Positions 1-63,015 are shown, counted from the first letter of the stretch. The stretch: DNA of 63,015 nt from a virus (IMGVR_UViG_3300009496_001865:1-63015); one strand, 5' to 3'. Notes: a model not told the origin generated them from the sequence alone. A program made the numbers and translations.

Positions 1-1
1 A

Positions 2-307
2 ATGATTGAGATATTACAAGAAGTCACTGATTGGGGCAAATACCCAGTTGCAAATGGTGTTTATCATGTTAATAGTGCAGGACAACTTGTTCAGCACAAT
101 GATAAAGTATTCAAAAATCCAATAAAACAATTCTCTAAGAGTAGACGTAAGTTTAAGAAAATTGGCGAACGTCCTGAAACGTTTGATAGTGACGTTATCA
201 CTGTGCAAGGCAGTAACGGAAAAACATACACTATCCAAGATGGCAAATGTAGTTGCCCAGGTTATACTTTTAGAGGGAATTGCAAACATGTCAAAGAAAA
301 TAGTTGA
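2..307 (+). CDS. SWIM zinc-finger protein
   Basis: C-terminal YTI..GKCSCPGYTFRGNCKH matches the SWIM pattern CxC-x(n)-CKH. The upstream region lies outside the window. Confidence 0.75.
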   Translation: MIEILQEVTDWGKYPVANGVYHVNSAGQLVQHNDKVFKNPIKQFSKSRRKFKKIGERPETFDSDVITVQGSNGKTYTIQDGKCSCPGYTFRGNCKHVKENS

Positions 308-2669
308 TATCATTTTAATCGGTGCAGTAATTTTTGCTGTAGTTGGTTGTGCTAGTGGCGGTGGGAGTGCTGGTGTAAGTGCTCCTATTACTCCTCCACC
401 TAGTGGCGGTGGCTCAACTACACCAACACAGCCATATCAAACAATAGACAAGTTTGACTACACTTATAATACTATCCATGGAGATATTAATGTAAGTTAT
501 GGTAGTGGTAGTTATCTAGATGACAGCAACTTTCCAAAAACAGACAAGTATAAGATAGCAGATTACGGATTCTTTCAAATTACCACACAGGGTAGGCATG
601 ACGGGACAAGTAGAAATCCGCAAGAAACACAAGACGCAGGACCTTTCCTGAATGCTGGTGTTATCCATAGAGCGGACTTGAACGGAGATGGCCACCAAGA
701 CTTCTACTATGAAGGATTTTTTGAAGGAGACAGAGATGATATGCCTCGTTCATATTTACATGTTTTCTTAAATGATGGTAATGGGCACTTTGTTTATAGT
801 CCGGAACTATTTGCAGGTGGCTCTAGTCCATGTATTAATTACGGTGATCTTGATTACAAATCAGATCCACAGCATGAATGTGGATATGTTAGACATTTAC
901 AAAGAAGTTTAGTCGCTGACTTTAATGGTGATGGTATAGATGACTTTATGAAACCTAGTATTTTACATTTAAGTAATAACGGTTCTATAGAAAACAAAGG
1001 CATTTCTAACTTACCAGATTGGATGTTTGCTATAGACAGTAACCCTAATAGTCAAAACGGAGCATATAGTCATGATATCGTTGCTGGTGACATAGACAAC
1101 GATGGGGACTTAGATATATTTGGTAACTGGAGCCACAATGACTCAAATACTCCTGTTGGCATGGGTGTTATTCTTAACAACGGCACAGGTAACTTTACAG
1201 ATACTAATTGGAACTTTTATAAGATGCCTGCTCCATATGAAATTGGTGCGGATCACATACTATGGAATACTACAGCCGCTATAGGCGACTTTGATAATGA
1301 TGGTTATGTTGACGTTAGTGTAGGCTGGGCAAATCCAACTGAAGCAAGAATATATGGCTTTGGAGATACATACGAGTTTAGTGCTGGTGCAGTATTTTGG
1401 AATGATGGTAACATGGACTGGTCTAAACTTTGGTCAGAATTACCTGATAATTACTACGGAGCAAATGGTATTGCTAATGATATGGAAACATTAGATATCA
1501 ACAATGATGGTTATTTAGATATTATCCTAGCATCTACTAAAGTAGACCCATACTATGATGGTAGAGTTATTCAATTATTTCTAAATAACGGAGACGGCAC
1601 ATTTACAGATGTATCAGAGCAATACGGTTCTATTACAAAATATAAAGACGGCACTGGTAATTGGTGGAATGGTGAAGGCTCATTACATGTATTAGACTTT
1701 GATAACGATGGTGACTTAGATATAGTTGATAGTGTCAATGGCACTTATGTATTAATCAACAATGGCGGCTCATTTGAACTCTATGACAACTTTCCTAATC
1801 AAGGTGAATGTGGTGGATGTAGATATTACCCTATTGAGATAGACGGCAAATGGCAGTATGACTTTATTGGATATACTGATGAGCGAACAGCAGACTCGCA
1901 AACATCAACATTCTTTCAAGTATTAGACCCACCTCTAATGCAAATGATGACCGATATAACTACTAAACCTTCAGGGTATGTCAACACCATATTTGAATCT
2001 AAAAGCCTGTTAGACGACCTTAGAGTAAGTGTAAGAAGGAATAATTTGCTATATAACCGTGTAGAAGGTGCTGAAATGTTGGGTGCTAGTTACGGAAACT
2101 TCTTTATTGCTGACTTTAACGGCGATATAGAAGGTGGTTTAGTTGGTTGGGATACTACTACAGACACCCTTCACTTCGGATATTACTACGCCAATAGAAC
2201 CATAAAAGCACAAAACGATACTGTTTGGTATGGCACAGGCACCGCAGATATCAAGGTCGAATCTATTAATTCATTTGTAGAATACAATAAAATATTAACT
2301 CCAAACCTTTTAACTTCAATAGGATATGGTATGTCATATTCAAGAGTAAACGGATTTACAGAGAAAGACAGTTCGTTTAATGTAAAAGTAGATGGATTTA
2401 CTATGTTAGATGCAAACATATTTGCTGATTTAACATATACTATACAGAGTAAATTTGGACTATCACTCTTAACTGCAGGAGTAGACTACCATACTACATT
2501 AGAAGACACAAAAGTGAAATTTGGTAATGGTCTTAAATATAATTTTAATAGCGATTTAACAGTAGGCAAACTTATGCTTACACATAAGTGGAATAATATT
2601 TACTTTAAATTAAAAACTGATACAGAAGATCGTGTAACCAGTGAATTAGGTTTTATAATAAACCTTTAA
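288..2669 (+). CDS. Predicted lipoprotein with FG-GAP/VCBS repeats and a C-terminal autotransporter-like beta-barrel region
   Basis: Start moved to ATG 288 (MSKKIVDIILIGAVIFAVVGC: basic end, hydrophobic stretch, lipobox-like VVGC). A Gly/Pro/Thr linker follows, then six repeats of the DxNxDGxxD type (DLNGDGHQD, DFNGDGIDD, DIDNDGDLD, DFDNDGYVD, DINNDGYLD, DFDNDGDLD). The last ~230 aa show alternating amphipathic strands, including a GFTEK motif. Confidence 0.7.
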   Translation: MSKKIVDIILIGAVIFAVVGCASGGGSAGVSAPITPPPSGGGSTTPTQPYQTIDKFDYTYNTIHGDINVSYGSGSYLDDSNFPKTDKYKIADYGFFQITTQGRHDGTSRNPQETQDAGPFLNAGVIHRADLNGDGHQDFYYEGFFEGDRDDMPRSYLHVFLNDGNGHFVYSPELFAGGSSPCINYGDLDYKSDPQHECGYVRHLQRSLVADFNGDGIDDFMKPSILHLSNNGSIENKGISNLPDWMFAIDSNPNSQNGAYSHDIVAGDIDNDGDLDIFGNWSHNDSNTPVGMGVILNNGTGNFTDTNWNFYKMPAPYEIGADHILWNTTAAIGDFDNDGYVDVSVGWANPTEARIYGFGDTYEFSAGAVFWNDGNMDWSKLWSELPDNYYGANGIANDMETLDINNDGYLDIILASTKVDPYYDGRVIQLFLNNGDGTFTDVSEQYGSITKYKDGTGNWWNGEGSLHVLDFDNDGDLDIVDSVNGTYVLINNGGSFELYDNFPNQGECGGCRYYPIEIDGKWQYDFIGYTDERTADSQTSTFFQVLDPPLMQMMTDITTKPSGYVNTIFESKSLLDDLRVSVRRNNLLYNRVEGAEMLGASYGNFFIADFNGDIEGGLVGWDTTTDTLHFGYYYANRTIKAQNDTVWYGTGTADIKVESINSFVEYNKILTPNLLTSIGYGMSYSRVNGFTEKDSSFNVKVDGFTMLDANIFADLTYTIQSKFGLSLLTAGVDYHTTLEDTKVKFGNGLKYNFNSDLTVGKLMLTHKWNNIYFKLKTDTEDRVTSELGFIINL

Positions 2670-3540
2670 GTTTTGGAATAGCAAATTCGTTTGCCCATCT
2701 TTCTTGGGATTCAGCACTTAGGTGATGACAATGATCATGCGTAGGATAGTTTATAGGATCTTCCATTATTTCAAAGTCCCATTGTAGTGCATCTGATATA
2801 GTTTTATCATCAGGCTGAACAATTATATTTTCTTTTGGAATTATGTTCCACTCATTATACATTTCATCATATGGTGCCCTGTGTATTAATTCATGGTCAT
2901 CGATACTGTGGCCTTCTTTCATTGCATGAGCCTGAGCAAAATTAAATGTATTGGGAGACATAATAAACTTAGTTCCAGACTTTTGTAGTTTAGATACAGC
3001 ACTTTCTATAAGGTAATACTGTTTGTGTGCTTCTAAGTTATCATCATATAAATGAATATAGTAATCTCTAAATGCATAGAATTGTTTTTCACTCATATGA
3101 TGAGGCAACCAAGACCATTCTTCTATTGCTTCTTCATAAGTTCCCATTAAGTTACCAAATGAAACAAGACCTGTAATGCTTTGTGAAATAATTGTGGGAT
3201 CAAAATCTGGATCGTCTTTTGCAGGGTGGCAACGTTCATTATCAAAGAAGTCATCTACATCATAATCTAATTGTTTTAAACCATGTGTAGGATAATATCT
3301 TTTACCTTTATGGTTCCAGACTACTCTACAAGCAGTGGTCCAATTTACAAGTATTATATCTGCTTTAAGCACGTCTACAGCATAATCTATCTGTAATCGT
3401 ATACCAAAGTTATCACAGCCTACTCTAGCAATGTTGTGATACTCCCATCCAAAATGCTCAGCAATAAAATGACCATGTTCTGTTTTAGGAAAACTAGGGT
3501 CTCTACTGCTCCAACTACAACCACATACGACAAATTTCAT
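2653..3540 (-). CDS. SGNH/GDSL-fold protein (putative acyl/carbamoyl transferase or esterase), paralog 1
   Basis: Block I-like GCSW at the N-terminus, NIARVGCDN, DIILVNWT..R, and C-terminal DHCHHLS. Confidence 0.6.
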   Translation of the reverse strand: MKFVVCGCSWSSRDPSFPKTEHGHFIAEHFGWEYHNIARVGCDNFGIRLQIDYAVDVLKADIILVNWTTACRVVWNHKGKRYYPTHGLKQLDYDVDDFFDNERCHPAKDDPDFDPTIISQSITGLVSFGNLMGTYEEAIEEWSWLPHHMSEKQFYAFRDYYIHLYDDNLEAHKQYYLIESAVSKLQKSGTKFIMSPNTFNFAQAHAMKEGHSIDDHELIHRAPYDEMYNEWNIIPKENIIVQPDDKTISDALQWDFEIMEDPINYPTHDHCHHLSAESQERWANEFAIPKLKGLL

Positions 3541-3564
3541 AATAGTATTTAGTTAAATAACAGT
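3541..3564. promoter_or_regulatory. Back-to-back T4-late-type TAAATA boxes (minus 3546-3551, plus 3554-3559)
   Basis: In a 24-bp divergent intergenic gap, each TAAATA lies exactly 5 nt before the ATG of its gene (3540 minus, 3565 plus). Confidence 0.7.
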
Positions 3565-4551
3565 ATGGAAAAAATTTTTATAGGTAACAAATATTATATA
3601 GTAGTTAAACTTCCATGGATCCAAACCCCTAACTTAGATCATATACAAAACGATCTTAAGAGCAGAAAGGCTAAGTTGGCTATACACTATCCAGCAGAAG
3701 CAATGCTATATGATAATAGTATGTATAAAAAGAATATAGAATATGACCCATACGAAACTTGCTTATCATTCAGAAAGGAACATGAAATGATTAATAAGTT
3801 GCTGTCTAAATACAACTTAGATGAATATGTATTGCTAGATAATAATCCATTTAACGAAATAAATTTTCCTAATAATTGTATTTATATTCCTCAATTTGCA
3901 TTAGACTATAACGACCCTGTTGCAAAAAAAGATACAAGAGATGCAGTATTCAGTAGTTTCAATCGCAGACCTAGTGGATCTAGGCTTAAAATAATAGATC
4001 ATATACATAGTAAAGACTCTGTATGGAGTTGCAACATGCCACAAGGATATGAACTAACAAGACTTAGTCAATACAAGCATCTTTTTAAAATGTTGCCTAA
4101 AACAGTCGATGCAGAATTTACTCCTATAGGCACAGGAATGAAAACACCAGTATCTCTGTATCAAAAAGCATACTTTCATATAATTAACGAAACATCTACA
4201 TGGTATGATCCTAACTATTTGTTTATAACTGAAAAAACATATAATTGTATTAATAGCAAAACACCATTTTTACTAGTTGGGCAACCCTTCACTTTAAAAC
4301 ATCTAAGAGAATTAGGCTTTAAAACATTCGAAGAGTTTTGGCCTGAAGATTATGATAGAGAATTAAATACCGATAAACGTGCTGGTATGGTTTGCGACTT
4401 AATAGATTATATAGAAGCAGATCATATAAGTATTTTTTATAAAGTGCAATCTGTGTTAGAACACAATTATAATCATCTTAGACAGATAAAAGAACATTAC
4501 AATCTAGAAAGTAAGTTATCTACCTTAGGCTTTAATACAGTATTAAAGTAG
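3565..4551 (+). CDS. Putative glycosyltransferase (GT10/GT-B-like C-terminal motif)
   Basis: YFHIINET...LFITEKTY...TPFLLVG...LRELGFKTF resembles the YITEK donor-binding motif of GT10 fucosyltransferases. Confidence 0.55.
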   Translation: MEKIFIGNKYYIVVKLPWIQTPNLDHIQNDLKSRKAKLAIHYPAEAMLYDNSMYKKNIEYDPYETCLSFRKEHEMINKLLSKYNLDEYVLLDNNPFNEINFPNNCIYIPQFALDYNDPVAKKDTRDAVFSSFNRRPSGSRLKIIDHIHSKDSVWSCNMPQGYELTRLSQYKHLFKMLPKTVDAEFTPIGTGMKTPVSLYQKAYFHIINETSTWYDPNYLFITEKTYNCINSKTPFLLVGQPFTLKHLRELGFKTFEEFWPEDYDRELNTDKRAGMVCDLIDYIEADHISIFYKVQSVLEHNYNHLRQIKEHYNLESKLSTLGFNTVLK

Positions 4552-5342
4552 TGCTTCTGTGCTTGAGGGGATATGTGATATGTTAGTTGTGCACCTGGAT
4601 TCCTACTATAGTCTTTCCAGCCTTTCATTTCTTCATCATGCTCTCTTAACATACTGGCCACACCTTTAATAGTATTTACGCCTGGTATAAATTCTACAAG
4701 TCTCTCCCAATAGTAAGCATTTTCGTTAACATCTTGCAAAAAGAATAATGTATTAGGGCTCATTAAAAAAGGCGTATCAGTTGTAATTAAATCAAATACA
4801 GCACTTTTTAATAAGTGTATTTGTTTTGCTAATTCTAATTTGCTATCATACCAATACAAATAATATTTTTTAAAACTATTAAACATTTCTTCTGTGATAG
4901 GCAACCCTTGTTCGCCCATAGTCGAAGTTTTGAAATGCTCGTATGATTCTTCATCTAACATAGTTGTTATGCTATTAAATGCCAATGGAGGATTGCAATC
5001 TACTACATGTTTCTTATTAACTTCTTCGTGTGGATTAATAGTGTAATCAAAATTTTCAATAGTTTGTGTAGGATTAAATGAGTTAGTTTTGTTATGATGC
5101 CATTCTATTCTTGTAGGAGTAGTCCAATTTACAATTACTAAATCAGCCTCATTTTTGATAGCAAAGTCAATTTGATTTCTTATAACAAAGTTGCTGGCAC
5201 CAACAGTAGCAAGATTTAAATAAAACGATTCTTCATACTCTCTGGTTAAATATTCTGCAACTATAGAGCCGAACTCTGTGTCTGGCACAGTCTCATCTCT
5301 ACTGCTCCAACTACATCCGCATATTGCAACTTTCAACTGCAT
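4497..5342 (-). CDS. SGNH/GDSL-fold protein, paralog 2
   Basis: ICGCSWSSRD (nearly identical to paralog 1), NLATVGASNFVIRNQIDFA, DLVIVNWT..R, C-terminal YHIS. Likely start is ATG 5342 or TTG 5336. Confidence 0.6.
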   Translation of the reverse strand: MQLKVAICGCSWSSRDETVPDTEFGSIVAEYLTREYEESFYLNLATVGASNFVIRNQIDFAIKNEADLVIVNWTTPTRIEWHHNKTNSFNPTQTIENFDYTINPHEEVNKKHVVDCNPPLAFNSITTMLDEESYEHFKTSTMGEQGLPITEEMFNSFKKYYLYWYDSKLELAKQIHLLKSAVFDLITTDTPFLMSPNTLFFLQDVNENAYYWERLVEFIPGVNTIKGVASMLREHDEEMKGWKDYSRNPGAQLTYHISPQAQKHYFNTVLKPKVDNLLSRL

Positions 5343-5490
5343 TCTCCAATAAAAGTCTTTTAACTGTTTCTTTACAAGTTCCACATTGCCTGCAGATACC
5401 TACTGTATTCATAAGATGCTCTATTGTATTCTCTTTTAGTAACTGCTTTAAATCAGTTTCATTTATATTTTTGCAAACACATACAATCAT
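5311..5490 (-). CDS. bfd: Bfd-like [2Fe-2S] ferredoxin, 59 aa (not in the supplied ORF track)
   Basis: Manual translation: MIVCVCKNINETDLKQLLKENTIEHLMNTVGICRQCGTCKETVKRLLLENAVESCNMRM. CxC...CGxC spacing as in Bfd, GGAGAGG Shine-Dalgarno, and an ATGA overlap with the upstream stop. Confidence 0.85.
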   Translation of the reverse strand: MIVCVCKNINETDLKQLLKENTIEHLMNTVGICRQCGTCKETVKRLLLENAVESCNMRM

Positions 5491-6035
5491 TTTCCTCTCC
5501 TTGCCCTGCTTTGAACATATTCAAATGCTACATCAACAGCATTATCAGTAAGGTCTTTAAGATAAAAGAACGGAATGTTTAGTGTATGAAACTGTTCCAG
5601 TATAGCATAGTCAATATTTATACTACCTTCTTTATCTTGTGCCCTGCCAACTTGTTTAAAAAATTTAGGCCTATCTAGCATAAAGTTGATGTTGTTGTAT
5701 TTATTGTAACACTCTAAAGCAAGTTGATCTATCAAATCACTATATAATGCTCCGTCATACAGTTCTCTATAGATACCACTAAGCAATACAGGTGAGTCTG
5801 TGATCACATAATCAACTTTATTAACTAACCTAAGTATCTTTCTATGCTGATGTGCTAACATGTATAACTGATCTTTTAGCATAGGAACATTGTCTTCCCA
5901 AACACATTCTTTAGCAAACTCATTAACGAGTTCAACACTATAACCTGCCATGTTCATTTTGTAATATAATCCTGCGGCTTTAGTGCTCTTACCAGAGCCT
6001 GGCCCACCATAAAAATTTATTACTTTAGTTTTCAT
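5487..6035 (-). CDS. P-loop nucleotide-kinase-like protein (NadR/AAA_28-like)
   Basis: Walker A GGPGSGKST, then VNEFAKE, VITDSP and GRAQ motifs. Confidence 0.7.
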   Translation of the reverse strand: MKTKVINFYGGPGSGKSTKAAGLYYKMNMAGYSVELVNEFAKECVWEDNVPMLKDQLYMLAHQHRKILRLVNKVDYVITDSPVLLSGIYRELYDGALYSDLIDQLALECYNKYNNINFMLDRPKFFKQVGRAQDKEGSINIDYAILEQFHTLNIPFFYLKDLTDNAVDVAFEYVQSRARRGK

Positions 6036-6706
6036 TACTTATAACCTATTTGCATATATCGTGTATAAGCAGGAGTCTCTAATGATCCAATGTAAAGAAT
6101 TTTACTTAAAGGATATTTTTCCTGCATCTCTTCTACAGTATAACATACATTTATGTGCCCGTCAAACTCTTCTTTATTATTTGTTTGCATAACAATTAAC
6201 TGTTCGCTACCTGCAGACTCAAACCATTCAGTTCCCATGTGTTCACAACTAGTGTTTATTACCATACCTGGCGATACTGCTATAAGTTCGCCGCTTGTTT
6301 CAAACTCCATATGGTTAGTATCTAATAAAGTTGCATCTGCTACAACACCTTTAAACTTCCAATTGTTGGCTACATGTTTTTGATTAAACTTTTCTGCTAG
6401 TTCTATACTATTAGCATCTATATCTATTCCGTATATACGTTCTATCGGAATACTTTTTAATAATGGTTCAACTAAACTTCCTATCCAACAACCTAACAAT
6501 ACTGCTGTAGAATTAGTTTTAATAGTATAATGATATAACTTATCTAACAGCCAACTTTTACTTGCTAATTGGCCTTTACTAAAAGCATCACGTGGATATC
6601 TACTATCCATGATTGCCCGTTCAAAGTAACTAGGCGCAATCTTCATAAACCCATTGTCTATGTAGTTTTCTACATCATCCCAAGTATCTAATTTTATTCG
6701 TTCCAT
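6035..6706 (-). CDS. Class I SAM-dependent methyltransferase-like protein
   Basis: Motif I-like VLLGCWIG, acidic YGIDID, VADA, and VINTSCEHM. Confidence 0.65.
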   Translation of the reverse strand: MERIKLDTWDDVENYIDNGFMKIAPSYFERAIMDSRYPRDAFSKGQLASKSWLLDKLYHYTIKTNSTAVLLGCWIGSLVEPLLKSIPIERIYGIDIDANSIELAEKFNQKHVANNWKFKGVVADATLLDTNHMEFETSGELIAVSPGMVINTSCEHMGTEWFESAGSEQLIVMQTNNKEEFDGHINVCYTVEEMQEKYPLSKILYIGSLETPAYTRYMQIGYK

Positions 6707-9700
6707 TGTTCTTCAAGCCATGTGTAATCGTTAATTTTACTTAACTGTTCTAAGTTATCTTTATTTGCAAGTGCAAATTGGTTCCCCTCTAGTGCTCCTC
6801 TTACTGCATCAGCAGTAAAGTCCTCTTCGCCCCTAGTGTTAAGCCAAGTGTCTAATCGACCTTGACTTTCTGCATCATCATTAAGTGTTAGTTTCACACA
6901 CTCTCTGAACGCACTCCTCCAAGTGCTAAATGCATCGGTATTAAATTTAGTAACACAACTAACCTCTGGCATAGACTTAAATCTATTACTAAGGCCAGTT
7001 GTGAAATCTATCCCCCAAGTGTTTGCGTCTTTAACCATTTCTGTTGGAAACAGTTTGACTCCTCCATAACCATATTCCAATCCATTTATAGGATTCTTAC
7101 TTGCCCATACGTGGACAACTTCTTCATCATATACATCAGGTATATAATCAAAGTTAAAACTTTCTGTAACCTCTGCATCAGCATCAACTACCCAAAACAT
7201 TTTAGTATCACATTGTTCTGCACATGCTTTGTGAGCCTCAAATATGCCCTTAACTCCTCTTACATGTTTTACTTCTAAACCTTTTTGCTCTAATATGTTT
7301 ATGTGTTCTTCTACTCTACGTAGATCTTCTTTATAACTTAATACAAATATTTCATTTGGAATTGATGTTGAACCTTCTTGTTTAACATATTTTAGATTTC
7401 TAAATTTATTCTGTTTTAGTATGTCCGATGTTAAATTAGTATAATCTGCATCTGTAGGCCAAAGTCTAAGTCCACCATAAGCATGAACTTTGTTTGTTTT
7501 AGGGTTTGTTTTCTGCCAAGTGTGAATTTTACCAACATCCATTATGTCAGGCATAAATCCGCTATCAAGCACCTTTTGATTCACTTTGATATCTGGGTCT
7601 GTAGTCCAAACAAAGGGCGTTTCTATGTCCTTTATTGCGTTTACAAACTCGTCTCTTTCTAAACTTTGCAAATGAATAACTGGCCATTTAGGCTTAAGGC
7701 TTGCTATAGTATTTATAAGTTTAAGGTTATCAAAACTATTATTTGCTATTTCTTTATCAGTATACTCTTTATCTAGTGCTGACTTTGGTATTAATCTAAC
7801 ATTTTTATATTCGCCGTCTTCGTCTGCAAACACATGGACATTCTTTTTATCCCATTGTGTAGGGTAGTAGTTAAAGTTGAAATCCTCATGTAATTGCGTA
7901 TATGCATCAACAATCCATAGCATATCAGCCTTAGACTGGCTTGCTAGACGCACATAGACGTCGTTTAAGCCGTCTTTGTAGTCATCTGGCTGTAAGTGAT
8001 ACACCGGATATGGTATTTGCACACATGCAGGTTCTCGTATATACTTAGGTCTACCTGTTGTTTGTGCTACTTTAGGACATAGTTTAATACCTGAATAATC
8101 ATATTGTTTTTGTGTAATTGGGTTAAGTTTTTGCCAAACATGTGTTTTGCCTTCGTCCCAAACCTCTGGTATAAAGTCAAAATCAAAATTATCTAAAACT
8201 GTAACATCTTCATCTATTACCCAAAACCAATTATTCCGACTCTTTAACCTGCCCTCTTCTTCGCTAGTAAACTTCTCAAACTCTACATCTGTAAATGGAG
8301 CAATTTGATGTATTACTATTCCTGCGTTACTGTATTCTTTTGGTATCCATCTTATTCCACCCATTTCATCTGGATACTTATGTTTAAGTTGATCTCCTAA
8401 ATGAAAAGTGTGTATCATATCTCTTTGAAAATCAGGTGGAACCCAATCTACTTCTTCGTCAAATTGATATTCTTTATCTATTATCCAACAGTCTTGTGTA
8501 ACTATACTGTAGTCATCTACATCTTCTACATACACTATTGGGTATTGTTTTGAACTTGTAGGCGAGTCTGTAATATACTTTGTTTCATCATGTTTAAGTG
8601 GAACAAGTTTTACACCACCACATCTATTATCACTTACGTTTGTAATACTTCTCGGATACTTGTGACTTAATTGATTTGGTATTTTAAATATGTGAATTGT
8701 TTTTTGATCATATTTGTGAGGAACGTAATCAAATACATTGTTTAATTCATGTTCTTCATCTATGAGCCAAAACATTTTAGTTCTACTTTTTCTTGCAAAT
8801 GAATCATAGTCATTTATATTATTAGAATAAAAAATATCAAATCTAACAGGACATATTCCTTGCTGGTATTTGTGTTTAGTAATATCAAAATCTTTATGGA
8901 CTAGCCTAACACCACCACAACGAGTATCCCATGGGTCAATAAAGTCTTTAGGATATCGTTCTTCTAAATGGCCAGGTATTTTAAATACATGAATGTAGTT
9001 ACGTTCATGTTCCTCAGGAACATATAATAGTTTACCATTAAAGTCAAACTCTCTATCTACTATCCAATACCAATCTGTTTTACTACGTTCAGCATAATCA
9101 CTATAGACATCTGATGTAAACTCATCTTCGTCTACATAGAATACATCATAGTTTTCATCTTCAACAGGACATGCAGGATGTATTTTTATTTCTGCTTTTT
9201 TCCAATCTTTAGGAACAAGTCTTACTCCGCCCATTGCCATAGGATACTTTTCTGTTAGTTGATAAGGCATTCTAAAAACATGTATCATACCTCCTTCAAA
9301 AGGATTAGGTATCCAGTCAACAGTCTTGGCATTTATTTTATGTTCTTGATCTATTAACCATACATACTCATCATCGAATATATCTCTTTGTTGCATATCG
9401 TTTACATCTTTAACATAAAGTATAGGATATGTAACATTTGCATCTAAGAAGTTATGATATTTTGTTTCGGCATTTTTCCAGTCTTTAGGAAACAGTTTAA
9501 TACCTCCTTCCTTCTCTGGATACTTGTGTTCTAGTTGACCTTTTAAATGAAAACTATGTATAAACGTAGGCTCAAAGTTTCCTGGTGCCCAATTGATGTC
9601 TGGGTCTAATTTGTAATCCTTATCCACACACCAAACATGGCTAGCATACGGATTGTTATCGAAATACTTTGCTGGTGTTTTAGTATTAAGTATATCAAAA

Positions 9701-9993
9701 CTTTTTTTACAAACAATCTTGTTTATCTGTTTAATACCATCGTTTGTTCTTTTTGGTATTAATCTTATTCCACCATAGTTGTTTGAATCCCACTTCCATA
9801 CATGTTCGTATTTTGTATCATACATATCAGGTCTATAATTAAACACATCATAATCTGTAACTTCAATGTTAGGCTCTACTAACCAATACATTTTAGTTTT
9901 AGGCAAGATTGTGTCAGCAGATTCAACTTGCTTTGCAAATGGTAATACTTCTTTTAGGCTAGTGTTACTGCCAATGTAAAATACATCAAACAT
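6694..9993 (-). CDS. Protein with ten tandem GT-A-like repeats; the last repeat is a complete glycosyltransferase-like domain
   Basis: Ten copies of W-x-x-(D/E)...P...H-x-(F/W)...GG(I/V)(K/R)L-x-P. The final copy (MFWVVDADA...NGLEYGYGGVKLFP...WRSAFRECVKL) matches the single-domain protein at 30117-31115. Confidence 0.65.
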   Translation of the reverse strand: MFDVFYIGSNTSLKEVLPFAKQVESADTILPKTKMYWLVEPNIEVTDYDVFNYRPDMYDTKYEHVWKWDSNNYGGIRLIPKRTNDGIKQINKIVCKKSFDILNTKTPAKYFDNNPYASHVWCVDKDYKLDPDINWAPGNFEPTFIHSFHLKGQLEHKYPEKEGGIKLFPKDWKNAETKYHNFLDANVTYPILYVKDVNDMQQRDIFDDEYVWLIDQEHKINAKTVDWIPNPFEGGMIHVFRMPYQLTEKYPMAMGGVRLVPKDWKKAEIKIHPACPVEDENYDVFYVDEDEFTSDVYSDYAERSKTDWYWIVDREFDFNGKLLYVPEEHERNYIHVFKIPGHLEERYPKDFIDPWDTRCGGVRLVHKDFDITKHKYQQGICPVRFDIFYSNNINDYDSFARKSRTKMFWLIDEEHELNNVFDYVPHKYDQKTIHIFKIPNQLSHKYPRSITNVSDNRCGGVKLVPLKHDETKYITDSPTSSKQYPIVYVEDVDDYSIVTQDCWIIDKEYQFDEEVDWVPPDFQRDMIHTFHLGDQLKHKYPDEMGGIRWIPKEYSNAGIVIHQIAPFTDVEFEKFTSEEEGRLKSRNNWFWVIDEDVTVLDNFDFDFIPEVWDEGKTHVWQKLNPITQKQYDYSGIKLCPKVAQTTGRPKYIREPACVQIPYPVYHLQPDDYKDGLNDVYVRLASQSKADMLWIVDAYTQLHEDFNFNYYPTQWDKKNVHVFADEDGEYKNVRLIPKSALDKEYTDKEIANNSFDNLKLINTIASLKPKWPVIHLQSLERDEFVNAIKDIETPFVWTTDPDIKVNQKVLDSGFMPDIMDVGKIHTWQKTNPKTNKVHAYGGLRLWPTDADYTNLTSDILKQNKFRNLKYVKQEGSTSIPNEIFVLSYKEDLRRVEEHINILEQKGLEVKHVRGVKGIFEAHKACAEQCDTKMFWVVDADAEVTESFNFDYIPDVYDEEVVHVWASKNPINGLEYGYGGVKLFPTEMVKDANTWGIDFTTGLSNRFKSMPEVSCVTKFNTDAFSTWRSAFRECVKLTLNDDAESQGRLDTWLNTRGEEDFTADAVRGALEGNQFALANKDNLEQLSKINDYTWLEEQWNE

Positions 9994-9994
9994 A

Positions 9995-11515
9995 TTAATC
10001 GTTTGTGTGAACTTTTACGCCGTAGTGCTTCTCGAATGCCTGTGCGTCTGCTATATCATTGACTATTGGTTGGCCTTTAATATTGAGACTTGTGTTTACT
10101 AGCATGGGACAGCCTGTTACTTTGTTGTATTCACTGAGCAACTTATACAATCCTGGGTGCTGTTTTTGGTTAACAGTTTGAACTCTACTTGTTCCATCCT
10201 CATGTATAATTGCAGGAAACTCCTCTGGTTTTTTGCACTTTGCAACGAATTGCATATATGGTGCATTGGTTATTCCTCCCGGCATGTCAAAATATTCATG
10301 GACATACTTCTCTAGTATCATTGGTGCAAATGGTCTAAACTTTTGACGATTCTTAATCGTGTTCATTTTGTCTTTAACTCTTGGTCCTCTAGGATCAGCA
10401 ACAAGTGATCTGTTGCCTAATGCCCTTGGTCCAAACTCCGCTCTGCCATTTGCTATTCCAAATAGTTCCCCTTTCTTCAAACTTGCTAATGCTTTCTTTA
10501 CTGGATATGGACCTTCTATGTTGTGGCCTAAATAAGGTCCATTCCAATTAACTTTCTTGCCTGTTGTATTATATAGATGTAGTGCCGCGGCACCTAGACT
10601 ACTTCCAGCATCACCTGGGTTAGGCATAATGTGTATATTTTTGTATCCTAATTCAAATAATCTACTATTAGCAACACAATTAAGAGCAACACCACCCATA
10701 CATACAATATTCTCACTTCCTGTAATATCTCTAGCATACTCGGCAAACGATAATATTCTCTTTTCAATTTGATGTTGTGCCGCGTATGCAATAGTAAAGT
10801 CATCATACTCTTTATATAAATTTGGATCTATGCCACGTTGTAAATTACCACTTCCTCTAATGCTCTGTCTATTAGATATCCATGCATGATGAAAAAAGAA
10901 AAAATCTTTGCCCATTTGCCTACTTAGTCTTTTACCTTCTACTGGATCACCATAAGCGGCCATGCCCATTAGAATGTATTCATCTTCCATAGGTTTAAGT
11001 CCAACTCGATGTGTTACTGCACTATAAAATAATCCTAAACTGCTAGGGAACCATACACTATGCAACTTTTTTAACTCGCCTTTTTTCCAGTGCCAGATGG
11101 TTGCTGTATCAAATTCTCCTATTGCGTCTATTACCATTACAGCACATTCGTCAAATCCACTAGTTAATACACCAGCGGCCGCATGTGTTTCATGATGCCA
11201 ATATTCTTTTGTTGGTATTTTTTTAAGTTCTGGATAAAACTGTTTTACCCATTTACGTTGTGACGGTTCTGATAATGCACTCCAGTTTCTCCCATAAATA
11301 TTTCTTAGACGTTTTGCCCAATCCTTTTCATGGAATACTATTTGGTCTGGAACACCATGTTCTAGAACAGCATTAATTAATTCTTTATTTAAAAAAGGAT
11401 CGTTTTTTTCCTTGCTATATCTTTCAGAGTGACCTGCAAAGACAATCTCATCGTCATCTAGAAGAGTAACTGCCGCATCGTGGAATCCAGAACTTATACC
11501 TAAAATCTTACTCAT
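9995..11515 (-). CDS. O-carbamoyltransferase, NodU/CmcH/TobZ family
   Basis: ILGIS.GFHDAA, SERYS..KND, HHETHAA, GGVALNC, GDAGSSLGAA, EFGPRALGNRS, FRPFAP, DGTSRVQTV, NTSLN. Confidence 0.95.
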   Translation of the reverse strand: MSKILGISSGFHDAAVTLLDDDEIVFAGHSERYSKEKNDPFLNKELINAVLEHGVPDQIVFHEKDWAKRLRNIYGRNWSALSEPSQRKWVKQFYPELKKIPTKEYWHHETHAAAGVLTSGFDECAVMVIDAIGEFDTATIWHWKKGELKKLHSVWFPSSLGLFYSAVTHRVGLKPMEDEYILMGMAAYGDPVEGKRLSRQMGKDFFFFHHAWISNRQSIRGSGNLQRGIDPNLYKEYDDFTIAYAAQHQIEKRILSFAEYARDITGSENIVCMGGVALNCVANSRLFELGYKNIHIMPNPGDAGSSLGAAALHLYNTTGKKVNWNGPYLGHNIEGPYPVKKALASLKKGELFGIANGRAEFGPRALGNRSLVADPRGPRVKDKMNTIKNRQKFRPFAPMILEKYVHEYFDMPGGITNAPYMQFVAKCKKPEEFPAIIHEDGTSRVQTVNQKQHPGLYKLLSEYNKVTGCPMLVNTSLNIKGQPIVNDIADAQAFEKHYGVKVHTND

Positions 11516-11688
11516 CTATATATAAAGGGATCCTTTTTCCTTAATTCTTTAATCTTTGCTTTTAACTTTTCTTCTTCTTCTTGAGTTAAACGTAGATCCT
11601 CACCGTCACTGCCTCGGTCTCTGTTACCCTCACCGTTTAATTCTGTTAAATCTTGTTGCTTGTTTTTATAGTTTTTATCTTCAGACAT
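11512..11688 (-). CDS. 58-aa soluble peptide ending in KELRKKDPFIYR (SxtK/DltX-like PFIY tail; not in the supplied ORF track)
   Basis: Manual translation: MSEDKNYKNKQQDLTELNGEGNRDRGSDGEDLRLTQEEEEKLKAKIKELRKKDPFIYR. TAAGGAG Shine-Dalgarno, fills the gap exactly, and its TGA overlaps the carbamoyltransferase ATG (ATGA). Confidence 0.8.
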   Translation of the reverse strand: MSEDKNYKNKQQDLTELNGEGNRDRGSDGEDLRLTQEEEEKLKAKIKELRKKDPFIYR

Positions 11689-12304
11689 TTGGTCTCCTTA
11701 CAAATTCTATTAATTTATCACACATTGATTGATGTATTGCTGGATCTACTGCATGTTGCGTTTCACTCCAGCCTTCAGGGTATTCCTTCATTGCGTCTTC
11801 GATTAATGATGTATGATGTAAATAATACTTATCCAAATTTATAAGATTCCATATATTAGACTGGTATCCTTCAGGAATTGCATTATACATATTACAAAAC
11901 ATATAATCTATTTTGTTATTTTCTAAATATTGCTGTAATAAAAATATATATAAAATTGTATTTTCTTTACCTATTTCAAAATCACATACATTTAAATCTA
12001 AGTATCTATAAAATTTTTCTAAATCAGTATCATCAGAATGTTTATCTAATGTGTAGTCAGCACGTTCACCTTTCCAAGTAAATTCAAATCGTTCTTGAGT
12101 TGTCCAGCCAATTAAAACAAAATCTGGCTTGCCATTTTCTTCTATGTATTCTATTGTTGATCTTAATATTCTATGATTACTACCACCAGGATGTGATAAA
12201 TTTACACAATCTATATCTAAGTGTTTTGCAAAAAGGTCTGCTACAGATGTAGTGCTTTCAGAACCTGCCATATGGCTACAACCATTTGCTAACAACTTAC
12301 CCAT
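11681..12304 (-). CDS. SGNH/GDSL-fold protein, paralog 3
   Basis: LLANGCSH, NLSHPGGSNHRILR, DFVLIGWT..ER, C-terminal ETQHA. Start at ATG 12304 after GGAG. Confidence 0.65.
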   Translation of the reverse strand: MGKLLANGCSHMAGSESTTSVADLFAKHLDIDCVNLSHPGGSNHRILRSTIEYIEENGKPDFVLIGWTTQERFEFTWKGERADYTLDKHSDDTDLEKFYRYLDLNVCDFEIGKENTILYIFLLQQYLENNKIDYMFCNMYNAIPEGYQSNIWNLINLDKYYLHHTSLIEDAMKEYPEGWSETQHAVDPAIHQSMCDKLIEFVRRPNV

Positions 12305-13085
12305 GTATTTCTCCAAACTTCCCATCTAACACATCAGCCATTTTGAATTGGCCTTTAGGAGAGAAATGATTATAATGATCATGATATTCAGGAGGTAGTT
12401 CTCTGTTTTCACCTATAACATAATCATCCATGCTATGTGCAAAATGCTGTAAGCATTTATATCTTTTATTATCATACTCAAACGAATAACATTCATCTTC
12501 GTATTCTGCTGTATGATAAAAACAATGGTAACTTTGATAACTTGTTATATTATGCCGTTTTATATAAAAGGCCCATGCATCTTTAATAGTTGTAAGTTGT
12601 CTTTGAGCCTCTCCTGTTGTTTGACCCCATGGTTTTAAATAAAGCCAGTAAAGTTCAATTGCTTGTCTTACTCTCTGGTCAAATCTTTTTTCATCCTTTA
12701 ATAGCGGAGTATCCGGTCCTGGTAGTGACATTTCACCTGGATGTAGGCGGTCTTCGAACTCAGGTCTTGATTTGTTAGATATAACTCCTGTAGATCTAAC
12801 TATTTGTCTTGTTTCATCACTCCAACAAAATACAAAATGTGTTTCATTTATATACTCTTGGCTGTTTGATGCAAGCCACTCTCTGAATTCATGTATCATC
12901 CAATTAGGACCATGGCCAGGAGTTCCGTTGTGAACTATTTGTAAATTATGTTTCTCTGCAAATATATCCATGTAACTAGGTGTTGGTGGGTAAAACAACG
13001 TATCAGTTCCATTAGATATTTTTCTAGATACTGTATCAAAACAGTAACTATCGCCAAAAAATGCTACTTTATCTATTTGAGGCAT
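12297..13085 (-). CDS. SGNH/GDSL-fold protein, paralog 4
   Basis: Canonical FFGDSY, NGTPGHG, FVFCWS..R, C-terminal DHYNHFSPKGQ. Confidence 0.6.
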   Translation of the reverse strand: MPQIDKVAFFGDSYCFDTVSRKISNGTDTLFYPPTPSYMDIFAEKHNLQIVHNGTPGHGPNWMIHEFREWLASNSQEYINETHFVFCWSDETRQIVRSTGVISNKSRPEFEDRLHPGEMSLPGPDTPLLKDEKRFDQRVRQAIELYWLYLKPWGQTTGEAQRQLTTIKDAWAFYIKRHNITSYQSYHCFYHTAEYEDECYSFEYDNKRYKCLQHFAHSMDDYVIGENRELPPEYHDHYNHFSPKGQFKMADVLDGKFGEIHG

Positions 13086-14373
13086 ACATCAGTTTCCATA
13101 ATTCAGGCAATGCCTCTCTCATTGACTCTTTGCGTTGCTTATCTAACATCTCAGTATATTTCTTAAAAGTATCTAGTTCCTGTTCCCAATTATCTTTACG
13201 ATTTTCTTTTAGTGCTTTTATTGTTGCTTCTATGCTTTGCTTATTCTCAGGCCTATGTGCAAGTATCTTACTACGTTTAAGCCATTGCTCTAATCTACCT
13301 GCGGCAACTTCTCTTACTTGCTCAGGACAGTTTCTAAAATCTAAACTTGTTGGATAATCGCATATTAGAAATGTTAAGAATATTTTTCTACCATATTCTT
13401 CTTCTAGTTCTTCTGCAAAGTCTAATAGTTTTGTAATAGTTAATACATTATATATTTGTATTACAGGACTAAACAATACTGTTCCAACAACATCACTAGC
13501 ACAATATGTTCTTAAGTTTTTCTCAACTCTGCTCCAATGACTTGCTCCTCTAATGTATTCATTTTCATGTCCATAAGCATCTACACTTATACACATTAAT
13601 ACATCTTTGAACTGCTCTACTAAATCTAAGAAACGTTTTTGTATGTTAGTCATGTTACTATTAAATACTAATTCTATGTCCTTAGCAATACCCATTTCCA
13701 CACATTTTTCCATAATCCAGTATACACGTTCTATGATAGTAGGTTCTCCGCCTGTGAAATAAAGTTTATTAACTCCTGGCAACCACTCTTCAACTTGTCG
13801 TAAAAATTCTGGATCATCTTCCCAATTGGTTATATTCTCAGCAAAATGGCCCCATGTAAAATTATCTCTAATGAACTGACCTGCTTCAGCATCAGCATTT
13901 TCTATCTTTACATATTCTTTGTTTATCTGTGAACTGTTTTGAGGTTGGCACATTCTACACTTCAGGTTACACATATTGCCAAGCCTAAAATCTAAATACA
14001 TTGGAGGATCTTCTACTCTATATCCATTCCTTTTACTTTTTTCAATCCTTTCAATAATCTCCTCTCCTCGATCACTGTATTCAAACCAGTCTCTGATGTA
14101 GTTTGTTCGATAACTCGGAAATCCCATATCCTCTAAATCATAACAATGTTCGCAACCTTTTACCACTTCGCCATCTAACATCTGCTTACGGATTTTACGC
14201 ATATGATTGTTATTCCAAACAGATTCTATGCGATCTCCTTTATTGAGGTCGACCATACTTCCATCATCGTTTTTAAAATTATCACGTGCAACACAGCACC
14301 AACTTAATGTTCCTGTAGGTTGGGTCATTACATGTATCCAGGGATACGGACAAAATGTTTTACTGTATTCCAT
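13069..14373 (-). CDS. Radical SAM enzyme with N-terminal twitch/SPASM-like domain (1 of 8)
   Basis: FCPYPW...WCC...CEHC, then CNLKCRMC and TGGEP. Confidence 0.92.
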   Translation of the reverse strand: MEYSKTFCPYPWIHVMTQPTGTLSWCCVARDNFKNDDGSMVDLNKGDRIESVWNNNHMRKIRKQMLDGEVVKGCEHCYDLEDMGFPSYRTNYIRDWFEYSDRGEEIIERIEKSKRNGYRVEDPPMYLDFRLGNMCNLKCRMCQPQNSSQINKEYVKIENADAEAGQFIRDNFTWGHFAENITNWEDDPEFLRQVEEWLPGVNKLYFTGGEPTIIERVYWIMEKCVEMGIAKDIELVFNSNMTNIQKRFLDLVEQFKDVLMCISVDAYGHENEYIRGASHWSRVEKNLRTYCASDVVGTVLFSPVIQIYNVLTITKLLDFAEELEEEYGRKIFLTFLICDYPTSLDFRNCPEQVREVAAGRLEQWLKRSKILAHRPENKQSIEATIKALKENRKDNWEQELDTFKKYTEMLDKQRKESMREALPELWKLMYASNR

Positions 14374-15523
14374 TCCAATACTCTCTTATAAATTCATATA
14401 GTGTAGGAAACGTTTCTTCAAAACTTTCCTTTCTATATGTATCTCCAAATTTAGTTGTATGAATAAACTGATAAAACTTATCAGATTCATAATGTTCATT
14501 GTTCATATAATCTAATGTTCTCTTAACATAATCAGGTTGGTTACCACTATAGAAGTTTAAGATCTTATTCTTTACTTCCTTAGGTAAACATTTTGCTGAC
14601 ATGTGTTTAGGTTCAAACACCATATTATAGTGAATGTGCATAGGCAAATTTGCTTCTACATATTCTGTTAATTCTTTTAAGTTACATATATTTAGTATAC
14701 CTATTGTTTGAAAAATTGAAAACTCTAAGTTTCCTTCTAATTTTGTAAACTTTTCTATATTTTCAAATACTTCTTCAAACTTTCCAGGATGCCTAATATA
14801 ATTAAACCTTTCATCTACATCATCTATACTAAAAAATATTTGCACCTTTTTAAAGTGTTTCCATAAATGAACTTTTTCTTCCGGAAACACACTACCATTT
14901 GTGTTATATGATAAATGAATGTTTTTTGCGTATCCTTTCTCTATACACTTTTCTAGTATATCAAAATGTCTTTCTATTAGTAAAGGTTCGCCGCCAAAGA
15001 ATTCAAATTTAACAATAGCATGTAGCATTGTATCAAGATCTTCCCAAAAGTCGTTGTTATGCTTAGGCCACATCCCCTTATGATTAAATGCAAGTATGCT
15101 GTCTTTCTTACTAGGGTCTATCTTTATTTCTTCTTTTGCCCATTGGCTACTTGCAAAAGTTGTGCAAATTCTACATTTACTATTGCAAATATTTCCTAGT
15201 TTTAAATCTAATGATGCAGGTTGTTCTGTTGCTTTTGGGTCTTCGAAGTCAAACATGGATCTATACCAAACGTTTTCTCTTTGCCTTTTACTTCGTATTC
15301 CTGCTTCTTCCTCATTCCAGCAATTACGACATGCTTCAGGTCTTTCGTCTCTTAAAAATGCTTGCCTGTAATTCTCTAGCCATTCACTATTCCATACTTC
15401 GCTAAGTGTTCCACCTTCTGCTAATGTAACTCCTGCATCGTCTTGCATTATACAACAAGGAGAAATAGTGCCATCAGTTCTAGCCTCTAAGTTTACAAAT
15501 GGTAATACACAAAAGTTTTTCAT
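14360..15523 (-). CDS. Radical SAM enzyme with N-terminal twitch domain (2 of 8)
   Basis: FCVLPF...PCC...CRNC, then CNSKCRIC and FGGEP. Confidence 0.92.
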   Translation of the reverse strand: MKNFCVLPFVNLEARTDGTISPCCIMQDDAGVTLAEGGTLSEVWNSEWLENYRQAFLRDERPEACRNCWNEEEAGIRSKRQRENVWYRSMFDFEDPKATEQPASLDLKLGNICNSKCRICTTFASSQWAKEEIKIDPSKKDSILAFNHKGMWPKHNNDFWEDLDTMLHAIVKFEFFGGEPLLIERHFDILEKCIEKGYAKNIHLSYNTNGSVFPEEKVHLWKHFKKVQIFFSIDDVDERFNYIRHPGKFEEVFENIEKFTKLEGNLEFSIFQTIGILNICNLKELTEYVEANLPMHIHYNMVFEPKHMSAKCLPKEVKNKILNFYSGNQPDYVKRTLDYMNNEHYESDKFYQFIHTTKFGDTYRKESFEETFPTLYEFIREYWNGIQ

Positions 15524-16743
15524 AGTTTTGCTAACTCCGGAAAAACATCTGCAAAGTTTTCTTCACGTAAATAATCAAACTCAATATTGAACCGTCTAAA
15601 CTCATCAAACAGTTCTGTATGATCATCATCTAAAAATTGAATTGAACTTTTATATCCTTCTGTTGCCCTACCTATATGATCTCTAGGTTCAAGCCATGCT
15701 AAATGTTTTTGCCATTTGTATTTTATCTCTTCTTTAAATTCTGCAGGCAATACACTCATTCTAAAACGTGGATTGTTTAGCAATACATTCATATACCAAT
15801 CACCTGGTTTAATATATCCTTTATCTACCCAACTCTTGTGAAAGTCAGTTATGTGCCAGGCGTTGTAGGCACTAACAGTAGCACTCACATAAAAATCTAT
15901 CTCAGGTGATTCTTCTCTTAATCGTTGTATGTTGTTTTCAACATCTGCCCATACTGTTCCTTTACGTTGATACTCCCCTCTGGCCCCTTCTGCATCTAGA
16001 CTTGCACCTACACTTATATGACTAAAGTTTTTCCATAAGTCTAATATGTCATACTTCTTATATTTTAATGTTGTAAAGTTTGTATTATAAAAAATGCGTA
16101 TATCTGTTTTACCCATTTCTACTAACTTGTTCATTATACCCCAATGCTCGTCCATCATAATAGGCTCACCACCTGCCCAATATATTTGTTCTATGTGTTC
16201 TAGCATAGGTTCAAATTCTTCCATAAAGCCGTCTACGTCTTTGCGAATTTGTATAATTTTTTCTGTTGGTGTTATATTAAAACTGCTCTTCACAGCATCT
16301 TTAAACCAGTTACTACTAAGTTCGGGACCACAATATCTACAACGTAGATTACATACATTGCTAAAACGAAAATCCAAATAAACAATAGTCAAATCATCTA
16401 AACTACCATCTGCATTTGTTTTCTCTACTTTATCCCAATGAGGTTCTAACCAGTCTCTATTACTTCTTACCCTTAAACTGTCGTGACCTTTTTCTTCCTT
16501 TTCGTAACACCTTACACATTGTTTACATTTCTTGCCTTGCAACATATTAAGACGGACTTCTTTCATGTCTTTGCTGTTCCATACTTCTTGTAAACTATTT
16601 TCTCGTAGATCACCTATATGTGATTCCCATGGTGAGTCACAGCAAAGCATTGTTTTACCATTAGGCCAAGGGTGCATATGAATCCATGGCAGGATACACA
16701 TTACATCATCATCGTGATCTTTAATATTTGTGCTGAATTCCAT
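15520..16743 (-). CDS. Radical SAM enzyme with N-terminal twitch domain (3 of 8)
   Basis: CILPW...LCC...CVRC, then CNLRCRYC and AGGEP. Start uncertain (16743 or 16752). Confidence 0.92.
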   Translation of the reverse strand: MEFSTNIKDHDDDVMCILPWIHMHPWPNGKTMLCCDSPWESHIGDLRENSLQEVWNSKDMKEVRLNMLQGKKCKQCVRCYEKEEKGHDSLRVRSNRDWLEPHWDKVEKTNADGSLDDLTIVYLDFRFSNVCNLRCRYCGPELSSNWFKDAVKSSFNITPTEKIIQIRKDVDGFMEEFEPMLEHIEQIYWAGGEPIMMDEHWGIMNKLVEMGKTDIRIFYNTNFTTLKYKKYDILDLWKNFSHISVGASLDAEGARGEYQRKGTVWADVENNIQRLREESPEIDFYVSATVSAYNAWHITDFHKSWVDKGYIKPGDWYMNVLLNNPRFRMSVLPAEFKEEIKYKWQKHLAWLEPRDHIGRATEGYKSSIQFLDDDHTELFDEFRRFNIEFDYLREENFADVFPELAKL

Positions 16744-17959
16744 TATTCTCACATAGGATTATTAGTTCTGGAAATACTGCTCTCCAGCCACTTTCATGCC
16801 CTCTAATTTTATCTAGTTCATCGTTATATCTACAAAACTGTTCCCATTTTAATTCATCCCAGTCATCGTTATTAAACATACTTAATAATGTTCCTAGTTC
16901 ATGTTTATTGCCCATTGTTGTTCTAAACTTATCATGCACATGGCGTCTAACGACGGGAGGCAGGATTGCTGGTGATAGGTAATCAGGATCATACACAAAG
17001 TTCATGTCAACTGGACATGGTGCCCAATTTAGAAACTCGTCTAAGTAAATATAATTATAAGCACTCACAGTTTGCGTAATTCTTATTGTAAGTGTATCTT
17101 CTGCTAATAGGCTATCCAAGTTCTTAGTAACGTCTAGCCATTTTGTAGGATATCTAATAAAATGATTTCTAGTATCTAAACAGTCTATACTAGGACATAC
17201 TCTTGCTTCTTTAAATTCTTTCCATATAGGAATTGCTTCTGGTGGCAAGTTTGTCATGTTAATATTATACCACAGTATAATATTTTTACTTCTGCCACTC
17301 TTAACTAACATATCTAAATATTTCCAATGTGCTTTTATAAGTGTAGGTTCGCCACCATTAATATAAAGAACTTCCATATTAGGGGCACATTCAAATAAGT
17401 CGTTATAAAAATTTTCATCTTCCGGCCATTGAAAGTCGTGCTTATGGTCTAACCAACTGTATCCATCATTAACAAAATCTAACGAGTCAACAATTTCTTT
17501 ATAATCTTTAACCCACCTTGAACTACTTGCTGGATTACAAGTGCGACAGCGGACATTACATACATTACCAAGACGCAACTCGACAAAACGAAGATCCAAA
17601 GGTATGCTACCATCCTCACTTGTAAGTCGGGATGCGTAACTGGAGTCAAAGTCCGGATAAACCTGGGACTCGTGTTCTCGTTTACTCTTAATTCCTTTTC
17701 TTTCTTCCTGGTAGCATCTCTCACATGCTTTAGGCTCCACATCATTTAACATCTCCAATCTAATTTGTTTAAAATAATCACTGTTCATATGTTTGTTTAT
17801 GCTGTGATCATTTAAGTTGAAAAACTGGTCGCCATCCTCAGTAAAATCTCTTGCTCTATTTTTGCCAGCAGTCATATCAGATATGCAACAAGGTGTTACA
17901 CCGCCATGAGGGTGTGTTCCCAAGTGCATCCAAGGTAAAGGACAAAATGTTTTGCTCAT
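16721..17959 (-). CDS. Radical SAM enzyme with N-terminal twitch domain (4 of 8)
   Basis: FCPLPW...PCC...CERC, then CNVRCRTC and NGGEP. Confidence 0.92.
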   Translation of the reverse strand: MSKTFCPLPWMHLGTHPHGGVTPCCISDMTAGKNRARDFTEDGDQFFNLNDHSINKHMNSDYFKQIRLEMLNDVEPKACERCYQEERKGIKSKREHESQVYPDFDSSYASRLTSEDGSIPLDLRFVELRLGNVCNVRCRTCNPASSSRWVKDYKEIVDSLDFVNDGYSWLDHKHDFQWPEDENFYNDLFECAPNMEVLYINGGEPTLIKAHWKYLDMLVKSGRSKNIILWYNINMTNLPPEAIPIWKEFKEARVCPSIDCLDTRNHFIRYPTKWLDVTKNLDSLLAEDTLTIRITQTVSAYNYIYLDEFLNWAPCPVDMNFVYDPDYLSPAILPPVVRRHVHDKFRTTMGNKHELGTLLSMFNNDDWDELKWEQFCRYNDELDKIRGHESGWRAVFPELIILCENNGIQHKY

Positions 17960-19278
17960 ATCACTTTTCCTTTTTCTAACGAACCGTATGTTGTCGGCTC
18001 TTTCTCTGCAAGTTTCATTTCTTTATTATACAAAAAATCATCTTTTACAATTTCCCAAAGTTCTGGAAAAGCCTGTCTAAAGTTTTCTTTTCTATACAAG
18101 TCGCCACTTACAATCTGCTGTCTAAACAAATTCCATCTATGAATAATTTCGTTTTCAACTGTATCAGTTACCGCAATTCCATACGGTCTAACTGTTTCTG
18201 TTCTTGGAGTTAATACAAATTTTATTATACCATTTAATTCTTTACGCAATGCTTCTCCTAGTTCTGCATCTTTTAAAGGTTTCACAATAGCAGGTTTCAT
18301 ATCTTCTGGAAATACACTTGGATTAAACCAAGTTGGGAATCTTGCTATGTTGTGATAAATTTTAAATGTAGGCCAACGTTCTCTAAAAATTTTATGAAAC
18401 TCTGCAAGATACATTACATTCATTGCTGTAATAGTATGGCTTATACCTATACTTGCTTGATGTGTTTCATTTAGTGAATGGAAATAATCTAAGTTTTTAC
18501 TTACTTCATCCCAGTCACCTCCGTGCCTAAGGTATTCAAATCGTTCCTTTGTAGCACCGTCTATACTTACATTAAATCCTACACTTGCAAAATTTTCTAT
18601 TAAAGTTTTTAAAAACTTTTTATTTGCAAATGTTCCGTTTGTGCATGTATTAAGGTGTATATTTTTTGCAACACCTTTTTCTACTAAAGTGTTTACAAAT
18701 GTTCTAAACTCCTTCATATAGAATGGTTCACCGCCCATTACTTCTAATTGCGTAATAGAAGGTAACCATTCATCCATAGTAGTCCAAAACTTTGAATTCT
18801 CAAAATCTAGTAAAGGAATATCAACAACTTCTTCGTTATATGGCATTCCTCTGTCTTTTGCTTCTTTAACCCACTTACTACTATTATGAGGGTTACAACT
18901 TCTGCATTTTAAGTTACAAGTGTTGCTCAAAGTTAATTGTATGTCTGCAGGCATGTCTGGTTCCTTTTCATAATTGATTGGACCATAACGTGCTTTTGCA
19001 TATTCATTATACTGTTCTCTTTTGCTTTTATTTCCGTTTGCTTCGTCTTGCCAGCAAGGAGAACAATTATCAGGCAGTTTACCATCTCTGATTTCCTGCC
19101 TGATATTTTGATAATATTCACTATGGAATATATCTTTTATAGAGTGCGAACCTAGTGTAACTTCTTTGCCGTCAGTATCATACACACGATCACGTGCTAT
19201 GCAACACGTTCTAACATGACCTAAAGGTTCATTGCTGATATGTTTCCATAACAGACTACAATATCTTGGTTCGCTCAT
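17956..19278 (-). CDS. Radical SAM enzyme with N-terminal twitch domain (5 of 8)
   Basis: YCSLLW...TCC...CSPC, then CNLKCRSC and MGGEP. Confidence 0.92.
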   Translation of the reverse strand: MSEPRYCSLLWKHISNEPLGHVRTCCIARDRVYDTDGKEVTLGSHSIKDIFHSEYYQNIRQEIRDGKLPDNCSPCWQDEANGNKSKREQYNEYAKARYGPINYEKEPDMPADIQLTLSNTCNLKCRSCNPHNSSKWVKEAKDRGMPYNEEVVDIPLLDFENSKFWTTMDEWLPSITQLEVMGGEPFYMKEFRTFVNTLVEKGVAKNIHLNTCTNGTFANKKFLKTLIENFASVGFNVSIDGATKERFEYLRHGGDWDEVSKNLDYFHSLNETHQASIGISHTITAMNVMYLAEFHKIFRERWPTFKIYHNIARFPTWFNPSVFPEDMKPAIVKPLKDAELGEALRKELNGIIKFVLTPRTETVRPYGIAVTDTVENEIIHRWNLFRQQIVSGDLYRKENFRQAFPELWEIVKDDFLYNKEMKLAEKEPTTYGSLEKGKVI

Positions 19279-19281
19279 TCT

Positions 19282-20610
19282 CTATCTTAAAGCCTCATTT
19301 CTAGTGTTTCCGTAATGAACTACTCTAACACCTTCCATAGGCGGTAACTTTCTCCATGGGTCTAATACAATACTTCCTTGTGCAAAATTAAGTTCTGTGC
19401 CATTAGCAGTAGCAACTGTTAAAGCCTCATCGGCGCCAGTTACTCTATGCTCGTCATACCATCCTTTGACAAAGTCTAATTGTTTACCATATGTTATTTC
19501 TGGGTTATGTGCTATAAGATATACCGCAGGATTATCTAAAACATCCTGTAACGGTGTTTCTCCCATTACTTCATCTAAGTAATATAACTCATGACCTGCT
19601 TTTTCTATGTAGTGACCTACTAACATACTTGGTGACCCTGCATCATAAGGAACTAATGGTTTATATGCTTTACCTACAATTATAATAGGCATGCTTGGTA
19701 TTAAACCAAATGCTGGGTGTTGATCACCTGCATATTCTATTAACTTATTTGCCATATTTTTTGCTTGAACTTCTCTCGAAAGCATTACAGCATCAAATAG
19801 GTCATATCCTAAGTCTAGTTCTTCTGCCATCCAACGTAAAGCGATATTATCTCTGGGGTGACATGCACCACCATCGCCCATACCTGGTTTCATGTAACCT
19901 GGTCCCATAATACGTCTGTCTGAGTTTGCAAGTGCATCACATACAACTTCTGCGTTTATGTTACCTGACTTTTCTGCAACGTCTTGTATCATGTTTACTA
20001 AACTTACTTTTGCTGATATAAATGTATTATAAAATACTTTGATACATTCTGTTTCGTCCCATGTTCCGATAACGTAACGTGGTTCGTTTTGCATGATTGT
20101 TTTATAAAAGTCTACAAGTTCCAATGCGTCACCTGTTTCACTTCCATCTTCTGTGCCAATCATTACCATTTCTGGATTAACCATATCCCACTTGACTGTG
20201 CCCATAGCAATTAAGTATGGATTATACACAAATCTGGTATTGGTCATTAAAGGAACAAATTCCCTTCGCGTTGTGCCCGGGAGCACGGTTGATATAAGGA
20301 CGATAAGTTGCTCGTTTGATGCAACCTCATTTACTTGCGAAAGAACTTTCTTAACTAATGTATAGTCAAAGTCTTTGTTAGGTAAATGGCTGGTTGGTGC
20401 TTTGCCATCATATTGAGGATCGTGTGGAGTTTGAACTGCAACAAAAACAATATCTTGTCCTATTACAGCATCCTTAAGATCTGAAACCATTGTAAAGTTT
20501 TCAGGCTCTCTAGGCTCTACATCGTATCCTACAACATCATGGACCTCAGCAACCATTTCGGCGCAGGCTTGTCCTAACTTGCCTACCCCAATGAATCCGA
20601 TTGAGGCCAT
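19282..20610 (-). CDS. ugd: UDP-glucose/GDP-mannose 6-dehydrogenase family protein
   Basis: Rossmann GFIGVGKLG, VAVQTP, STVLPGT, YNPY, E..KVFYN, catalytic GGACHPRD. AGGAG Shine-Dalgarno. Confidence 0.9.
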   Translation of the reverse strand: MASIGFIGVGKLGQACAEMVAEVHDVVGYDVEPREPENFTMVSDLKDAVIGQDIVFVAVQTPHDPQYDGKAPTSHLPNKDFDYTLVKKVLSQVNEVASNEQLIVLISTVLPGTTRREFVPLMTNTRFVYNPYLIAMGTVKWDMVNPEMVMIGTEDGSETGDALELVDFYKTIMQNEPRYVIGTWDETECIKVFYNTFISAKVSLVNMIQDVAEKSGNINAEVVCDALANSDRRIMGPGYMKPGMGDGGACHPRDNIALRWMAEELDLGYDLFDAVMLSREVQAKNMANKLIEYAGDQHPAFGLIPSMPIIIVGKAYKPLVPYDAGSPSMLVGHYIEKAGHELYYLDEVMGETPLQDVLDNPAVYLIAHNPEITYGKQLDFVKGWYDEHRVTGADEALTVATANGTELNFAQGSIVLDPWRKLPPMEGVRVVHYGNTRNEALR

Positions 20611-20649
20611 TTTTCTCTCCTATTGAGTTTGTTGTATTAAATACAGTTA

Positions 20650-20655
20650 TATTTA
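20650..20655 (-). promoter_or_regulatory. T4-late-type TAAATA box upstream of ugd and the five-rSAM run
   Basis: GATAAATA on the minus strand in a 60-bp intergenic gap, followed by a short leader with an AGGAG Shine-Dalgarno. Confidence 0.55.
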
Positions 20656-20670
20656 TCGGGTTTGTTTTAT

Positions 20671-21489
20671 CTACCAGTTTAAAGTAGGTAGCAGATATTT
20701 GTCTACAAATAGTTCTGCAGTATTAGTTCCTGGGTGATCACCATCATCGTAAGTGCCAGTTCTATCTGGAAAAGTAAGTGCTAGTTCCCAAATGCCGTTC
20801 TTATTGTCATCAATAAAACACCAATTGCTGAAGTCTATTTGATTTACAATACTATCTAATTGTTCAAAATCGCACATATATGGTTCTGCATTAAGACCAA
20901 ATGAAAATTGTTCTGTGATATCTATATTAAATTTTTGTTTTTGCACTTCTGCATGACTCTTATTTAAATGATTCCTATAATTCATAAATGTATATGGAAT
21001 ATCATTTGCTTTACAATACTGTTGCAAGTCTATTATTTGTTGTAATGATTCAGCATAGTGTTGTAGCCAATTGACATTGTCGTAGTAACCTTTAAACAAT
21101 TCTATAAGTATCTCATTAATTGCAGGGTCATAATATCGCCAATTCTTCCATGCTCCAGAGTTGCCTCCTGACGAAACCCATAAGTTATGCGAAGACTTAC
21201 ATCTGTATTTCTTACCTGTGTTTAATATGTTGTATTGTTCTTGTGATACTTCTACGTCATATCTTGAAAAGCCACTCCACATGATTAATACATGGTCAAC
21301 TTCATTATTTTTAAGATAATCTATAGACGAATCTTTTATATAAAAGTTTCCTGCACCTAGATGTGCAAGGTTAGTAAATTCGTGCTCTGGAAATCTGTTT
21401 GCTAATATTTCGGGCCATCTAATTTTATCTTGTCTAAATCTTTCATTAGTTTTCCAAGTATAACTGCACCCATTACATAATACTTTCAT
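20671..21489 (-). CDS. SGNH/GDSL-fold protein, paralog 5
   Basis: VLCNGCSYT, NLAHLGAGN, DHVLIMWS..R, and canonical C-terminal DGDHPG. Confidence 0.7.
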   Translation of the reverse strand: MKVLCNGCSYTWKTNERFRQDKIRWPEILANRFPEHEFTNLAHLGAGNFYIKDSSIDYLKNNEVDHVLIMWSGFSRYDVEVSQEQYNILNTGKKYRCKSSHNLWVSSGGNSGAWKNWRYYDPAINEILIELFKGYYDNVNWLQHYAESLQQIIDLQQYCKANDIPYTFMNYRNHLNKSHAEVQKQKFNIDITEQFSFGLNAEPYMCDFEQLDSIVNQIDFSNWCFIDDNKNGIWELALTFPDRTGTYDDGDHPGTNTAELFVDKYLLPTLNW

Positions 21490-22159
21490 ATCTATCAATC
21501 TCTGGTCTTAGGAACTTGTCTATTAAGTAATAATGCTTACATTCAAGCAATGCTCTTTCGACACATTCTATATCTTTTTTGCGTGACGTGTTTTCTCTTT
21601 TACCCGGTTCTATCTCTAATACTTCAGACATGAACCAATCTAAGTTACTGCTATCTATATACGATATGTTTTTAAACTGTTCGCAAAAGTCAATATAATT
21701 GCATGTATGGTAATTGGTATGCAATGTAAATGCTCTGCCCCAACTATGTGTTGCTTGTTGTTGTCCATCACAAATAAATTGTGTCAAGTAAAATAGTCTG
21801 TCTATGTATTCAACTAGTCTATCATGATCATAAACAACTTTTTCCCATAAAGGCAAAAACTCATCTCCAGGAGCAATTCCACTAATGTAATCTTGTAGTA
21901 TTTCTTTAAAGCCACTTACATATCTCTGCCATGGTTCTCTGATTATAAAAATTATTTCATAGTTTTCTTTATGCAAGTGTTCTACTATATCTTCTTGCCT
22001 GCTCATTCCACTAAAGTGTTCTGGGCCTATGCCATACCAATCGACATCTCCTTCCCCAATTGTTTTCCAATCAGTGCTTAATCTATTTTGTAGAGTTGTT
22101 GTTCCAGTCTTACCTTTACTGAATATACATATTTTCTTATCGTCGTTTATTGCTAACAT
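21473..22159 (-). CDS. Sulfotransferase-like protein (Sulfotransfer_2-like)
   Basis: 5'-PSB-like GKTGTTTL near the N-terminus, 3'-PB-like IIREPWQRYVSG, and a terminal ENTS motif. Confidence 0.6.
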   Translation of the reverse strand: MLAINDDKKICIFSKGKTGTTTLQNRLSTDWKTIGEGDVDWYGIGPEHFSGMSRQEDIVEHLHKENYEIIFIIREPWQRYVSGFKEILQDYISGIAPGDEFLPLWEKVVYDHDRLVEYIDRLFYLTQFICDGQQQATHSWGRAFTLHTNYHTCNYIDFCEQFKNISYIDSSNLDWFMSEVLEIEPGKRENTSRKKDIECVERALLECKHYYLIDKFLRPEIDRYESIM

Positions 22160-23562
22160 TATCTTTGATTATGCTTTTTATCTACTCGCATCCACCAATC
22201 AAATAGTTCAGAATCTTTTGCATAGATGTCTTGTATTCTAAGTTTTTCTTTTGGTCTTATTTCTGCAATTTTATCCTGCCAGCCTCTACCATTAAAGAAA
22301 CTGTCTTCATGTTGATCAGGCCATTGTTCTTCAAATGTAGGAGTAATTTTCATATTCTCCAATTCGTTAATTAGTGTTTGCTGTTTTTGTGTTGCTCTTG
22401 GTTTTATGTATTCTAAATTTTCGTCTATAATTCTATTAAGTATATGTCTTGGCCAAGCCATTGCACTCATTACAATATCAGGATGGAAAGCGAACATGCG
22501 TTTTGTTTCTATTTTAACATCTAGTTCTAATGCGTAATCAAAAAAGTTTTTGAGATCAAACATACCGGGACCTGTAAGTGTTAAATCCATTAACATTTTG
22601 TCATTACCACCTGGCAATGCTACACCTTCTCTAAAGTTTTTATCCCACTCTTCCCAATTGAGCCCTGTTCTTATAAACTCGCCTATATCTCCTGTGCCGT
22701 CTATACTTGCACACATGGTCCAGTCCTTTGCTTGTGGTAGCCAATCATACAGGTAATGCTTACCAAATCTAACTCTGCTAAGATTACTATTGTATCTTAA
22801 ATGAACTTTATGTAAATTATTATCTTGTGCAAGTCTATCCATAGACTTCCAGTGTATATCATACATTAGTGGCTCACCGCCTACCCAATATATTTCCTCA
22901 ACTGTTCCTGATTTAATGTATTCCCAAAACTCTTCTTCAACTACTTCCTTCTGAAAAGTCTCGATGACCTCCTTGTTCTCAGGAACCATAAACGGCTGTT
23001 GTTCCGGAGTCCAAAGGTCATGCTTTCTTTTTTCTGCCTCCCATGTTGAGCTGAGAGGTTCGCCGCACATACGGCACTTAAAATTACACAGGTTACTGAC
23101 CCGGTAATCAAAAGAAATTGGTTCCATAGTAGTATATCCATCATCATTTGTATCCTCAAAACATTTATCAATTTTATTTTCGAATAAGTATCCTGTAAAC
23201 CATTGACGGTATGTGCTTTGGCTTAGAATACTATCATTACATACTGCACATTGTGGTATTTCCTCACCGGCCATAAGTTTCTTTCTTATGTCCATCATGT
23301 AAGGTGAATTCCAATGTTCTTTTAAACTTATTGGTTTATAATCTTCTATTGTTCCTACGTCTTTATATTTGCCAGTGCTCTTATCATTACTAGCATCTAT
23401 ATACTGACGTTGCATCATATGTTCTTCTCTACTAGCACAACACATACGTCGTTCTGATTGCGGACTAATATAGGTATGAGTCCAAGGAGCCGTGCAGAAA
23501 ACTTTGTTCTCTGAGTCGGGGCTCATTTGTCCTCTTTCCCATTTAGGTTTTATTCTAGCCAT
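22159..23562 (-). CDS. Radical SAM enzyme with N-terminal twitch domain (6 of 8)
   Basis: FCTAPW...MCC...CAVC, then CNFKCRMC and VGGEP. Confidence 0.92.
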   Translation of the reverse strand: MARIKPKWERGQMSPDSENKVFCTAPWTHTYISPQSERRMCCASREEHMMQRQYIDASNDKSTGKYKDVGTIEDYKPISLKEHWNSPYMMDIRKKLMAGEEIPQCAVCNDSILSQSTYRQWFTGYLFENKIDKCFEDTNDDGYTTMEPISFDYRVSNLCNFKCRMCGEPLSSTWEAEKRKHDLWTPEQQPFMVPENKEVIETFQKEVVEEEFWEYIKSGTVEEIYWVGGEPLMYDIHWKSMDRLAQDNNLHKVHLRYNSNLSRVRFGKHYLYDWLPQAKDWTMCASIDGTGDIGEFIRTGLNWEEWDKNFREGVALPGGNDKMLMDLTLTGPGMFDLKNFFDYALELDVKIETKRMFAFHPDIVMSAMAWPRHILNRIIDENLEYIKPRATQKQQTLINELENMKITPTFEEQWPDQHEDSFFNGRGWQDKIAEIRPKEKLRIQDIYAKDSELFDWWMRVDKKHNQR

Positions 23563-24319
23563 TTGCAATCTCTAATTGGTTCATGTTAATAAAGAAGTCG
23601 TAAAATTTCTTAGGTGATAATACTGCTCCTTCTGAGTCGTCATCTCCTAGAAACTTTTCTATAAAGTCTATATTTTTAAATACTACAGCACAATCGGGGA
23701 ATATATCTTCACATCTTCCTTCATATCCGACACCGACATGTGGTCTACTCTTATATTTTTCTAAAACATCTAAATTAAGTTCCTCTATTTGAGGAGGAAA
23801 TTTAGGAGTGGAGTGATATAATTTTATTCTCTTTTTATACTTTGGTTTATCTAGTATTGTTAATAATCTATCTATTAACTCATCGTTGCCACCATAAGTA
23901 ATCCATAAAAAATTATTTGCAACAAACTCTACTAATCCTTCATCATCTCTGGAATTGTAATGTATTTTTATTTCTTCTGTTCCTGTATGGTCCTTAACCC
24001 ATTGGGCAGACTCTACATCAGTTACACTCCATTTTAAAGGAATGCCTATTTCATCTACTAATTTTAATATTTTTTGACATGTAAATTCATCTATCTCACT
24101 ACGTTTAGCAACTTCTAAATAAGGCAATGTTCCCCATTTAGAATCCATTTTAATATATTGTTGATTGGGCTGAATTGCAAGGTGTGGTGTAGACTTAGAC
24201 AGCACTACAGCATCAGCATTACATTGTGCCGCGGCAATGATCCTTTTTTCAAGGATACTGAAATCATTTTCGTGTCCTATGCTAATGTTTGCATATAATT
24301 CTATATCTCGTTCTCTCAA
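23555..24319 (-). CDS. Degenerate NeuB-like TIM-barrel protein (probable pseudo-enzyme)
   Basis: Collinear with the NeuB at 25131 (ANISIGHEND vs AEIGINHNGD; SKWGTLPYLE vs TPWGDMTYLE), but catalytic and metal-binding motifs are replaced. TTG start with GGAG Shine-Dalgarno. Confidence 0.7.
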   Translation of the reverse strand: MRERDIELYANISIGHENDFSILEKRIIAAAQCNADAVVLSKSTPHLAIQPNQQYIKMDSKWGTLPYLEVAKRSEIDEFTCQKILKLVDEIGIPLKWSVTDVESAQWVKDHTGTEEIKIHYNSRDDEGLVEFVANNFLWITYGGNDELIDRLLTILDKPKYKKRIKLYHSTPKFPPQIEELNLDVLEKYKSRPHVGVGYEGRCEDIFPDCAVVFKNIDFIEKFLGDDDSEGAVLSPKKFYDFFINMNQLEIANG

Positions 24320-25134
24320 TTTTTATCTCCGTAAAAAGGAATTAAATCTTGTTCTTCTGCTCGAAGTCTTGATATATTTCCGCTAATAGGTGCGGTAATA
24401 ATGTATATACCTTCTTCTTGCATAATCTTTGACCATATAAGTGGACTTTGAATACTAAATTCAGAATCTATTTTAATATCCATTGCTTTTCTTATTACAT
24501 ATTCTATATCTAGATTTTTTAGAATACTAAATGCTTTGTTATTCATTGTCCAACTAAAGTCGTCAAAGGAAGCACCATGCATTGGGTCTACCATTCTTAA
24601 TGGTGACCATACTATAGGTTTAAGTTCCATTACTCTATTATCAAGTTCATCTTGATTTATTAATAGGCTTTCTAAGTTATCAGGAACAAGTTGTCTCCAT
24701 GTTTCCTGATCTGTTGTTTGTTTAATCGCATGCCAAGTCCATCTTCTTAAATCTTTATACTGTTTATGATCCTCTGTAAAGAAATTAAGTATATCACTTT
24801 GATATCCAATGTCTGTTCGTGTTCTAAAATAGTAATCGTATTCACCTTCGACTAATTTAAAACTTTTTAATACTGTATAAAATTGTGCAAACTCATATCT
24901 AAGTTTATCAGATGTAATATTTCTGTATTGCTTATATTTGTCAAAATGATCTTCATACTTTTCTATTTCTATAGTAGCATCAGGAAAGAACTTTTGTAAC
25001 TTGTCCCAATGAGGATTGTGCTCATGTTCCCATGTATGAAAATAAAAATCTTTATTTGCATCTGCAAATGCTTTATTAAGATGAGTCCTTTTCAGTTTCC
25101 TGCATTGACCACTTCCTATAATAGCAAGTTTCAT
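24316..25134 (-). CDS. Putative glycosyltransferase-like protein (SGQxR / HTW / RxRxD family)
   Basis: KLAIIGSGQCR, DFYFHTW, QFY...SF and YDYYFRTRTD, a pattern I recognise from viral glycosylation loci. It sits between the two NeuB copies. Confidence 0.45.
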   Translation of the reverse strand: MKLAIIGSGQCRKLKRTHLNKAFADANKDFYFHTWEHEHNPHWDKLQKFFPDATIEIEKYEDHFDKYKQYRNITSDKLRYEFAQFYTVLKSFKLVEGEYDYYFRTRTDIGYQSDILNFFTEDHKQYKDLRRWTWHAIKQTTDQETWRQLVPDNLESLLINQDELDNRVMELKPIVWSPLRMVDPMHGASFDDFSWTMNNKAFSILKNLDIEYVIRKAMDIKIDSEFSIQSPLIWSKIMQEEGIYIITAPISGNISRLRAEEQDLIPFYGDKN

Positions 25135-25961
25135 CTCATTTTCCTCAAATTTTCTTTTTCACAATCTAAAACACCTTCTCTAACACCCAATGTTTTTTCT
25201 AACATTCTAATTGTGCCTACTAGTTCTGACATGTCTTGTGGGTCACTACTAGCACCTTGATCAGTTCCCCACATCTCCTTATCTAATGTGAAGTGTCGTT
25301 CTAACCAATCTATTCCTTTGTAAACACTTGCTGATGCACTAATAACATTCTGTTCATGACTGCTATATCCATAACTGTAACCACTATGTTTGCTTTGCAT
25401 CCAATCTATCGTATCCATTCTTAATGTATCTAATTCTGCAGGATATGAACTTACTGTATGCATTAATACTAGTTTATTTTTATCCGTTGCTGATTTAAAT
25501 AAATTACAAATATTTTCAATCTCAGTCTGTGTTGTCATTCCTGTGCTTACTATTACTTTTTTATATAGGTCTTTTGCTGTTTTAATCAATTCTAATTCTG
25601 TTGCTTTAGCACTAGGAATTTTAGTAAGTTCATTACTAAAGTTTTCATGCATAAATTTTAAACTATTAATATCCCATACACTTACAAACCAGCCTATGCC
25701 AATGTGTTGACAAAACTTATTAATTATGTTATAATCATTAAGTCCAAATTCTATTCTATGTTTGTATTCCAAATATGTCATATCTCCCCATGGGGTAGAC
25801 TTAGATTGATTTTTTTGTAGTTCAGGCACACAAATATCTGGATCACGTTTTTGAAACTTAACATAATCGGCGCCGGAATCTTTAGCCGCCTGTATCATTT
25901 CTAAACATTTTTCTATATCACCGTTGTGATTTATTCCGATCTCTGCTATAATATTAACCAT
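25131..25961 (-). CDS. neuB: N-acetylneuraminate/nonulosonate synthase family protein, lacking the C-terminal SAF domain
   Basis: IIAEIGINHNGD, ADYVKFQKR, KIPSA, IVSTGM, LMHTVSSYP, GYSSHE, LERHFTLD..MWGTDQ. Start at ATG 25961. Confidence 0.92.
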   Translation of the reverse strand: MVNIIAEIGINHNGDIEKCLEMIQAAKDSGADYVKFQKRDPDICVPELQKNQSKSTPWGDMTYLEYKHRIEFGLNDYNIINKFCQHIGIGWFVSVWDINSLKFMHENFSNELTKIPSAKATELELIKTAKDLYKKVIVSTGMTTQTEIENICNLFKSATDKNKLVLMHTVSSYPAELDTLRMDTIDWMQSKHSGYSYGYSSHEQNVISASASVYKGIDWLERHFTLDKEMWGTDQGASSDPQDMSELVGTIRMLEKTLGVREGVLDCEKENLRKMR

Positions 25962-26643
25962 AAAGTTTTGTCCAATAGTGTGTGTATAATTCAAACTGCC
26001 ATTCGTAATCTATGTCTAAACATTCAAACTCAGATACTTCAAATAGTTTAGGATTATTTTTGCTATATGGAGGTCTGCCCATCCATACACCATTTTTAAT
26101 TTTATCTAATTTACCTGCATATAAAACATGGCCTGCTTCGTAGATAGTTTCTACTGCTTTGGTATTCATTATGTTATTTCCAATTGGCCATTTTGAGATT
26201 AAATTTCCTGCGGTATCCCAAAAGTATTGTTTCTTTGGTATAACTGCAAACTGTCCATCATAAGGGTTAGTAAGATACTCGTCTATAAAATTATCTATTG
26301 TTTCTACTTCTAGGAATAAGTTACAAGCATTTATAAGTATTGCATACTTGTATTGTGGAAATTGATCATGCCATTCGTATATCTTCTGCAAACTTGTGTC
26401 ATTGTTTGCACTCTCAACACTTCTCTTGTAATGCTTTACACCATTGTTATCGCATATATCTATAAGTTCTTGTTCGCATACACTAGCACGGAATTGTTCT
26501 AAGGGTATTTTAGATTTCTTAATTTTTTTAAGTGCAATATCAAATAAGTTTGTGCCTGCAAAAGGCCTAATCATTTTTTGAGGTGCTCGTTCGCTATTAA
26601 CTCTTGCTTGAATTATAAAAAGTATATCGTTTAGATTTTTCAT
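25954..26643 (-). CDS. neuA: Acylneuraminate cytidylyltransferase (CMP-nonulosonate synthetase) family
   Basis: IIQARVNSERAPQKMIRPFAG at the N-terminus and ECLDIDYEWQF at the C-terminus. Adjacent to neuB. Confidence 0.85.
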   Translation of the reverse strand: MKNLNDILFIIQARVNSERAPQKMIRPFAGTNLFDIALKKIKKSKIPLEQFRASVCEQELIDICDNNGVKHYKRSVESANNDTSLQKIYEWHDQFPQYKYAILINACNLFLEVETIDNFIDEYLTNPYDGQFAVIPKKQYFWDTAGNLISKWPIGNNIMNTKAVETIYEAGHVLYAGKLDKIKNGVWMGRPPYSKNNPKLFEVSEFECLDIDYEWQFELYTHYWTKLYG

Positions 26644-28307
26644 TCATCTTGTGCCCCGCCTAGGCCATCTGTTTCTGTATCCCAACCTATACTACTACCA
26701 CCTATTTTTTTAAGTAAATTCTTTCTTGCTTCTGGGTCTAAAGGATTATCATACCATTCATCGCTTTCACCTGTCTTGCGACCTCGCATTTTCATTTCAA
26801 CAACTTTAACTTCACCATCTTCTGAAACTACACGTTTTGCAAATAAACCATCTTTGACTCCAGCAGTTTTAGGTGCTTGGACTTCTTCGTTCGGATCTAG
26901 TTCCATAACTTTTATATTGTCATAAAAGTCTGCTATTCTAGGAAATGTTTCTTTAAAATTCATAAATCTTCTTGCATCATATTGCTCATAAAATACTTTA
27001 AAATCATGTTCTAATAATGTTCTGTCAGCAGTATTTCTATGAGGCGTTTTAACAACATCTAAGTATTCTATTAATCTACTTAATTGATCTTGTTCCCAAT
27101 CTGCTAATAGCAATCTACCTTCTGAATCAACTTCTGCTTTTCTTCTAACATTTTCTAACCATGCTTGTAATTCGTCATGATATAGTTTACGCAAATTATC
27201 TGGCAATGTAAGTGGACTTTGGAAACTAGGAAAACGTAATATGTTTACACTTATGCCTGGTTTGTTGTGACCATACTTGCGTTTCATTTCTAAAACCCAA
27301 TCTAAAAATTCTGTTATAGAATCTAGACACAATGCATTAATAGTCATCATCATATGTAATCCTTCTATTCGTGCTTCTTTACATATACGTTCAAACTGCA
27401 TAGTCCATACGTCCCACTTTAATCCATCTCTAATGTATTCTGCTTGTTTACCATATGCTTCACAACTTGTATATAAATGAAAGTGATTAATGTGCTGAGT
27501 TGATTCAATTAATTTATTAAGTAATCCTTCTTTAGCCATTAAGTTACTGTTAATAGCAAGCCTCATGTGTTCTTTATTTGGTTCATCAGTTGTTTCAAAC
27601 CAATCAAACAATTGATAAATGTCCGGAGTCATTAATGGCTCACCGCCTGTAACACGAATCTCTTCTAATTCTTTACTTAGTTCAGGCCACCATCTCCAAA
27701 ATGCATCTTTGTAAGGATTTGTTTCTAAATCATCAAAAGGCTCGGCATATGGTGCGTCATCAATAAAGTGACCTCTTGCGTCGGACTTAATACCTTGATA
27801 TCCTCCGTTGTTCCTAATATCTTTTACCCATGTGCTACTAAATGCAGGGTTACAATAACTACATGCTAATTGGCATGTTCTATTAAAGGCAACTTCTAGT
27901 GTTTTTAAATTTACATCTGTGCTTGTAGGCATAGCGGCCGCTTTACGCAAATCGTTGTCTTGGTATATTACTGTTTTGTATGTTCTATCTGATACAGGCT
28001 CGTTACCATCTGCATCTTTTTCCATGTCTTCAATTTTCCAACAGTATTCACACTCTTTGGGTCTCTGCCCATTGATCATCATTTCACGCATTTTCTTTTT
28101 ATGCTTTGTGTTATGAATTGCAGATGGATTGGTTTTAATTTCTTCTAAATCAATTTGGTGTGCTGGAGGGTGATGACAACTTGTAGTTCCGCCATGGCCT
28201 AACCATATAGTAGCATTATACCATTTAGCACCACAGAAGGATTCTGAAACAGGATCAATCATCCTTGCTTTAAATTCTCTGTGAGTTTCTCCGGGTTTTC
28301 TACTCAT
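26640..28307 (-). CDS. Radical SAM enzyme with N-terminal twitch domain, CxHP subtype, with a long C-terminal tail (7 of 8)
   Basis: FCGAKW...SCHHPP...CEYC, then CQLACSYC and TGGEP. Confidence 0.92.
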   Translation of the reverse strand: MSRKPGETHREFKARMIDPVSESFCGAKWYNATIWLGHGGTTSCHHPPAHQIDLEEIKTNPSAIHNTKHKKKMREMMINGQRPKECEYCWKIEDMEKDADGNEPVSDRTYKTVIYQDNDLRKAAAMPTSTDVNLKTLEVAFNRTCQLACSYCNPAFSSTWVKDIRNNGGYQGIKSDARGHFIDDAPYAEPFDDLETNPYKDAFWRWWPELSKELEEIRVTGGEPLMTPDIYQLFDWFETTDEPNKEHMRLAINSNLMAKEGLLNKLIESTQHINHFHLYTSCEAYGKQAEYIRDGLKWDVWTMQFERICKEARIEGLHMMMTINALCLDSITEFLDWVLEMKRKYGHNKPGISVNILRFPSFQSPLTLPDNLRKLYHDELQAWLENVRRKAEVDSEGRLLLADWEQDQLSRLIEYLDVVKTPHRNTADRTLLEHDFKVFYEQYDARRFMNFKETFPRIADFYDNIKVMELDPNEEVQAPKTAGVKDGLFAKRVVSEDGEVKVVEMKMRGRKTGESDEWYDNPLDPEARKNLLKKIGGSSIGWDTETDGLGGAQDE

Positions 28308-28555
28308 TTGCTTTCCTCTTTTGGCATTCCTTCATACCATTCTATTATAGTATTTATTCTTACATCACGCCAACCCTTTTTATCTAGGGCATACATAACT
28401 ACATTATCCGGACTATTATATGCTTTTATTTGCATAGTCTGTTTATGTATGTCTTTATTTAGTGTGCATGGCATTGTTCTAATTTCACCTGTGTCAATTT
28501 TTTCAAACACAACTGTGACTATTCCTTTAAACAAACTGTCTATTAATTGTTTCAT
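28304..28555 (-). CDS. Small SH3-like beta-barrel protein (WYL_2/DUF2693-like)
   Basis: VTVVFEK..GEIRTMPCTL...YALDKKGWRDVRINTI pattern. Overlaps both neighbours. Confidence 0.6.
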   Translation of the reverse strand: MKQLIDSLFKGIVTVVFEKIDTGEIRTMPCTLNKDIHKQTMQIKAYNSPDNVVMYALDKKGWRDVRINTIIEWYEGMPKEESK

Positions 28556-30087
28556 ATTAGTGCATCTGCTTCTTTACAAATATTCCACCAGTCTTCTATT
28601 TCGGGAAACTTTGACAAGAAATCAGTATTACGTCTTTCATCATGTTGCGTAAAAAATCTATAAAAGTTTGCTCTTGCTTTAAGAAGTTCGTCTTTATCCA
28701 TATTAGAACCTGCTTTCATCCATTCTAAGTTTCTACGAACTTTATCAATTTCAAAATCTTTGAACCCTCTATAGTCTATATTTACTTCATCTGCTTGATT
28801 CATCTCCATGAATACGATAGCCTCTTCTAAGTAATCCTGATAGTATTCTGGCATAATTTGTATGCATTGCCAAAGAGGTGCTCTTAGTAATGGAATATCA
28901 AACCAAATACGTTGTTTAGGTCTTACTTCGTAATCATCATGTTTATGATCGCCGTTATCTGGAATAGGTATATATTTTATACCCTGTCTATCTTTTGCAA
29001 ACTCGTCCCTTAAATCTAATATCCATTGTAAATAATCACGTAAACTGGGTAAACTTAATATATTAAATGTATTAATAAATGTTATTGTTGAGTTATCTGT
29101 TTCGGTTAAAATTCTTTTAACATTTTTTTGTAGTAGTGAGAAATCCATACCGTTACGCATATACTCTGCTTGAGAACCGTAACCATCTACACTTACAAAT
29201 GTGGCAAAGTTCTTACATGCTGGTGCTACATACCAGTTGTTCCCTGAGTTTGGATTAAACTTTTCTGGGTCTTCCCATATTTGTATTTCTTCTAATCTTT
29301 GTAGCGATTCTATAAACATATCCATAAGCACTGGCTTAGGTGGACACATATTTGAAGTCACTGAAATCTCTAACCAAGCATTTGGATTTTGATACACATA
29401 GTCTAATACTTTAAAAGTATTACTGTCCATCAATGGCTCGCCGCCAGTCATACGAAATACTTCTAATGACTTATACATTTCAGGCCACCATTTCCAAAAT
29501 GCTGTAAGATATGGATTTTCATCTTGTGCCAATTTCAATGGCATAAGTCCTGCGTTGTTTAAACTTTCTAAATTGTTATGCTCTCCTTGAGCAATTTGAT
29601 AAGGGCCATGTTCTTTTATTTCTTTGTGCCATGATGTTGATAAATGAGGTGAGCAGTAACTACATTTAAAGTTACAGGCTTGATTAAAGTTTACTTCTAC
29701 ATAACGTGGATTTATATTTCCGTCTGCACCTGCTTCTGCTATTTCTTCTCTGGCATTTTGTGCCCAGTATTCACCACTACGATATACACGATCACTTCTG
29801 CCGCCTACATCTTCTATACGCCAGCAGTAACTACAACCTTCTGGTCTCTCACCTGCTAACATTTGTGCTCGTTGCTCTTTCTTTTCTTTTGTGTTATGTA
29901 ATGCTGTAGGATTATCAGCAAGTTCTTCTAGATCTATTTTGTGTGTAGGTGGATGATAGCAACTGTGAGTCATGCCGTTATGCATGTGCATAGAAACCTG
30001 GGTCCATTTTGCATAACACATTGTTGGACTTATAGCATCTAATTGTTCTTTGGCCTTGTCAGCGGCCTGATCGTATATGCTAGACAT
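28552..30087 (-). CDS. Radical SAM enzyme with N-terminal twitch domain, CxHP subtype (8 of 8)
   Basis: MCYAKW...SCYHPP...CSYC, then CNFKCSYC and TGGEP. Confidence 0.92.
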   Translation of the reverse strand: MSSIYDQAADKAKEQLDAISPTMCYAKWTQVSMHMHNGMTHSCYHPPTHKIDLEELADNPTALHNTKEKKEQRAQMLAGERPEGCSYCWRIEDVGGRSDRVYRSGEYWAQNAREEIAEAGADGNINPRYVEVNFNQACNFKCSYCSPHLSTSWHKEIKEHGPYQIAQGEHNNLESLNNAGLMPLKLAQDENPYLTAFWKWWPEMYKSLEVFRMTGGEPLMDSNTFKVLDYVYQNPNAWLEISVTSNMCPPKPVLMDMFIESLQRLEEIQIWEDPEKFNPNSGNNWYVAPACKNFATFVSVDGYGSQAEYMRNGMDFSLLQKNVKRILTETDNSTITFINTFNILSLPSLRDYLQWILDLRDEFAKDRQGIKYIPIPDNGDHKHDDYEVRPKQRIWFDIPLLRAPLWQCIQIMPEYYQDYLEEAIVFMEMNQADEVNIDYRGFKDFEIDKVRRNLEWMKAGSNMDKDELLKARANFYRFFTQHDERRNTDFLSKFPEIEDWWNICKEADALI

Positions 30088-30116
30088 CACCACAGCCTCT
30101 CTGCTTAAATTTCATT

Positions 30117-31115
30117 TTACTGTATTAACCCTTTTTCGAGAAGTTCTTGTATTTGTTGTTCTCGAATCATTACTCCCCATCGTCTTGGATTAACATAAGT
30201 TTTTTTAAAAAATTTACACATTTGTTCATTAGGATCAAACAACATCATTTCATTAATGGTTTCATTTAGTGTTACACCTAAATCTTGTATTGCTATGTAA
30301 AGCATTTCTGGATTGTATGAAACTTTAGAGTATCTACAAACCACATCGCCTGGAAAACGTGGGAGTATAGTATTATCAAAAAAGTCTTTAAACCAATCAT
30401 AATCTGATATAAGGTTAGTGTCCCATGAACTGTTTACTGTCATATCGCAACCTAGTCTTGCACCGTAAATTGCCCATAAGCCATTCTCTACATCACTACC
30501 AATGTTGCACCATGTTTGCAACCTATCATAATTTTGCCACCAAATCTTTTCTTTAAATTCTTCTGGTGCAACTCTTACACCTTGATCCAAACTCATCTTA
30601 ACACCTTCGCGGAAGCCTGCTCTAAATGCTTGGAAAGGACTGGCAGTTTGATGCACTTCGCTAAATGTGTCGTTAAGTTGTATGTAGTTAAGTTTCCAGC
30701 AAAATTCCATACCTTCACCGTCTGTTGCGGCTTCATGTGTGTTAATAGTTTTAGTATATTCTGTGGGCCAACATTTAAGTCCGCCGTTGCCATACACTAA
30801 TCCATTTAGAATATTTTTAGCATTCCAACTGAATATACTTTCTGATATATTATTACCGTCATGATCTTCGTCTGGAACATCTAATACTTGTTCAAAAAAA
30901 TCATCCATTACAATATTATCACCATCTACAGTGATAAAACGTTCTGTTTCACTTTGTTCTGCCGCGGCCTTATGTGCGGCATCGAATCCTTTTACTGAAT
31001 CTATTCTTTTTGCCCAGGGGACTTTGTTAAGTAGGTCTGCCCAATGCTCTTCCTTATTAGGCTCATCGTATGAAATGTAAAATATGTCTAGTTCTGTGAC
31101 ATCAATCTTTGCCAT
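30117..31115 (-). CDS. GT-A-fold glycosyltransferase-like protein
   Basis: DIFYISYDEPN, VKGFDAAHKAAA, DxD in FITVDGDN, NGLVYGNGGLKCWP, and AFRAGFREGVKM. Confidence 0.65.
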   Translation of the reverse strand: MAKIDVTELDIFYISYDEPNKEEHWADLLNKVPWAKRIDSVKGFDAAHKAAAEQSETERFITVDGDNIVMDDFFEQVLDVPDEDHDGNNISESIFSWNAKNILNGLVYGNGGLKCWPTEYTKTINTHEAATDGEGMEFCWKLNYIQLNDTFSEVHQTASPFQAFRAGFREGVKMSLDQGVRVAPEEFKEKIWWQNYDRLQTWCNIGSDVENGLWAIYGARLGCDMTVNSSWDTNLISDYDWFKDFFDNTILPRFPGDVVCRYSKVSYNPEMLYIAIQDLGVTLNETINEMMLFDPNEQMCKFFKKTYVNPRRWGVMIREQQIQELLEKGLIQ

Positions 31116-31133
31116 GTGCGTGTTCCGTAAAAA

Positions 31134-31784
31134 TTATATACGCACATATTTATCAAATAATTTTACAGTATATATACTGCTCTGGTCCATTTTATAAGGT
31201 AGTGTTACAGTAACTTCCTTATTTTCTAGTAATTTTCTAAACGATACATTAAAGTTATACTCTAAAAAACTAGGTTCTTTGTATGTTGTAAAATAAAACT
31301 TTAGTGTTGTTTGACCTCTAACAACTGCTGTAGTAGGATCAATATCTTTGTATGCTTTTATAGCCTTAGGACACAATGCAACTATAAAAGTTTTGCCTGT
31401 TACTTTGACTTTAATGTCTGCTCCTCTAACAGAGCCCTTTTCTATTTCACTTAAAAAATCATGTTGCTTTGTAATGATTTCATCAATAGGCCTAAGTTCT
31501 ATGTAATGAACAGTCTCTTCTTTATCATCTGTTCTAACTCTATACATGCCCCAATTTGAATTTTTAAAAATTGCAACTTCGTCATCAGTAAACTGTGCTG
31601 ATTTAAACTTTTTATCAAATACTTTATTAGGTTCTTTACTACAGCATTTAATTTCGCCATCGTCATCATACCATACAGTAAATTTTGTTGTATGAAATGC
31701 TTTGGTCATTTCTTCTATGTTTCCAAATTCTTTTTTAGATGCTAAGAATTCTTTTCGTCTTGCTTGTGCTACTTTAGTTACCAT
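31134..31784 (-). CDS. Hypothetical protein
   Basis: 216-aa ORF in the operon strand, preceded by TAAATA-N5-ATG. Confidence 0.6.
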   Translation of the reverse strand: MVTKVAQARRKEFLASKKEFGNIEEMTKAFHTTKFTVWYDDDGEIKCCSKEPNKVFDKKFKSAQFTDDEVAIFKNSNWGMYRVRTDDKEETVHYIELRPIDEIITKQHDFLSEIEKGSVRGADIKVKVTGKTFIVALCPKAIKAYKDIDPTTAVVRGQTTLKFYFTTYKEPSFLEYNFNVSFRKLLENKEVTVTLPYKMDQSSIYTVKLFDKYVRI

Positions 31785-31788
31785 AATA

Positions 31789-32652
31789 CTATTTACCTAT
31801 TGCTTTTTCCATTTGTTCAATTTTCTGTTTACTCATCCAATCTTTTTCTACATAATGAAATGGATACATCTGTTGAAAGGAGCCTATTTTAAAACTATCA
31901 AAACTTTTATAATAAGTAGGCAAACTTTGACTCCACTTTTCACTTATATTACTATGCGGAATATTCTGTATCATGCTTTTCATATGAGTAAATGTTGGAA
32001 CAGTATCTATATTTTCTCGTGTGCATAAATGCTCAATTCCTAAAATTTGCATTGCTAAAGCAAATGCTACATCTCCACTTAACCAATCTGGTTTACCATT
32101 AGGCATATATTTAAAATACATGCGTTGCCAATGCTGGAAAATTATTTCTATCATTGCAAATAGTTCACTTGCAAGATCACTTTTCTTAAAATAAAAGAAT
32201 GCTGTATATACATTTGGCAAATTGTTTGCAGTAAACCATTCTCTGTAATAGTCACTAGTTACAACCTCTCCTCTATATGTTCTAACTTTTGTAGTTGCCC
32301 ATATATCACGTTGTGACATAATATCCCACCAATGGCTTACATCTGTAGGAAAAATCATATCAGTATCGAGTATTACAGTCTCATCATACGGGGTCATATA
32401 GTAATACTTCCACTTGTTGTTTATCTTCCATTGCTCGTCTTTTGCATCGTCTTGCCATGGTATATCAACAATATTATCAAAAACTTTTCTATGTTTTGCT
32501 GTAATAAGTTTCTTAGTTTTGGCGTCAACACATACTGTAAGATTGCTTACGACCGTCTGTGTTAGTTTTAAATTGAGTGCGAGTGCATACGCCTGCTCTA
32601 GATAATTAACATTGTCGTTATTTTGTGCTATAACTATATAACCTTTGCTCAA
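31789..32652 (-). CDS. GT-A glycosyltransferase (GT8/mannosyltransferase-like)
   Basis: KGYIVIAQN..YLEQAYALALNLK, TPYDETVILDTDM (DxD), YTAFFYFKKS, terminal FHY. Confidence 0.7.
   Translation of the reverse strand: MSKGYIVIAQNNDNVNYLEQAYALALNLKLTQTVVSNLTVCVDAKTKKLITAKHRKVFDNIVDIPWQDDAKDEQWKINNKWKYYYMTPYDETVILDTDMIFPTDVSHWWDIMSQRDIWATTKVRTYRGEVVTSDYYREWFTANNLPNVYTAFFYFKKSDLASELFAMIEIIFQHWQRMYFKYMPNGKPDWLSGDVAFALAMQILGIEHLCTRENIDTVPTFTHMKSMIQNIPHSNISEKWSQSLPTYYKSFDSFKIGSFQQMYPFHYVEKDWMSKQKIEQMEKAIGK
31790..31795 (-). promoter_or_regulatory. T4-late-type TAAATA box
   Basis: GTAAATA GTATT ATG (ATG at 31784). No Shine-Dalgarno between the box and the start. Confidence 0.6.
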
Positions 32653-33000
32653 TTACCATCTCCAAGGCAACATTGACATGCCAAACATGTTAAGAACAGT
32701 TTCACAAATAATTACTGTGATTGTTCCGCCTATAATTTGCCAAGTCCACCATTTCCATCCATCTAAACTGTCGCCCCATTTTCTTATCTTGCTGTTTCTT
32801 GCTTTGTCATAAGCACCACTCTTTTCGCCTAATTTATTTGCCCAGTGATTTGGGTCTATCCATTCTTTTAATTTAATTAAAGGCCAAAAGATTTTTTTCA
32901 TTACATCCATTGCTTTAGTATCTTGAAGCACTACATTAAGATATATTGCTCCTCCAAACAAGATCAATGCTATTGCTGTAATCCAAAAATCTTCACTCAT
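32653..33000 (-). CDS. Small membrane protein, hypothetical
   Basis: Hydrophobic segments at both ends (FWITAIALILFGGAIYL; WQIIGGTITVIIC), Trp-rich. Start uncertain (33000-33009). Confidence 0.55.
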   Translation of the reverse strand: MSEDFWITAIALILFGGAIYLNVVLQDTKAMDVMKKIFWPLIKLKEWIDPNHWANKLGEKSGAYDKARNSKIRKWGDSLDGWKWWTWQIIGGTITVIICETVLNMFGMSMLPWRW

Positions 33001-33148
33001 CATGATCATCCTTTTTTAATTCGTAGCCATCTGCTGGATCTATTTCAGCATCGGCATTCATAAATCTCATGCGTTGAATCAAATCCCAATCAATATCCTT
33101 CCAGTTATCTCTAATACTTGTATACTCTTCTTTTTTATTCTTACCCAT
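32993..33148 (-). CDS. Hypothetical 51-aa protein (not in the supplied ORF track)
   Basis: Manual translation: MGKNKKEEYTSIRDNWKDIDWDLIQRMRFMNADAEIDPADGYELKKDDHDE. GGAG Shine-Dalgarno; overlaps both neighbours. Confidence 0.65.
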   Translation of the reverse strand: MGKNKKEEYTSIRDNWKDIDWDLIQRMRFMNADAEIDPADGYELKKDDHDE

Positions 33149-33326
33149 CTATATATCTCCAATCTTCTTTGAACAGGCAAAATCTACTATGACCTTCTTT
33201 AGTTTCATAAACAAATTGCATTGATAATAGTTGCACAACCTTACCTTCAAACTTTCCGTTAAGTCTACAAGTGTGCTCTATTGTGTCGCCTATTTCTGGT
33301 GCTCTTGTTTTTTTCTTCTTAATCAT
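33141..33326 (-). CDS. Hypothetical 61-aa protein, possibly SH3-like
   Basis: ATGA overlap with the upstream GT gene; beta-rich PEIGDTIEH...FEGKVVQ pattern. Confidence 0.55.
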   Translation of the reverse strand: MIKKKKTRAPEIGDTIEHTCRLNGKFEGKVVQLLSMQFVYETKEGHSRFCLFKEDWRYIDG

Positions 33327-34222
33327 GTTGCATGTTCTAATAATTCGTCACTAATTCTATTTATCGCCCATTTGTTCATGACATGAACATCTATATTATC
33401 TATTTTAGATAAAATATAATCTCCGGGACTACGAGGTTTTTCTAAATACATAATTAAGGATCGATGATTTACAGCACTATGCACATCATCAGTATCAAAG
33501 GTTTTATACAAAGTAGTAGGTAACTGTGGCAATCCTTTATCAACAAACCCACTCATTATATGAGCGGCTATAGAAAAACTGTAATCGTTCCTATATAATG
33601 AGCCTTGCCATCTATAGAGGTCTCTGTAAAACTGTGGGTTATCTCTAACATGTTTAACGAAGTTAAAGAAACTTTCTACATATTCTGTTTTGCGGAAGTA
33701 GACCACAGTTGCCCAATACATTGTTATACCCATGTTAAACAATCTATCTAATGTAGGATCTTTTCGCTCTCTCATCACATCTTGAAACTTCCAATTCATC
33801 ATCAATTCGTTATTGTGTCCCCAACAATGATTTAATGTATCGCTTAATATTAAGTAATCTACATCTATTAAAAGTGTTTCTTTGTAAGGAGAAAGTTCAT
33901 ATGCATCACATCTATTAGCATTATAAAACTGTAATCTTTTTGCTGTATGACTTGTATCTTTATAAAGTCTTTGATTTTTTCTTTTGAATTCTTTGTCTTT
34001 ATCTACAACTATAATATTATTGATTGCTTTTTTAATAAGACGTTTACCTAGTGTTTTCTCACCATGTTTTAAACTAAAAGGATCAGTTACCACTGTAACA
34101 TTTTTTATTCCTAAGTTTTTTTGAACTAGTAAAGCATTTACAACTGCCAAACGAAAATAATCTATCTCACTATTATTGTGAGCAAACATTATTACGCCTT
34201 TATCGTTATTCGCCTTTTTCAT
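33323..34222 (-). CDS. GT-A glycosyltransferase (GT8-like), paralog of 31789-32652
   Basis: KGVIMFAHNN..DY, SPYKETLLIDVDY (DxD), WATVVYFRK, RNDYSFSIA, HVMNK. Confidence 0.7.
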   Translation of the reverse strand: MKKANNDKGVIMFAHNNSEIDYFRLAVVNALLVQKNLGIKNVTVVTDPFSLKHGEKTLGKRLIKKAINNIIVVDKDKEFKRKNQRLYKDTSHTAKRLQFYNANRCDAYELSPYKETLLIDVDYLILSDTLNHCWGHNNELMMNWKFQDVMRERKDPTLDRLFNMGITMYWATVVYFRKTEYVESFFNFVKHVRDNPQFYRDLYRWQGSLYRNDYSFSIAAHIMSGFVDKGLPQLPTTLYKTFDTDDVHSAVNHRSLIMYLEKPRSPGDYILSKIDNIDVHVMNKWAINRISDELLEHAT

Positions 34223-34565
34223 TTAGATCCAACACTTTATGAACTTTTCTTGCCTTACGAAGTTTTTCATACTCAGCATAGTATTCATTTGTAACTTCAT
34301 AGTATCTACTTTTGATTTCGTCATAAAATGATTCTAGATCTATATTGATAGGATTGTTATAGATGTCTAACAATATTGCTTCTTTGTCACCTTCATCTAT
34401 AAGAATCTTACAAAATGTAATTAAGGTAGTATCTATAGTGAATGTTCCACCATTAATGCTATAACTGAGGAGGCTCTCAACTTTTGCTTTAAGTTGGGCC
34501 TGCTGATTGTTTAGAGTAATACGGTAATTAGCAAACTCTAAAGCCTTCGTTAAACGTGTGCTCAT
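34206..34565 (-). CDS. Hypothetical protein linked to the tail-fibre/GT block
   Basis: 119-aa ORF preceded by TAAATA-N5-ATG, overlapping the GT gene. Confidence 0.6.
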   Translation of the reverse strand: MSTRLTKALEFANYRITLNNQQAQLKAKVESLLSYSINGGTFTIDTTLITFCKILIDEGDKEAILLDIYNNPINIDLESFYDEIKSRYYEVTNEYYAEYEKLRKARKVHKVLDLNEKGE

Positions 34566-34570
34566 GCTAG

Positions 34571-34576
34571 TATTTA
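34571..34576 (-). promoter_or_regulatory. T4-late-type TAAATA box
   Basis: TTAAATA CTAGC ATG (ATG at 34565). Confidence 0.6.
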
Positions 34577-35194
34577 AGGTAATGTGAAGTGTTTTGCTAG
34601 TAGTTCTGGTTCAGTGCCTGGTGTAAGTGTTAGCATGCCTTCAAAGCCTGCCTCTCTTAGTTCTTCTTCACTTGATAATTGCCAACCTGGATTGTTTGGA
34701 AACACACAACAAGGCATACAATTATAGTATGTTCCAACCTCATCGTCCCAGCCTCTTTTGTAAATGTTAGTTCCGTCTGTTTCAAAAATACCTACACCCT
34801 CGAATCTATCAATATCTCCCATCAGCATAGCCTCTCTGTTCTGTAAAAGCCAGCCTGGTCGTGCTAATCTATCATATACTTCGTAGTCATCTTTACTGTA
34901 TGGTGTTCTAAATCCCCATGCTGGATAGGCTGGGCAACCAGTTACTTCCATAAACTCTTTTGCTTCTTCATCTGTTAGTTCTGGTGGTATTATAAGTTCG
35001 CCTACTTCTTCTGAGTAATTATCACTTATCCATTGTAATTCTGTCGGCCAATCATCATAACTTATAGTTGAAGTTTCTTTGCCTTGGGTTTTAATTACAC
35101 CATCTTTTGCACCTGAGAGTGCTGTATAAACAATGTCGTCTAGTGTAAGGCTTAATTTATTTTCTGGAATATTAAAGTGCCAATCTAATTTCAT
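34574..35194 (-). CDS. Hypothetical acidic protein
   Basis: Start reassigned to ATG 35194 because TATAAATA lies 5 nt upstream; the supplied start (35212) abuts the terminator. Confidence 0.6.
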   Translation of the reverse strand: MKLDWHFNIPENKLSLTLDDIVYTALSGAKDGVIKTQGKETSTISYDDWPTELQWISDNYSEEVGELIIPPELTDEEAKEFMEVTGCPAYPAWGFRTPYSKDDYEVYDRLARPGWLLQNREAMLMGDIDRFEGVGIFETDGTNIYKRGWDDEVGTYYNCMPCCVFPNNPGWQLSSEEELREAGFEGMLTLTPGTEPELLAKHFTLP

Positions 35195-35199
35195 AATAC

Positions 35200-35207
35200 T
35201 ATTTATA
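35200..35207 (-). promoter_or_regulatory. Full T4 late promoter consensus TATAAATA
   Basis: TATAAATA GTATT ATG, immediately after the terminator T-tract. Confidence 0.7.
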
Positions 35208-35212
35208 TCCAT

Positions 35213-35244
35213 AAAAAAAGCCAGTTTTTAAAAACTGGCTTTTT
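35213..35244 (-). terminator. Intrinsic terminator, potentially bidirectional, closing the tail-fibre transcript
   Basis: Perfect 30-bp palindrome AAAAAGCCAGTTTTT/AAAAACTGGCTTTTT at 35215-35244, with a T7 tract on the minus strand. Confidence 0.8.
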
Positions 35245-35274
35245 AATAAGTTCGAATCTCGTCTCGTCTCGTTC

Positions 35275-36303
35275 TTATGAACCTGATATTGCTCCCATAC
35301 TATCTGTCGGCTTAGTAATAGTAAGTCCTGAACCACTTGCATCTGGTGTATGCGTTCTTGCATTTAATGTAAATGTTCCATCAATGTAGTCATTTCCAAA
35401 TCCGTCATCACCATTTCCTGGAACACCATCTGGACCTGTTCCTGAACCTTCTGCGTGAGGATCACTGCATTCCATTCTTAGTGTAACCACTGTTGGGTTA
35501 GTAGTTGAGTTTACTCTACCTAAAATTCTTATATAGTTACTTGCATAACTACCTGAACCAAACTTCTTCCAAAGTTCCTGGTTACTTGTAGTTAATTCGT
35601 AAAATCCTTTTCCTTGGCCTGCTCCTGAACTTGCTGATGCTGTAATGTGATCAATATACACATCGCCCATAGCACTTAGCAAATCTGTCCAGTTAGTGTT
35701 CTGTGTAGTAGATGAACCACCACTTCTTGAAGCACTAAATCCTAATCTTCCGCCTGCATTAAAAAATGCTCTACATTCGCTTTCTGAAGAGAAACTAAAT
35801 GCTGTTTCTTCTGTTAAACTTGAATACCATGTGCTAGTATAAGTTACTGATGCCTCTGTTGCACTTGTTCTACTTGCTGGTGAAAATCTATTATCCCAAC
35901 AATCTTTAATATTAAGCATAACATTTGACCATACAGTTGCTGAAATAACGCCGCCATCTGCAACATCACTTCCGACATCAGTCCTAACTGTTTGCCCTAA
36001 AAATGCACATAAAGCCTGCACATCATCTTGTAATCGTTTAAATCCGCCTGTGGCATTATCGGCGTAAACTAATCCGCCTGCACTTGCGGCATTAACACCA
36101 GCACCACCTTGATGATAGCCATATCTTGTGTTTGTTGCTGGTCCGCCTCCACTTGCTGTTAAAGTGATATCATTAGCATTACCCAGCATTAAATTTACGT
36201 TTGTGCGGCTATTATTGAAATCCGCGTCATCTATTACATCGGTTGCAACGACCTGCGTCATATTAGTTCCGCCGTCTATTGTTACTGAACTTCCTGATGC
36301 CAT
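35275..36303 (-). CDS. Virion structural/tail-fibre-associated protein
   Basis: Gly/Ser/Thr-rich, with a RAFFNAGG..FSASRSGG..QN..W..LL..MG pattern I recognise from jumbo-phage fibre-region proteins. AGGAG Shine-Dalgarno and upstream TAAATA. Confidence 0.6.
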   Translation of the reverse strand: MASGSSVTIDGGTNMTQVVATDVIDDADFNNSRTNVNLMLGNANDITLTASGGGPATNTRYGYHQGGAGVNAASAGGLVYADNATGGFKRLQDDVQALCAFLGQTVRTDVGSDVADGGVISATVWSNVMLNIKDCWDNRFSPASRTSATEASVTYTSTWYSSLTEETAFSFSSESECRAFFNAGGRLGFSASRSGGSSTTQNTNWTDLLSAMGDVYIDHITASASSGAGQGKGFYELTTSNQELWKKFGSGSYASNYIRILGRVNSTTNPTVVTLRMECSDPHAEGSGTGPDGVPGNGDDGFGNDYIDGTFTLNARTHTPDASGSGLTITKPTDSMGAISGS

Positions 36304-36331
36304 TTTTATCTCCTAAAACTTGTTATATTAC

Positions 36332-36345
36332 TATTTACCTATTTA
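36332..36345 (-). promoter_or_regulatory. Two tandem TAAATA late-type boxes
   Basis: Minus strand TTAAATAGGTAAATA upstream of the AGGAG Shine-Dalgarno of 35275-36303. Confidence 0.5.
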
Positions 36346-38273
36346 ACACCAATTACTGCTTCTACTATGCCAGACTCACCGTCTGTCTTATCTTCTAAGG
36401 ATCTTCCTATAATTGCTCTTGCGTCATAGTCATCTGACCCTATTCCCCAAGCAAATCCTTCCATATCTGCACTAACTAGTCTTTCGCCTTTTTTAACTTT
36501 GCCTATAACTTTAACTTGAACTCTTCCTGTTAAAGCAACTGGTAAACCTTCAGCGTCTTTATTCATTAAGTATGCTGGATTTTCTGATATAACTCCAAAT
36601 ACTTCGTTATCAAATGCTTCTGTTGTTTGTGTAATTTCTTCTGCACCGCCAATCTTTACAACTGTTCCTGGTGCATAATCTCTGTCTGCTTTATATATCT
36701 CAGCCAAGTCAGCATATTTTGCCGAACTAGCCACACCATCAAACAAGGTAGCAGTAATAGTTCCTGATGCTGTAATAGTTGACCCACTACTTAATGAGCC
36801 TGCACTTACTAATCCGCTGAATGAGCCTGTAGTAGCACCTGAAAGTGCTCCACTACCATTTAATGTTGCAGTTCCATCTGTTAGTGAACCACCACTAATT
36901 TGACCTGATGCAGTAATAGTAGTTACACCTGTCAATGCTCCACTGCTCATTGTAGCAGTTCCGTCACTAACTCCTGCACTACCTGTTAATAAAGTTGTAA
37001 ACGTCTTAGCACCTGCAATTGAAGCCTGCGTTCCTGTTGTTCTTACAACGTTGGTTGAACTAACTGCTGATGCAATTTCTGTATCCACATACGTCTTATT
37101 AGTAATATGTGTTCCTGCACTTGGCGTTGCACTAACTATTGCAGTTCCACTTAATGTTGCATTAGCGGCATACAAGTTTTCTACTGGTGCTACACTTGTT
37201 CCAAAGTTTTGTGTGCCTGCACCAAATGTTACGTTTCCACTTACATCTAAGTTTACAAAATAACCATCTTGGAATCTATTACTTGATGTTCCTATATCAA
37301 CTGCTGTTCCGTTTGCAAATATACCACTTCCTGTTGAGCCACCTGGGCCAACATTTAATGCATCTAAATATGCATAACTAAATCTTGTTCCTGTTAAACC
37401 TATTGTGTAAGCACCGTCAGTATCTGGAACAACATTTGTATTGTTTCTAAAAATATCTTTACCAGCAATTCTACCTGCCGCTGTAGCAACTGGTGCCGGA
37501 TCTGTTAAGTCAATAGCATAAGCAATATTTGCCAATGATGCTGTATCTGATCTTGCATTTGGGTTATTTGCGTATTCACTTCTTAGTGATATACCTGATT
37601 TAACTGTAGTTCCAATTCCAGTGGCTCCATTAAGTTCTGCATAATGAGGATCTGTTGAATCTACTGCAAATTCGGCATGATCACTGAACAAAGCCATAAT
37701 AGATGAGTTACCATCACCATAATCGTTATGTCCTGGATTATCACTACCGTTACTGTAATATTTTAAAGCAATTACTGGAACAATTTTTGCACCTGATGTT
37801 TTTAAAAATAGTGTATCTAATTTAGCACCATAGATACTTGAACTACCAGTCATTGCATTACCAGTGTAGATATCTGTTACTGTTCCACCTGGTATAACTG
37901 CTGACTTAAATGCCGAGTTGGCGTAAACTTTTAATTCGTCATCTTTTGTATCGAAATACATTGAACCTTCTGTGAGGTTTGTGCTGATTGCTGTGCTTTT
38001 AACTTCTACTGCACTTGTTCTTTCCCAATCAGAACCATTATAAACTCTTAGTGTGCTATCATTCTTATTGAACCAAACTTGCCCGGTAAGTGGTGTTGAA
38101 GGAGCAGTAGTATGAGCAAAGTTTTCTAAATGCTTGATTGTGTTTTCTGCAATGTATTCGCCGTAATTTGTAGTATTACGTCCTATTAATGTTAGACTAG
38201 AGGTAGTATTAATTGCTCCGTCGGCAACGGATGCAAATACCGAACCATCTGTCTTATTTACTGTATATGCCAC
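36339..38273 (-). CDS. Tail fibre with C-terminal peptidase-G2-like intramolecular chaperone
   Basis: N-terminal MAYTVNKTDG...LIGRN..YGE..AEN..LENFA..P..P..GQVW attachment region, NKTYVD fibre motif, Ser/Thr/Gly repeats, then ADLAEIY...GVISENPAYLMN...PVALTGRVQVKV. Confidence 0.8.
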   Translation of the reverse strand: MAYTVNKTDGSVFASVADGAINTTSSLTLIGRNTTNYGEYIAENTIKHLENFAHTTAPSTPLTGQVWFNKNDSTLRVYNGSDWERTSAVEVKSTAISTNLTEGSMYFDTKDDELKVYANSAFKSAVIPGGTVTDIYTGNAMTGSSSIYGAKLDTLFLKTSGAKIVPVIALKYYSNGSDNPGHNDYGDGNSSIMALFSDHAEFAVDSTDPHYAELNGATGIGTTVKSGISLRSEYANNPNARSDTASLANIAYAIDLTDPAPVATAAGRIAGKDIFRNNTNVVPDTDGAYTIGLTGTRFSYAYLDALNVGPGGSTGSGIFANGTAVDIGTSSNRFQDGYFVNLDVSGNVTFGAGTQNFGTSVAPVENLYAANATLSGTAIVSATPSAGTHITNKTYVDTEIASAVSSTNVVRTTGTQASIAGAKTFTTLLTGSAGVSDGTATMSSGALTGVTTITASGQISGGSLTDGTATLNGSGALSGATTGSFSGLVSAGSLSSGSTITASGTITATLFDGVASSAKYADLAEIYKADRDYAPGTVVKIGGAEEITQTTEAFDNEVFGVISENPAYLMNKDAEGLPVALTGRVQVKVIGKVKKGERLVSADMEGFAWGIGSDDYDARAIIGRSLEDKTDGESGIVEAVIGVK

Positions 38274-38284
38274 TTGTTATCTCC

Positions 38285-38896
38285 TTAACTTAATTGTATT
38301 CTTACCGTATATACAATTTCTATAATTCTGTTTTGACTCTTTTGCACTGGGTGGAAAATAACGTGTGTCAACATTGTTGCGTCGTTAATATCTGTTGCAT
38401 TTGTGAATAAACCTAATTCATCAAAAACATAATCTCCTTCATTGTCCGTGCTAGTGTCGAATAACTCTTGTCCGCTTGGTTCTGCGTATCCAAGAGTTGA
38501 TGTAATTTTTAAATCGCTGTAAGATGCACCTTGTATAACTTCTATCTTATTACTGTCATCTTGTGTTGTAAAACTTTTTTGATGCGTTCTATTATAAAGT
38601 GATCCTGATGCATCATATGACTCACTTACTCTAGGATTTTTATATATAACTTTTCCTGAAGTATCAACAGTAGTTCCACCACTGCCATATGCAATAAAGT
38701 TTATGTATTCGTTATCTGCATTACTTAAAGCAAGAGCAACTACTCTGGCCATATTACCATAGTGGATAGCATTCCTTTTATTAACAAGTTCCTCACCGGA
38801 TTCTTTATCTCTAATTAGGATATGTCCGCTGACGTTTAAACCAGCCTCATCGACTATTTCATCATTGTCTTTTTTCATATCTTTCTCTTCTTGCAT
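38285..38896 (-). CDS. Virion structural (baseplate/fibre-attachment) protein
   Basis: GHILIRD...LVNKRNAIH, FDELGL, LTHVIFHPVQKS.NR.IEIVYTVRI. Lies between the giant wedge protein and the fibre, with TAAATA at 38905-38910. Start at 38896 or 38878. Confidence 0.65.
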   Translation of the reverse strand: MQEEKDMKKDNDEIVDEAGLNVSGHILIRDKESGEELVNKRNAIHYGNMARVVALALSNADNEYINFIAYGSGGTTVDTSGKVIYKNPRVSESYDASGSLYNRTHQKSFTTQDDSNKIEVIQGASYSDLKITSTLGYAEPSGQELFDTSTDNEGDYVFDELGLFTNATDINDATMLTHVIFHPVQKSQNRIIEIVYTVRIQLS

Positions 38897-38943
38897 ATTG
38901 TAACTATTTATCACTTTTCATTATAAGATGTTTTAAACTTCGT

Positions 38944-41900
38944 TTAAATACCATCCCATGGGTCAGCATCAAAGCCTCTTACATCAAATCCTGTTGCTGA
39001 TGCAGAATCACCATGTAAAAATGCCGCGATAGTAACAGTTGTTGACCTATTTGTAATATCTGTAAGTCCTTGTGTAGAGCCATCTTCTTTTAACCAAACC
39101 TGAGTTCTTGGATCTCTATCACCATATCCTGATGTTCCTGGGTCATCAAATATTTGTGTTTTAGCCCCTGATACTACAGCAACACCTTGATTATGTGTTT
39201 GTATGGTTGTTCCTCTTGTTCCTCTTGTTAAAGATTTAATAGTATTGCCTACAACTAATCTATATTCAACTCTTTCTGTGCCGTCTATCCAAACAATTCC
39301 AGGTTTGCCTGGTGCTGGTTTAGGCAGTTTAGTTGCATCTGCAACATGTATTTCATCATCAAATATATTAAATTTCTGAGTAGTTGTTGATGATGTGGAG
39401 CCGTCTCTTAAAACTCTTAAATATTCTTCTCCACCAAACATATCATGATGCACAATATATTCAACTTCTGTAGTTTGTGGTCCTTTCTGGAATGTAACAT
39501 CACCCGCGGCACTAACATCACTTGCTGTAAGTCCGGGTATATTAACAGTGAATGATGTTGACGCAACATTAGAAACTGTAAATGAATTTCCTGTTATGTT
39601 TGCACTACTACTAGAAAGCGAAATAACATCTGCGTTTGACAGTAAATTTATTCCAACATCATTATTAATTGTTAATGTATCTCCTACTCTACTTATATTT
39701 GAAGTAGTATATGGGCCAACTGATATCGCACTAACAATTTGATTATTAGTATCGTAGGCATATGGTGATGTAGTAATATCAAATACTAAGTTTTCTAATG
39801 GTGATAATAATGCAAGTTCTTCTGGTCTTTCTTCACCGTATAATACTCTCTGGAATGTTACGCCGTCAAATCCTTCTACAGTCTCATTATTTTTTCTGTA
39901 AGTAATGTTACCTGTGAATGTTCCTATATAATTGTTTACTTCGATACTGCTATCAAAAGAACCACCTATACTATTAACATCATCCCAGCCTGCTGAATCC
40001 CAACCAAAGGCTTGTTCATACATGTCCTTACCAAAACTACTTCCTGAGTTCTTTGTAAATACATTTGCATCTATTTCTTCACCTCTAAAACCACCACCTA
40101 CTTTTGTTTTAACTAGTCCTAATGTTTTAACTAATGCTCCACTATTGACTGCCGCAAACATATTTGTAGCATCTTGTGTGTAACTTACATTTGAACTTGC
40201 ACCTGCACCGTAATAAGTATCAATATCTTTTACAAATTGTGTTCTAACTTCTTGATCATATTTAAATATTCTTGCTGATGATGTAAAGTTTGCGTTTGCT
40301 TGAACATCTGTATTTGATGTTAGGTTAAGTAATACTATATTATCTGCTATTAGTTTATTGTAACTACTTGCTGATATATTGCTATTGGCGCCTAGCAATC
40401 TCCAATCAACTCTGTCAAATACTAATTTAACTTTTCCTGATCTAACAATAGTATTAGCCTGTGCATAATTATTATACCAATTTTTATAATCAGTATCTGT
40501 AGACATTATTGTTTGATCGTCACTATTACCAGGATCAAGTATTCTAACTTTACCTACTATTGGATCTGGATATGGCGGTTTATCATAGTCACTAATCATT
40601 TGACCAGTGATGTATTCTATTGGAGTTTTCTTACCATCTTTGTATTCTCTAATTTTTGCAGTATAAGCCTTTGCTTCTTCCATGTATTCTAATACAGGAT
40701 TAAAGTTATCCGGACTAAAGTCTATTCTTGTATTTAAATCTTGCTCTTCTTTTTCTATAAACAAGTAACTTGTTTTAAATGCCCAATCTATTTGTTTTTG
40801 TTCGCCATAAACATATTTTAACATTTCAAAGAAGAATTTGTTCCAATACTCTGTTCCTGCAAATACTTTATCTCTTAATATTACAAGGAATGCTCTTAAT
40901 TCTGCTTGTAATTTTGCATTGTTAGTATCTGAATAAATTTCTTTTTTAATTCTTACAGTTTCATTTTCTATTGCAATTTTTGTAAATTTAAGAGACTTAG
41001 CATTCCATCTCCAAAGATGGAATCTATCTGTTGCTGAACCTCTTACCATTATAACCGCACCGTCTGGTAATCCGCTTTGTTTTAATGATTCTAATTCTTT
41101 TTCACTTTGAACATTCATTATTGCTTTTTCTTGAGAAGTATATCTAATTTTTTTATTATTAGAATTATCTACTCTTTCAATTGCATACCAATTTGCATCT
41201 ATAATGTAATCTCTAGTTGGCATTGAGGCCGCCCAATTAGGATTTAGAGATTTAAGTTTTTCATCTGCAAGTATTTCATTTAATACTTCTCTCATTAACC
41301 TTCTTGCTTCTTTAGGATTTTTAAATAAAGTTTGTCTTGGTCTAAACTTAACACCATATTTTTCTGCTTCGCTAAGTTTACTATTAGGAACTTCATCGCC
41401 TACTGAATTCACTTCACATAAACTGTCTATAAGTTTGTTACTAATATCTGCAGGAACTGTGCTGTTGTTATCACCTTCCCGTAATAGTTTCCAAGAGTTA
41501 TGTTTTAATCCTAAAGGATTAAGATTTCTACTTATATTAATTTGTAGTATGTCGTCTTCTTCTCTTAAAGAACTTCCTAAGTTACCTGCAACAACTGATG
41601 TGTTACTTACAAATGATAATGTATGTAGTCCTTGCCCGATTGGGTCTGCTAAGTATCTAGCAAGTTCTACTGTTGAGAACTTCCTATTATTTTTAATTCC
41701 TGCATACCCTGTAATTTCTTCTTTGTTTTGTATCCAGTAATAATAATATGTTTTAAAATCGCCTGAACGAGAATCGTATTTTACATCTGTAAGATAATGC
41801 GAACCATTCCTAGGAGTTCCTGTTCCTGTATACTCTATTGGTAATTGCTCTGTCTCACACCATTCGTAAAGTGTAATACCACTGCCTGGCATTGCTTTAC

Positions 41901-44900
41901 CCCAATCCAACCATCGTTGTCTGTTTGATCCTTGCTCATACCACTTGTATCTTATAGTTGATGTATCCCACCAAACTTCGCCTACGTTGTCTTTTCCAAA
42001 ACTTGATCTTGCATTATTATATGCCACAGGGTCATTTTCACTTACATAATCTATTTCTGTTTCTATAAATGCTGGAATAACTCCTTTAAAAGGATCCCAC
42101 ATATGATAATCAAATTCTTTTGCACCAGTATCGTCATCATACAATAATGCATTCTTAACAAATTTAGAATCCACTAATTGTTCTTGTTCTCTTATTAATG
42201 TTCCGTTCTCGTAATATGACCATTTGCCATTTACATCATCAATCCATACATTTGCAAATTCATTTTTATTTGTTGTGCTAATGCCGGCAAACTCTACTGC
42301 CGCATTTGCAATATCTGTTTCTTTATTATATCTTAAACTTTCTAATACAGCAACTCTTGAACTTTGACTAATACCTCTATTAAGTCTTACTGGGCCACCG
42401 GTTTGTGCAGAACGTAATTCGTATTGATACAAGTCACCTGTAAATGTAACTATTGCATTACCAAACAAACTACTTGGGTCTGCTGTTAATGTGTCAACAC
42501 ATATAATAGATAGTTCTTCTTCTACTTCTGTTTGATCTAATTTATATCCATCATCGTCTACATAGTCTGATGCTGATCCTTTAACAGGATTCTTTTCATT
42601 TACTGATGTCTCATCAGTCATATACATACATAATAAATCGTTGTTATAATCACCTCCAGGAAGACCTAAATTTTCTAGCATACCTGGTGTAACTTCATCA
42701 AATGCAATACCGTCAAATATTGGTGATTCTATTCCTAAGAATCCAATACCGCCACTACCTGGACTATAAGTAACAACTAAATCTTTGGGATCGTAGCCAC
42801 TGCCTATTAATCCTTCGTTTATGTCATTTGCTAAACTGAAAGGAATGTCTGTATCAGTAATTGCATCAGGTAAACCTAAGGCACTTTTTGCATCTCCTCT
42901 TTCAGAACAGTCTGGTATTTCTCTAGATGTTAAAAATACTCTTGCACCAGTTCCGCCGCCAAACTGACCTCTAATTGGATCATACCCGCCTGGGGATTCT
43001 AATTTTGCATTTTGTCTTAATGGATCATATTGTCCTAATCCTGAACCTGCGCCAGTGCCATCGTCTTCGTCGCCAAAGTTTATGTTATCATATTCTAAAG
43101 GAATACCATTTGTTAAATCACTTGGGAATATTTTATATACACCTCTGTCTATAATTCTAATACTAATAATTTCGCCTACTGGTCTACCTTCATTTAAATG
43201 TAATAATGAGTCTGCTGTTACAACACTAACAACTTCAAATTTAGCAACCCTTTCTGGGAAGCCTTTGCCGCCGCCTATTTTTGCTGTTAATGTGGCTGGT
43301 GTTGCCGTTGAACTAGGATCTAAATCTATAACTCTAACTTTAGGTGGGTTCTCCATTGAGTAACCACTACCTCTATTTGATAGGTTAACTGAAGTTATTT
43401 GTCCGTCTTGGTTTAAGTTTACTCCACTAACTATAGCACCTGATCCTGGAGTTGTTCCGTCTCCAATATAAATTTTAACATTTGCCGCAGAACTATAGCC
43501 TAAACCTGGTATGCTTACACAAACTTCTGTAATACCACCATGTGGACTAGGAACTGGAGTTCCGCCAACTGCTCTTAACCTGTCACCTACTGAATACCCA
43601 TCTCCGCCTGATTGTTGCGTCTTACTAACATTAAAGTAAGTAGCACCCTGTGTAGATGATGTGCTACCTGAGAACGAAGCAGTAGTGCCATCTTCTAAAT
43701 ATCTTGTATAGTTTGCAGTAATACTACTAACGGTTGAACTTGTTGGTATTCCGTTAGCATTATATGTAGTTTCTGTAACTCCGCTTGTTGGAGGAATTAT
43801 AACCGCATCATTAGTTCTAGTTTCACCTGAAGAAAAACTTCTAACAACATGGAAGTCCAATACTTCTTTGTATGCTCCGCCTCTACATCCATCTCTGAAT
43901 GTAAGTGGTGCGTTTGTGCAACTTGTAATTCTTACTGCTGGTTGTTTATCCTTTGCACTCTTACTTGCCTTATAACCATTGCCTGATTGACATAGTATTG
44001 CATTCATTGTTGCATCTACTCCGCCACCTGGTATAACAATTCTTGTTCCATTAATAATTAATTCATCACCTGGTGTAAGGCCTCCCATATCATTCATAGG
44101 AATACATGCTTGTGGTGTAGGATATTTTATAGGTGCATAAATTGGTTTAGATGCTCTAAATATTCCATCTACCTTTTTCTTAGGTATTAGTTTTAATACA
44201 GGATTAGTATTAAAGTCTGCATCTCTATCATTAAATGCTCTTCCATCGACTTCTACAGGTGGTGCTGATTGATTTAGACCATCTGCTATTCCTGTTCCTG
44301 GAATATAACCAGGCATACCTGGATACTGAACTAGGCTTACAATATTACCTGAGCCTATTCCTGACATACTATCCATCTTGTTTATGTCATATTTACTTGT
44401 AAATCTCTGCGTTGTAGGGTTCCACATCAAGTCTAAGTTGCCTGATAGACTAGCATAACGTGAATAACTTCTTCCTCTAATAGGCCTTGGTGCTATCTGT
44501 ATTGGTGCTGGAACCGGAGCACTCAGAGGTATAACTATACCACCTGATACTCTTTGATAACTTGTATTAACATATTTGTCTGCACCTAATGGTGTGTTAT
44601 CTGGAGTAGAAGGTTGCCAAGTTTGTTTAACTTTTTTCCTGTAAACACTTGGTAAGTAATTAAATCCGCTTCCTGACGAGTTACCAAATCCTCCAAAGTT
44701 ATGCTGGAATGCATATTTATGATGTTGATAACGGCCGCCACCGCCTCCTATTTGTTTCTTAGTTTGTGGTGCACCTGCTGGTTGAACAAATGGACTTTGA
44801 TATCCTGTTCCGCCTGGGGCACCTGGGTTACCAGAACCATAATTTGTTTGTCCGTTGTTTGCTGGTAAGTTTGCTCCACCTGGTGTTACACCGCTTGTAG

Positions 44901-47900
44901 ATGCTAAACCTTTATCAGTATCACTTGGATACTCAATATAATATCTATAAACACTACTGTTTTTATCTACATCTAATCTTACATATTCTCCCATTGTAGG
45001 GTCAAAGTCAAATTCTAAAACACCACAATACTTAACTCTACCTGAACCACCATCTTGGAAATCTGTTAAACTGCCTACTGAACCTGATCTTGCAACTGGC
45101 TGGCCATATGGACTACCTGCTGAACCTGCCTGATAAATGCTACCAGCATTTGCAGAAGCATAAGCACCTGCACGTGAACTGTATGAATTATATCCGCCTT
45201 GGTTTGTGCCTGTTTGCCCTATTGACGTGCTTAGTGCAGGACCTAGTAATTCTTGTTTCTCTACATTTGTTGCCTTTCTTATAGATGAGAACGAAGCAGT
45301 TGTTGATAACAATCTGCCGCCTGAGGTTGCCTTTGTTGTTGTTTGGAAAAATTCAAATTTATCTGCCGCACTATACATATCAAATACAACTTTAACTCTA
45401 CCTTTACATTTAAGTCTGTAATGCCATGTATCGTTTACTTTCCATGTTGACGTTGACTGCTGATTCTTTTCTCTTGCTACAAACGAACATGGTATTGGAT
45501 TTGAAACAACAACATTTCCGTTTCCTGGTGTTGTAGGAACACTTGTATTGCCGGGTGGAACCGATACATTTGAATTTGATGTTGGCGGATCCGGTGCTAC
45601 ATATACTGGAGGTAGGTCTGTTCCACACGGTGTTTTAGCAGTATGTGTAACTGCCGCCGATGGAATAATTACAACTGCACCTGTATTAGTTACTGTGCCT
45701 TGTGCTACTGTGCTTGTTGCCGGTGGTGCTGATGTTCCTTGACTTCCTGCAGGACCACTTCCTGTTGGCGTAACCAAATTTGGAACTTTAATAATTGTAT
45801 TAATGTTAGGACCTTGAGTTGCTACTCCGCCTAAATTAATTAAGAAATTTTCAGGTATAAAATGCTTTTGTCCGTTAATATCTACTTCTCTTGAACCAGG
45901 TCCGCCAAATGTTAATCCTGAGAATGAGCTCTGTATTCCTTTTAAGAAATATCCCGGATGTATAGCAACCTTTGAACCATTTGAAATACCTGTTTTCCAA
46001 GTGCTTGTTTGATTGTCTACTTTGCGTTTACTATTAATTGCTGATGCATTAACTTGTTTAACAAATTGTGATCTTGTTCTAATCCAATTTTGTTTTAATT
46101 TATTTGCTTTATTGCCTTGCTGTTTACTAAAGTAATTTCCTATGCCACCAATGTATGCTTTACCATACTGGCCAAAGTCTACTAATGCATCATCGCCTTT
46201 AAGTGCATCAGCATAGTTTACAATATTAAGTTCGTTACTTCCAATATATGCTTTAGGTGGTCCTATAAGATTAGGTATAGTTGTTACACCTTGTCCCGGT
46301 GCTCCGCCCATTATTGATGTAAGAGGAGGAATAACAACTCCTGCTGTTATTGGACTTGTATTTTTCCAACCAGTTGTTAATGCTGTTCCAACGTTATATG
46401 GTATTTTTCCAATTACCGGAGGAACTTTTATATGGTTACGAATCTTGCCTACATCTTTAGGCTTAGTTGTGGCTAAGCCTAATACTGGACTACCTGCCAT
46501 TAATCCATGTTGTATATTGGTTAAATATGGCATCTTACCAATTACTTGTTTAGGATTAATATTTAAGCCTGGCAATGCCAAGTTATTAAGCATTGGTATA
46601 GATAATGAAAAACTTCCTTCATGGACCATAAATCCACGTTTAACTTCTTGTTGGAAGTTAAAGTCTTGCACCATTGCATCTATACTGTTTGTATTATTAA
46701 ATTTAATTTCACTATTGTTTAAATGTATAACATCATGATCTAGTGTAGTTATAGTTGGAAGATTAGATGCGTCTTGACTTATATTTTGATGATCATATGG
46801 AAAAACACCACTTGTAATAATTGTGTTAGCATCTGGAATTGATTTTACTTTATAAACAACATTATAGTATCTAGGGTCTATATTATGAACTGCAATTTTC
46901 TTACCGGCGTATCCGGCATTAATACCATGTGCTGGTGCTGTTATTTTAACTTCTGATAGTAATACATTTCCTGTGTTAGTAGATGAATTTGTAATATATT
47001 TCCTGTCGATTACAAAACTGTTATTATTTACTGCTTCTGTTGTAAAGTAACCGCTATACTCTTTTGCATTGATTTTTACAACTTCATTAGAACCAATATC
47101 AATATTACTACTACATGTTATTCTTGTTTTACCAAAGTAAGTATATGACAAACTTGCTGATGTATTTTCTATATTAGAAAGTGCTGTATTAGCCGCCATG
47201 TCATTAACTGCTTGGACACTAACACCAGTTTGATCTGTTTCTTTAATTTTAAACGAATCTGCGGTAACTTCACTAACAATAAATGCGTTTGCATGTAATG
47301 AACAGTTTGCATTACCTTCTGCATGTCCAAATGATACAGTTTCGCCATCTTCTAATGTAAATGGTATTGTGTTAATTAATATAACGTTAGCACCAGGCAC
47401 TTGTGATGTCAATGCTTCTGCTGATGCAAATCCACTGGCCGCTGGTGTTATACTTGAAATTGGCAATACTGCTGTTGGATTTGGACCAATAGCACTAATT
47501 GTTTTTTCTGTCATAACAGGCGGATATAAGTTTTTTAATCTAGCCTGTTTATTTTCTATTAATTCTTCGTTTGTCCAAACAACAAATTTATCACTGAGTT
47601 CAGCGTCTTTTATAATTAAATGATAATCTAAGTAACGTCCTGTATCTGAACCTTGAATAAAGTTAGTATCTATGTAATTAAATAAACTATCGCCATTTTT
47701 ATATAGATATGATGTAGCATCTCCTTGATCTTGTTCTACAAAACTCACTGTGGTATTAGCAACTTCTCTAACCTTATAAACATTAAAATCGTTATTTTCT
47801 GCTACACCAACATGTATAGTTTCATTAATGTCAGGCTGGAAACGTTGGTTCTCACCAAACAGTCCAGCAATATCTGTTATGCCAAATGTTTGATAATCTA

Positions 47901-50900
47901 CTGTTCTTTCGTCTACATAACCTGCATTAGGTATGTCAAAATATTTAGAATCAGTTAAACCAGTGTAGTCAACTTTTCCTGTTGTTGGCCATAAGTTACT
48001 TTCTCTTACGCCAATCGGCTTTCTTAAGAATCTAGTTTGATCGTCAATATCAATCAATATAGTTTCGTCGCCTTTTATGTCTGGAGTAATTTCAAATGTT
48101 TGTATGCTCTTAGTTCTAATTGCAATACTATCTTTTGTAGTAGTTTTAATACTGACCTTAGCACCAGGTATATCACTTTTTACTGTATTAGTAAACTCAA
48201 TTGTTCCAGACTCTACAAGCAAAACTGTATCGTCGTTTTTAATTGAACCACCTAGTAATTCATTAACATTATGTATTGTTAATTCTGTAGTAGTTGCTGT
48301 AAATTGACGTTTATAGTTTGTATTAAGTAATTTATTTCCATTAACAAAAACATCTAAATGTGGGTATGACAAATTAAACAGTTCAATATTTTCTGTTGCT
48401 AATGTTATAGGTAATGCAATATTTACATCGCCTGTGAAAACTGTATCGTCACTTACTGCACCTGTAGAATCATTAGGGTCAACACGTTGTATATCTGCTG
48501 GCACTGATGATGCACTAACAACAAAACTTATTTCGTTTCTTGATCCTGCATGATATGTATAATCTGTTGTAGGTGTTAATGTTGTTGAACCTATTTTAAC
48601 ATCTATATCATTTATTGTTGTTGCGCCTGTTCCTAATGTTGCTTCGTTATCTACTGTTGCTACACTATATCTTTGTCTTGTAGTGTAGTCTCCTTTAGTG
48701 ATGTTAATGTTTGCCCAACTGCCGTCGCTATCATTAAGATTAAATTCTTTACCTGATATTACTACCTTATAATCAAGTAATGAGTTACCAGTAGATGCGT
48801 CTACAGTTTCTGCAACTACAGTAGTTGCTGATACATTTGGCAAACTAGCATGAGCATTAATTGTATTAGCAACATCTGTTATCAATGTTGTTGATGAAAA
48901 ATTAAAACTTATTGCATTTGCAGGATTTGTAAAATTATCTGTTACTGTTACTGTTCCTAATTTTCCTGTAACATCTATATTACTTAATTTGCTACCTTCT
49001 GCTGTTGGAGTTTTAAGTGTTGTTTGTGAATCTGATAATACAATATTACCTGCCACCACTGTAGCCGTCACAGGCTCTGTGTAACCTTTTCCTTGATTGG
49101 TTATAGTAAATGCATTAATCGAACCGTTACTTGCTATTATAGGGTTTGCTGTTGCTTGTATACCGCCATTTGCAATAGTAATCTCAGTTGGTGTGCTAAT
49201 TTCTAATGTAGGTGCAGTATAATACTTGTGCTGTGGTTGTAGCACGTCAATTCTATCTATAGCACCTGTTGTATCTTCTGGGAATGCCAAAGTAATTAAC
49301 TGTGGATTCTGATTAACATCTGCTTTATCTATTTTAAGTTCTATAGGTTGATCATTTTCTAGATCACCAAATTCACCTGTTTTAATTGCCCACTCTGAGT
49401 ATAAATTTATATTACCTTGAACAATACTATCACTCTTAGCAAGTTTTACAATACTGTTTGCTGTTCCTTTACCTTGCAAGAAACCTGTATAGAATTCAAA
49501 TTGTGTGTCATCATCAATATCTAAATTATTTAAATAGTCTCTTTCTTGATACCCAAATAGTTTTCTTGAAGTATCATAAATTTGTTTCTCTACTGGTATA
49601 AACCCTAGTTCATAATATCTGCCCATTGTTTGAGCCATATTATCTAAGTTAGGTTTAAGTTCATCGTCTTGTATAATGTAACCTTCTGATAAAAGTTTAC
49701 CCTGCCAATTTGCAGTTTTTTTACCTTTAATTTTTAATCTGTTTTGCTTTTGACCTATTACTGAATCAAATATTGTATCATTAAAATTTGTTTTATTATC
49801 TAAAATTAAAGCATGTTCCATTTGTTGTGTGAATAACATGCAACCATAAATTTGAGAACCTACTGGTGGTTCTATTTCTATTTTATTATCTGTTCTTATA
49901 ATTGTGCAGTCTTGTGGTGTTATTGCTTTCCCGGCCTGATCTAATAATGCAAACTGGTTTCTATCTACTCTGTTTATCTTAGATATAAATTCTTTATCTT
50001 TTTCAAATACAACTTTTGAAGCAAGTGGTGATATTTCTAAAACATTATTTGCTTCCCAGCCTCCTGCAACAAAAAATAAAAATTGCTTACCTGAATATAA
50101 CCAATCACGTTCTTCATTAATATCTGAATCATAAGTTTCAAAATTAAAGCCTTGTAGTTTTTGATAATTTCCTAAGTCTATTAAAAATTGAAAAACTTCT
50201 TGATAAGTTGTAAATTCTGTGTTATAATTAACTCGTTTAACTTCGCCTGTGGTTTCTGTAAACCCTGTTGCCCTAATGGCACCTTCTTGTGGTAAACTTG
50301 CTAACGAAGTCCACAACGTAGACATAAATGATTCTGAACTTGGAACTAATGTAGGTGCTATGTAATATCTATCTAAATATTCTACAATAGTATCTTTTGC
50401 ATAACTAGTATTAGGTAACCATGAAGTATACGAAGCAGGTGTTCCTGCAACTTCTTCTGTAAATGACTGCCCACTAGTATTAGGTGCTAGTGTATTAAAG
50501 TATCCAAAGTTTTTATCATAGCCTTTAACTTTATACCCATCAACTGTTTTTTCTATAATTACTCCACTATAAAAGTTTCTACTCTTATAAGGTGAATTAT
50601 GTATAAGCAAGTCTATATTTTCATTTGGAATAATTAAACTGCCTGAACGGCCCGTTGGACTAAATTGGTCTGTTCTTAATATTAATGTATCTTTATCTGT
50701 ATACCCTGCTAGTCTATGTCCTAATTTAACATCAACTGATTGAAGTTTTTTAATAAAGTCAGTTGTAATATCTAATCCTTGGAACTTTAACCAACTGTAA
50801 ATAAATTGTGTATATCCAATATTAGTTTGTATATCATCAGAGTCGTCTATTTTAACACCATGGACTTTGAAGTCTGTGCTACTTCTAAAGTCAAATGGTT

Positions 50901-53900
50901 TTCTAGTATCTTTGTCTACCAGTTTAAATTCTTCTGCACTAGGTATTATTACATCTAATGGCTCTGCATATACACTTGCAAATTTACCTGGATGTTTTAA
51001 TAGTAATGCTTCTGTAACTGCAAATGGATAATCCTCTGAATACTTCCATGCATTTTCTACAGGAGCACCATCGCCAAGTTGCCATGGATTATTAATTAAT
51101 GTTATGTCTTTAGAAACTGAGTCAGTTGCTGTGCTTGTTATTGCACTTGACGTTCCTGTCGGTATAGTAGCACTTGCATTCTTATTATTAGCAATATCGT
51201 GTGATGCAATATAATACTTGCCTTTGTAAGTTAGGTCTGAGCCTTCATTAACAACTCCTCCGATTACAAATGGGAAGTTACTGTTTGCAACATAGTGCCA
51301 AACTTTTGTAGTTGGACTATCAACAGTATAAGAATAACGTAAATTATATGCATTTGTAACATACCCGTCTGTTCCTGCTAATGCAGTATTGGCTTGATAA
51401 TCTTCTACAAAGTGACCTGTATATGTTCCTCCAGGTCCCGATGCTCTTGTTCCTGTTTTAAGTTCAAATATACTACTGATAGCAACAACATTGCTAGAAA
51501 CATTACTTGCATCACTGTAACCATATGGCCCATAAATTGGTAAGCCATCAAATGCCCACCCTACTTTTGGTGAAGCCTCTGTGGTGCTCCATGCTTCGAG
51601 CCCTGCACTTGCTGGTGTAATTTGATAAACTCCTTCTTCAAGAGTTTCATTATTTTTAACTGCATTATAATTCCAAATACCTTCTGACTTCCAACTACCT
51701 TTTGCAGGATTCACAATTGGGACACCTGTAACTGTTACACCAATATATTCACTTGGAATATTTTCACTTGCTTGAGTAATAGTATTATAACTTGCTAGTA
51801 AAGGTATATTATATGTATTATCTAAACTGCCGCTTTTTATATAAGTGTTATTGCTGTCATAACTGCTTGTAACCTGATTAGTTAAAACAATACTATTTGT
51901 AATAACATTTGTATTAGATGACCTACCATTATTATAAATTGTTGTTAATGTTGTAGATCCTGTGTTTGTAATCTCGCCTGGAGACTTTAAAGCACCGCTG
52001 GAATTAATTGGGTAGTAATTACTTAACCCTGTTCTTGCATATGGATTATTGTTTTTGTATTTGTTTCCTGTAACATTTTCTCCACCGCCTTGTCTAATTA
52101 TACCTGCTTCTAGATCACTCCACATAGCAGTATTACTTAAATCATAAGTTGTTCCGTATTGTGTATCCCACCACGACGGTTTGTCAAAAAAGCCTAACAT
52201 TTCCCACGGATGTGTATGAGGTCTTACTGTATCGTAATAGTATTCATACCAGCCTCTCCAGTGCCCTGGTTTATTTTCTGTTCCCTTATAGTTCCAAGTC
52301 CATTTATCTGTTTCGTCATAAAATTCGTTTGTTACAGCATCAACTTTATTAGAACTTGACCAATTTGTAAAACTGTTACGCAACATGTCGTTGTATTCAT
52401 TAACTTTTACACCGTCTCTAAAAGCACCCGGTCTTACATTATGCACACTTAATTTTGAATGTTGGTCTGCGTCTCTTAAACTTTTTAATGCAGAGTTATA
52501 AATCCTTTTTTCTAATTCTAATAAAACATCATCTCTTTTATCTCCTAGCAACGGAGTTTTACTTCCGTCGTGCCCTACTAATAATTTAATAGGAGTCTGA
52601 AAACTATTATCTGTTTCTATTTGAGGATGAAATAAAGGATACAATCCCATTGTGCTAGGTGTTGGTGGACACTCTGCACTATCTCTGTCTTTGTCGTAAA
52701 ATTTTGCTATAATATTATCATCTAGTTTAAAATCAGCAATAGTTGAAGCAGTAAATGTTATTTTAATTGGGTTAGCATTATCAATAGTGTAATCGTCATC
52801 TACAAGTAATAATTTATTTTTAGAAGTATCTCTTACATGGTATATTAATAAACTGTTTTCTAAAGTGTTTAAGTCTACATACTTTGATAGTGTGTATTCT
52901 GTTCTTGCTACATCATTTATAATTATTGTTTCTTTTGTAAAATTATCACCAAATGGTAATACGTATGATGTATCAAATACTCCTTTGCCTACACTAAATG
53001 ATTTTAAATTTCTTAAAATTGTCTCTAAAGCAGTTTCCATTGATAGTCCTGCTTTGTTGAGATCAAAATTATTATTATACTTGTCTATCTCTTTGATCAA
53101 ACGTTTTTTATACTTTGTATATTCTCTGCCTGTAAATCTTAAAGAGTCAACTAAGTTATGTGGCTGGTCATCTAATAAGAAAGCACCGTGTATTAAGTCG
53201 TCATTAGTTTTTACAATTAAATCTGCTTTGGAAATATCTTTATCGATACTGTTAAAATTATTTTTTCCTAAAGCATGTCCTGTAAAGTCATCTTGCATTT
53301 CCATATACTTTTTAAAATGCGGTAAGTATTCTGGTTCTGCAATGTTTGTAAATTCAGTATTAAATGGATTTGATTTCCAACTTAAAGGAATATCATATCT
53401 ACTGTTGTTTAAAAATGTAATACCATCAGTAGTATTTGCTTCTATTTCAATAATGTCGCCTTTCTTTAAATTAAACGTTGAAAATTGTATTGCTCTATTG
53501 CTATATGAATATGCTGTTTGTATTGTATCATTGACTCTTACAATTAAATCTCTACCGCTAGGAGCAGATGTTTTTATAACAGGCACACAACCTGCATCAT
53601 AAATTGTTCTTTTATCAGAGACATCAGTTATGCTTACAACATGTTTTGTTTTTACATTCTGTCTTGATTCTTCAACAGCACTTTTAAAATTACTATGATA
53701 TTCAGTGCCTTCTTTATAATAGTATTCGCCTTTAATAAGAGTAGCCTGTGAACTACCAAATGCTGTATAAGTGTATTGATCGTTCTTTAAGAAATCTGTA
53801 AATGTAATTTCACTTACAGTTTTATAATTACTGTAAGAAAGAGGAAATCCTAATTCTGTGTCACTAGTGCCAGTGCCTTGTTTGTATCCGAATATTTTTC

Positions 53901-55155
53901 CACCTTTAAAACTTGCTTGAGGATATGATCCAGCATCATCTAATGCAATCGTTTTATCATCATAAAGTTTAAATAATGGATCTTGGTTTAATCTTGTTTT
54001 TTGTTGAACCTCTTTTAATTCTCCTGATTTAAGAATTAACTCTTTACCTAATTGATTAAAACCTTTATTAATATTGTATACATCATTTTCTGCTATTGTA
54101 ACCGAACTTGTTAGTGTAATAGAACTGCCTACGCCTGCTACTGTCCAAATTTTAACTCTATCTGTTGCACTCTCATTTGGAAATACTATTGTGTCTCCAT
54201 TTACAAGTGTCCTAGTATCTACAGTAGCATTTTGCTGACCTATGATAGCATTCTTATTAAAACTTGTGCTTGATACAGTAACTTTACCTTTGTATGTTCC
54301 GCCATGATTATAAAGTTCTAAATCTTTATTAAACTCTAATATTGGTCTTTTTGCTCTATATTTTTTAGCAGGTAAACTGTCGCCTGCATCTAAAAAATTG
54401 TCTTCATGGAACCAATGATTAACTCTGCTCCATGCTGTTCCTGTTGTTGTGCCATGTTCTATAACAATATAATCTTTATTATCAAGTGTAGAACTACCAT
54501 ATGTAGTAGATGTGCTTAACTCGTAGTCAACAAGTCTAATTGATGTCCCTACACCTTGAACTATATATTTTTTATCTATGGAAACATTATCACCTGGAAT
54601 AATATTTGTTCCAGTAAACTTAACTACCATTCCGCTTCTAAATGCTTTACCACCTGCAGGTGTATATGTTTTCTTGCCTATAATATCTTTATCAATTGCA
54701 ATAGCATTTGAAATACCCGTAGGAGAAATTGTAATCTCTGTTGGACCTGTTATGCTCCAGAAATATTCTTGATAGTTAATAAACTTATCAATATTAATTG
54801 GTGGTAAAAATGTTTGATAGTTACTTGCAAATAAATGATTGTGGTCTCTAACAGGAGCACCATAGTTTCTTAATGTGTCTACAAATTCATCGTAAAATAA
54901 AACACTATCACTGTTTCCTGTTACAGCATTAGTTGTAGTTAGAACAGGACTTAATGCATAATGCTGTCTATCTGCATTATACTCGCTAATAAAAGAACCT
55001 GGTAATGCAGACTCTTCTCCAGACTGGTTACCTATATATCCTGTAAGTGGTATAGTATTTGCTTTACTGAATAACTGTTCTACTGTGCCTTCGAAGAAAT
55101 TCTTTAGTGCAGGCGTCTGCAGAATCGTTGGTAAAGTTTCTATAATTTTGGCCAT
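38944..55155 (-). CDS. Giant (5403 aa) virion structural protein, baseplate-wedge associated, multi-domain
   Basis: Uninterrupted 16.2-kb ORF directly after the gp6-like gene. Contains a YHYH-like domain (~51260-51750), a CBM5/12-like W..NTSY..D.V.Y motif (~50310-50430), repeated N.G.GY..P beta segments, and a Gly/Pro/Thr-rich insert. Confidence 0.75.
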   Translation of the reverse strand: MAKIIETLPTILQTPALKNFFEGTVEQLFSKANTIPLTGYIGNQSGEESALPGSFISEYNADRQHYALSPVLTTTNAVTGNSDSVLFYDEFVDTLRNYGAPVRDHNHLFASNYQTFLPPINIDKFINYQEYFWSITGPTEITISPTGISNAIAIDKDIIGKKTYTPAGGKAFRSGMVVKFTGTNIIPGDNVSIDKKYIVQGVGTSIRLVDYELSTSTTYGSSTLDNKDYIVIEHGTTTGTAWSRVNHWFHEDNFLDAGDSLPAKKYRAKRPILEFNKDLELYNHGGTYKGKVTVSSTSFNKNAIIGQQNATVDTRTLVNGDTIVFPNESATDRVKIWTVAGVGSSITLTSSVTIAENDVYNINKGFNQLGKELILKSGELKEVQQKTRLNQDPLFKLYDDKTIALDDAGSYPQASFKGGKIFGYKQGTGTSDTELGFPLSYSNYKTVSEITFTDFLKNDQYTYTAFGSSQATLIKGEYYYKEGTEYHSNFKSAVEESRQNVKTKHVVSITDVSDKRTIYDAGCVPVIKTSAPSGRDLIVRVNDTIQTAYSYSNRAIQFSTFNLKKGDIIEIEANTTDGITFLNNSRYDIPLSWKSNPFNTEFTNIAEPEYLPHFKKYMEMQDDFTGHALGKNNFNSIDKDISKADLIVKTNDDLIHGAFLLDDQPHNLVDSLRFTGREYTKYKKRLIKEIDKYNNNFDLNKAGLSMETALETILRNLKSFSVGKGVFDTSYVLPFGDNFTKETIIINDVARTEYTLSKYVDLNTLENSLLIYHVRDTSKNKLLLVDDDYTIDNANPIKITFTASTIADFKLDDNIIAKFYDKDRDSAECPPTPSTMGLYPLFHPQIETDNSFQTPIKLLVGHDGSKTPLLGDKRDDVLLELEKRIYNSALKSLRDADQHSKLSVHNVRPGAFRDGVKVNEYNDMLRNSFTNWSSSNKVDAVTNEFYDETDKWTWNYKGTENKPGHWRGWYEYYYDTVRPHTHPWEMLGFFDKPSWWDTQYGTTYDLSNTAMWSDLEAGIIRQGGGENVTGNKYKNNNPYARTGLSNYYPINSSGALKSPGEITNTGSTTLTTIYNNGRSSNTNVITNSIVLTNQVTSSYDSNNTYIKSGSLDNTYNIPLLASYNTITQASENIPSEYIGVTVTGVPIVNPAKGSWKSEGIWNYNAVKNNETLEEGVYQITPASAGLEAWSTTEASPKVGWAFDGLPIYGPYGYSDASNVSSNVVAISSIFELKTGTRASGPGGTYTGHFVEDYQANTALAGTDGYVTNAYNLRYSYTVDSPTTKVWHYVANSNFPFVIGGVVNEGSDLTYKGKYYIASHDIANNKNASATIPTGTSSAITSTATDSVSKDITLINNPWQLGDGAPVENAWKYSEDYPFAVTEALLLKHPGKFASVYAEPLDVIIPSAEEFKLVDKDTRKPFDFRSSTDFKVHGVKIDDSDDIQTNIGYTQFIYSWLKFQGLDITTDFIKKLQSVDVKLGHRLAGYTDKDTLILRTDQFSPTGRSGSLIIPNENIDLLIHNSPYKSRNFYSGVIIEKTVDGYKVKGYDKNFGYFNTLAPNTSGQSFTEEVAGTPASYTSWLPNTSYAKDTIVEYLDRYYIAPTLVPSSESFMSTLWTSLASLPQEGAIRATGFTETTGEVKRVNYNTEFTTYQEVFQFLIDLGNYQKLQGFNFETYDSDINEERDWLYSGKQFLFFVAGGWEANNVLEISPLASKVVFEKDKEFISKINRVDRNQFALLDQAGKAITPQDCTIIRTDNKIEIEPPVGSQIYGCMLFTQQMEHALILDNKTNFNDTIFDSVIGQKQNRLKIKGKKTANWQGKLLSEGYIIQDDELKPNLDNMAQTMGRYYELGFIPVEKQIYDTSRKLFGYQERDYLNNLDIDDDTQFEFYTGFLQGKGTANSIVKLAKSDSIVQGNINLYSEWAIKTGEFGDLENDQPIELKIDKADVNQNPQLITLAFPEDTTGAIDRIDVLQPQHKYYTAPTLEISTPTEITIANGGIQATANPIIASNGSINAFTITNQGKGYTEPVTATVVAGNIVLSDSQTTLKTPTAEGSKLSNIDVTGKLGTVTVTDNFTNPANAISFNFSSTTLITDVANTINAHASLPNVSATTVVAETVDASTGNSLLDYKVVISGKEFNLNDSDGSWANINITKGDYTTRQRYSVATVDNEATLGTGATTINDIDVKIGSTTLTPTTDYTYHAGSRNEISFVVSASSVPADIQRVDPNDSTGAVSDDTVFTGDVNIALPITLATENIELFNLSYPHLDVFVNGNKLLNTNYKRQFTATTTELTIHNVNELLGGSIKNDDTVLLVESGTIEFTNTVKSDIPGAKVSIKTTTKDSIAIRTKSIQTFEITPDIKGDETILIDIDDQTRFLRKPIGVRESNLWPTTGKVDYTGLTDSKYFDIPNAGYVDERTVDYQTFGITDIAGLFGENQRFQPDINETIHVGVAENNDFNVYKVREVANTTVSFVEQDQGDATSYLYKNGDSLFNYIDTNFIQGSDTGRYLDYHLIIKDAELSDKFVVWTNEELIENKQARLKNLYPPVMTEKTISAIGPNPTAVLPISSITPAASGFASAEALTSQVPGANVILINTIPFTLEDGETVSFGHAEGNANCSLHANAFIVSEVTADSFKIKETDQTGVSVQAVNDMAANTALSNIENTSASLSYTYFGKTRITCSSNIDIGSNEVVKINAKEYSGYFTTEAVNNNSFVIDRKYITNSSTNTGNVLLSEVKITAPAHGINAGYAGKKIAVHNIDPRYYNVVYKVKSIPDANTIITSGVFPYDHQNISQDASNLPTITTLDHDVIHLNNSEIKFNNTNSIDAMVQDFNFQQEVKRGFMVHEGSFSLSIPMLNNLALPGLNINPKQVIGKMPYLTNIQHGLMAGSPVLGLATTKPKDVGKIRNHIKVPPVIGKIPYNVGTALTTGWKNTSPITAGVVIPPLTSIMGGAPGQGVTTIPNLIGPPKAYIGSNELNIVNYADALKGDDALVDFGQYGKAYIGGIGNYFSKQQGNKANKLKQNWIRTRSQFVKQVNASAINSKRKVDNQTSTWKTGISNGSKVAIHPGYFLKGIQSSFSGLTFGGPGSREVDINGQKHFIPENFLINLGGVATQGPNINTIIKVPNLVTPTGSGPAGSQGTSAPPATSTVAQGTVTNTGAVVIIPSAAVTHTAKTPCGTDLPPVYVAPDPPTSNSNVSVPPGNTSVPTTPGNGNVVVSNPIPCSFVAREKNQQSTSTWKVNDTWHYRLKCKGRVKVVFDMYSAADKFEFFQTTTKATSGGRLLSTTASFSSIRKATNVEKQELLGPALSTSIGQTGTNQGGYNSYSSRAGAYASANAGSIYQAGSAGSPYGQPVARSGSVGSLTDFQDGGSGRVKYCGVLEFDFDPTMGEYVRLDVDKNSSVYRYYIEYPSDTDKGLASTSGVTPGGANLPANNGQTNYGSGNPGAPGGTGYQSPFVQPAGAPQTKKQIGGGGGRYQHHKYAFQHNFGGFGNSSGSGFNYLPSVYRKKVKQTWQPSTPDNTPLGADKYVNTSYQRVSGGIVIPLSAPVPAPIQIAPRPIRGRSYSRYASLSGNLDLMWNPTTQRFTSKYDINKMDSMSGIGSGNIVSLVQYPGMPGYIPGTGIADGLNQSAPPVEVDGRAFNDRDADFNTNPVLKLIPKKKVDGIFRASKPIYAPIKYPTPQACIPMNDMGGLTPGDELIINGTRIVIPGGGVDATMNAILCQSGNGYKASKSAKDKQPAVRITSCTNAPLTFRDGCRGGAYKEVLDFHVVRSFSSGETRTNDAVIIPPTSGVTETTYNANGIPTSSTVSSITANYTRYLEDGTTASFSGSTSSTQGATYFNVSKTQQSGGDGYSVGDRLRAVGGTPVPSPHGGITEVCVSIPGLGYSSAANVKIYIGDGTTPGSGAIVSGVNLNQDGQITSVNLSNRGSGYSMENPPKVRVIDLDPSSTATPATLTAKIGGGKGFPERVAKFEVVSVVTADSLLHLNEGRPVGEIISIRIIDRGVYKIFPSDLTNGIPLEYDNINFGDEDDGTGAGSGLGQYDPLRQNAKLESPGGYDPIRGQFGGGTGARVFLTSREIPDCSERGDAKSALGLPDAITDTDIPFSLANDINEGLIGSGYDPKDLVVTYSPGSGGIGFLGIESPIFDGIAFDEVTPGMLENLGLPGGDYNNDLLCMYMTDETSVNEKNPVKGSASDYVDDDGYKLDQTEVEEELSIICVDTLTADPSSLFGNAIVTFTGDLYQYELRSAQTGGPVRLNRGISQSSRVAVLESLRYNKETDIANAAVEFAGISTTNKNEFANVWIDDVNGKWSYYENGTLIREQEQLVDSKFVKNALLYDDDTGAKEFDYHMWDPFKGVIPAFIETEIDYVSENDPVAYNNARSSFGKDNVGEVWWDTSTIRYKWYEQGSNRQRWLDWGKAMPGSGITLYEWCETEQLPIEYTGTGTPRNGSHYLTDVKYDSRSGDFKTYYYYWIQNKEEITGYAGIKNNRKFSTVELARYLADPIGQGLHTLSFVSNTSVVAGNLGSSLREEDDILQINISRNLNPLGLKHNSWKLLREGDNNSTVPADISNKLIDSLCEVNSVGDEVPNSKLSEAEKYGVKFRPRQTLFKNPKEARRLMREVLNEILADEKLKSLNPNWAASMPTRDYIIDANWYAIERVDNSNNKKIRYTSQEKAIMNVQSEKELESLKQSGLPDGAVIMVRGSATDRFHLWRWNAKSLKFTKIAIENETVRIKKEIYSDTNNAKLQAELRAFLVILRDKVFAGTEYWNKFFFEMLKYVYGEQKQIDWAFKTSYLFIEKEEQDLNTRIDFSPDNFNPVLEYMEEAKAYTAKIREYKDGKKTPIEYITGQMISDYDKPPYPDPIVGKVRILDPGNSDDQTIMSTDTDYKNWYNNYAQANTIVRSGKVKLVFDRVDWRLLGANSNISASSYNKLIADNIVLLNLTSNTDVQANANFTSSARIFKYDQEVRTQFVKDIDTYYGAGASSNVSYTQDATNMFAAVNSGALVKTLGLVKTKVGGGFRGEEIDANVFTKNSGSSFGKDMYEQAFGWDSAGWDDVNSIGGSFDSSIEVNNYIGTFTGNITYRKNNETVEGFDGVTFQRVLYGEERPEELALLSPLENLVFDITTSPYAYDTNNQIVSAISVGPYTTSNISRVGDTLTINNDVGINLLSNADVISLSSSSANITGNSFTVSNVASTSFTVNIPGLTASDVSAAGDVTFQKGPQTTEVEYIVHHDMFGGEEYLRVLRDGSTSSTTTQKFNIFDDEIHVADATKLPKPAPGKPGIVWIDGTERVEYRLVVGNTIKSLTRGTRGTTIQTHNQGVAVVSGAKTQIFDDPGTSGYGDRDPRTQVWLKEDGSTQGLTDITNRSTTVTIAAFLHGDSASATGFDVRGFDADPWDGI

Positions 55156-55158
55156 TTA

Positions 55159-58100
55159 TTATCTGTCCGTTCTTAATACTTGTTGGTTTATTTTATCTAC
55201 TATTTCTATGTCATTCACTGTTGCTGTGCTTAAAAACAACTGATATGGTTCTGCTTTAACCTGGAATAAGTCTCCAAATGCTCCGGAAGTATTTTTAGGA
55301 AGTATAACAATACTGCCTATGTTACTACCTAATCGCTGATGCACAAAACTTGATAATTCTGTAAAGTAAAAAGTCTCACCGTAGTCCCAATTCTTAACAT
55401 CGAAGTAAGTGTTAAATGCACTAATAATCTTAGACTTAATTTCATTATCACTCATTGTTGTTCCTGGAAGTTTTACTACTTTAAATTTTGCTTGGTTAGT
55501 TGCCTCTGCATCTGTTCCAAACAATAACTTAAACTCTGCACTCTTATAAACAATAGCATCACTGGCATTTTTAAACTCATCTAATTTCTTAAACTCTGTT
55601 GCCAATTCTGCACTTGTTGGTGGTAGCGGATATGTTGTTCCTAAAATATTTTTATATTTTTGTATTTCAGTGTTGTATGACTCTGTTAAAACAAGCATCT
55701 CAACTATGTTGCTAATACTAGGATCAATTCTTACATCTTTAGGAGCAACATGTTTCCATTTTAAAACAACTTCGTCGTCACTCTGAATTGCTGTATTTTG
55801 TCCTGATGCTCTACCATTTCTAACAAAGTAATCTTTTGTTTCATATGCGGCAATAACATTTGTATTGGTGCTACTTTTAACTAGTTCATAAATTTTTTCA
55901 TTTGCATTATCGTATAATACTAGTCCTGAAAATAAACCTGATGTATTATTAAAACTATTAATGTAAGTTGAATCTTTAAGTATAATAACTTTTTGATCTG
56001 ATATTGCTACAGGACTAGAAAAACTAGTAGGGCCAACGGTATCTGCGGCTACGTCTACTTTAATAACTGTTTCTTTTCTTAGATCTTGTATGCTTCCTGT
56101 TAAAGGTCTATCGTAAGTATAACCATCAAAGTCTTTGTAATACTCAAAGAATATTAAATCATCTGCACTAACAAAATCTTCAAACTGCAACGGTTCATTA
56201 GGAACTTTGTCGCCGTCTGTGTCCACTGGTGATACTATAACCTTTCTGTTATCTGTATACCCGTCATCATATTTTACAACATCTGTTATTTCCCAAACTA
56301 TGTCTTTATCAAGTTTTCTTCTGTCTTGCTTGTATATAACATCAAATTTATCTTGACTAATAGCACCAGTTCTATCTGTTACAAAACTGTGTCGCATAAC
56401 AGTTGGCTTTAAATTTCCATCCCAGTTAGTCACTGACAATGTTCCTTCACCAGCCGCTATTTGTGTTGCATTTGCAAAGTTTCTTATTCTACCTTGAACT
56501 AATCCTGTTGCTTTGTCTAATGTTGTTCCATTAGATTGTGCTATGAAAACTTTTTCACTGCCGTCTGTCATTTGATCTCGGTATACAACATTACCACCCG
56601 AATTATAAATGTTGCTATTAAATGTTGTAATACTGAACGATACGTTTACATTATTTGGCCAAAAGTTTACAATACCTGAACTATTAGAAAGTGTTGCTTT
56701 TTGAAAATTCGAATTTACTGTATAAATTCCTGATTCTGTTTTACTGTATGGTGCTGTTTGGATTGATATTGATTGTGCATCAACAAACAGGTTTCCTGTT
56801 GTTGGATCGTCATCACCGTTTCTGTAAATCCCTAAATTAGTTCTCCACTGTATTTCTACGTCATGATATTTTGTGTCTCTAGTTCTTAAAGGCAGTTGAG
56901 GATTACCATTTATCGGTTTATAATATTCGCCTGTTTCACTACTAATGTATACATTACCTATACCGTCCTGATAATCTGGATGCATACTCCATGTAAATGT
57001 TTCTTTACCGCCTGGTTTAAAGTTTACTTTAGTTAAAATAATTTGATCTTTACTTGCTGAATTAGTTGTATCTGTTACTTTAATATTTGTAATATTATAA
57101 AACTTAAGATCTTTTTTACTTTGAATTATATATTTTTGTCCTCTGCAAGTTACATTATAACTATAATTTGATCCTACGCCTGGTTGGTAAGTAAACATTA
57201 GTAACCAACTAGCATCTAATCCTGCATCTGTAGTATTTTGATTATATTGTGCATTCCAGTCGCTTGTTTTGTTTAAATTATTATTAGTAATAACATACCA
57301 ATTATCTAATTCAGGATCGTAACCTAAACCAAATGTTTTTCTATTTTCTAACTCGCTAACAACTGCTGTTGTTTCACTCGATTTAAATGTTCTTCTAAGT
57401 GTTGACACAAATTCATCTACTCTCCAACCATGTTGAACTTTTGCACTTAATTTTATAGGACCAACTGATGTTGATATTCCGCTTGATAAGTCGCCGTTGT
57501 TATCTACACTAATAATTCTTACCCACTTGTATTCTGATACATTAGAAGGATTTACAAATTTAAAATAATTGTTTGGTGCAAACATTTTGAATTGATTGTA
57601 ATCTGTTCTAAGAACATTATCTATTCCTGTCTTGTCTTCTAGGAAGTAACCTGTAATGCTATCACTTACTACTGTAGGCAATGTCATCCATCTAATGTTT
57701 GCTCCGGTTAGTTCCCATTTTGTTTCGTCTTCGGTTTTCCATGACTTTCTAAATTTGTCATATCCAAAATTTATAAGTTCTTGTGATTTTAGTAATTCAG
57801 GAATTTGAACTGCTGTTGCTTCTAAAGGCGTAATACTATTGCTAAGACTTAAAATTTTACTTGTATTTTTAATTTCCGAATACAATGCACCGTCATTAGC
57901 AAAAGTATCTACATTTTGATATGTTCCAGTAGGATCGTTAATATCAATGTATCTACTATGCCCTGCATGTGTTTTATTAATTGCTTTTAATTTTTTAATG
58001 TTTGCACTTTGACTGAATGGAAACACATTATAGTCTTGAGCACTTACCATTCTGTTTTGTGTATAATAAGTTTGTGGTGCCCTTTCTTTAATTGCTTCTA

Positions 58101-59340
58101 AGTCTTCACCACCTACACTATTACCAACTGATTCTCTTAAAGAAAATGTTACTGTTAATGTGTGGTTCTCGCCTGTTTGTGAAACATAAGGTATGCCAAC
58201 TGTCTGAAGTCTTGCATCATCTGGATATATAGTGTATGATTCTGCATCACTAACTCTGTAATAAAACCTAAAGTTGCCAAAAGGTATGTTACCAAAGTTG
58301 CTGTCTGGAAATCTTATTCTTATTCCGTCATTGTCTAAGTTCTCAATTGAATACAGATTTCTTTGATCAAATGCAAGATTATTATAATATAGTGTTTGAC
58401 CTACAGTATTTGGAATCTTTTTCCATTCATTAATTACTGCACCTGTGCTGTCAACTTCTTGCAAGAAGCAATCTGTTTCATTAATGCCTGCAACTTCTAT
58501 ATCTACTGTTCTATTTTCTACAGGTGTAGTAAAGTTTAAATTAGCAACTTTAAAGTCGCCTTGCTTAAACAATAAGAAAAATCCTGTTGAATTACTGCTA
58601 ACACCTAATCCATCGTTTTGATAGATTAGATTAAAATTGTTTGTAGGATTTGGATGTCTTTCAAAATATACATCATTATCTAAAAAGTCTGGGTTTACTA
58701 TTTCAAAGTTTCTATCCACACCTGATGTTGATAAGTTAAAGTCAAACGCCAATGCGTTTGTTACAGGAGTATTAATCTCATACAGTTCTGTATTGATGCC
58801 TGCAACTTTACCTGCTTTAGCAGGTTGTGAAAATCTATTGTATGAAGCCATCGCAGAATTTAAAATTGTTATAAACTGCTCATATGCTTCTGGATTGTTT
58901 GCATCATCCCAGAAAACATTTACATTATTAATGTCATTGCCTATACTATCTTGTATTGGTTCTGTTGTTGATACTGCATCAATTTTCATTAATCCACTTG
59001 CAGGAATATTTCTTTTAGGATTGTATCCTAACATTCTTGCAAGTTTAAATACTGAGTCTCTTCTTTCAGCAGTTTCTAAAAAGTTTTCTCTTGTATTGAC
59101 ATCCATTCTAAATGCAAGTGACTGAGAAAGAAATGATAGCATTTCTATAATTGCTATGAACTCTGAACTTTCTATGTAATCGTTAAATGTCTCTGGAAAA
59201 TTTGTTCTGATATATTCTATGAGGGACGCTCTGACAGTATCAAAATCATAGGCTTGAAAATCTACTTCACTGAATGCTTTATATGCCACTTTCCAATCTT
59301 CTGCGGCAAATAAATTATTTTGTCTTGATATAAGTGCCAT
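55159..59340 (-). CDS. gp6: Baseplate wedge subunit, T4 gp6-like (enlarged)
   Basis: YDFDTVRASL..Y...FNDY.ESS, ENFLETAERRDSV.KLA.MLGY.PKR, and E.LEAIK.RAP..Y.TQNR.V...DY. Follows gp25. Confidence 0.85.
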   Translation of the reverse strand: MALISRQNNLFAAEDWKVAYKAFSEVDFQAYDFDTVRASLIEYIRTNFPETFNDYIESSEFIAIIEMLSFLSQSLAFRMDVNTRENFLETAERRDSVFKLARMLGYNPKRNIPASGLMKIDAVSTTEPIQDSIGNDINNVNVFWDDANNPEAYEQFITILNSAMASYNRFSQPAKAGKVAGINTELYEINTPVTNALAFDFNLSTSGVDRNFEIVNPDFLDNDVYFERHPNPTNNFNLIYQNDGLGVSSNSTGFFLLFKQGDFKVANLNFTTPVENRTVDIEVAGINETDCFLQEVDSTGAVINEWKKIPNTVGQTLYYNNLAFDQRNLYSIENLDNDGIRIRFPDSNFGNIPFGNFRFYYRVSDAESYTIYPDDARLQTVGIPYVSQTGENHTLTVTFSLRESVGNSVGGEDLEAIKERAPQTYYTQNRMVSAQDYNVFPFSQSANIKKLKAINKTHAGHSRYIDINDPTGTYQNVDTFANDGALYSEIKNTSKILSLSNSITPLEATAVQIPELLKSQELINFGYDKFRKSWKTEDETKWELTGANIRWMTLPTVVSDSITGYFLEDKTGIDNVLRTDYNQFKMFAPNNYFKFVNPSNVSEYKWVRIISVDNNGDLSSGISTSVGPIKLSAKVQHGWRVDEFVSTLRRTFKSSETTAVVSELENRKTFGLGYDPELDNWYVITNNNLNKTSDWNAQYNQNTTDAGLDASWLLMFTYQPGVGSNYSYNVTCRGQKYIIQSKKDLKFYNITNIKVTDTTNSASKDQIILTKVNFKPGGKETFTWSMHPDYQDGIGNVYISSETGEYYKPINGNPQLPLRTRDTKYHDVEIQWRTNLGIYRNGDDDPTTGNLFVDAQSISIQTAPYSKTESGIYTVNSNFQKATLSNSSGIVNFWPNNVNVSFSITTFNSNIYNSGGNVVYRDQMTDGSEKVFIAQSNGTTLDKATGLVQGRIRNFANATQIAAGEGTLSVTNWDGNLKPTVMRHSFVTDRTGAISQDKFDVIYKQDRRKLDKDIVWEITDVVKYDDGYTDNRKVIVSPVDTDGDKVPNEPLQFEDFVSADDLIFFEYYKDFDGYTYDRPLTGSIQDLRKETVIKVDVAADTVGPTSFSSPVAISDQKVIILKDSTYINSFNNTSGLFSGLVLYDNANEKIYELVKSSTNTNVIAAYETKDYFVRNGRASGQNTAIQSDDEVVLKWKHVAPKDVRIDPSISNIVEMLVLTESYNTEIQKYKNILGTTYPLPPTSAELATEFKKLDEFKNASDAIVYKSAEFKLLFGTDAEATNQAKFKVVKLPGTTMSDNEIKSKIISAFNTYFDVKNWDYGETFYFTELSSFVHQRLGSNIGSIVILPKNTSGAFGDLFQVKAEPYQLFLSTATVNDIEIVDKINQQVLRTDR

Positions 59341-59341
59341 G

Positions 59342-59710
59342 TTATACTAACTCCTCATTTATAAATTCTAGATAAAGTGTATCAGAGGATCGTAAAACGT
59401 TAAATGAGATATCAACTTCACATCTTACTGTATGGTCTAATACTACTACTCTAATGTCGTTGAGACTAACTCTACTATCTGACTCTATTATTCTTTCTAC
59501 ATCTTCTCTAATATCGCTTTCGGTCATACCATCTAAAGGATTCATTATGATATCATGTATAATACTTCCAAAGTTAGGTCGCATAAGACGTTCACCTCTT
59601 TTTGTATAAAAATGATTGAGCAAATCTCTTTTAATTAATTCCTCATCACTTAAAGTATACGGGGCCTTGCTTTTGCCGATTGTGTTAAATCCTCTAAATA
59701 TTGTAGCCAT
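59342..59710 (-). CDS. gp25: Baseplate wedge protein, T4 gp25-like
   Basis: IKRDLLNHFYTKRGERLMRPNFGS...DSRV. Start reassigned to ATG 59710 (TAAATA-N5-ATG). Confidence 0.9.
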   Translation of the reverse strand: MATIFRGFNTIGKSKAPYTLSDEELIKRDLLNHFYTKRGERLMRPNFGSIIHDIIMNPLDGMTESDIREDVERIIESDSRVSLNDIRVVVLDHTVRCEVDISFNVLRSSDTLYLEFINEELV

Positions 59711-59715
59711 ACTTG

Positions 59716-59721
59716 TATTTA
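59716..59721 (-). promoter_or_regulatory. T4-late-type TAAATA box for gp25/gp6/giant protein
   Basis: GATAAATA CAAGT ATG. Confidence 0.65.
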
Positions 59722-59790
59722 TCAAAATCATTAAAAGAAGTTTTAATAAAGATATATGCCAGAATTCCGTGCTTTAAACAACAAATATAG

Positions 59791-59796
59791 TAAATA
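59791..59796 (+). promoter_or_regulatory. Possible TAAATA late-type box for the plus-strand three-gene block
   Basis: GTAAATA about 30 nt upstream of ATG 59827, with a GAGG Shine-Dalgarno. The AT-rich context weakens the call. Confidence 0.4.
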
Positions 59797-59826
59797 TTAT
59801 TTTTAATTAATCACATTGAGGAAACA

Positions 59827-60081
59827 ATGTATAACATTCAAAAAGAGTTTGACAAAATATGGTCCAAGGCCAGAGAGGCAAATAAAACCGCAGGCATGGA
59901 ACGTTTTCGCAAAATAGAAGAAGCAAAAGGTTCAAAATTTAAAACATATGGAATTTATGATGTAAAGACTCATAAGTATGTGCTTTTCGATAGTATCAAC
60001 TTTGCTGGTAACTTTAGGTATGACAAAAATACACGACCTGATGAACTTTTACAAATGGGTATGCTTATAAGCAATGCCTAA
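59827..60081 (+). CDS. Hypothetical protein
   Basis: 84-aa ORF with GAGG Shine-Dalgarno, overlapping the hydrolase start. Confidence 0.65.
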   Translation: MYNIQKEFDKIWSKAREANKTAGMERFRKIEEAKGSKFKTYGIYDVKTHKYVLFDSINFAGNFRYDKNTRPDELLQMGMLISNA

Positions 60082-60709
60082 TGTAATTTATATACATGGT
60101 GCTAATGCTGATTCAGACAACTTTAATTACTACAAACTAAAACTACCTGAGCACAAATCTATTGCTCCTAATTACGATATGTCGGAAGATCCGTTTGATC
60201 TCGTCATGGCATTTAAAAACAGAAAAGATAAAGAATTTGGTGACGAAAAAGTTATATTAGTAGGACACAGTTTTGGTGGAATAATTGCTTCTTGGTATGC
60301 CAGTGTATTTCAAGAACATGTAAGCCATTTAGTAACTATAGCAACACCATGGGAAGGAACACCAGTAGCAAGAATTTTTGGTTACTTTTGGCGTAATTCA
60401 GATGTTTTTAAAAACACAATGCCTGGTGCTACAGTTTTAGCAATGTTACAAGAAAAAAAGTATAACGGGCCACACACAAATATAATTTGCACAAGAGGAG
60501 CAAACCCAGTTGCAGGTATAGGTGGAAAAGCAAACGATGGAATGATATCTTGTGACAGCCAAAGTAAAACTCCTGCAGGCTTTAAAAACACTCAAACGCA
60601 CCACATAGAAGCAGGACATAGTGGAGTTTTGTTAAATAATACTGTAACAGAAATGTTACACAAAATATTAATCGGTGATAACAATGAACGATTGGTCGAC
60701 ACTGAATGA
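60074..60709 (+). CDS. Alpha/beta hydrolase (esterase/lipase-like)
   Basis: Oxyanion YIHGA, nucleophile elbow VGHSFGG, LVTIATPWEG, acid NDGMI, and His in AGHSG. Confidence 0.85.
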   Translation: MPNVIYIHGANADSDNFNYYKLKLPEHKSIAPNYDMSEDPFDLVMAFKNRKDKEFGDEKVILVGHSFGGIIASWYASVFQEHVSHLVTIATPWEGTPVARIFGYFWRNSDVFKNTMPGATVLAMLQEKKYNGPHTNIICTRGANPVAGIGGKANDGMISCDSQSKTPAGFKNTQTHHIEAGHSGVLLNNTVTEMLHKILIGDNNERLVDTE

Positions 60710-60884
60710 CACTCTAGAAGAGCAACTTCGTAGAGAATTAATAGATCTTAAGAAGCATAACGATGCATTACAAAATCGTATAGCAATGCTTGAAAACTCT
60801 GTCAAAACAGAACAAGAGCAAAAGTATAATGCTTATAAAAGAATAAGTGAATTAGTTAAAACTACCCATAACGAGCAAACTTAA
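60684..60884 (+). CDS. Small coiled-coil hypothetical protein
   Basis: Heptad pattern LEEQLRRELIDLKKHNDALQNRIAMLENSV. Confidence 0.6.
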   Translation: MNDWSTLNDTLEEQLRRELIDLKKHNDALQNRIAMLENSVKTEQEQKYNAYKRISELVKTTHNEQT

Positions 60885-63015
60885 TAGCCTTAGCCATTGC
60901 TCCAAAACTAGAACCATCTTCAAATTTAGGTATAGTTACACTATCAGGAGTTTGAAATAACTCGCCATACAGCATACCTCTTTCAATATAATCTCGTCTA
61001 GTCTTAGGACGTCTGCTATAACCTACGGTTCCTTTATTAAAGTCTAGCATACTGTTAGGAACTTTAGAATATTCAGCCGCTTTTACAAACTGCAATGCTC
61101 TGCTGTTTTTAAAGTTTTCTATCCCTACATGATCTGCTAATAAAGTTAATGATGCTAGTTGATTGTCTGATAATTGACTGTTACCAACATATTCGCTTAC
61201 AACATTACTTGTTCTTCTTAAATCAGATGCAGTCATAAGATTGTTTGCTACAGCACCTACTCCACCTCTAGTGTCTATTATGAAACTGCCGTCCTTAGAA
61301 GTATAAATTTTGCTTAGTCCATCTCTAGAAACATTAATCCCTAATTTACTTAAAAGAGGACCTGTATCTTCGCCTGACTTTTCTGCGGCCTGTATTAATG
61401 CTATACCTCTAGTTAGATCGCCCATGGATATATCATTAGTATCAACTCTTTCGCTGTTGGCGTTCACTGCTACTGTTTTTGTTATTGCTTCTATGTCACT
61501 AATCTTTCTACCTGAGCCAAGTATTTTATAATTACCTGGAGTCTTAGTGGGTGCTTGTAATGGTTTTACACCTGCTGTTATAGCCGATACTGCTGTGGCC
61601 ATTGCATTTGTTTCTTCTAACTTTTTATTAAATGCAGGAGTAAAGTTTGATGATACATTCTTATCTGGTTCATTGTATAAAGGATTATTGTTGTTGTCAT
61701 ACCCTGGTGATGATTGATATCCTGCAGGTGAATTACTATCTGCAGGTGTTTCGCCTAGAGGTCCGATAACACCATTTGAATTTGGTGCCATTGCATCTGC
61801 AATACTTTCGTCTGGAACAATACTGTTTTGATTCTCATTTTCCGGATCAGCCGAGGCATGTCCGGCAAATGGTTCTGATGTAATTAAATTACTAACAATT
61901 GACTTCATCTTATACTTGTCTCTTCTGCCACCAGTAGGCAGTAATGTATCGCCTTCTCTGTCATACTCTGGCTGTTTGTTTAGATGGTCTTCGTAATCAT
62001 GTGCAAGTATGTTTTCTAACTCTGCCGCGTCATTTTCTCCTGGTTCTGTGGGGTCGGAGCCTCCGCTATTCATTAATACTTTCGAACCTTTTTCAACAAT
62101 CTGTGCGCCTTTCATAGTTACATCACCTCCGGCTTTTATACTATATTTTGCACCTGATTTATTTGAAATTTCGTTTGATGCTAGTATTTCTATATCTCCG
62201 TTGGCCGCTTCTTGTTTAATACTACCTGAAGCATGTGTTGTAACATCACCGGCAATAGACCTATTTAAAATACTTGCGCCTGCAATATTTTTTATTTCGC
62301 CTTCTGCATCTATGTGTATATTGCCCCCAGAGCCATTGCCTGCTCCTTTAAAATCACTGCCTAATGTATCCATGGCCGCTTTAATATTAATGTCTTTACC
62401 TGCTTCTATGTTTATATTATAGTCTGCTCTAAGATTAAAATTTTGTTTTGCTCTCATGTTAATAGAGCCTTCACCGAATACATGTATGTCCCCTAATGAA
62501 TTCATCTCTATCCATGCTCTACCGCTTTTATTAATTAGATAAATTATACCCTCGTTGTCATCTAGTAATACTTGATTGCCTTCTGCACTTCTAATTCGAA
62601 TCTGCCTTGAATCTAAATTATCATCCATTACAAATTGATGTCCGCCCAATCTAACGTCAAAGTCTTTATCTGCTCCTGTTATTGCACTCTTACGAGGACC
62701 AGGTGTTAGTATACCAAAAACTTCACTTGGAGATTCTCTTCTTGAGCCACTATCTCCTGCACCTCTTGTTGCATCGCCGATTAGTCCTTGTTTTACTATT
62801 GCTTCTGAAAGTGTATGTTGAATTGGTCTAAATGTATCGTTATGCCTTACATCTGCTGTTCTTTTATTTTTTTCTACAGTAGGTAATAATTTTGTAGGGT
62901 CTTGATAATTTTTTCCTGCTGGTAACCCTGGAACCATATTAGCAAACATGTCTGGGTATAAACAACTTATAACAAATGGAAATTTAGTATTGCCGTCACC
63001 AAAAGCAACTAATAC
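60862..63015 (-). CDS. gp5: Baseplate hub/central spike, T4 gp5/VgrG-like (5' end outside the window), with a degenerate C-terminal GH24-like lysozyme region
   Basis: The frame is open to the window edge (VLVAFGDGNTKFPFVISCLYPDMFANMVPG, OB-fold-like end). HQFVMDD..IRIRSA.GNQVLLDD..IYLIN..G.AWIEM, beta-helix repeats (INIEAGKDINIKA), then LSDNQLASL..HVG.ENF..S.AL. Confidence 0.8.
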   Translation of the reverse strand, partial: VLVAFGDGNTKFPFVISCLYPDMFANMVPGLPAGKNYQDPTKLLPTVEKNKRTADVRHNDTFRPIQHTLSEAIVKQGLIGDATRGAGDSGSRRESPSEVFGILTPGPRKSAITGADKDFDVRLGGHQFVMDDNLDSRQIRIRSAEGNQVLLDDNEGIIYLINKSGRAWIEMNSLGDIHVFGEGSINMRAKQNFNLRADYNINIEAGKDINIKAAMDTLGSDFKGAGNGSGGNIHIDAEGEIKNIAGASILNRSIAGDVTTHASGSIKQEAANGDIEILASNEISNKSGAKYSIKAGGDVTMKGAQIVEKGSKVLMNSGGSDPTEPGENDAAELENILAHDYEDHLNKQPEYDREGDTLLPTGGRRDKYKMKSIVSNLITSEPFAGHASADPENENQNSIVPDESIADAMAPNSNGVIGPLGETPADSNSPAGYQSSPGYDNNNNPLYNEPDKNVSSNFTPAFNKKLEETNAMATAVSAITAGVKPLQAPTKTPGNYKILGSGRKISDIEAITKTVAVNANSERVDTNDISMGDLTRGIALIQAAEKSGEDTGPLLSKLGINVSRDGLSKIYTSKDGSFIIDTRGGVGAVANNLMTASDLRRTSNVVSEYVGNSQLSDNQLASLTLLADHVGIENFKNSRALQFVKAAEYSKVPNSMLDFNKGTVGYSRRPKTRRDYIERGMLYGELFQTPDSVTIPKFEDGSSFGAMAKAIKFARYG

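Follow-up and report, generated by a model that had tools for sequence, protein, structure and literature searches.

A conserved DPFIY-tailed microprotein beside a carbamoyltransferase and SGNH-fold proteins in a phage glycan island: a possible soluble carbamoyl-tyrosine shuttle

The window, the whole stretch of 63,015 nucleotides of viral DNA that was analysed, carries a glycan island in which NeuB, a cytidylyltransferase and a UDP-sugar dehydrogenase are encoded, together with a set of minus-strand genes centred on an O-carbamoyltransferase (CT; 9995..11515). The CT belongs to class III (NodU/TobZ/GdmN type), with Kae1-like and YrdC-like domains, as indicated by phrog_1601 and by Pfam matches to Carbam_trans_N (PF02543, 8.6e-37) and Carbam_trans_C (PF16861, 4.6e-53), and its PDB relatives are NovN, GdmN and TobZ (1e-45 to 3e-54). 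Residues H12, H107, H111, D130 and D302 align with H27, H133, H137, D156 and D333 of GdmN, the pairing of D302 with D333 being based on the conserved GD motif and the offset and not on a printed aligned pair, and all 72 CTs linked to the peptide tail described below keep this general-base histidine and the residues of the His-His-Asp-Asp iron site (100% conservation). Directly downstream lies a gene for a 1099-aa repeat protein (6694..9993, minus strand; repeats of ~90-100 aa by eye) with a C-terminal GT-A-like region containing a DAD motif and a weak Pfam GT2 match (E 0.037). Relatives of this protein occur in 59 of 68 tail-bearing viral loci against 0 of 8 tail-less ones, and the repeat protein likely builds or binds the acceptor. 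A Pfam scan of 40 window ORFs found neither MBOAT nor SxtJ nor DUF5989, in line with the initial annotation, which had placed no MBOAT or SxtJ here.

Upstream of the CT lies a 58-aa microprotein (11512..11688, minus strand) composed of an acidic, variable N-terminal part, a basic helix and the C-terminal tail DPFIYR; its C-terminal end is KELRKKDPFIYR, and a Shine-Dalgarno-like AAGGAG (11694..11699, minus strand) stands 5 nt 5' of its ATG, both as read from the sequence. The last 14 codons (11515..11556, minus strand; K-I-K-E-L-R-K-K-D-P-F-I-Y-R) are conserved and include Tyr57, the proposed carbamoyl acceptor. Plus-strand positions 11512-11515 read TCAT, giving ATGA on the minus strand, in which the microprotein TGA (11514-11512) overlaps the CT ATG (11515-11513); at its other end the microprotein ATG (11688-11686) shares 8 nt with the stop of the upstream gene. 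A weak Shine-Dalgarno-like AAAGGA for the CT is found ~16 nt 5' of its start, within the microprotein coding region. The initial annotation had described an unlisted ORF coupled to the CT; the ORF and its ATGA coupling are real, but public gene callers had already predicted it as a 'hypothetical protein'. Its further remarks, that the peptide has no transmembrane segment and lacks the terminal Phe of FIYxxF, agree with a visibly hydrophilic sequence and with an ending of F-I-Y-R-stop.

The microprotein has no Pfam or PHROG family match, and even at E<=10 Pfam gave zero matches for the window microprotein and 7 relatives. A profile search of 1.84 billion proteins nevertheless placed it in a family of 336 clusters at 50% identity. 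The free peptides of this family are 27-77 aa long, with an N-terminal part that is not conserved, whereas D53, P54, F55 and Y57 are invariant in an alignment of 36 relatives. Among 53 unique nucleotide tails the codons of the invariant D, P, F, I and Y undergo synonymous changes; given that these tails had been chosen by a motif requiring Tyr, it is the synonymous variation alone that is informative on constraint. The tail is constrained at the level of the protein. The spacing from Tyr to stop differs among relatives (Y*, YK*, YKNF*, YHNR*). In the best 150 matches the 19-residue Kyte-Doolittle maximum stays below 1.6 in all but three (2.27-2.54), a table that covers relatives of the window microprotein, which was itself judged hydrophilic by eye. 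Two of those three matches are without the motif.

Five SGNH-like proteins are encoded in the window, all on the minus strand. The one immediately upstream of the microprotein (11681..12325) matches Pfam DUF6071 (6e-9; 36.3 bits, cutoff 27), and its model (pLDDT 92.1) resembles TesA in Foldseek (E 1e-5, TM 0.55/0.63), as well as acetyl-xylan esterases and PatB, the 79 matches at E<=1e-3 being mostly GDSL/SGNH esterases. Block I of this protein is GCSH (residues 15-18), with G15 and Ser17 invariant in an alignment of 22 sequences (A3); block V has a conserved His (..TQH..) without an Asp three residues earlier, and the classic D..HP...H occurs in relatives at other loci. The next gene (12297..13085) was placed in the same alignment; its block I, at residue 11, reads GDSY, and NHFSPKG lies close to its C-terminal end. 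Its nearest Atlas clusters are viral, and DUF6071 is found on 25% of the members of one of them. A third paralog (20671..21498) falls just under the Pfam DUF6071 threshold (5.7e-6; 26.6 bits, cutoff 27), its match to the A3 HMM being due to its own presence as a row of A3. The fourth (4497..5384, GCSW) lies outside the alignment and is matched by that HMM at E 4.2e-11, while the fifth (2653..3540, also GCSW) is not matched at E<=1 and was recognised by its 33% identity to the fourth (E 2e-43). Two SGNH genes just upstream and three more in the island had been proposed at the outset, and this count holds.

Comparison across loci indicates that the arrangement is not peculiar to this phage. Of the 76 viral loci with the CT N-terminus on the contig, 63 have a DPF[IVLM]Y-ending ORF directly adjoining the CT start, 43 of the 63 with the same ATGA overlap as the window, and 68 have a tail ORF at some point of the fetched stretch; these loci are not independent, with 47 unique peptides among the 63. 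In a CT tree of 135 rows, 72 of 72 tail-linked rows fall on one side of a branch with 99% SH-aLRT support and 0 of 42 rows on the other side are tail-linked. The tail may also stand apart from the CT, 740-2000 nt upstream in loci L052, L061-63 and L082, or terminate a gene downstream of it in L089. The SGNH family HMM has ORF matches at 46 of 80 viral loci and, for the bacterial loci with a close CT (L081-L100), at 8 of 20, against 0 of 50 far-clade CT loci; within the fetched flank, only 42 of 65 tail-bearing viral loci have an SGNH-like ORF. Gene order runs SGNH-peptide-CT in the window, peptide-SGNH-CT in phage RsoM2USA, whose annotation omits the peptide, and peptide-CT-SGNH in Actinomycetota. 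In bacteria, where the neighbours of the module include GT2 and TylF-like methyltransferase genes, 55 of 81 homologue clusters have the tail at the C-terminal end of an SGNH protein. Class II aldolase-like and HAD-like proteins also carry it as fusions. Starting from the tail-fused SGNH family, the tail followed 3-43 nt on by a CT was recovered in 13 of the 13 metagenome loci with enough downstream DNA, the tail being a separate short frame at 5 of these 13 loci. Tail, NodU/TobZ-type CT and SGNH-fold proteins thus make up a conserved module in phages and bacteria, in varying order, and the linkage between tail and CT, which the initial annotation had set as a test of its proposal, is conserved.

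Prediction of the microprotein-CT complex gave a score of 0.74, a value that 116 of 157 complexes of known structure and 2 of 215 pairs of mismatched proteins also attain, and the best of 3 controls scored 0.00. The three docking runs scored 0.76, 0.74 and 0.00 and agree in at least 0% of contacts, with a low pLDDT for the microprotein (at least 37 as an overall bound, 38-58 in the table of runs). In the model, microprotein residues 32-58 form the interface and the tail touches CT residues 11, 131-132, 162, 165-166, 175-176 and 225-228. According to alignment with GdmN and its structural description, these modelled contacts flank the general base H12 (H27 in GdmN) and D130 (D156), a ligand of the iron, and take in the oxyanion-hole loop as well as helix 2/loop 3 of the acceptor pocket. 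Among the 72 tail-linked CTs the tail-contacting residues are 72-100% conserved, and the 42 far-clade CTs have different ones; I132, S165, P175 and G228, for instance, are 88-100% conserved in the tail-linked clade, whereas the far clade has other residues at 28-35%. The model suggests that the tail occupies the CT acceptor pocket, close to both general base and iron site; the multimer prediction of the peptide with the CT, proposed as a check, came out with the tail in that pocket, albeit with one of three runs at 0.00. In a model of a natural SGNH-tail fusion the tail was not docked with confidence, its last residues having a pLDDT of ~58 and the linker <50.

A mechanistic precedent is found at the membrane: according to PMC12148441, in DltX/DltD and PatA/PatB the acyl-Tyr of a C-terminal FXYXXF motif donates to an SGNH partner. 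The module resembles DltX-DltB-DltD and PatA-PatB in having an invariant Tyr in a short hydrophobic C-terminal F-x-Y, carried by a microprotein or, as a fusion, by one of the pathway enzymes, and an SGNH-fold partner protein. It differs in that the donor is an ATP-dependent Kae1/YrdC-type CT instead of the MBOAT of DltB/PatA, that carbamoyl is proposed to be moved in place of acetyl or D-alanyl, and that no transmembrane segment or membrane step is present. The last Phe is usually missing from the tail (the full FXYXXF is present in 3 of the best 150 relatives, as FIYKNF, FVYKSF and FIYKSF), the motif is preceded by a basic helix and Asp-Pro, and fusions place the tail on the SGNH protein, whereas in PatA-type systems it is on the donor. 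The sets of DUF5989 (PF19451), SxtJ (PF19588), CT and GDSL genes, as in sxtI-J-K-L, also have a PF[IVLM]Y-ending microprotein beside a CT, an arrangement seen at 5 of 60 bacterial loci with a far-clade CT; SxtJ was found at L118. DUF5989, of which SxtK is presumably a member, is unlike the window microprotein in having a transmembrane helix, an ending of ..APF.Y.L[FL], a position downstream of the CT and a CT of a different clade. The kinship with DltX or SxtK on which the initial annotation drew is reduced to the shared motif: hhalign of the microprotein family against DUF5989 aligned only PFIY, over 4 columns at 10% probability. A further parallel is offered by HypF, which is a Kae1/YrdC-type domain kin of the CT. 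Its partner HypE bears a carbamoyl-derived group on the C-terminal Cys of a conserved 'PRIC' motif, as given in PMC12130793; in contrast to the module, the acceptor is Cys and not Tyr, no SGNH protein takes part, and HypE, 330 aa long, is itself an enzyme, which turns the adduct into cyanide by dehydration. TobZ, GdmN and NovN share the two-domain architecture of the window CT, which keeps the general base and the four iron ligands, yet act directly on small molecules, whereas the tail-linked CT clade has its own conserved pocket residues.

Taken with these precedents, it is tentatively suggested, at a little under an even chance, that the module is a soluble carbamoyl-tyrosine shuttle passing from CT to Tyr to SGNH Ser to glycan. 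The CT, using ATP and carbamoyl phosphate, would form carbamoyl-AMP like its solved relatives and transfer the carbamoyl to the hydroxyl of the invariant Tyr in the DPFIY tail as it enters the acceptor pocket. The resulting O-carbamoyl-tyrosine, an aryl carbamate, would be the donor to the Ser nucleophile of an SGNH-fold protein, which in turn would hand the carbamoyl to a hydroxyl on a glycan made by the phage, the five paralogs possibly serving different acceptor positions. Carbamoyl-serine enzymes usually turn over slowly, and the SGNH-to-glycan step would thus be chemically demanding. Furthermore, a carrier is a priori unnecessary, given that GdmN and TobZ carbamoylate small molecules directly. 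Of the relay as initially put forward, the conserved module and the modelled placing of the tail in the CT pocket speak for it and the presence of five paralogs fits its idea of several SGNH partners, but the relationship to DltX and SxtK does not stand beyond the motif. It is on balance unlikely, if conceivable, that the whole scheme applies, in which a carrier tyrosine made on the ribosome mediates carbamoylation of glycan acceptors that are large or multiple: one CT charges the DPFIY tail and SGNH paralogs discharge it to different sugar positions, in the cytoplasm and without a membrane enzyme, the DUF5989/SxtK and SxtJ sets being the membrane-crossing version. On that scheme the tyrosine shuttle would be a general way of transferring groups, not confined to MBOAT systems, and would supply a mechanism for the unexplained sxtJ and sxtK genes and for many O-carbamoylations of bacterial polysaccharides.

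A RiPP-like pathway fits the same trio of peptide, CT and SGNH protein and was absent from the initial annotation. Here the microprotein would be a precursor whose C-terminal core is carbamoylated by the CT and then cut off by the SGNH hydrolase, in the manner of CgnD, the product being a small carbamoylated peptide or, in the fusions, a single-use modified protein tail. The core of the crocagin precursor CgnA is reportedly the tripeptide Ile-Tyr-Trp. According to PMC10070186, that core contains Tyr and Trp, the positively charged leader beside it is like the microprotein, and the cluster combines CgnA with the hydrolase CgnD, a 'putative esterase' that frees the core, and the carbamoyltransferase CgnI. 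The crocagin set CgnA/CgnI/CgnD and the Std pair StdA/StdF thus share with the module a ribosomally made small peptide, conserved in its C-terminal motif, beside a NodU-like CT and, for crocagin, an esterase-fold hydrolase. CgnD ranks 8 among the PDB matches to the bacterial SGNH-tail fusion model, although it is not among the matches listed for the phage SGNH model. Radical SAM/SPASM genes lie on the flanks of the trio at 32 of 80 viral loci, and a tail modelled in the acceptor pocket is equally compatible with a core awaiting modification. Nevertheless, such a pathway is improbable for several reasons: five SGNH paralogs for one peptide and one CT would be odd for a leader protease; a partial survey found no RRE, YcaO, peptidase or exporter among the ORFs scanned; the neighbouring genes are of sugar-nucleotide and glycosyltransferase type; and an F-[IV]-Y motif with an SGNH partner has its precedent in a shuttle. 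The crocagin and Std peptides are consumed into a natural product, in contrast to the glycan-synthesis context and multiple SGNH paralogs of this locus. Pfam scans of the window revealed no dioxygenase, the kind of enzyme that CgnC is, and no genes of the types of CgnB and CgnE, which are peptide-binding proteins, or of CgnC were noticed.

Somewhat less probable again is that the Tyr is never loaded and that the helix and DPFIY tail serve as a non-covalent subunit of the CT, whether activator, specificity factor, pocket gate or, when fused, tether. The docking model speaks for binding only, and tail fusions to SGNH, aldolase-like and HAD-like enzymes would recruit these to the CT. However, a free peptide of 27-77 aa with a non-conserved N-terminal part is unable to tether, and occupancy of the pocket next to the general base would be expected to block the CT and not to help it. 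Phe never replaces Tyr in the 53 tails, as a reactive hydroxyl would predict, an argument that is weak given their selection by a motif requiring Tyr; the profile search made without the motif filter has the motif, with its Tyr, in 147 of the best 150 matches. It is highly improbable that the C-terminal residues instead act in the ribosome tunnel as a leader or arrest peptide, the ATGA overlap controlling CT translation, for while a conserved C-terminus, a variable N-terminus and a stop-start overlap (43 of 63 loci) are the usual signature of such peptides and the CT has merely the weak AAAGGA of its own, the tail does not always precede the CT (it is before the SGNH gene in RsoM2USA, and distant or downstream in the loci named above), the distance from Tyr to stop varies, and the co-occurrence and fusions with SGNH proteins and the modelled fit to the CT pocket are left unexplained.

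In summary, many marine phages and soil bacteria encode a DPFIY-tailed microprotein next to a CT and esterase-like proteins, and this microprotein may carry a carbamoyl group on its Tyr between enzymes. Should the RiPP-like reading be true instead, there would still be a novelty, in that abundant marine phages would encode the carbamoylation of a peptide. The tyrosine acyl shuttle has been established recently and for membrane MBOAT-SGNH pairs only; if the carbamoyl-tyrosine shuttle is true, a soluble version driven by a CT would make the shuttle principle older and wider. A family of at least 336 microprotein clusters, in no library so far, would gain a name, and DUF6071 and many SGNH genes of phage glycan islands would gain a testable role, and SxtJ/SxtK-type genes beside CTs would gain a concrete working hypothesis.

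The class III (NodU/TobZ/GdmN-type) O-carbamoyltransferase of the window (9995-11515, minus strand), which contains both carbamoyltransferase domains and matches phrog_1601, is preceded on the same strand by a 58-aa ORF (11512-11688) with the C-terminal end ...KELRKKDPFIYR. The TGA of this ORF and the ATG of the enzyme overlap as ATGA, as the initial annotation had correctly read from the sequence; the ATG of the ORF follows AAGGAG and there is an 8-nt overlap with the stop of the upstream gene. Among 80 IMG/VR loci with carbamoyltransferases 46-94% identical to that of the window, the enzyme N-terminus lies on the contig in 76, and in 63 of these the enzyme start lies a few bases at most from the stop of an ORF whose product ends in DPF[IVLM]Y with 0-1 further residues, with the same 4-nt overlap in 43 of the 63; a looser search, for a tail ORF anywhere on the carbamoyltransferase strand, gives 68/76. 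The 63 loci are not independent and reduce to 47 unique peptides. These related loci argue that the small ORF is real, and the linkage of its PFIY tail to the carbamoyltransferase, first proposed from the window alone, is kept. In public sources the ORF has been predicted by gene callers and labelled 'hypothetical protein'; searches of Pfam (E<=10) and PHROGs gave no family for it. A word-indexed protein search returned close relatives only, comprising 39 proteins, 38 at 56-100% identity and the last a partial match (E 5e-3). A profile built from the peptide alignment identified 336 clusters (E<=1e-3) among 1.84 billion representative proteins; 147 of the best 150 matches carry the motif, the Tyr is nearly always penultimate and nearly all of the 150 lack a hydrophobic segment. 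A tblastn search of 50,697 phage records, suggested earlier as a check for small DPFIY ORFs, gave no match at E<=10, probably due to the low-complexity filter, given that Ralstonia phage RsoM2USA has an unannotated tail ORF.

Alignment of 36 relatives of the peptide leaves D, P, F and Y as the sole invariant positions. The tail is preceded by a basic helix of ~10 residues (L-K-K-K-L-E-E-L-R-K-R), ahead of which the sequence is either acidic filler or short and amphipathic. Among the 53 tails with distinct nucleotide sequences, synonymous codons are used at D (GAT/GAC), P (all four Pro codons), F (TTT/TTC), I (ATA/ATT/ATC) and Y (TAC/TAT), indicating that the constraint acts on the protein, and a conserved RNA or DNA element was rejected on these grounds. 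A pure tether was also rejected, given that free peptides have no second conserved binding part. One relative from the profile search (P0040, 75 aa) contains two complete helix + DPFIYK units within one frame, either a tandem duplication or two neighbouring peptide genes read through.

Directly upstream of the peptide lies a DUF6071 protein (11681-12325) with a G-C-S-H block, of which G15 and S17 are invariant in an alignment of 22 relatives. Its model (pLDDT 92.1) matches the SGNH hydrolases TesA and acetyl-xylan esterases, with the peptidoglycan O-acetyltransferase PatB at ranks 34-35. A second SGNH-like gene follows (12297-13085, start ..FFGDSY, end ..NHFSPKG); a PDB sequence search with both proteins gave no useful match. 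Three further members of the family are located at 4497-5384, matched by the HMM of the window SGNH family, at 2653-3540, 33% identical to the former, and at 20671-21498, and the five SGNH paralogs counted initially are thus borne out by DUF6071/Pfam, the family HMM, alignment and identity.

Several independent lines of evidence indicate that the carbamoyltransferase, the tail peptide and the SGNH proteins belong together. The SGNH HMM matches 46/80 viral loci and 8/20 bacterial loci with a close carbamoyltransferase (L081-L100), against 0/50 bacterial loci with an enzyme of the distant clade. Gene order changes while the gene set is retained: SGNH-peptide-carbamoyltransferase in the window and many marine loci, peptide-SGNH-carbamoyltransferase in RsoM2USA and peptide-carbamoyltransferase-SGNH in Streptomyces, Agromyces and Nocardia. 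In RsoM2USA (L161, MG752970.1) the small ORF, at about locus 2030-2136 between RsoM2USA_201 and RsoM2USA_200, ends ..IRKQDPFIYK, the SGNH gene matches DUF6071 (2e-12) and all three genes are 'hypothetical protein' or carry no annotation. The ORF upstream of the carbamoyltransferase in a Terrimicrobiaceae MAG encodes a canonical GDSH...DGIH SGNH protein, modelled with an SGNH fold, that continues through a ~55-residue linker to ..RVRAMKRKDPFIY-stop; the tail terminates 55/81 of its homologue clusters and the remainder end ~55 residues earlier. Starting from this SGNH-tail family, 18 close metagenome loci were obtained, and all 13 whose contigs include the C-terminus of the protein plus 1.4 kb or more of downstream sequence have the tail followed, after 3-43 nt, by the start of a carbamoyltransferase 44-48% identical to that of the window. 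In 5/13 the tail has a short frame of its own, a fission resembling the phage arrangement. Across 401 sampled genomes from the class of the Geodermatophilus genome, searched with a stricter first pass, the SGNH-tail profile matched that genome alone. In a carbamoyltransferase tree of 135 rows, all 72 tail-linked rows fall on one side (93 rows) of a branch with 99% SH-aLRT support, and 0/42 rows on the other side are tail-linked. Against the grouping, an SGNH gene lies inside the fetched flanks of only 42/65 tail-bearing viral loci, and some viral loci have the tail at the C-terminus of a class II aldolase-like or HAD-like protein. In one IMG/VR locus (L054, 38-5446) three paralogous carbamoyltransferase genes stand in a row, the last of them preceded by a single tail ORF and a single SGNH-like ORF.

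Prediction of the carbamoyltransferase in complex with the peptide gave a median of 0.74 and supports binding, the best of three controls reaching 0.00; this mark is attained by 116/157 solved complexes and 2/215 mismatched pairs, a calibration only roughly valid here as custom alignments were used. The three runs scored 0.76, 0.74 and 0.00, with a contact agreement of at least 0% and a partner pLDDT of at least 37 (38-58 in the run table). The modelled interface comprises peptide residues 32-58: the helix rests on carbamoyltransferase residues 41-44 and 77-95, while the tail contacts residues 11, 131-132, 162, 165-166, 169, 175-176 and 225-228. Residues were mapped to GdmN through a HMMER alignment and its structure paper (PMC9633730): H12 corresponds to the general base H27, H107, H111, D130 and D302 to the iron ligands, 131-132 to the oxyanion-hole loop following the Asp ligand, and 160-177 (helix 2/loop 3) and about 70-95 (helix 1) to the acceptor pocket. 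The model therefore seats the tail at the site that in solved relatives is occupied by the carbamoyl-accepting molecule. Residues that contact the tail show 72-100% conservation across the 72 tail-linked carbamoyltransferases and are different in the far clade; those that contact the helix are variable, like the peptide helix itself. Carbamoyltransferase residues 38-43 (N-D-P-F-L-N) resemble the K-D-P-F-I-Y of the peptide, and residues 41 and 43-44 belong to the modelled interface with the peptide helix.

The invariance of the Tyr, the modelled docking and two precedents make it fairly probable that the carbamoyltransferase carbamoylates Tyr57 of the peptide. In the Hyp system a carbamoyl-derived group ends on the C-terminal cysteine of HypE (PMC12130793), and ribosomal peptides are substrates of NodU-like enzymes (crocagin, PMC10070186; a 2026 preprint). 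The carbamoyl group would then pass from the Tyr to the SGNH serine, as suggested by the co-occurrence of the genes, their fusions and the acyl-Tyr-to-SGNH chemistry established for DltX/DltD and PatA/PatB (PMC12148441). A model of the natural SGNH-tail fusion is confident for the SGNH domain and helix and places the tail with low confidence, which neither supports this step nor argues against it. Lastly, the context of sugar-type genes in the window and of the bacterial neighbours suggests that the SGNH protein may deliver the group to a glycan hydroxyl. The relay as a whole, from carbamoyltransferase through Tyr and SGNH serine to glycan, is proposed tentatively, as the likeliest mode of action.

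Such a system would work like the DltX/PatA tyrosine shuttle, but is not a member of that family: as stated initially, there is neither an MBOAT nor a membrane segment, and the terminal Phe is usually absent. The kinship to DltX and SxtK suggested at the outset comes down to a common motif. The set resembles those of DUF5989/SxtK, whereas by profile the peptide is no DUF5989 member (no Pfam match at E<=10; when the tail family was compared with four DUF5989 sequences by hhalign, PFIY alone was aligned, at 10% probability). Of 60 loci with far-clade carbamoyltransferases, 5 have a DUF5989 microprotein with the ending APF.Y.L[FL] downstream of the enzyme, once together with SxtJ and a GDSL-like gene. 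On two metagenome contigs (L192, L206), DUF5989-like microproteins ending ..ALSPFIYILF occur in the vicinity of GDSL-like proteins distantly related to the SGNH-tail family, hinting that the membrane version also retains an SGNH partner. The literature searched contained no mention of DUF5989, no work joining the acyl-shuttle idea with carbamoyl transfer and nothing relevant on phage carbamoyltransferases in glycan islands. The microprotein family behind the system is undescribed.

The strongest rival to the relay is a RiPP-like pathway with the peptide as precursor, as in crocagin biosynthesis, where a small precursor, the core-releasing esterase-fold hydrolase CgnD and the carbamoyltransferase CgnI cooperate (PMC10070186). 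CgnD ranks 8 among the structural matches of the bacterial SGNH-tail fusion, and the 2026 preprint describes a NodU-like enzyme that carbamoylates a lysine of a conserved C-terminal core. However, this scenario is made unlikely by the presence of five SGNH paralogs for a single peptide, by the F-[IV]-Y motif of the tail and by the sugar-type genes that neighbour the module in both phages and bacteria. That the peptide is a non-covalent subunit of the carbamoyltransferase is slightly less likely again. A leader or arrest peptide is highly improbable, given the gene-order exceptions among tail loci and the variable spacing from Tyr to stop.

The 63,015-base virus record has T4-like structural genes (gp25, a tail lysozyme and a 5,403-aa ORF) and a long minus-strand sugar-tailoring island, inside which the trio is located, with two NeuB-type genes, a cytidylyltransferase, a UDP-sugar dehydrogenase, methyltransferases and nine radical SAM genes (13069-19278, 22159-23568 and 26640-30093, minus strand). 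In six of the nine the SPASM domain is N-terminal to the radical SAM core, an unusual order; radical SAM homologues flank the carbamoyltransferase in 32/80 viral loci. The gene most faithfully tied to a tail-bearing carbamoyltransferase in phages (59/68 tail loci, 0/8 tail-less) lies downstream of the enzyme and encodes a 1099-aa protein (6694-9993, minus strand) of about ten 90-100-aa repeats with the motifs W.[IV]D.. / D[WFY][IV]P / [IT]H.F / KYP...GG[IV][RK]L.PK, the final repeat lying within a GT-A-like domain bearing a DAD motif. A 332-aa protein (30117-31115, minus strand), for which there is no family match, has relatives in 55/80 carbamoyltransferase loci, frequently between pieces of the repeat protein. 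Adjoining the baseplate genes, on the minus strand, are the 5,403-aa ORF (38944-55155) and one of 1,393 aa (55159-59340); a Pfam scan of the latter gave no family. Both presumably encode giant proteins of fibre or wall type, which may carry the island's glycan.
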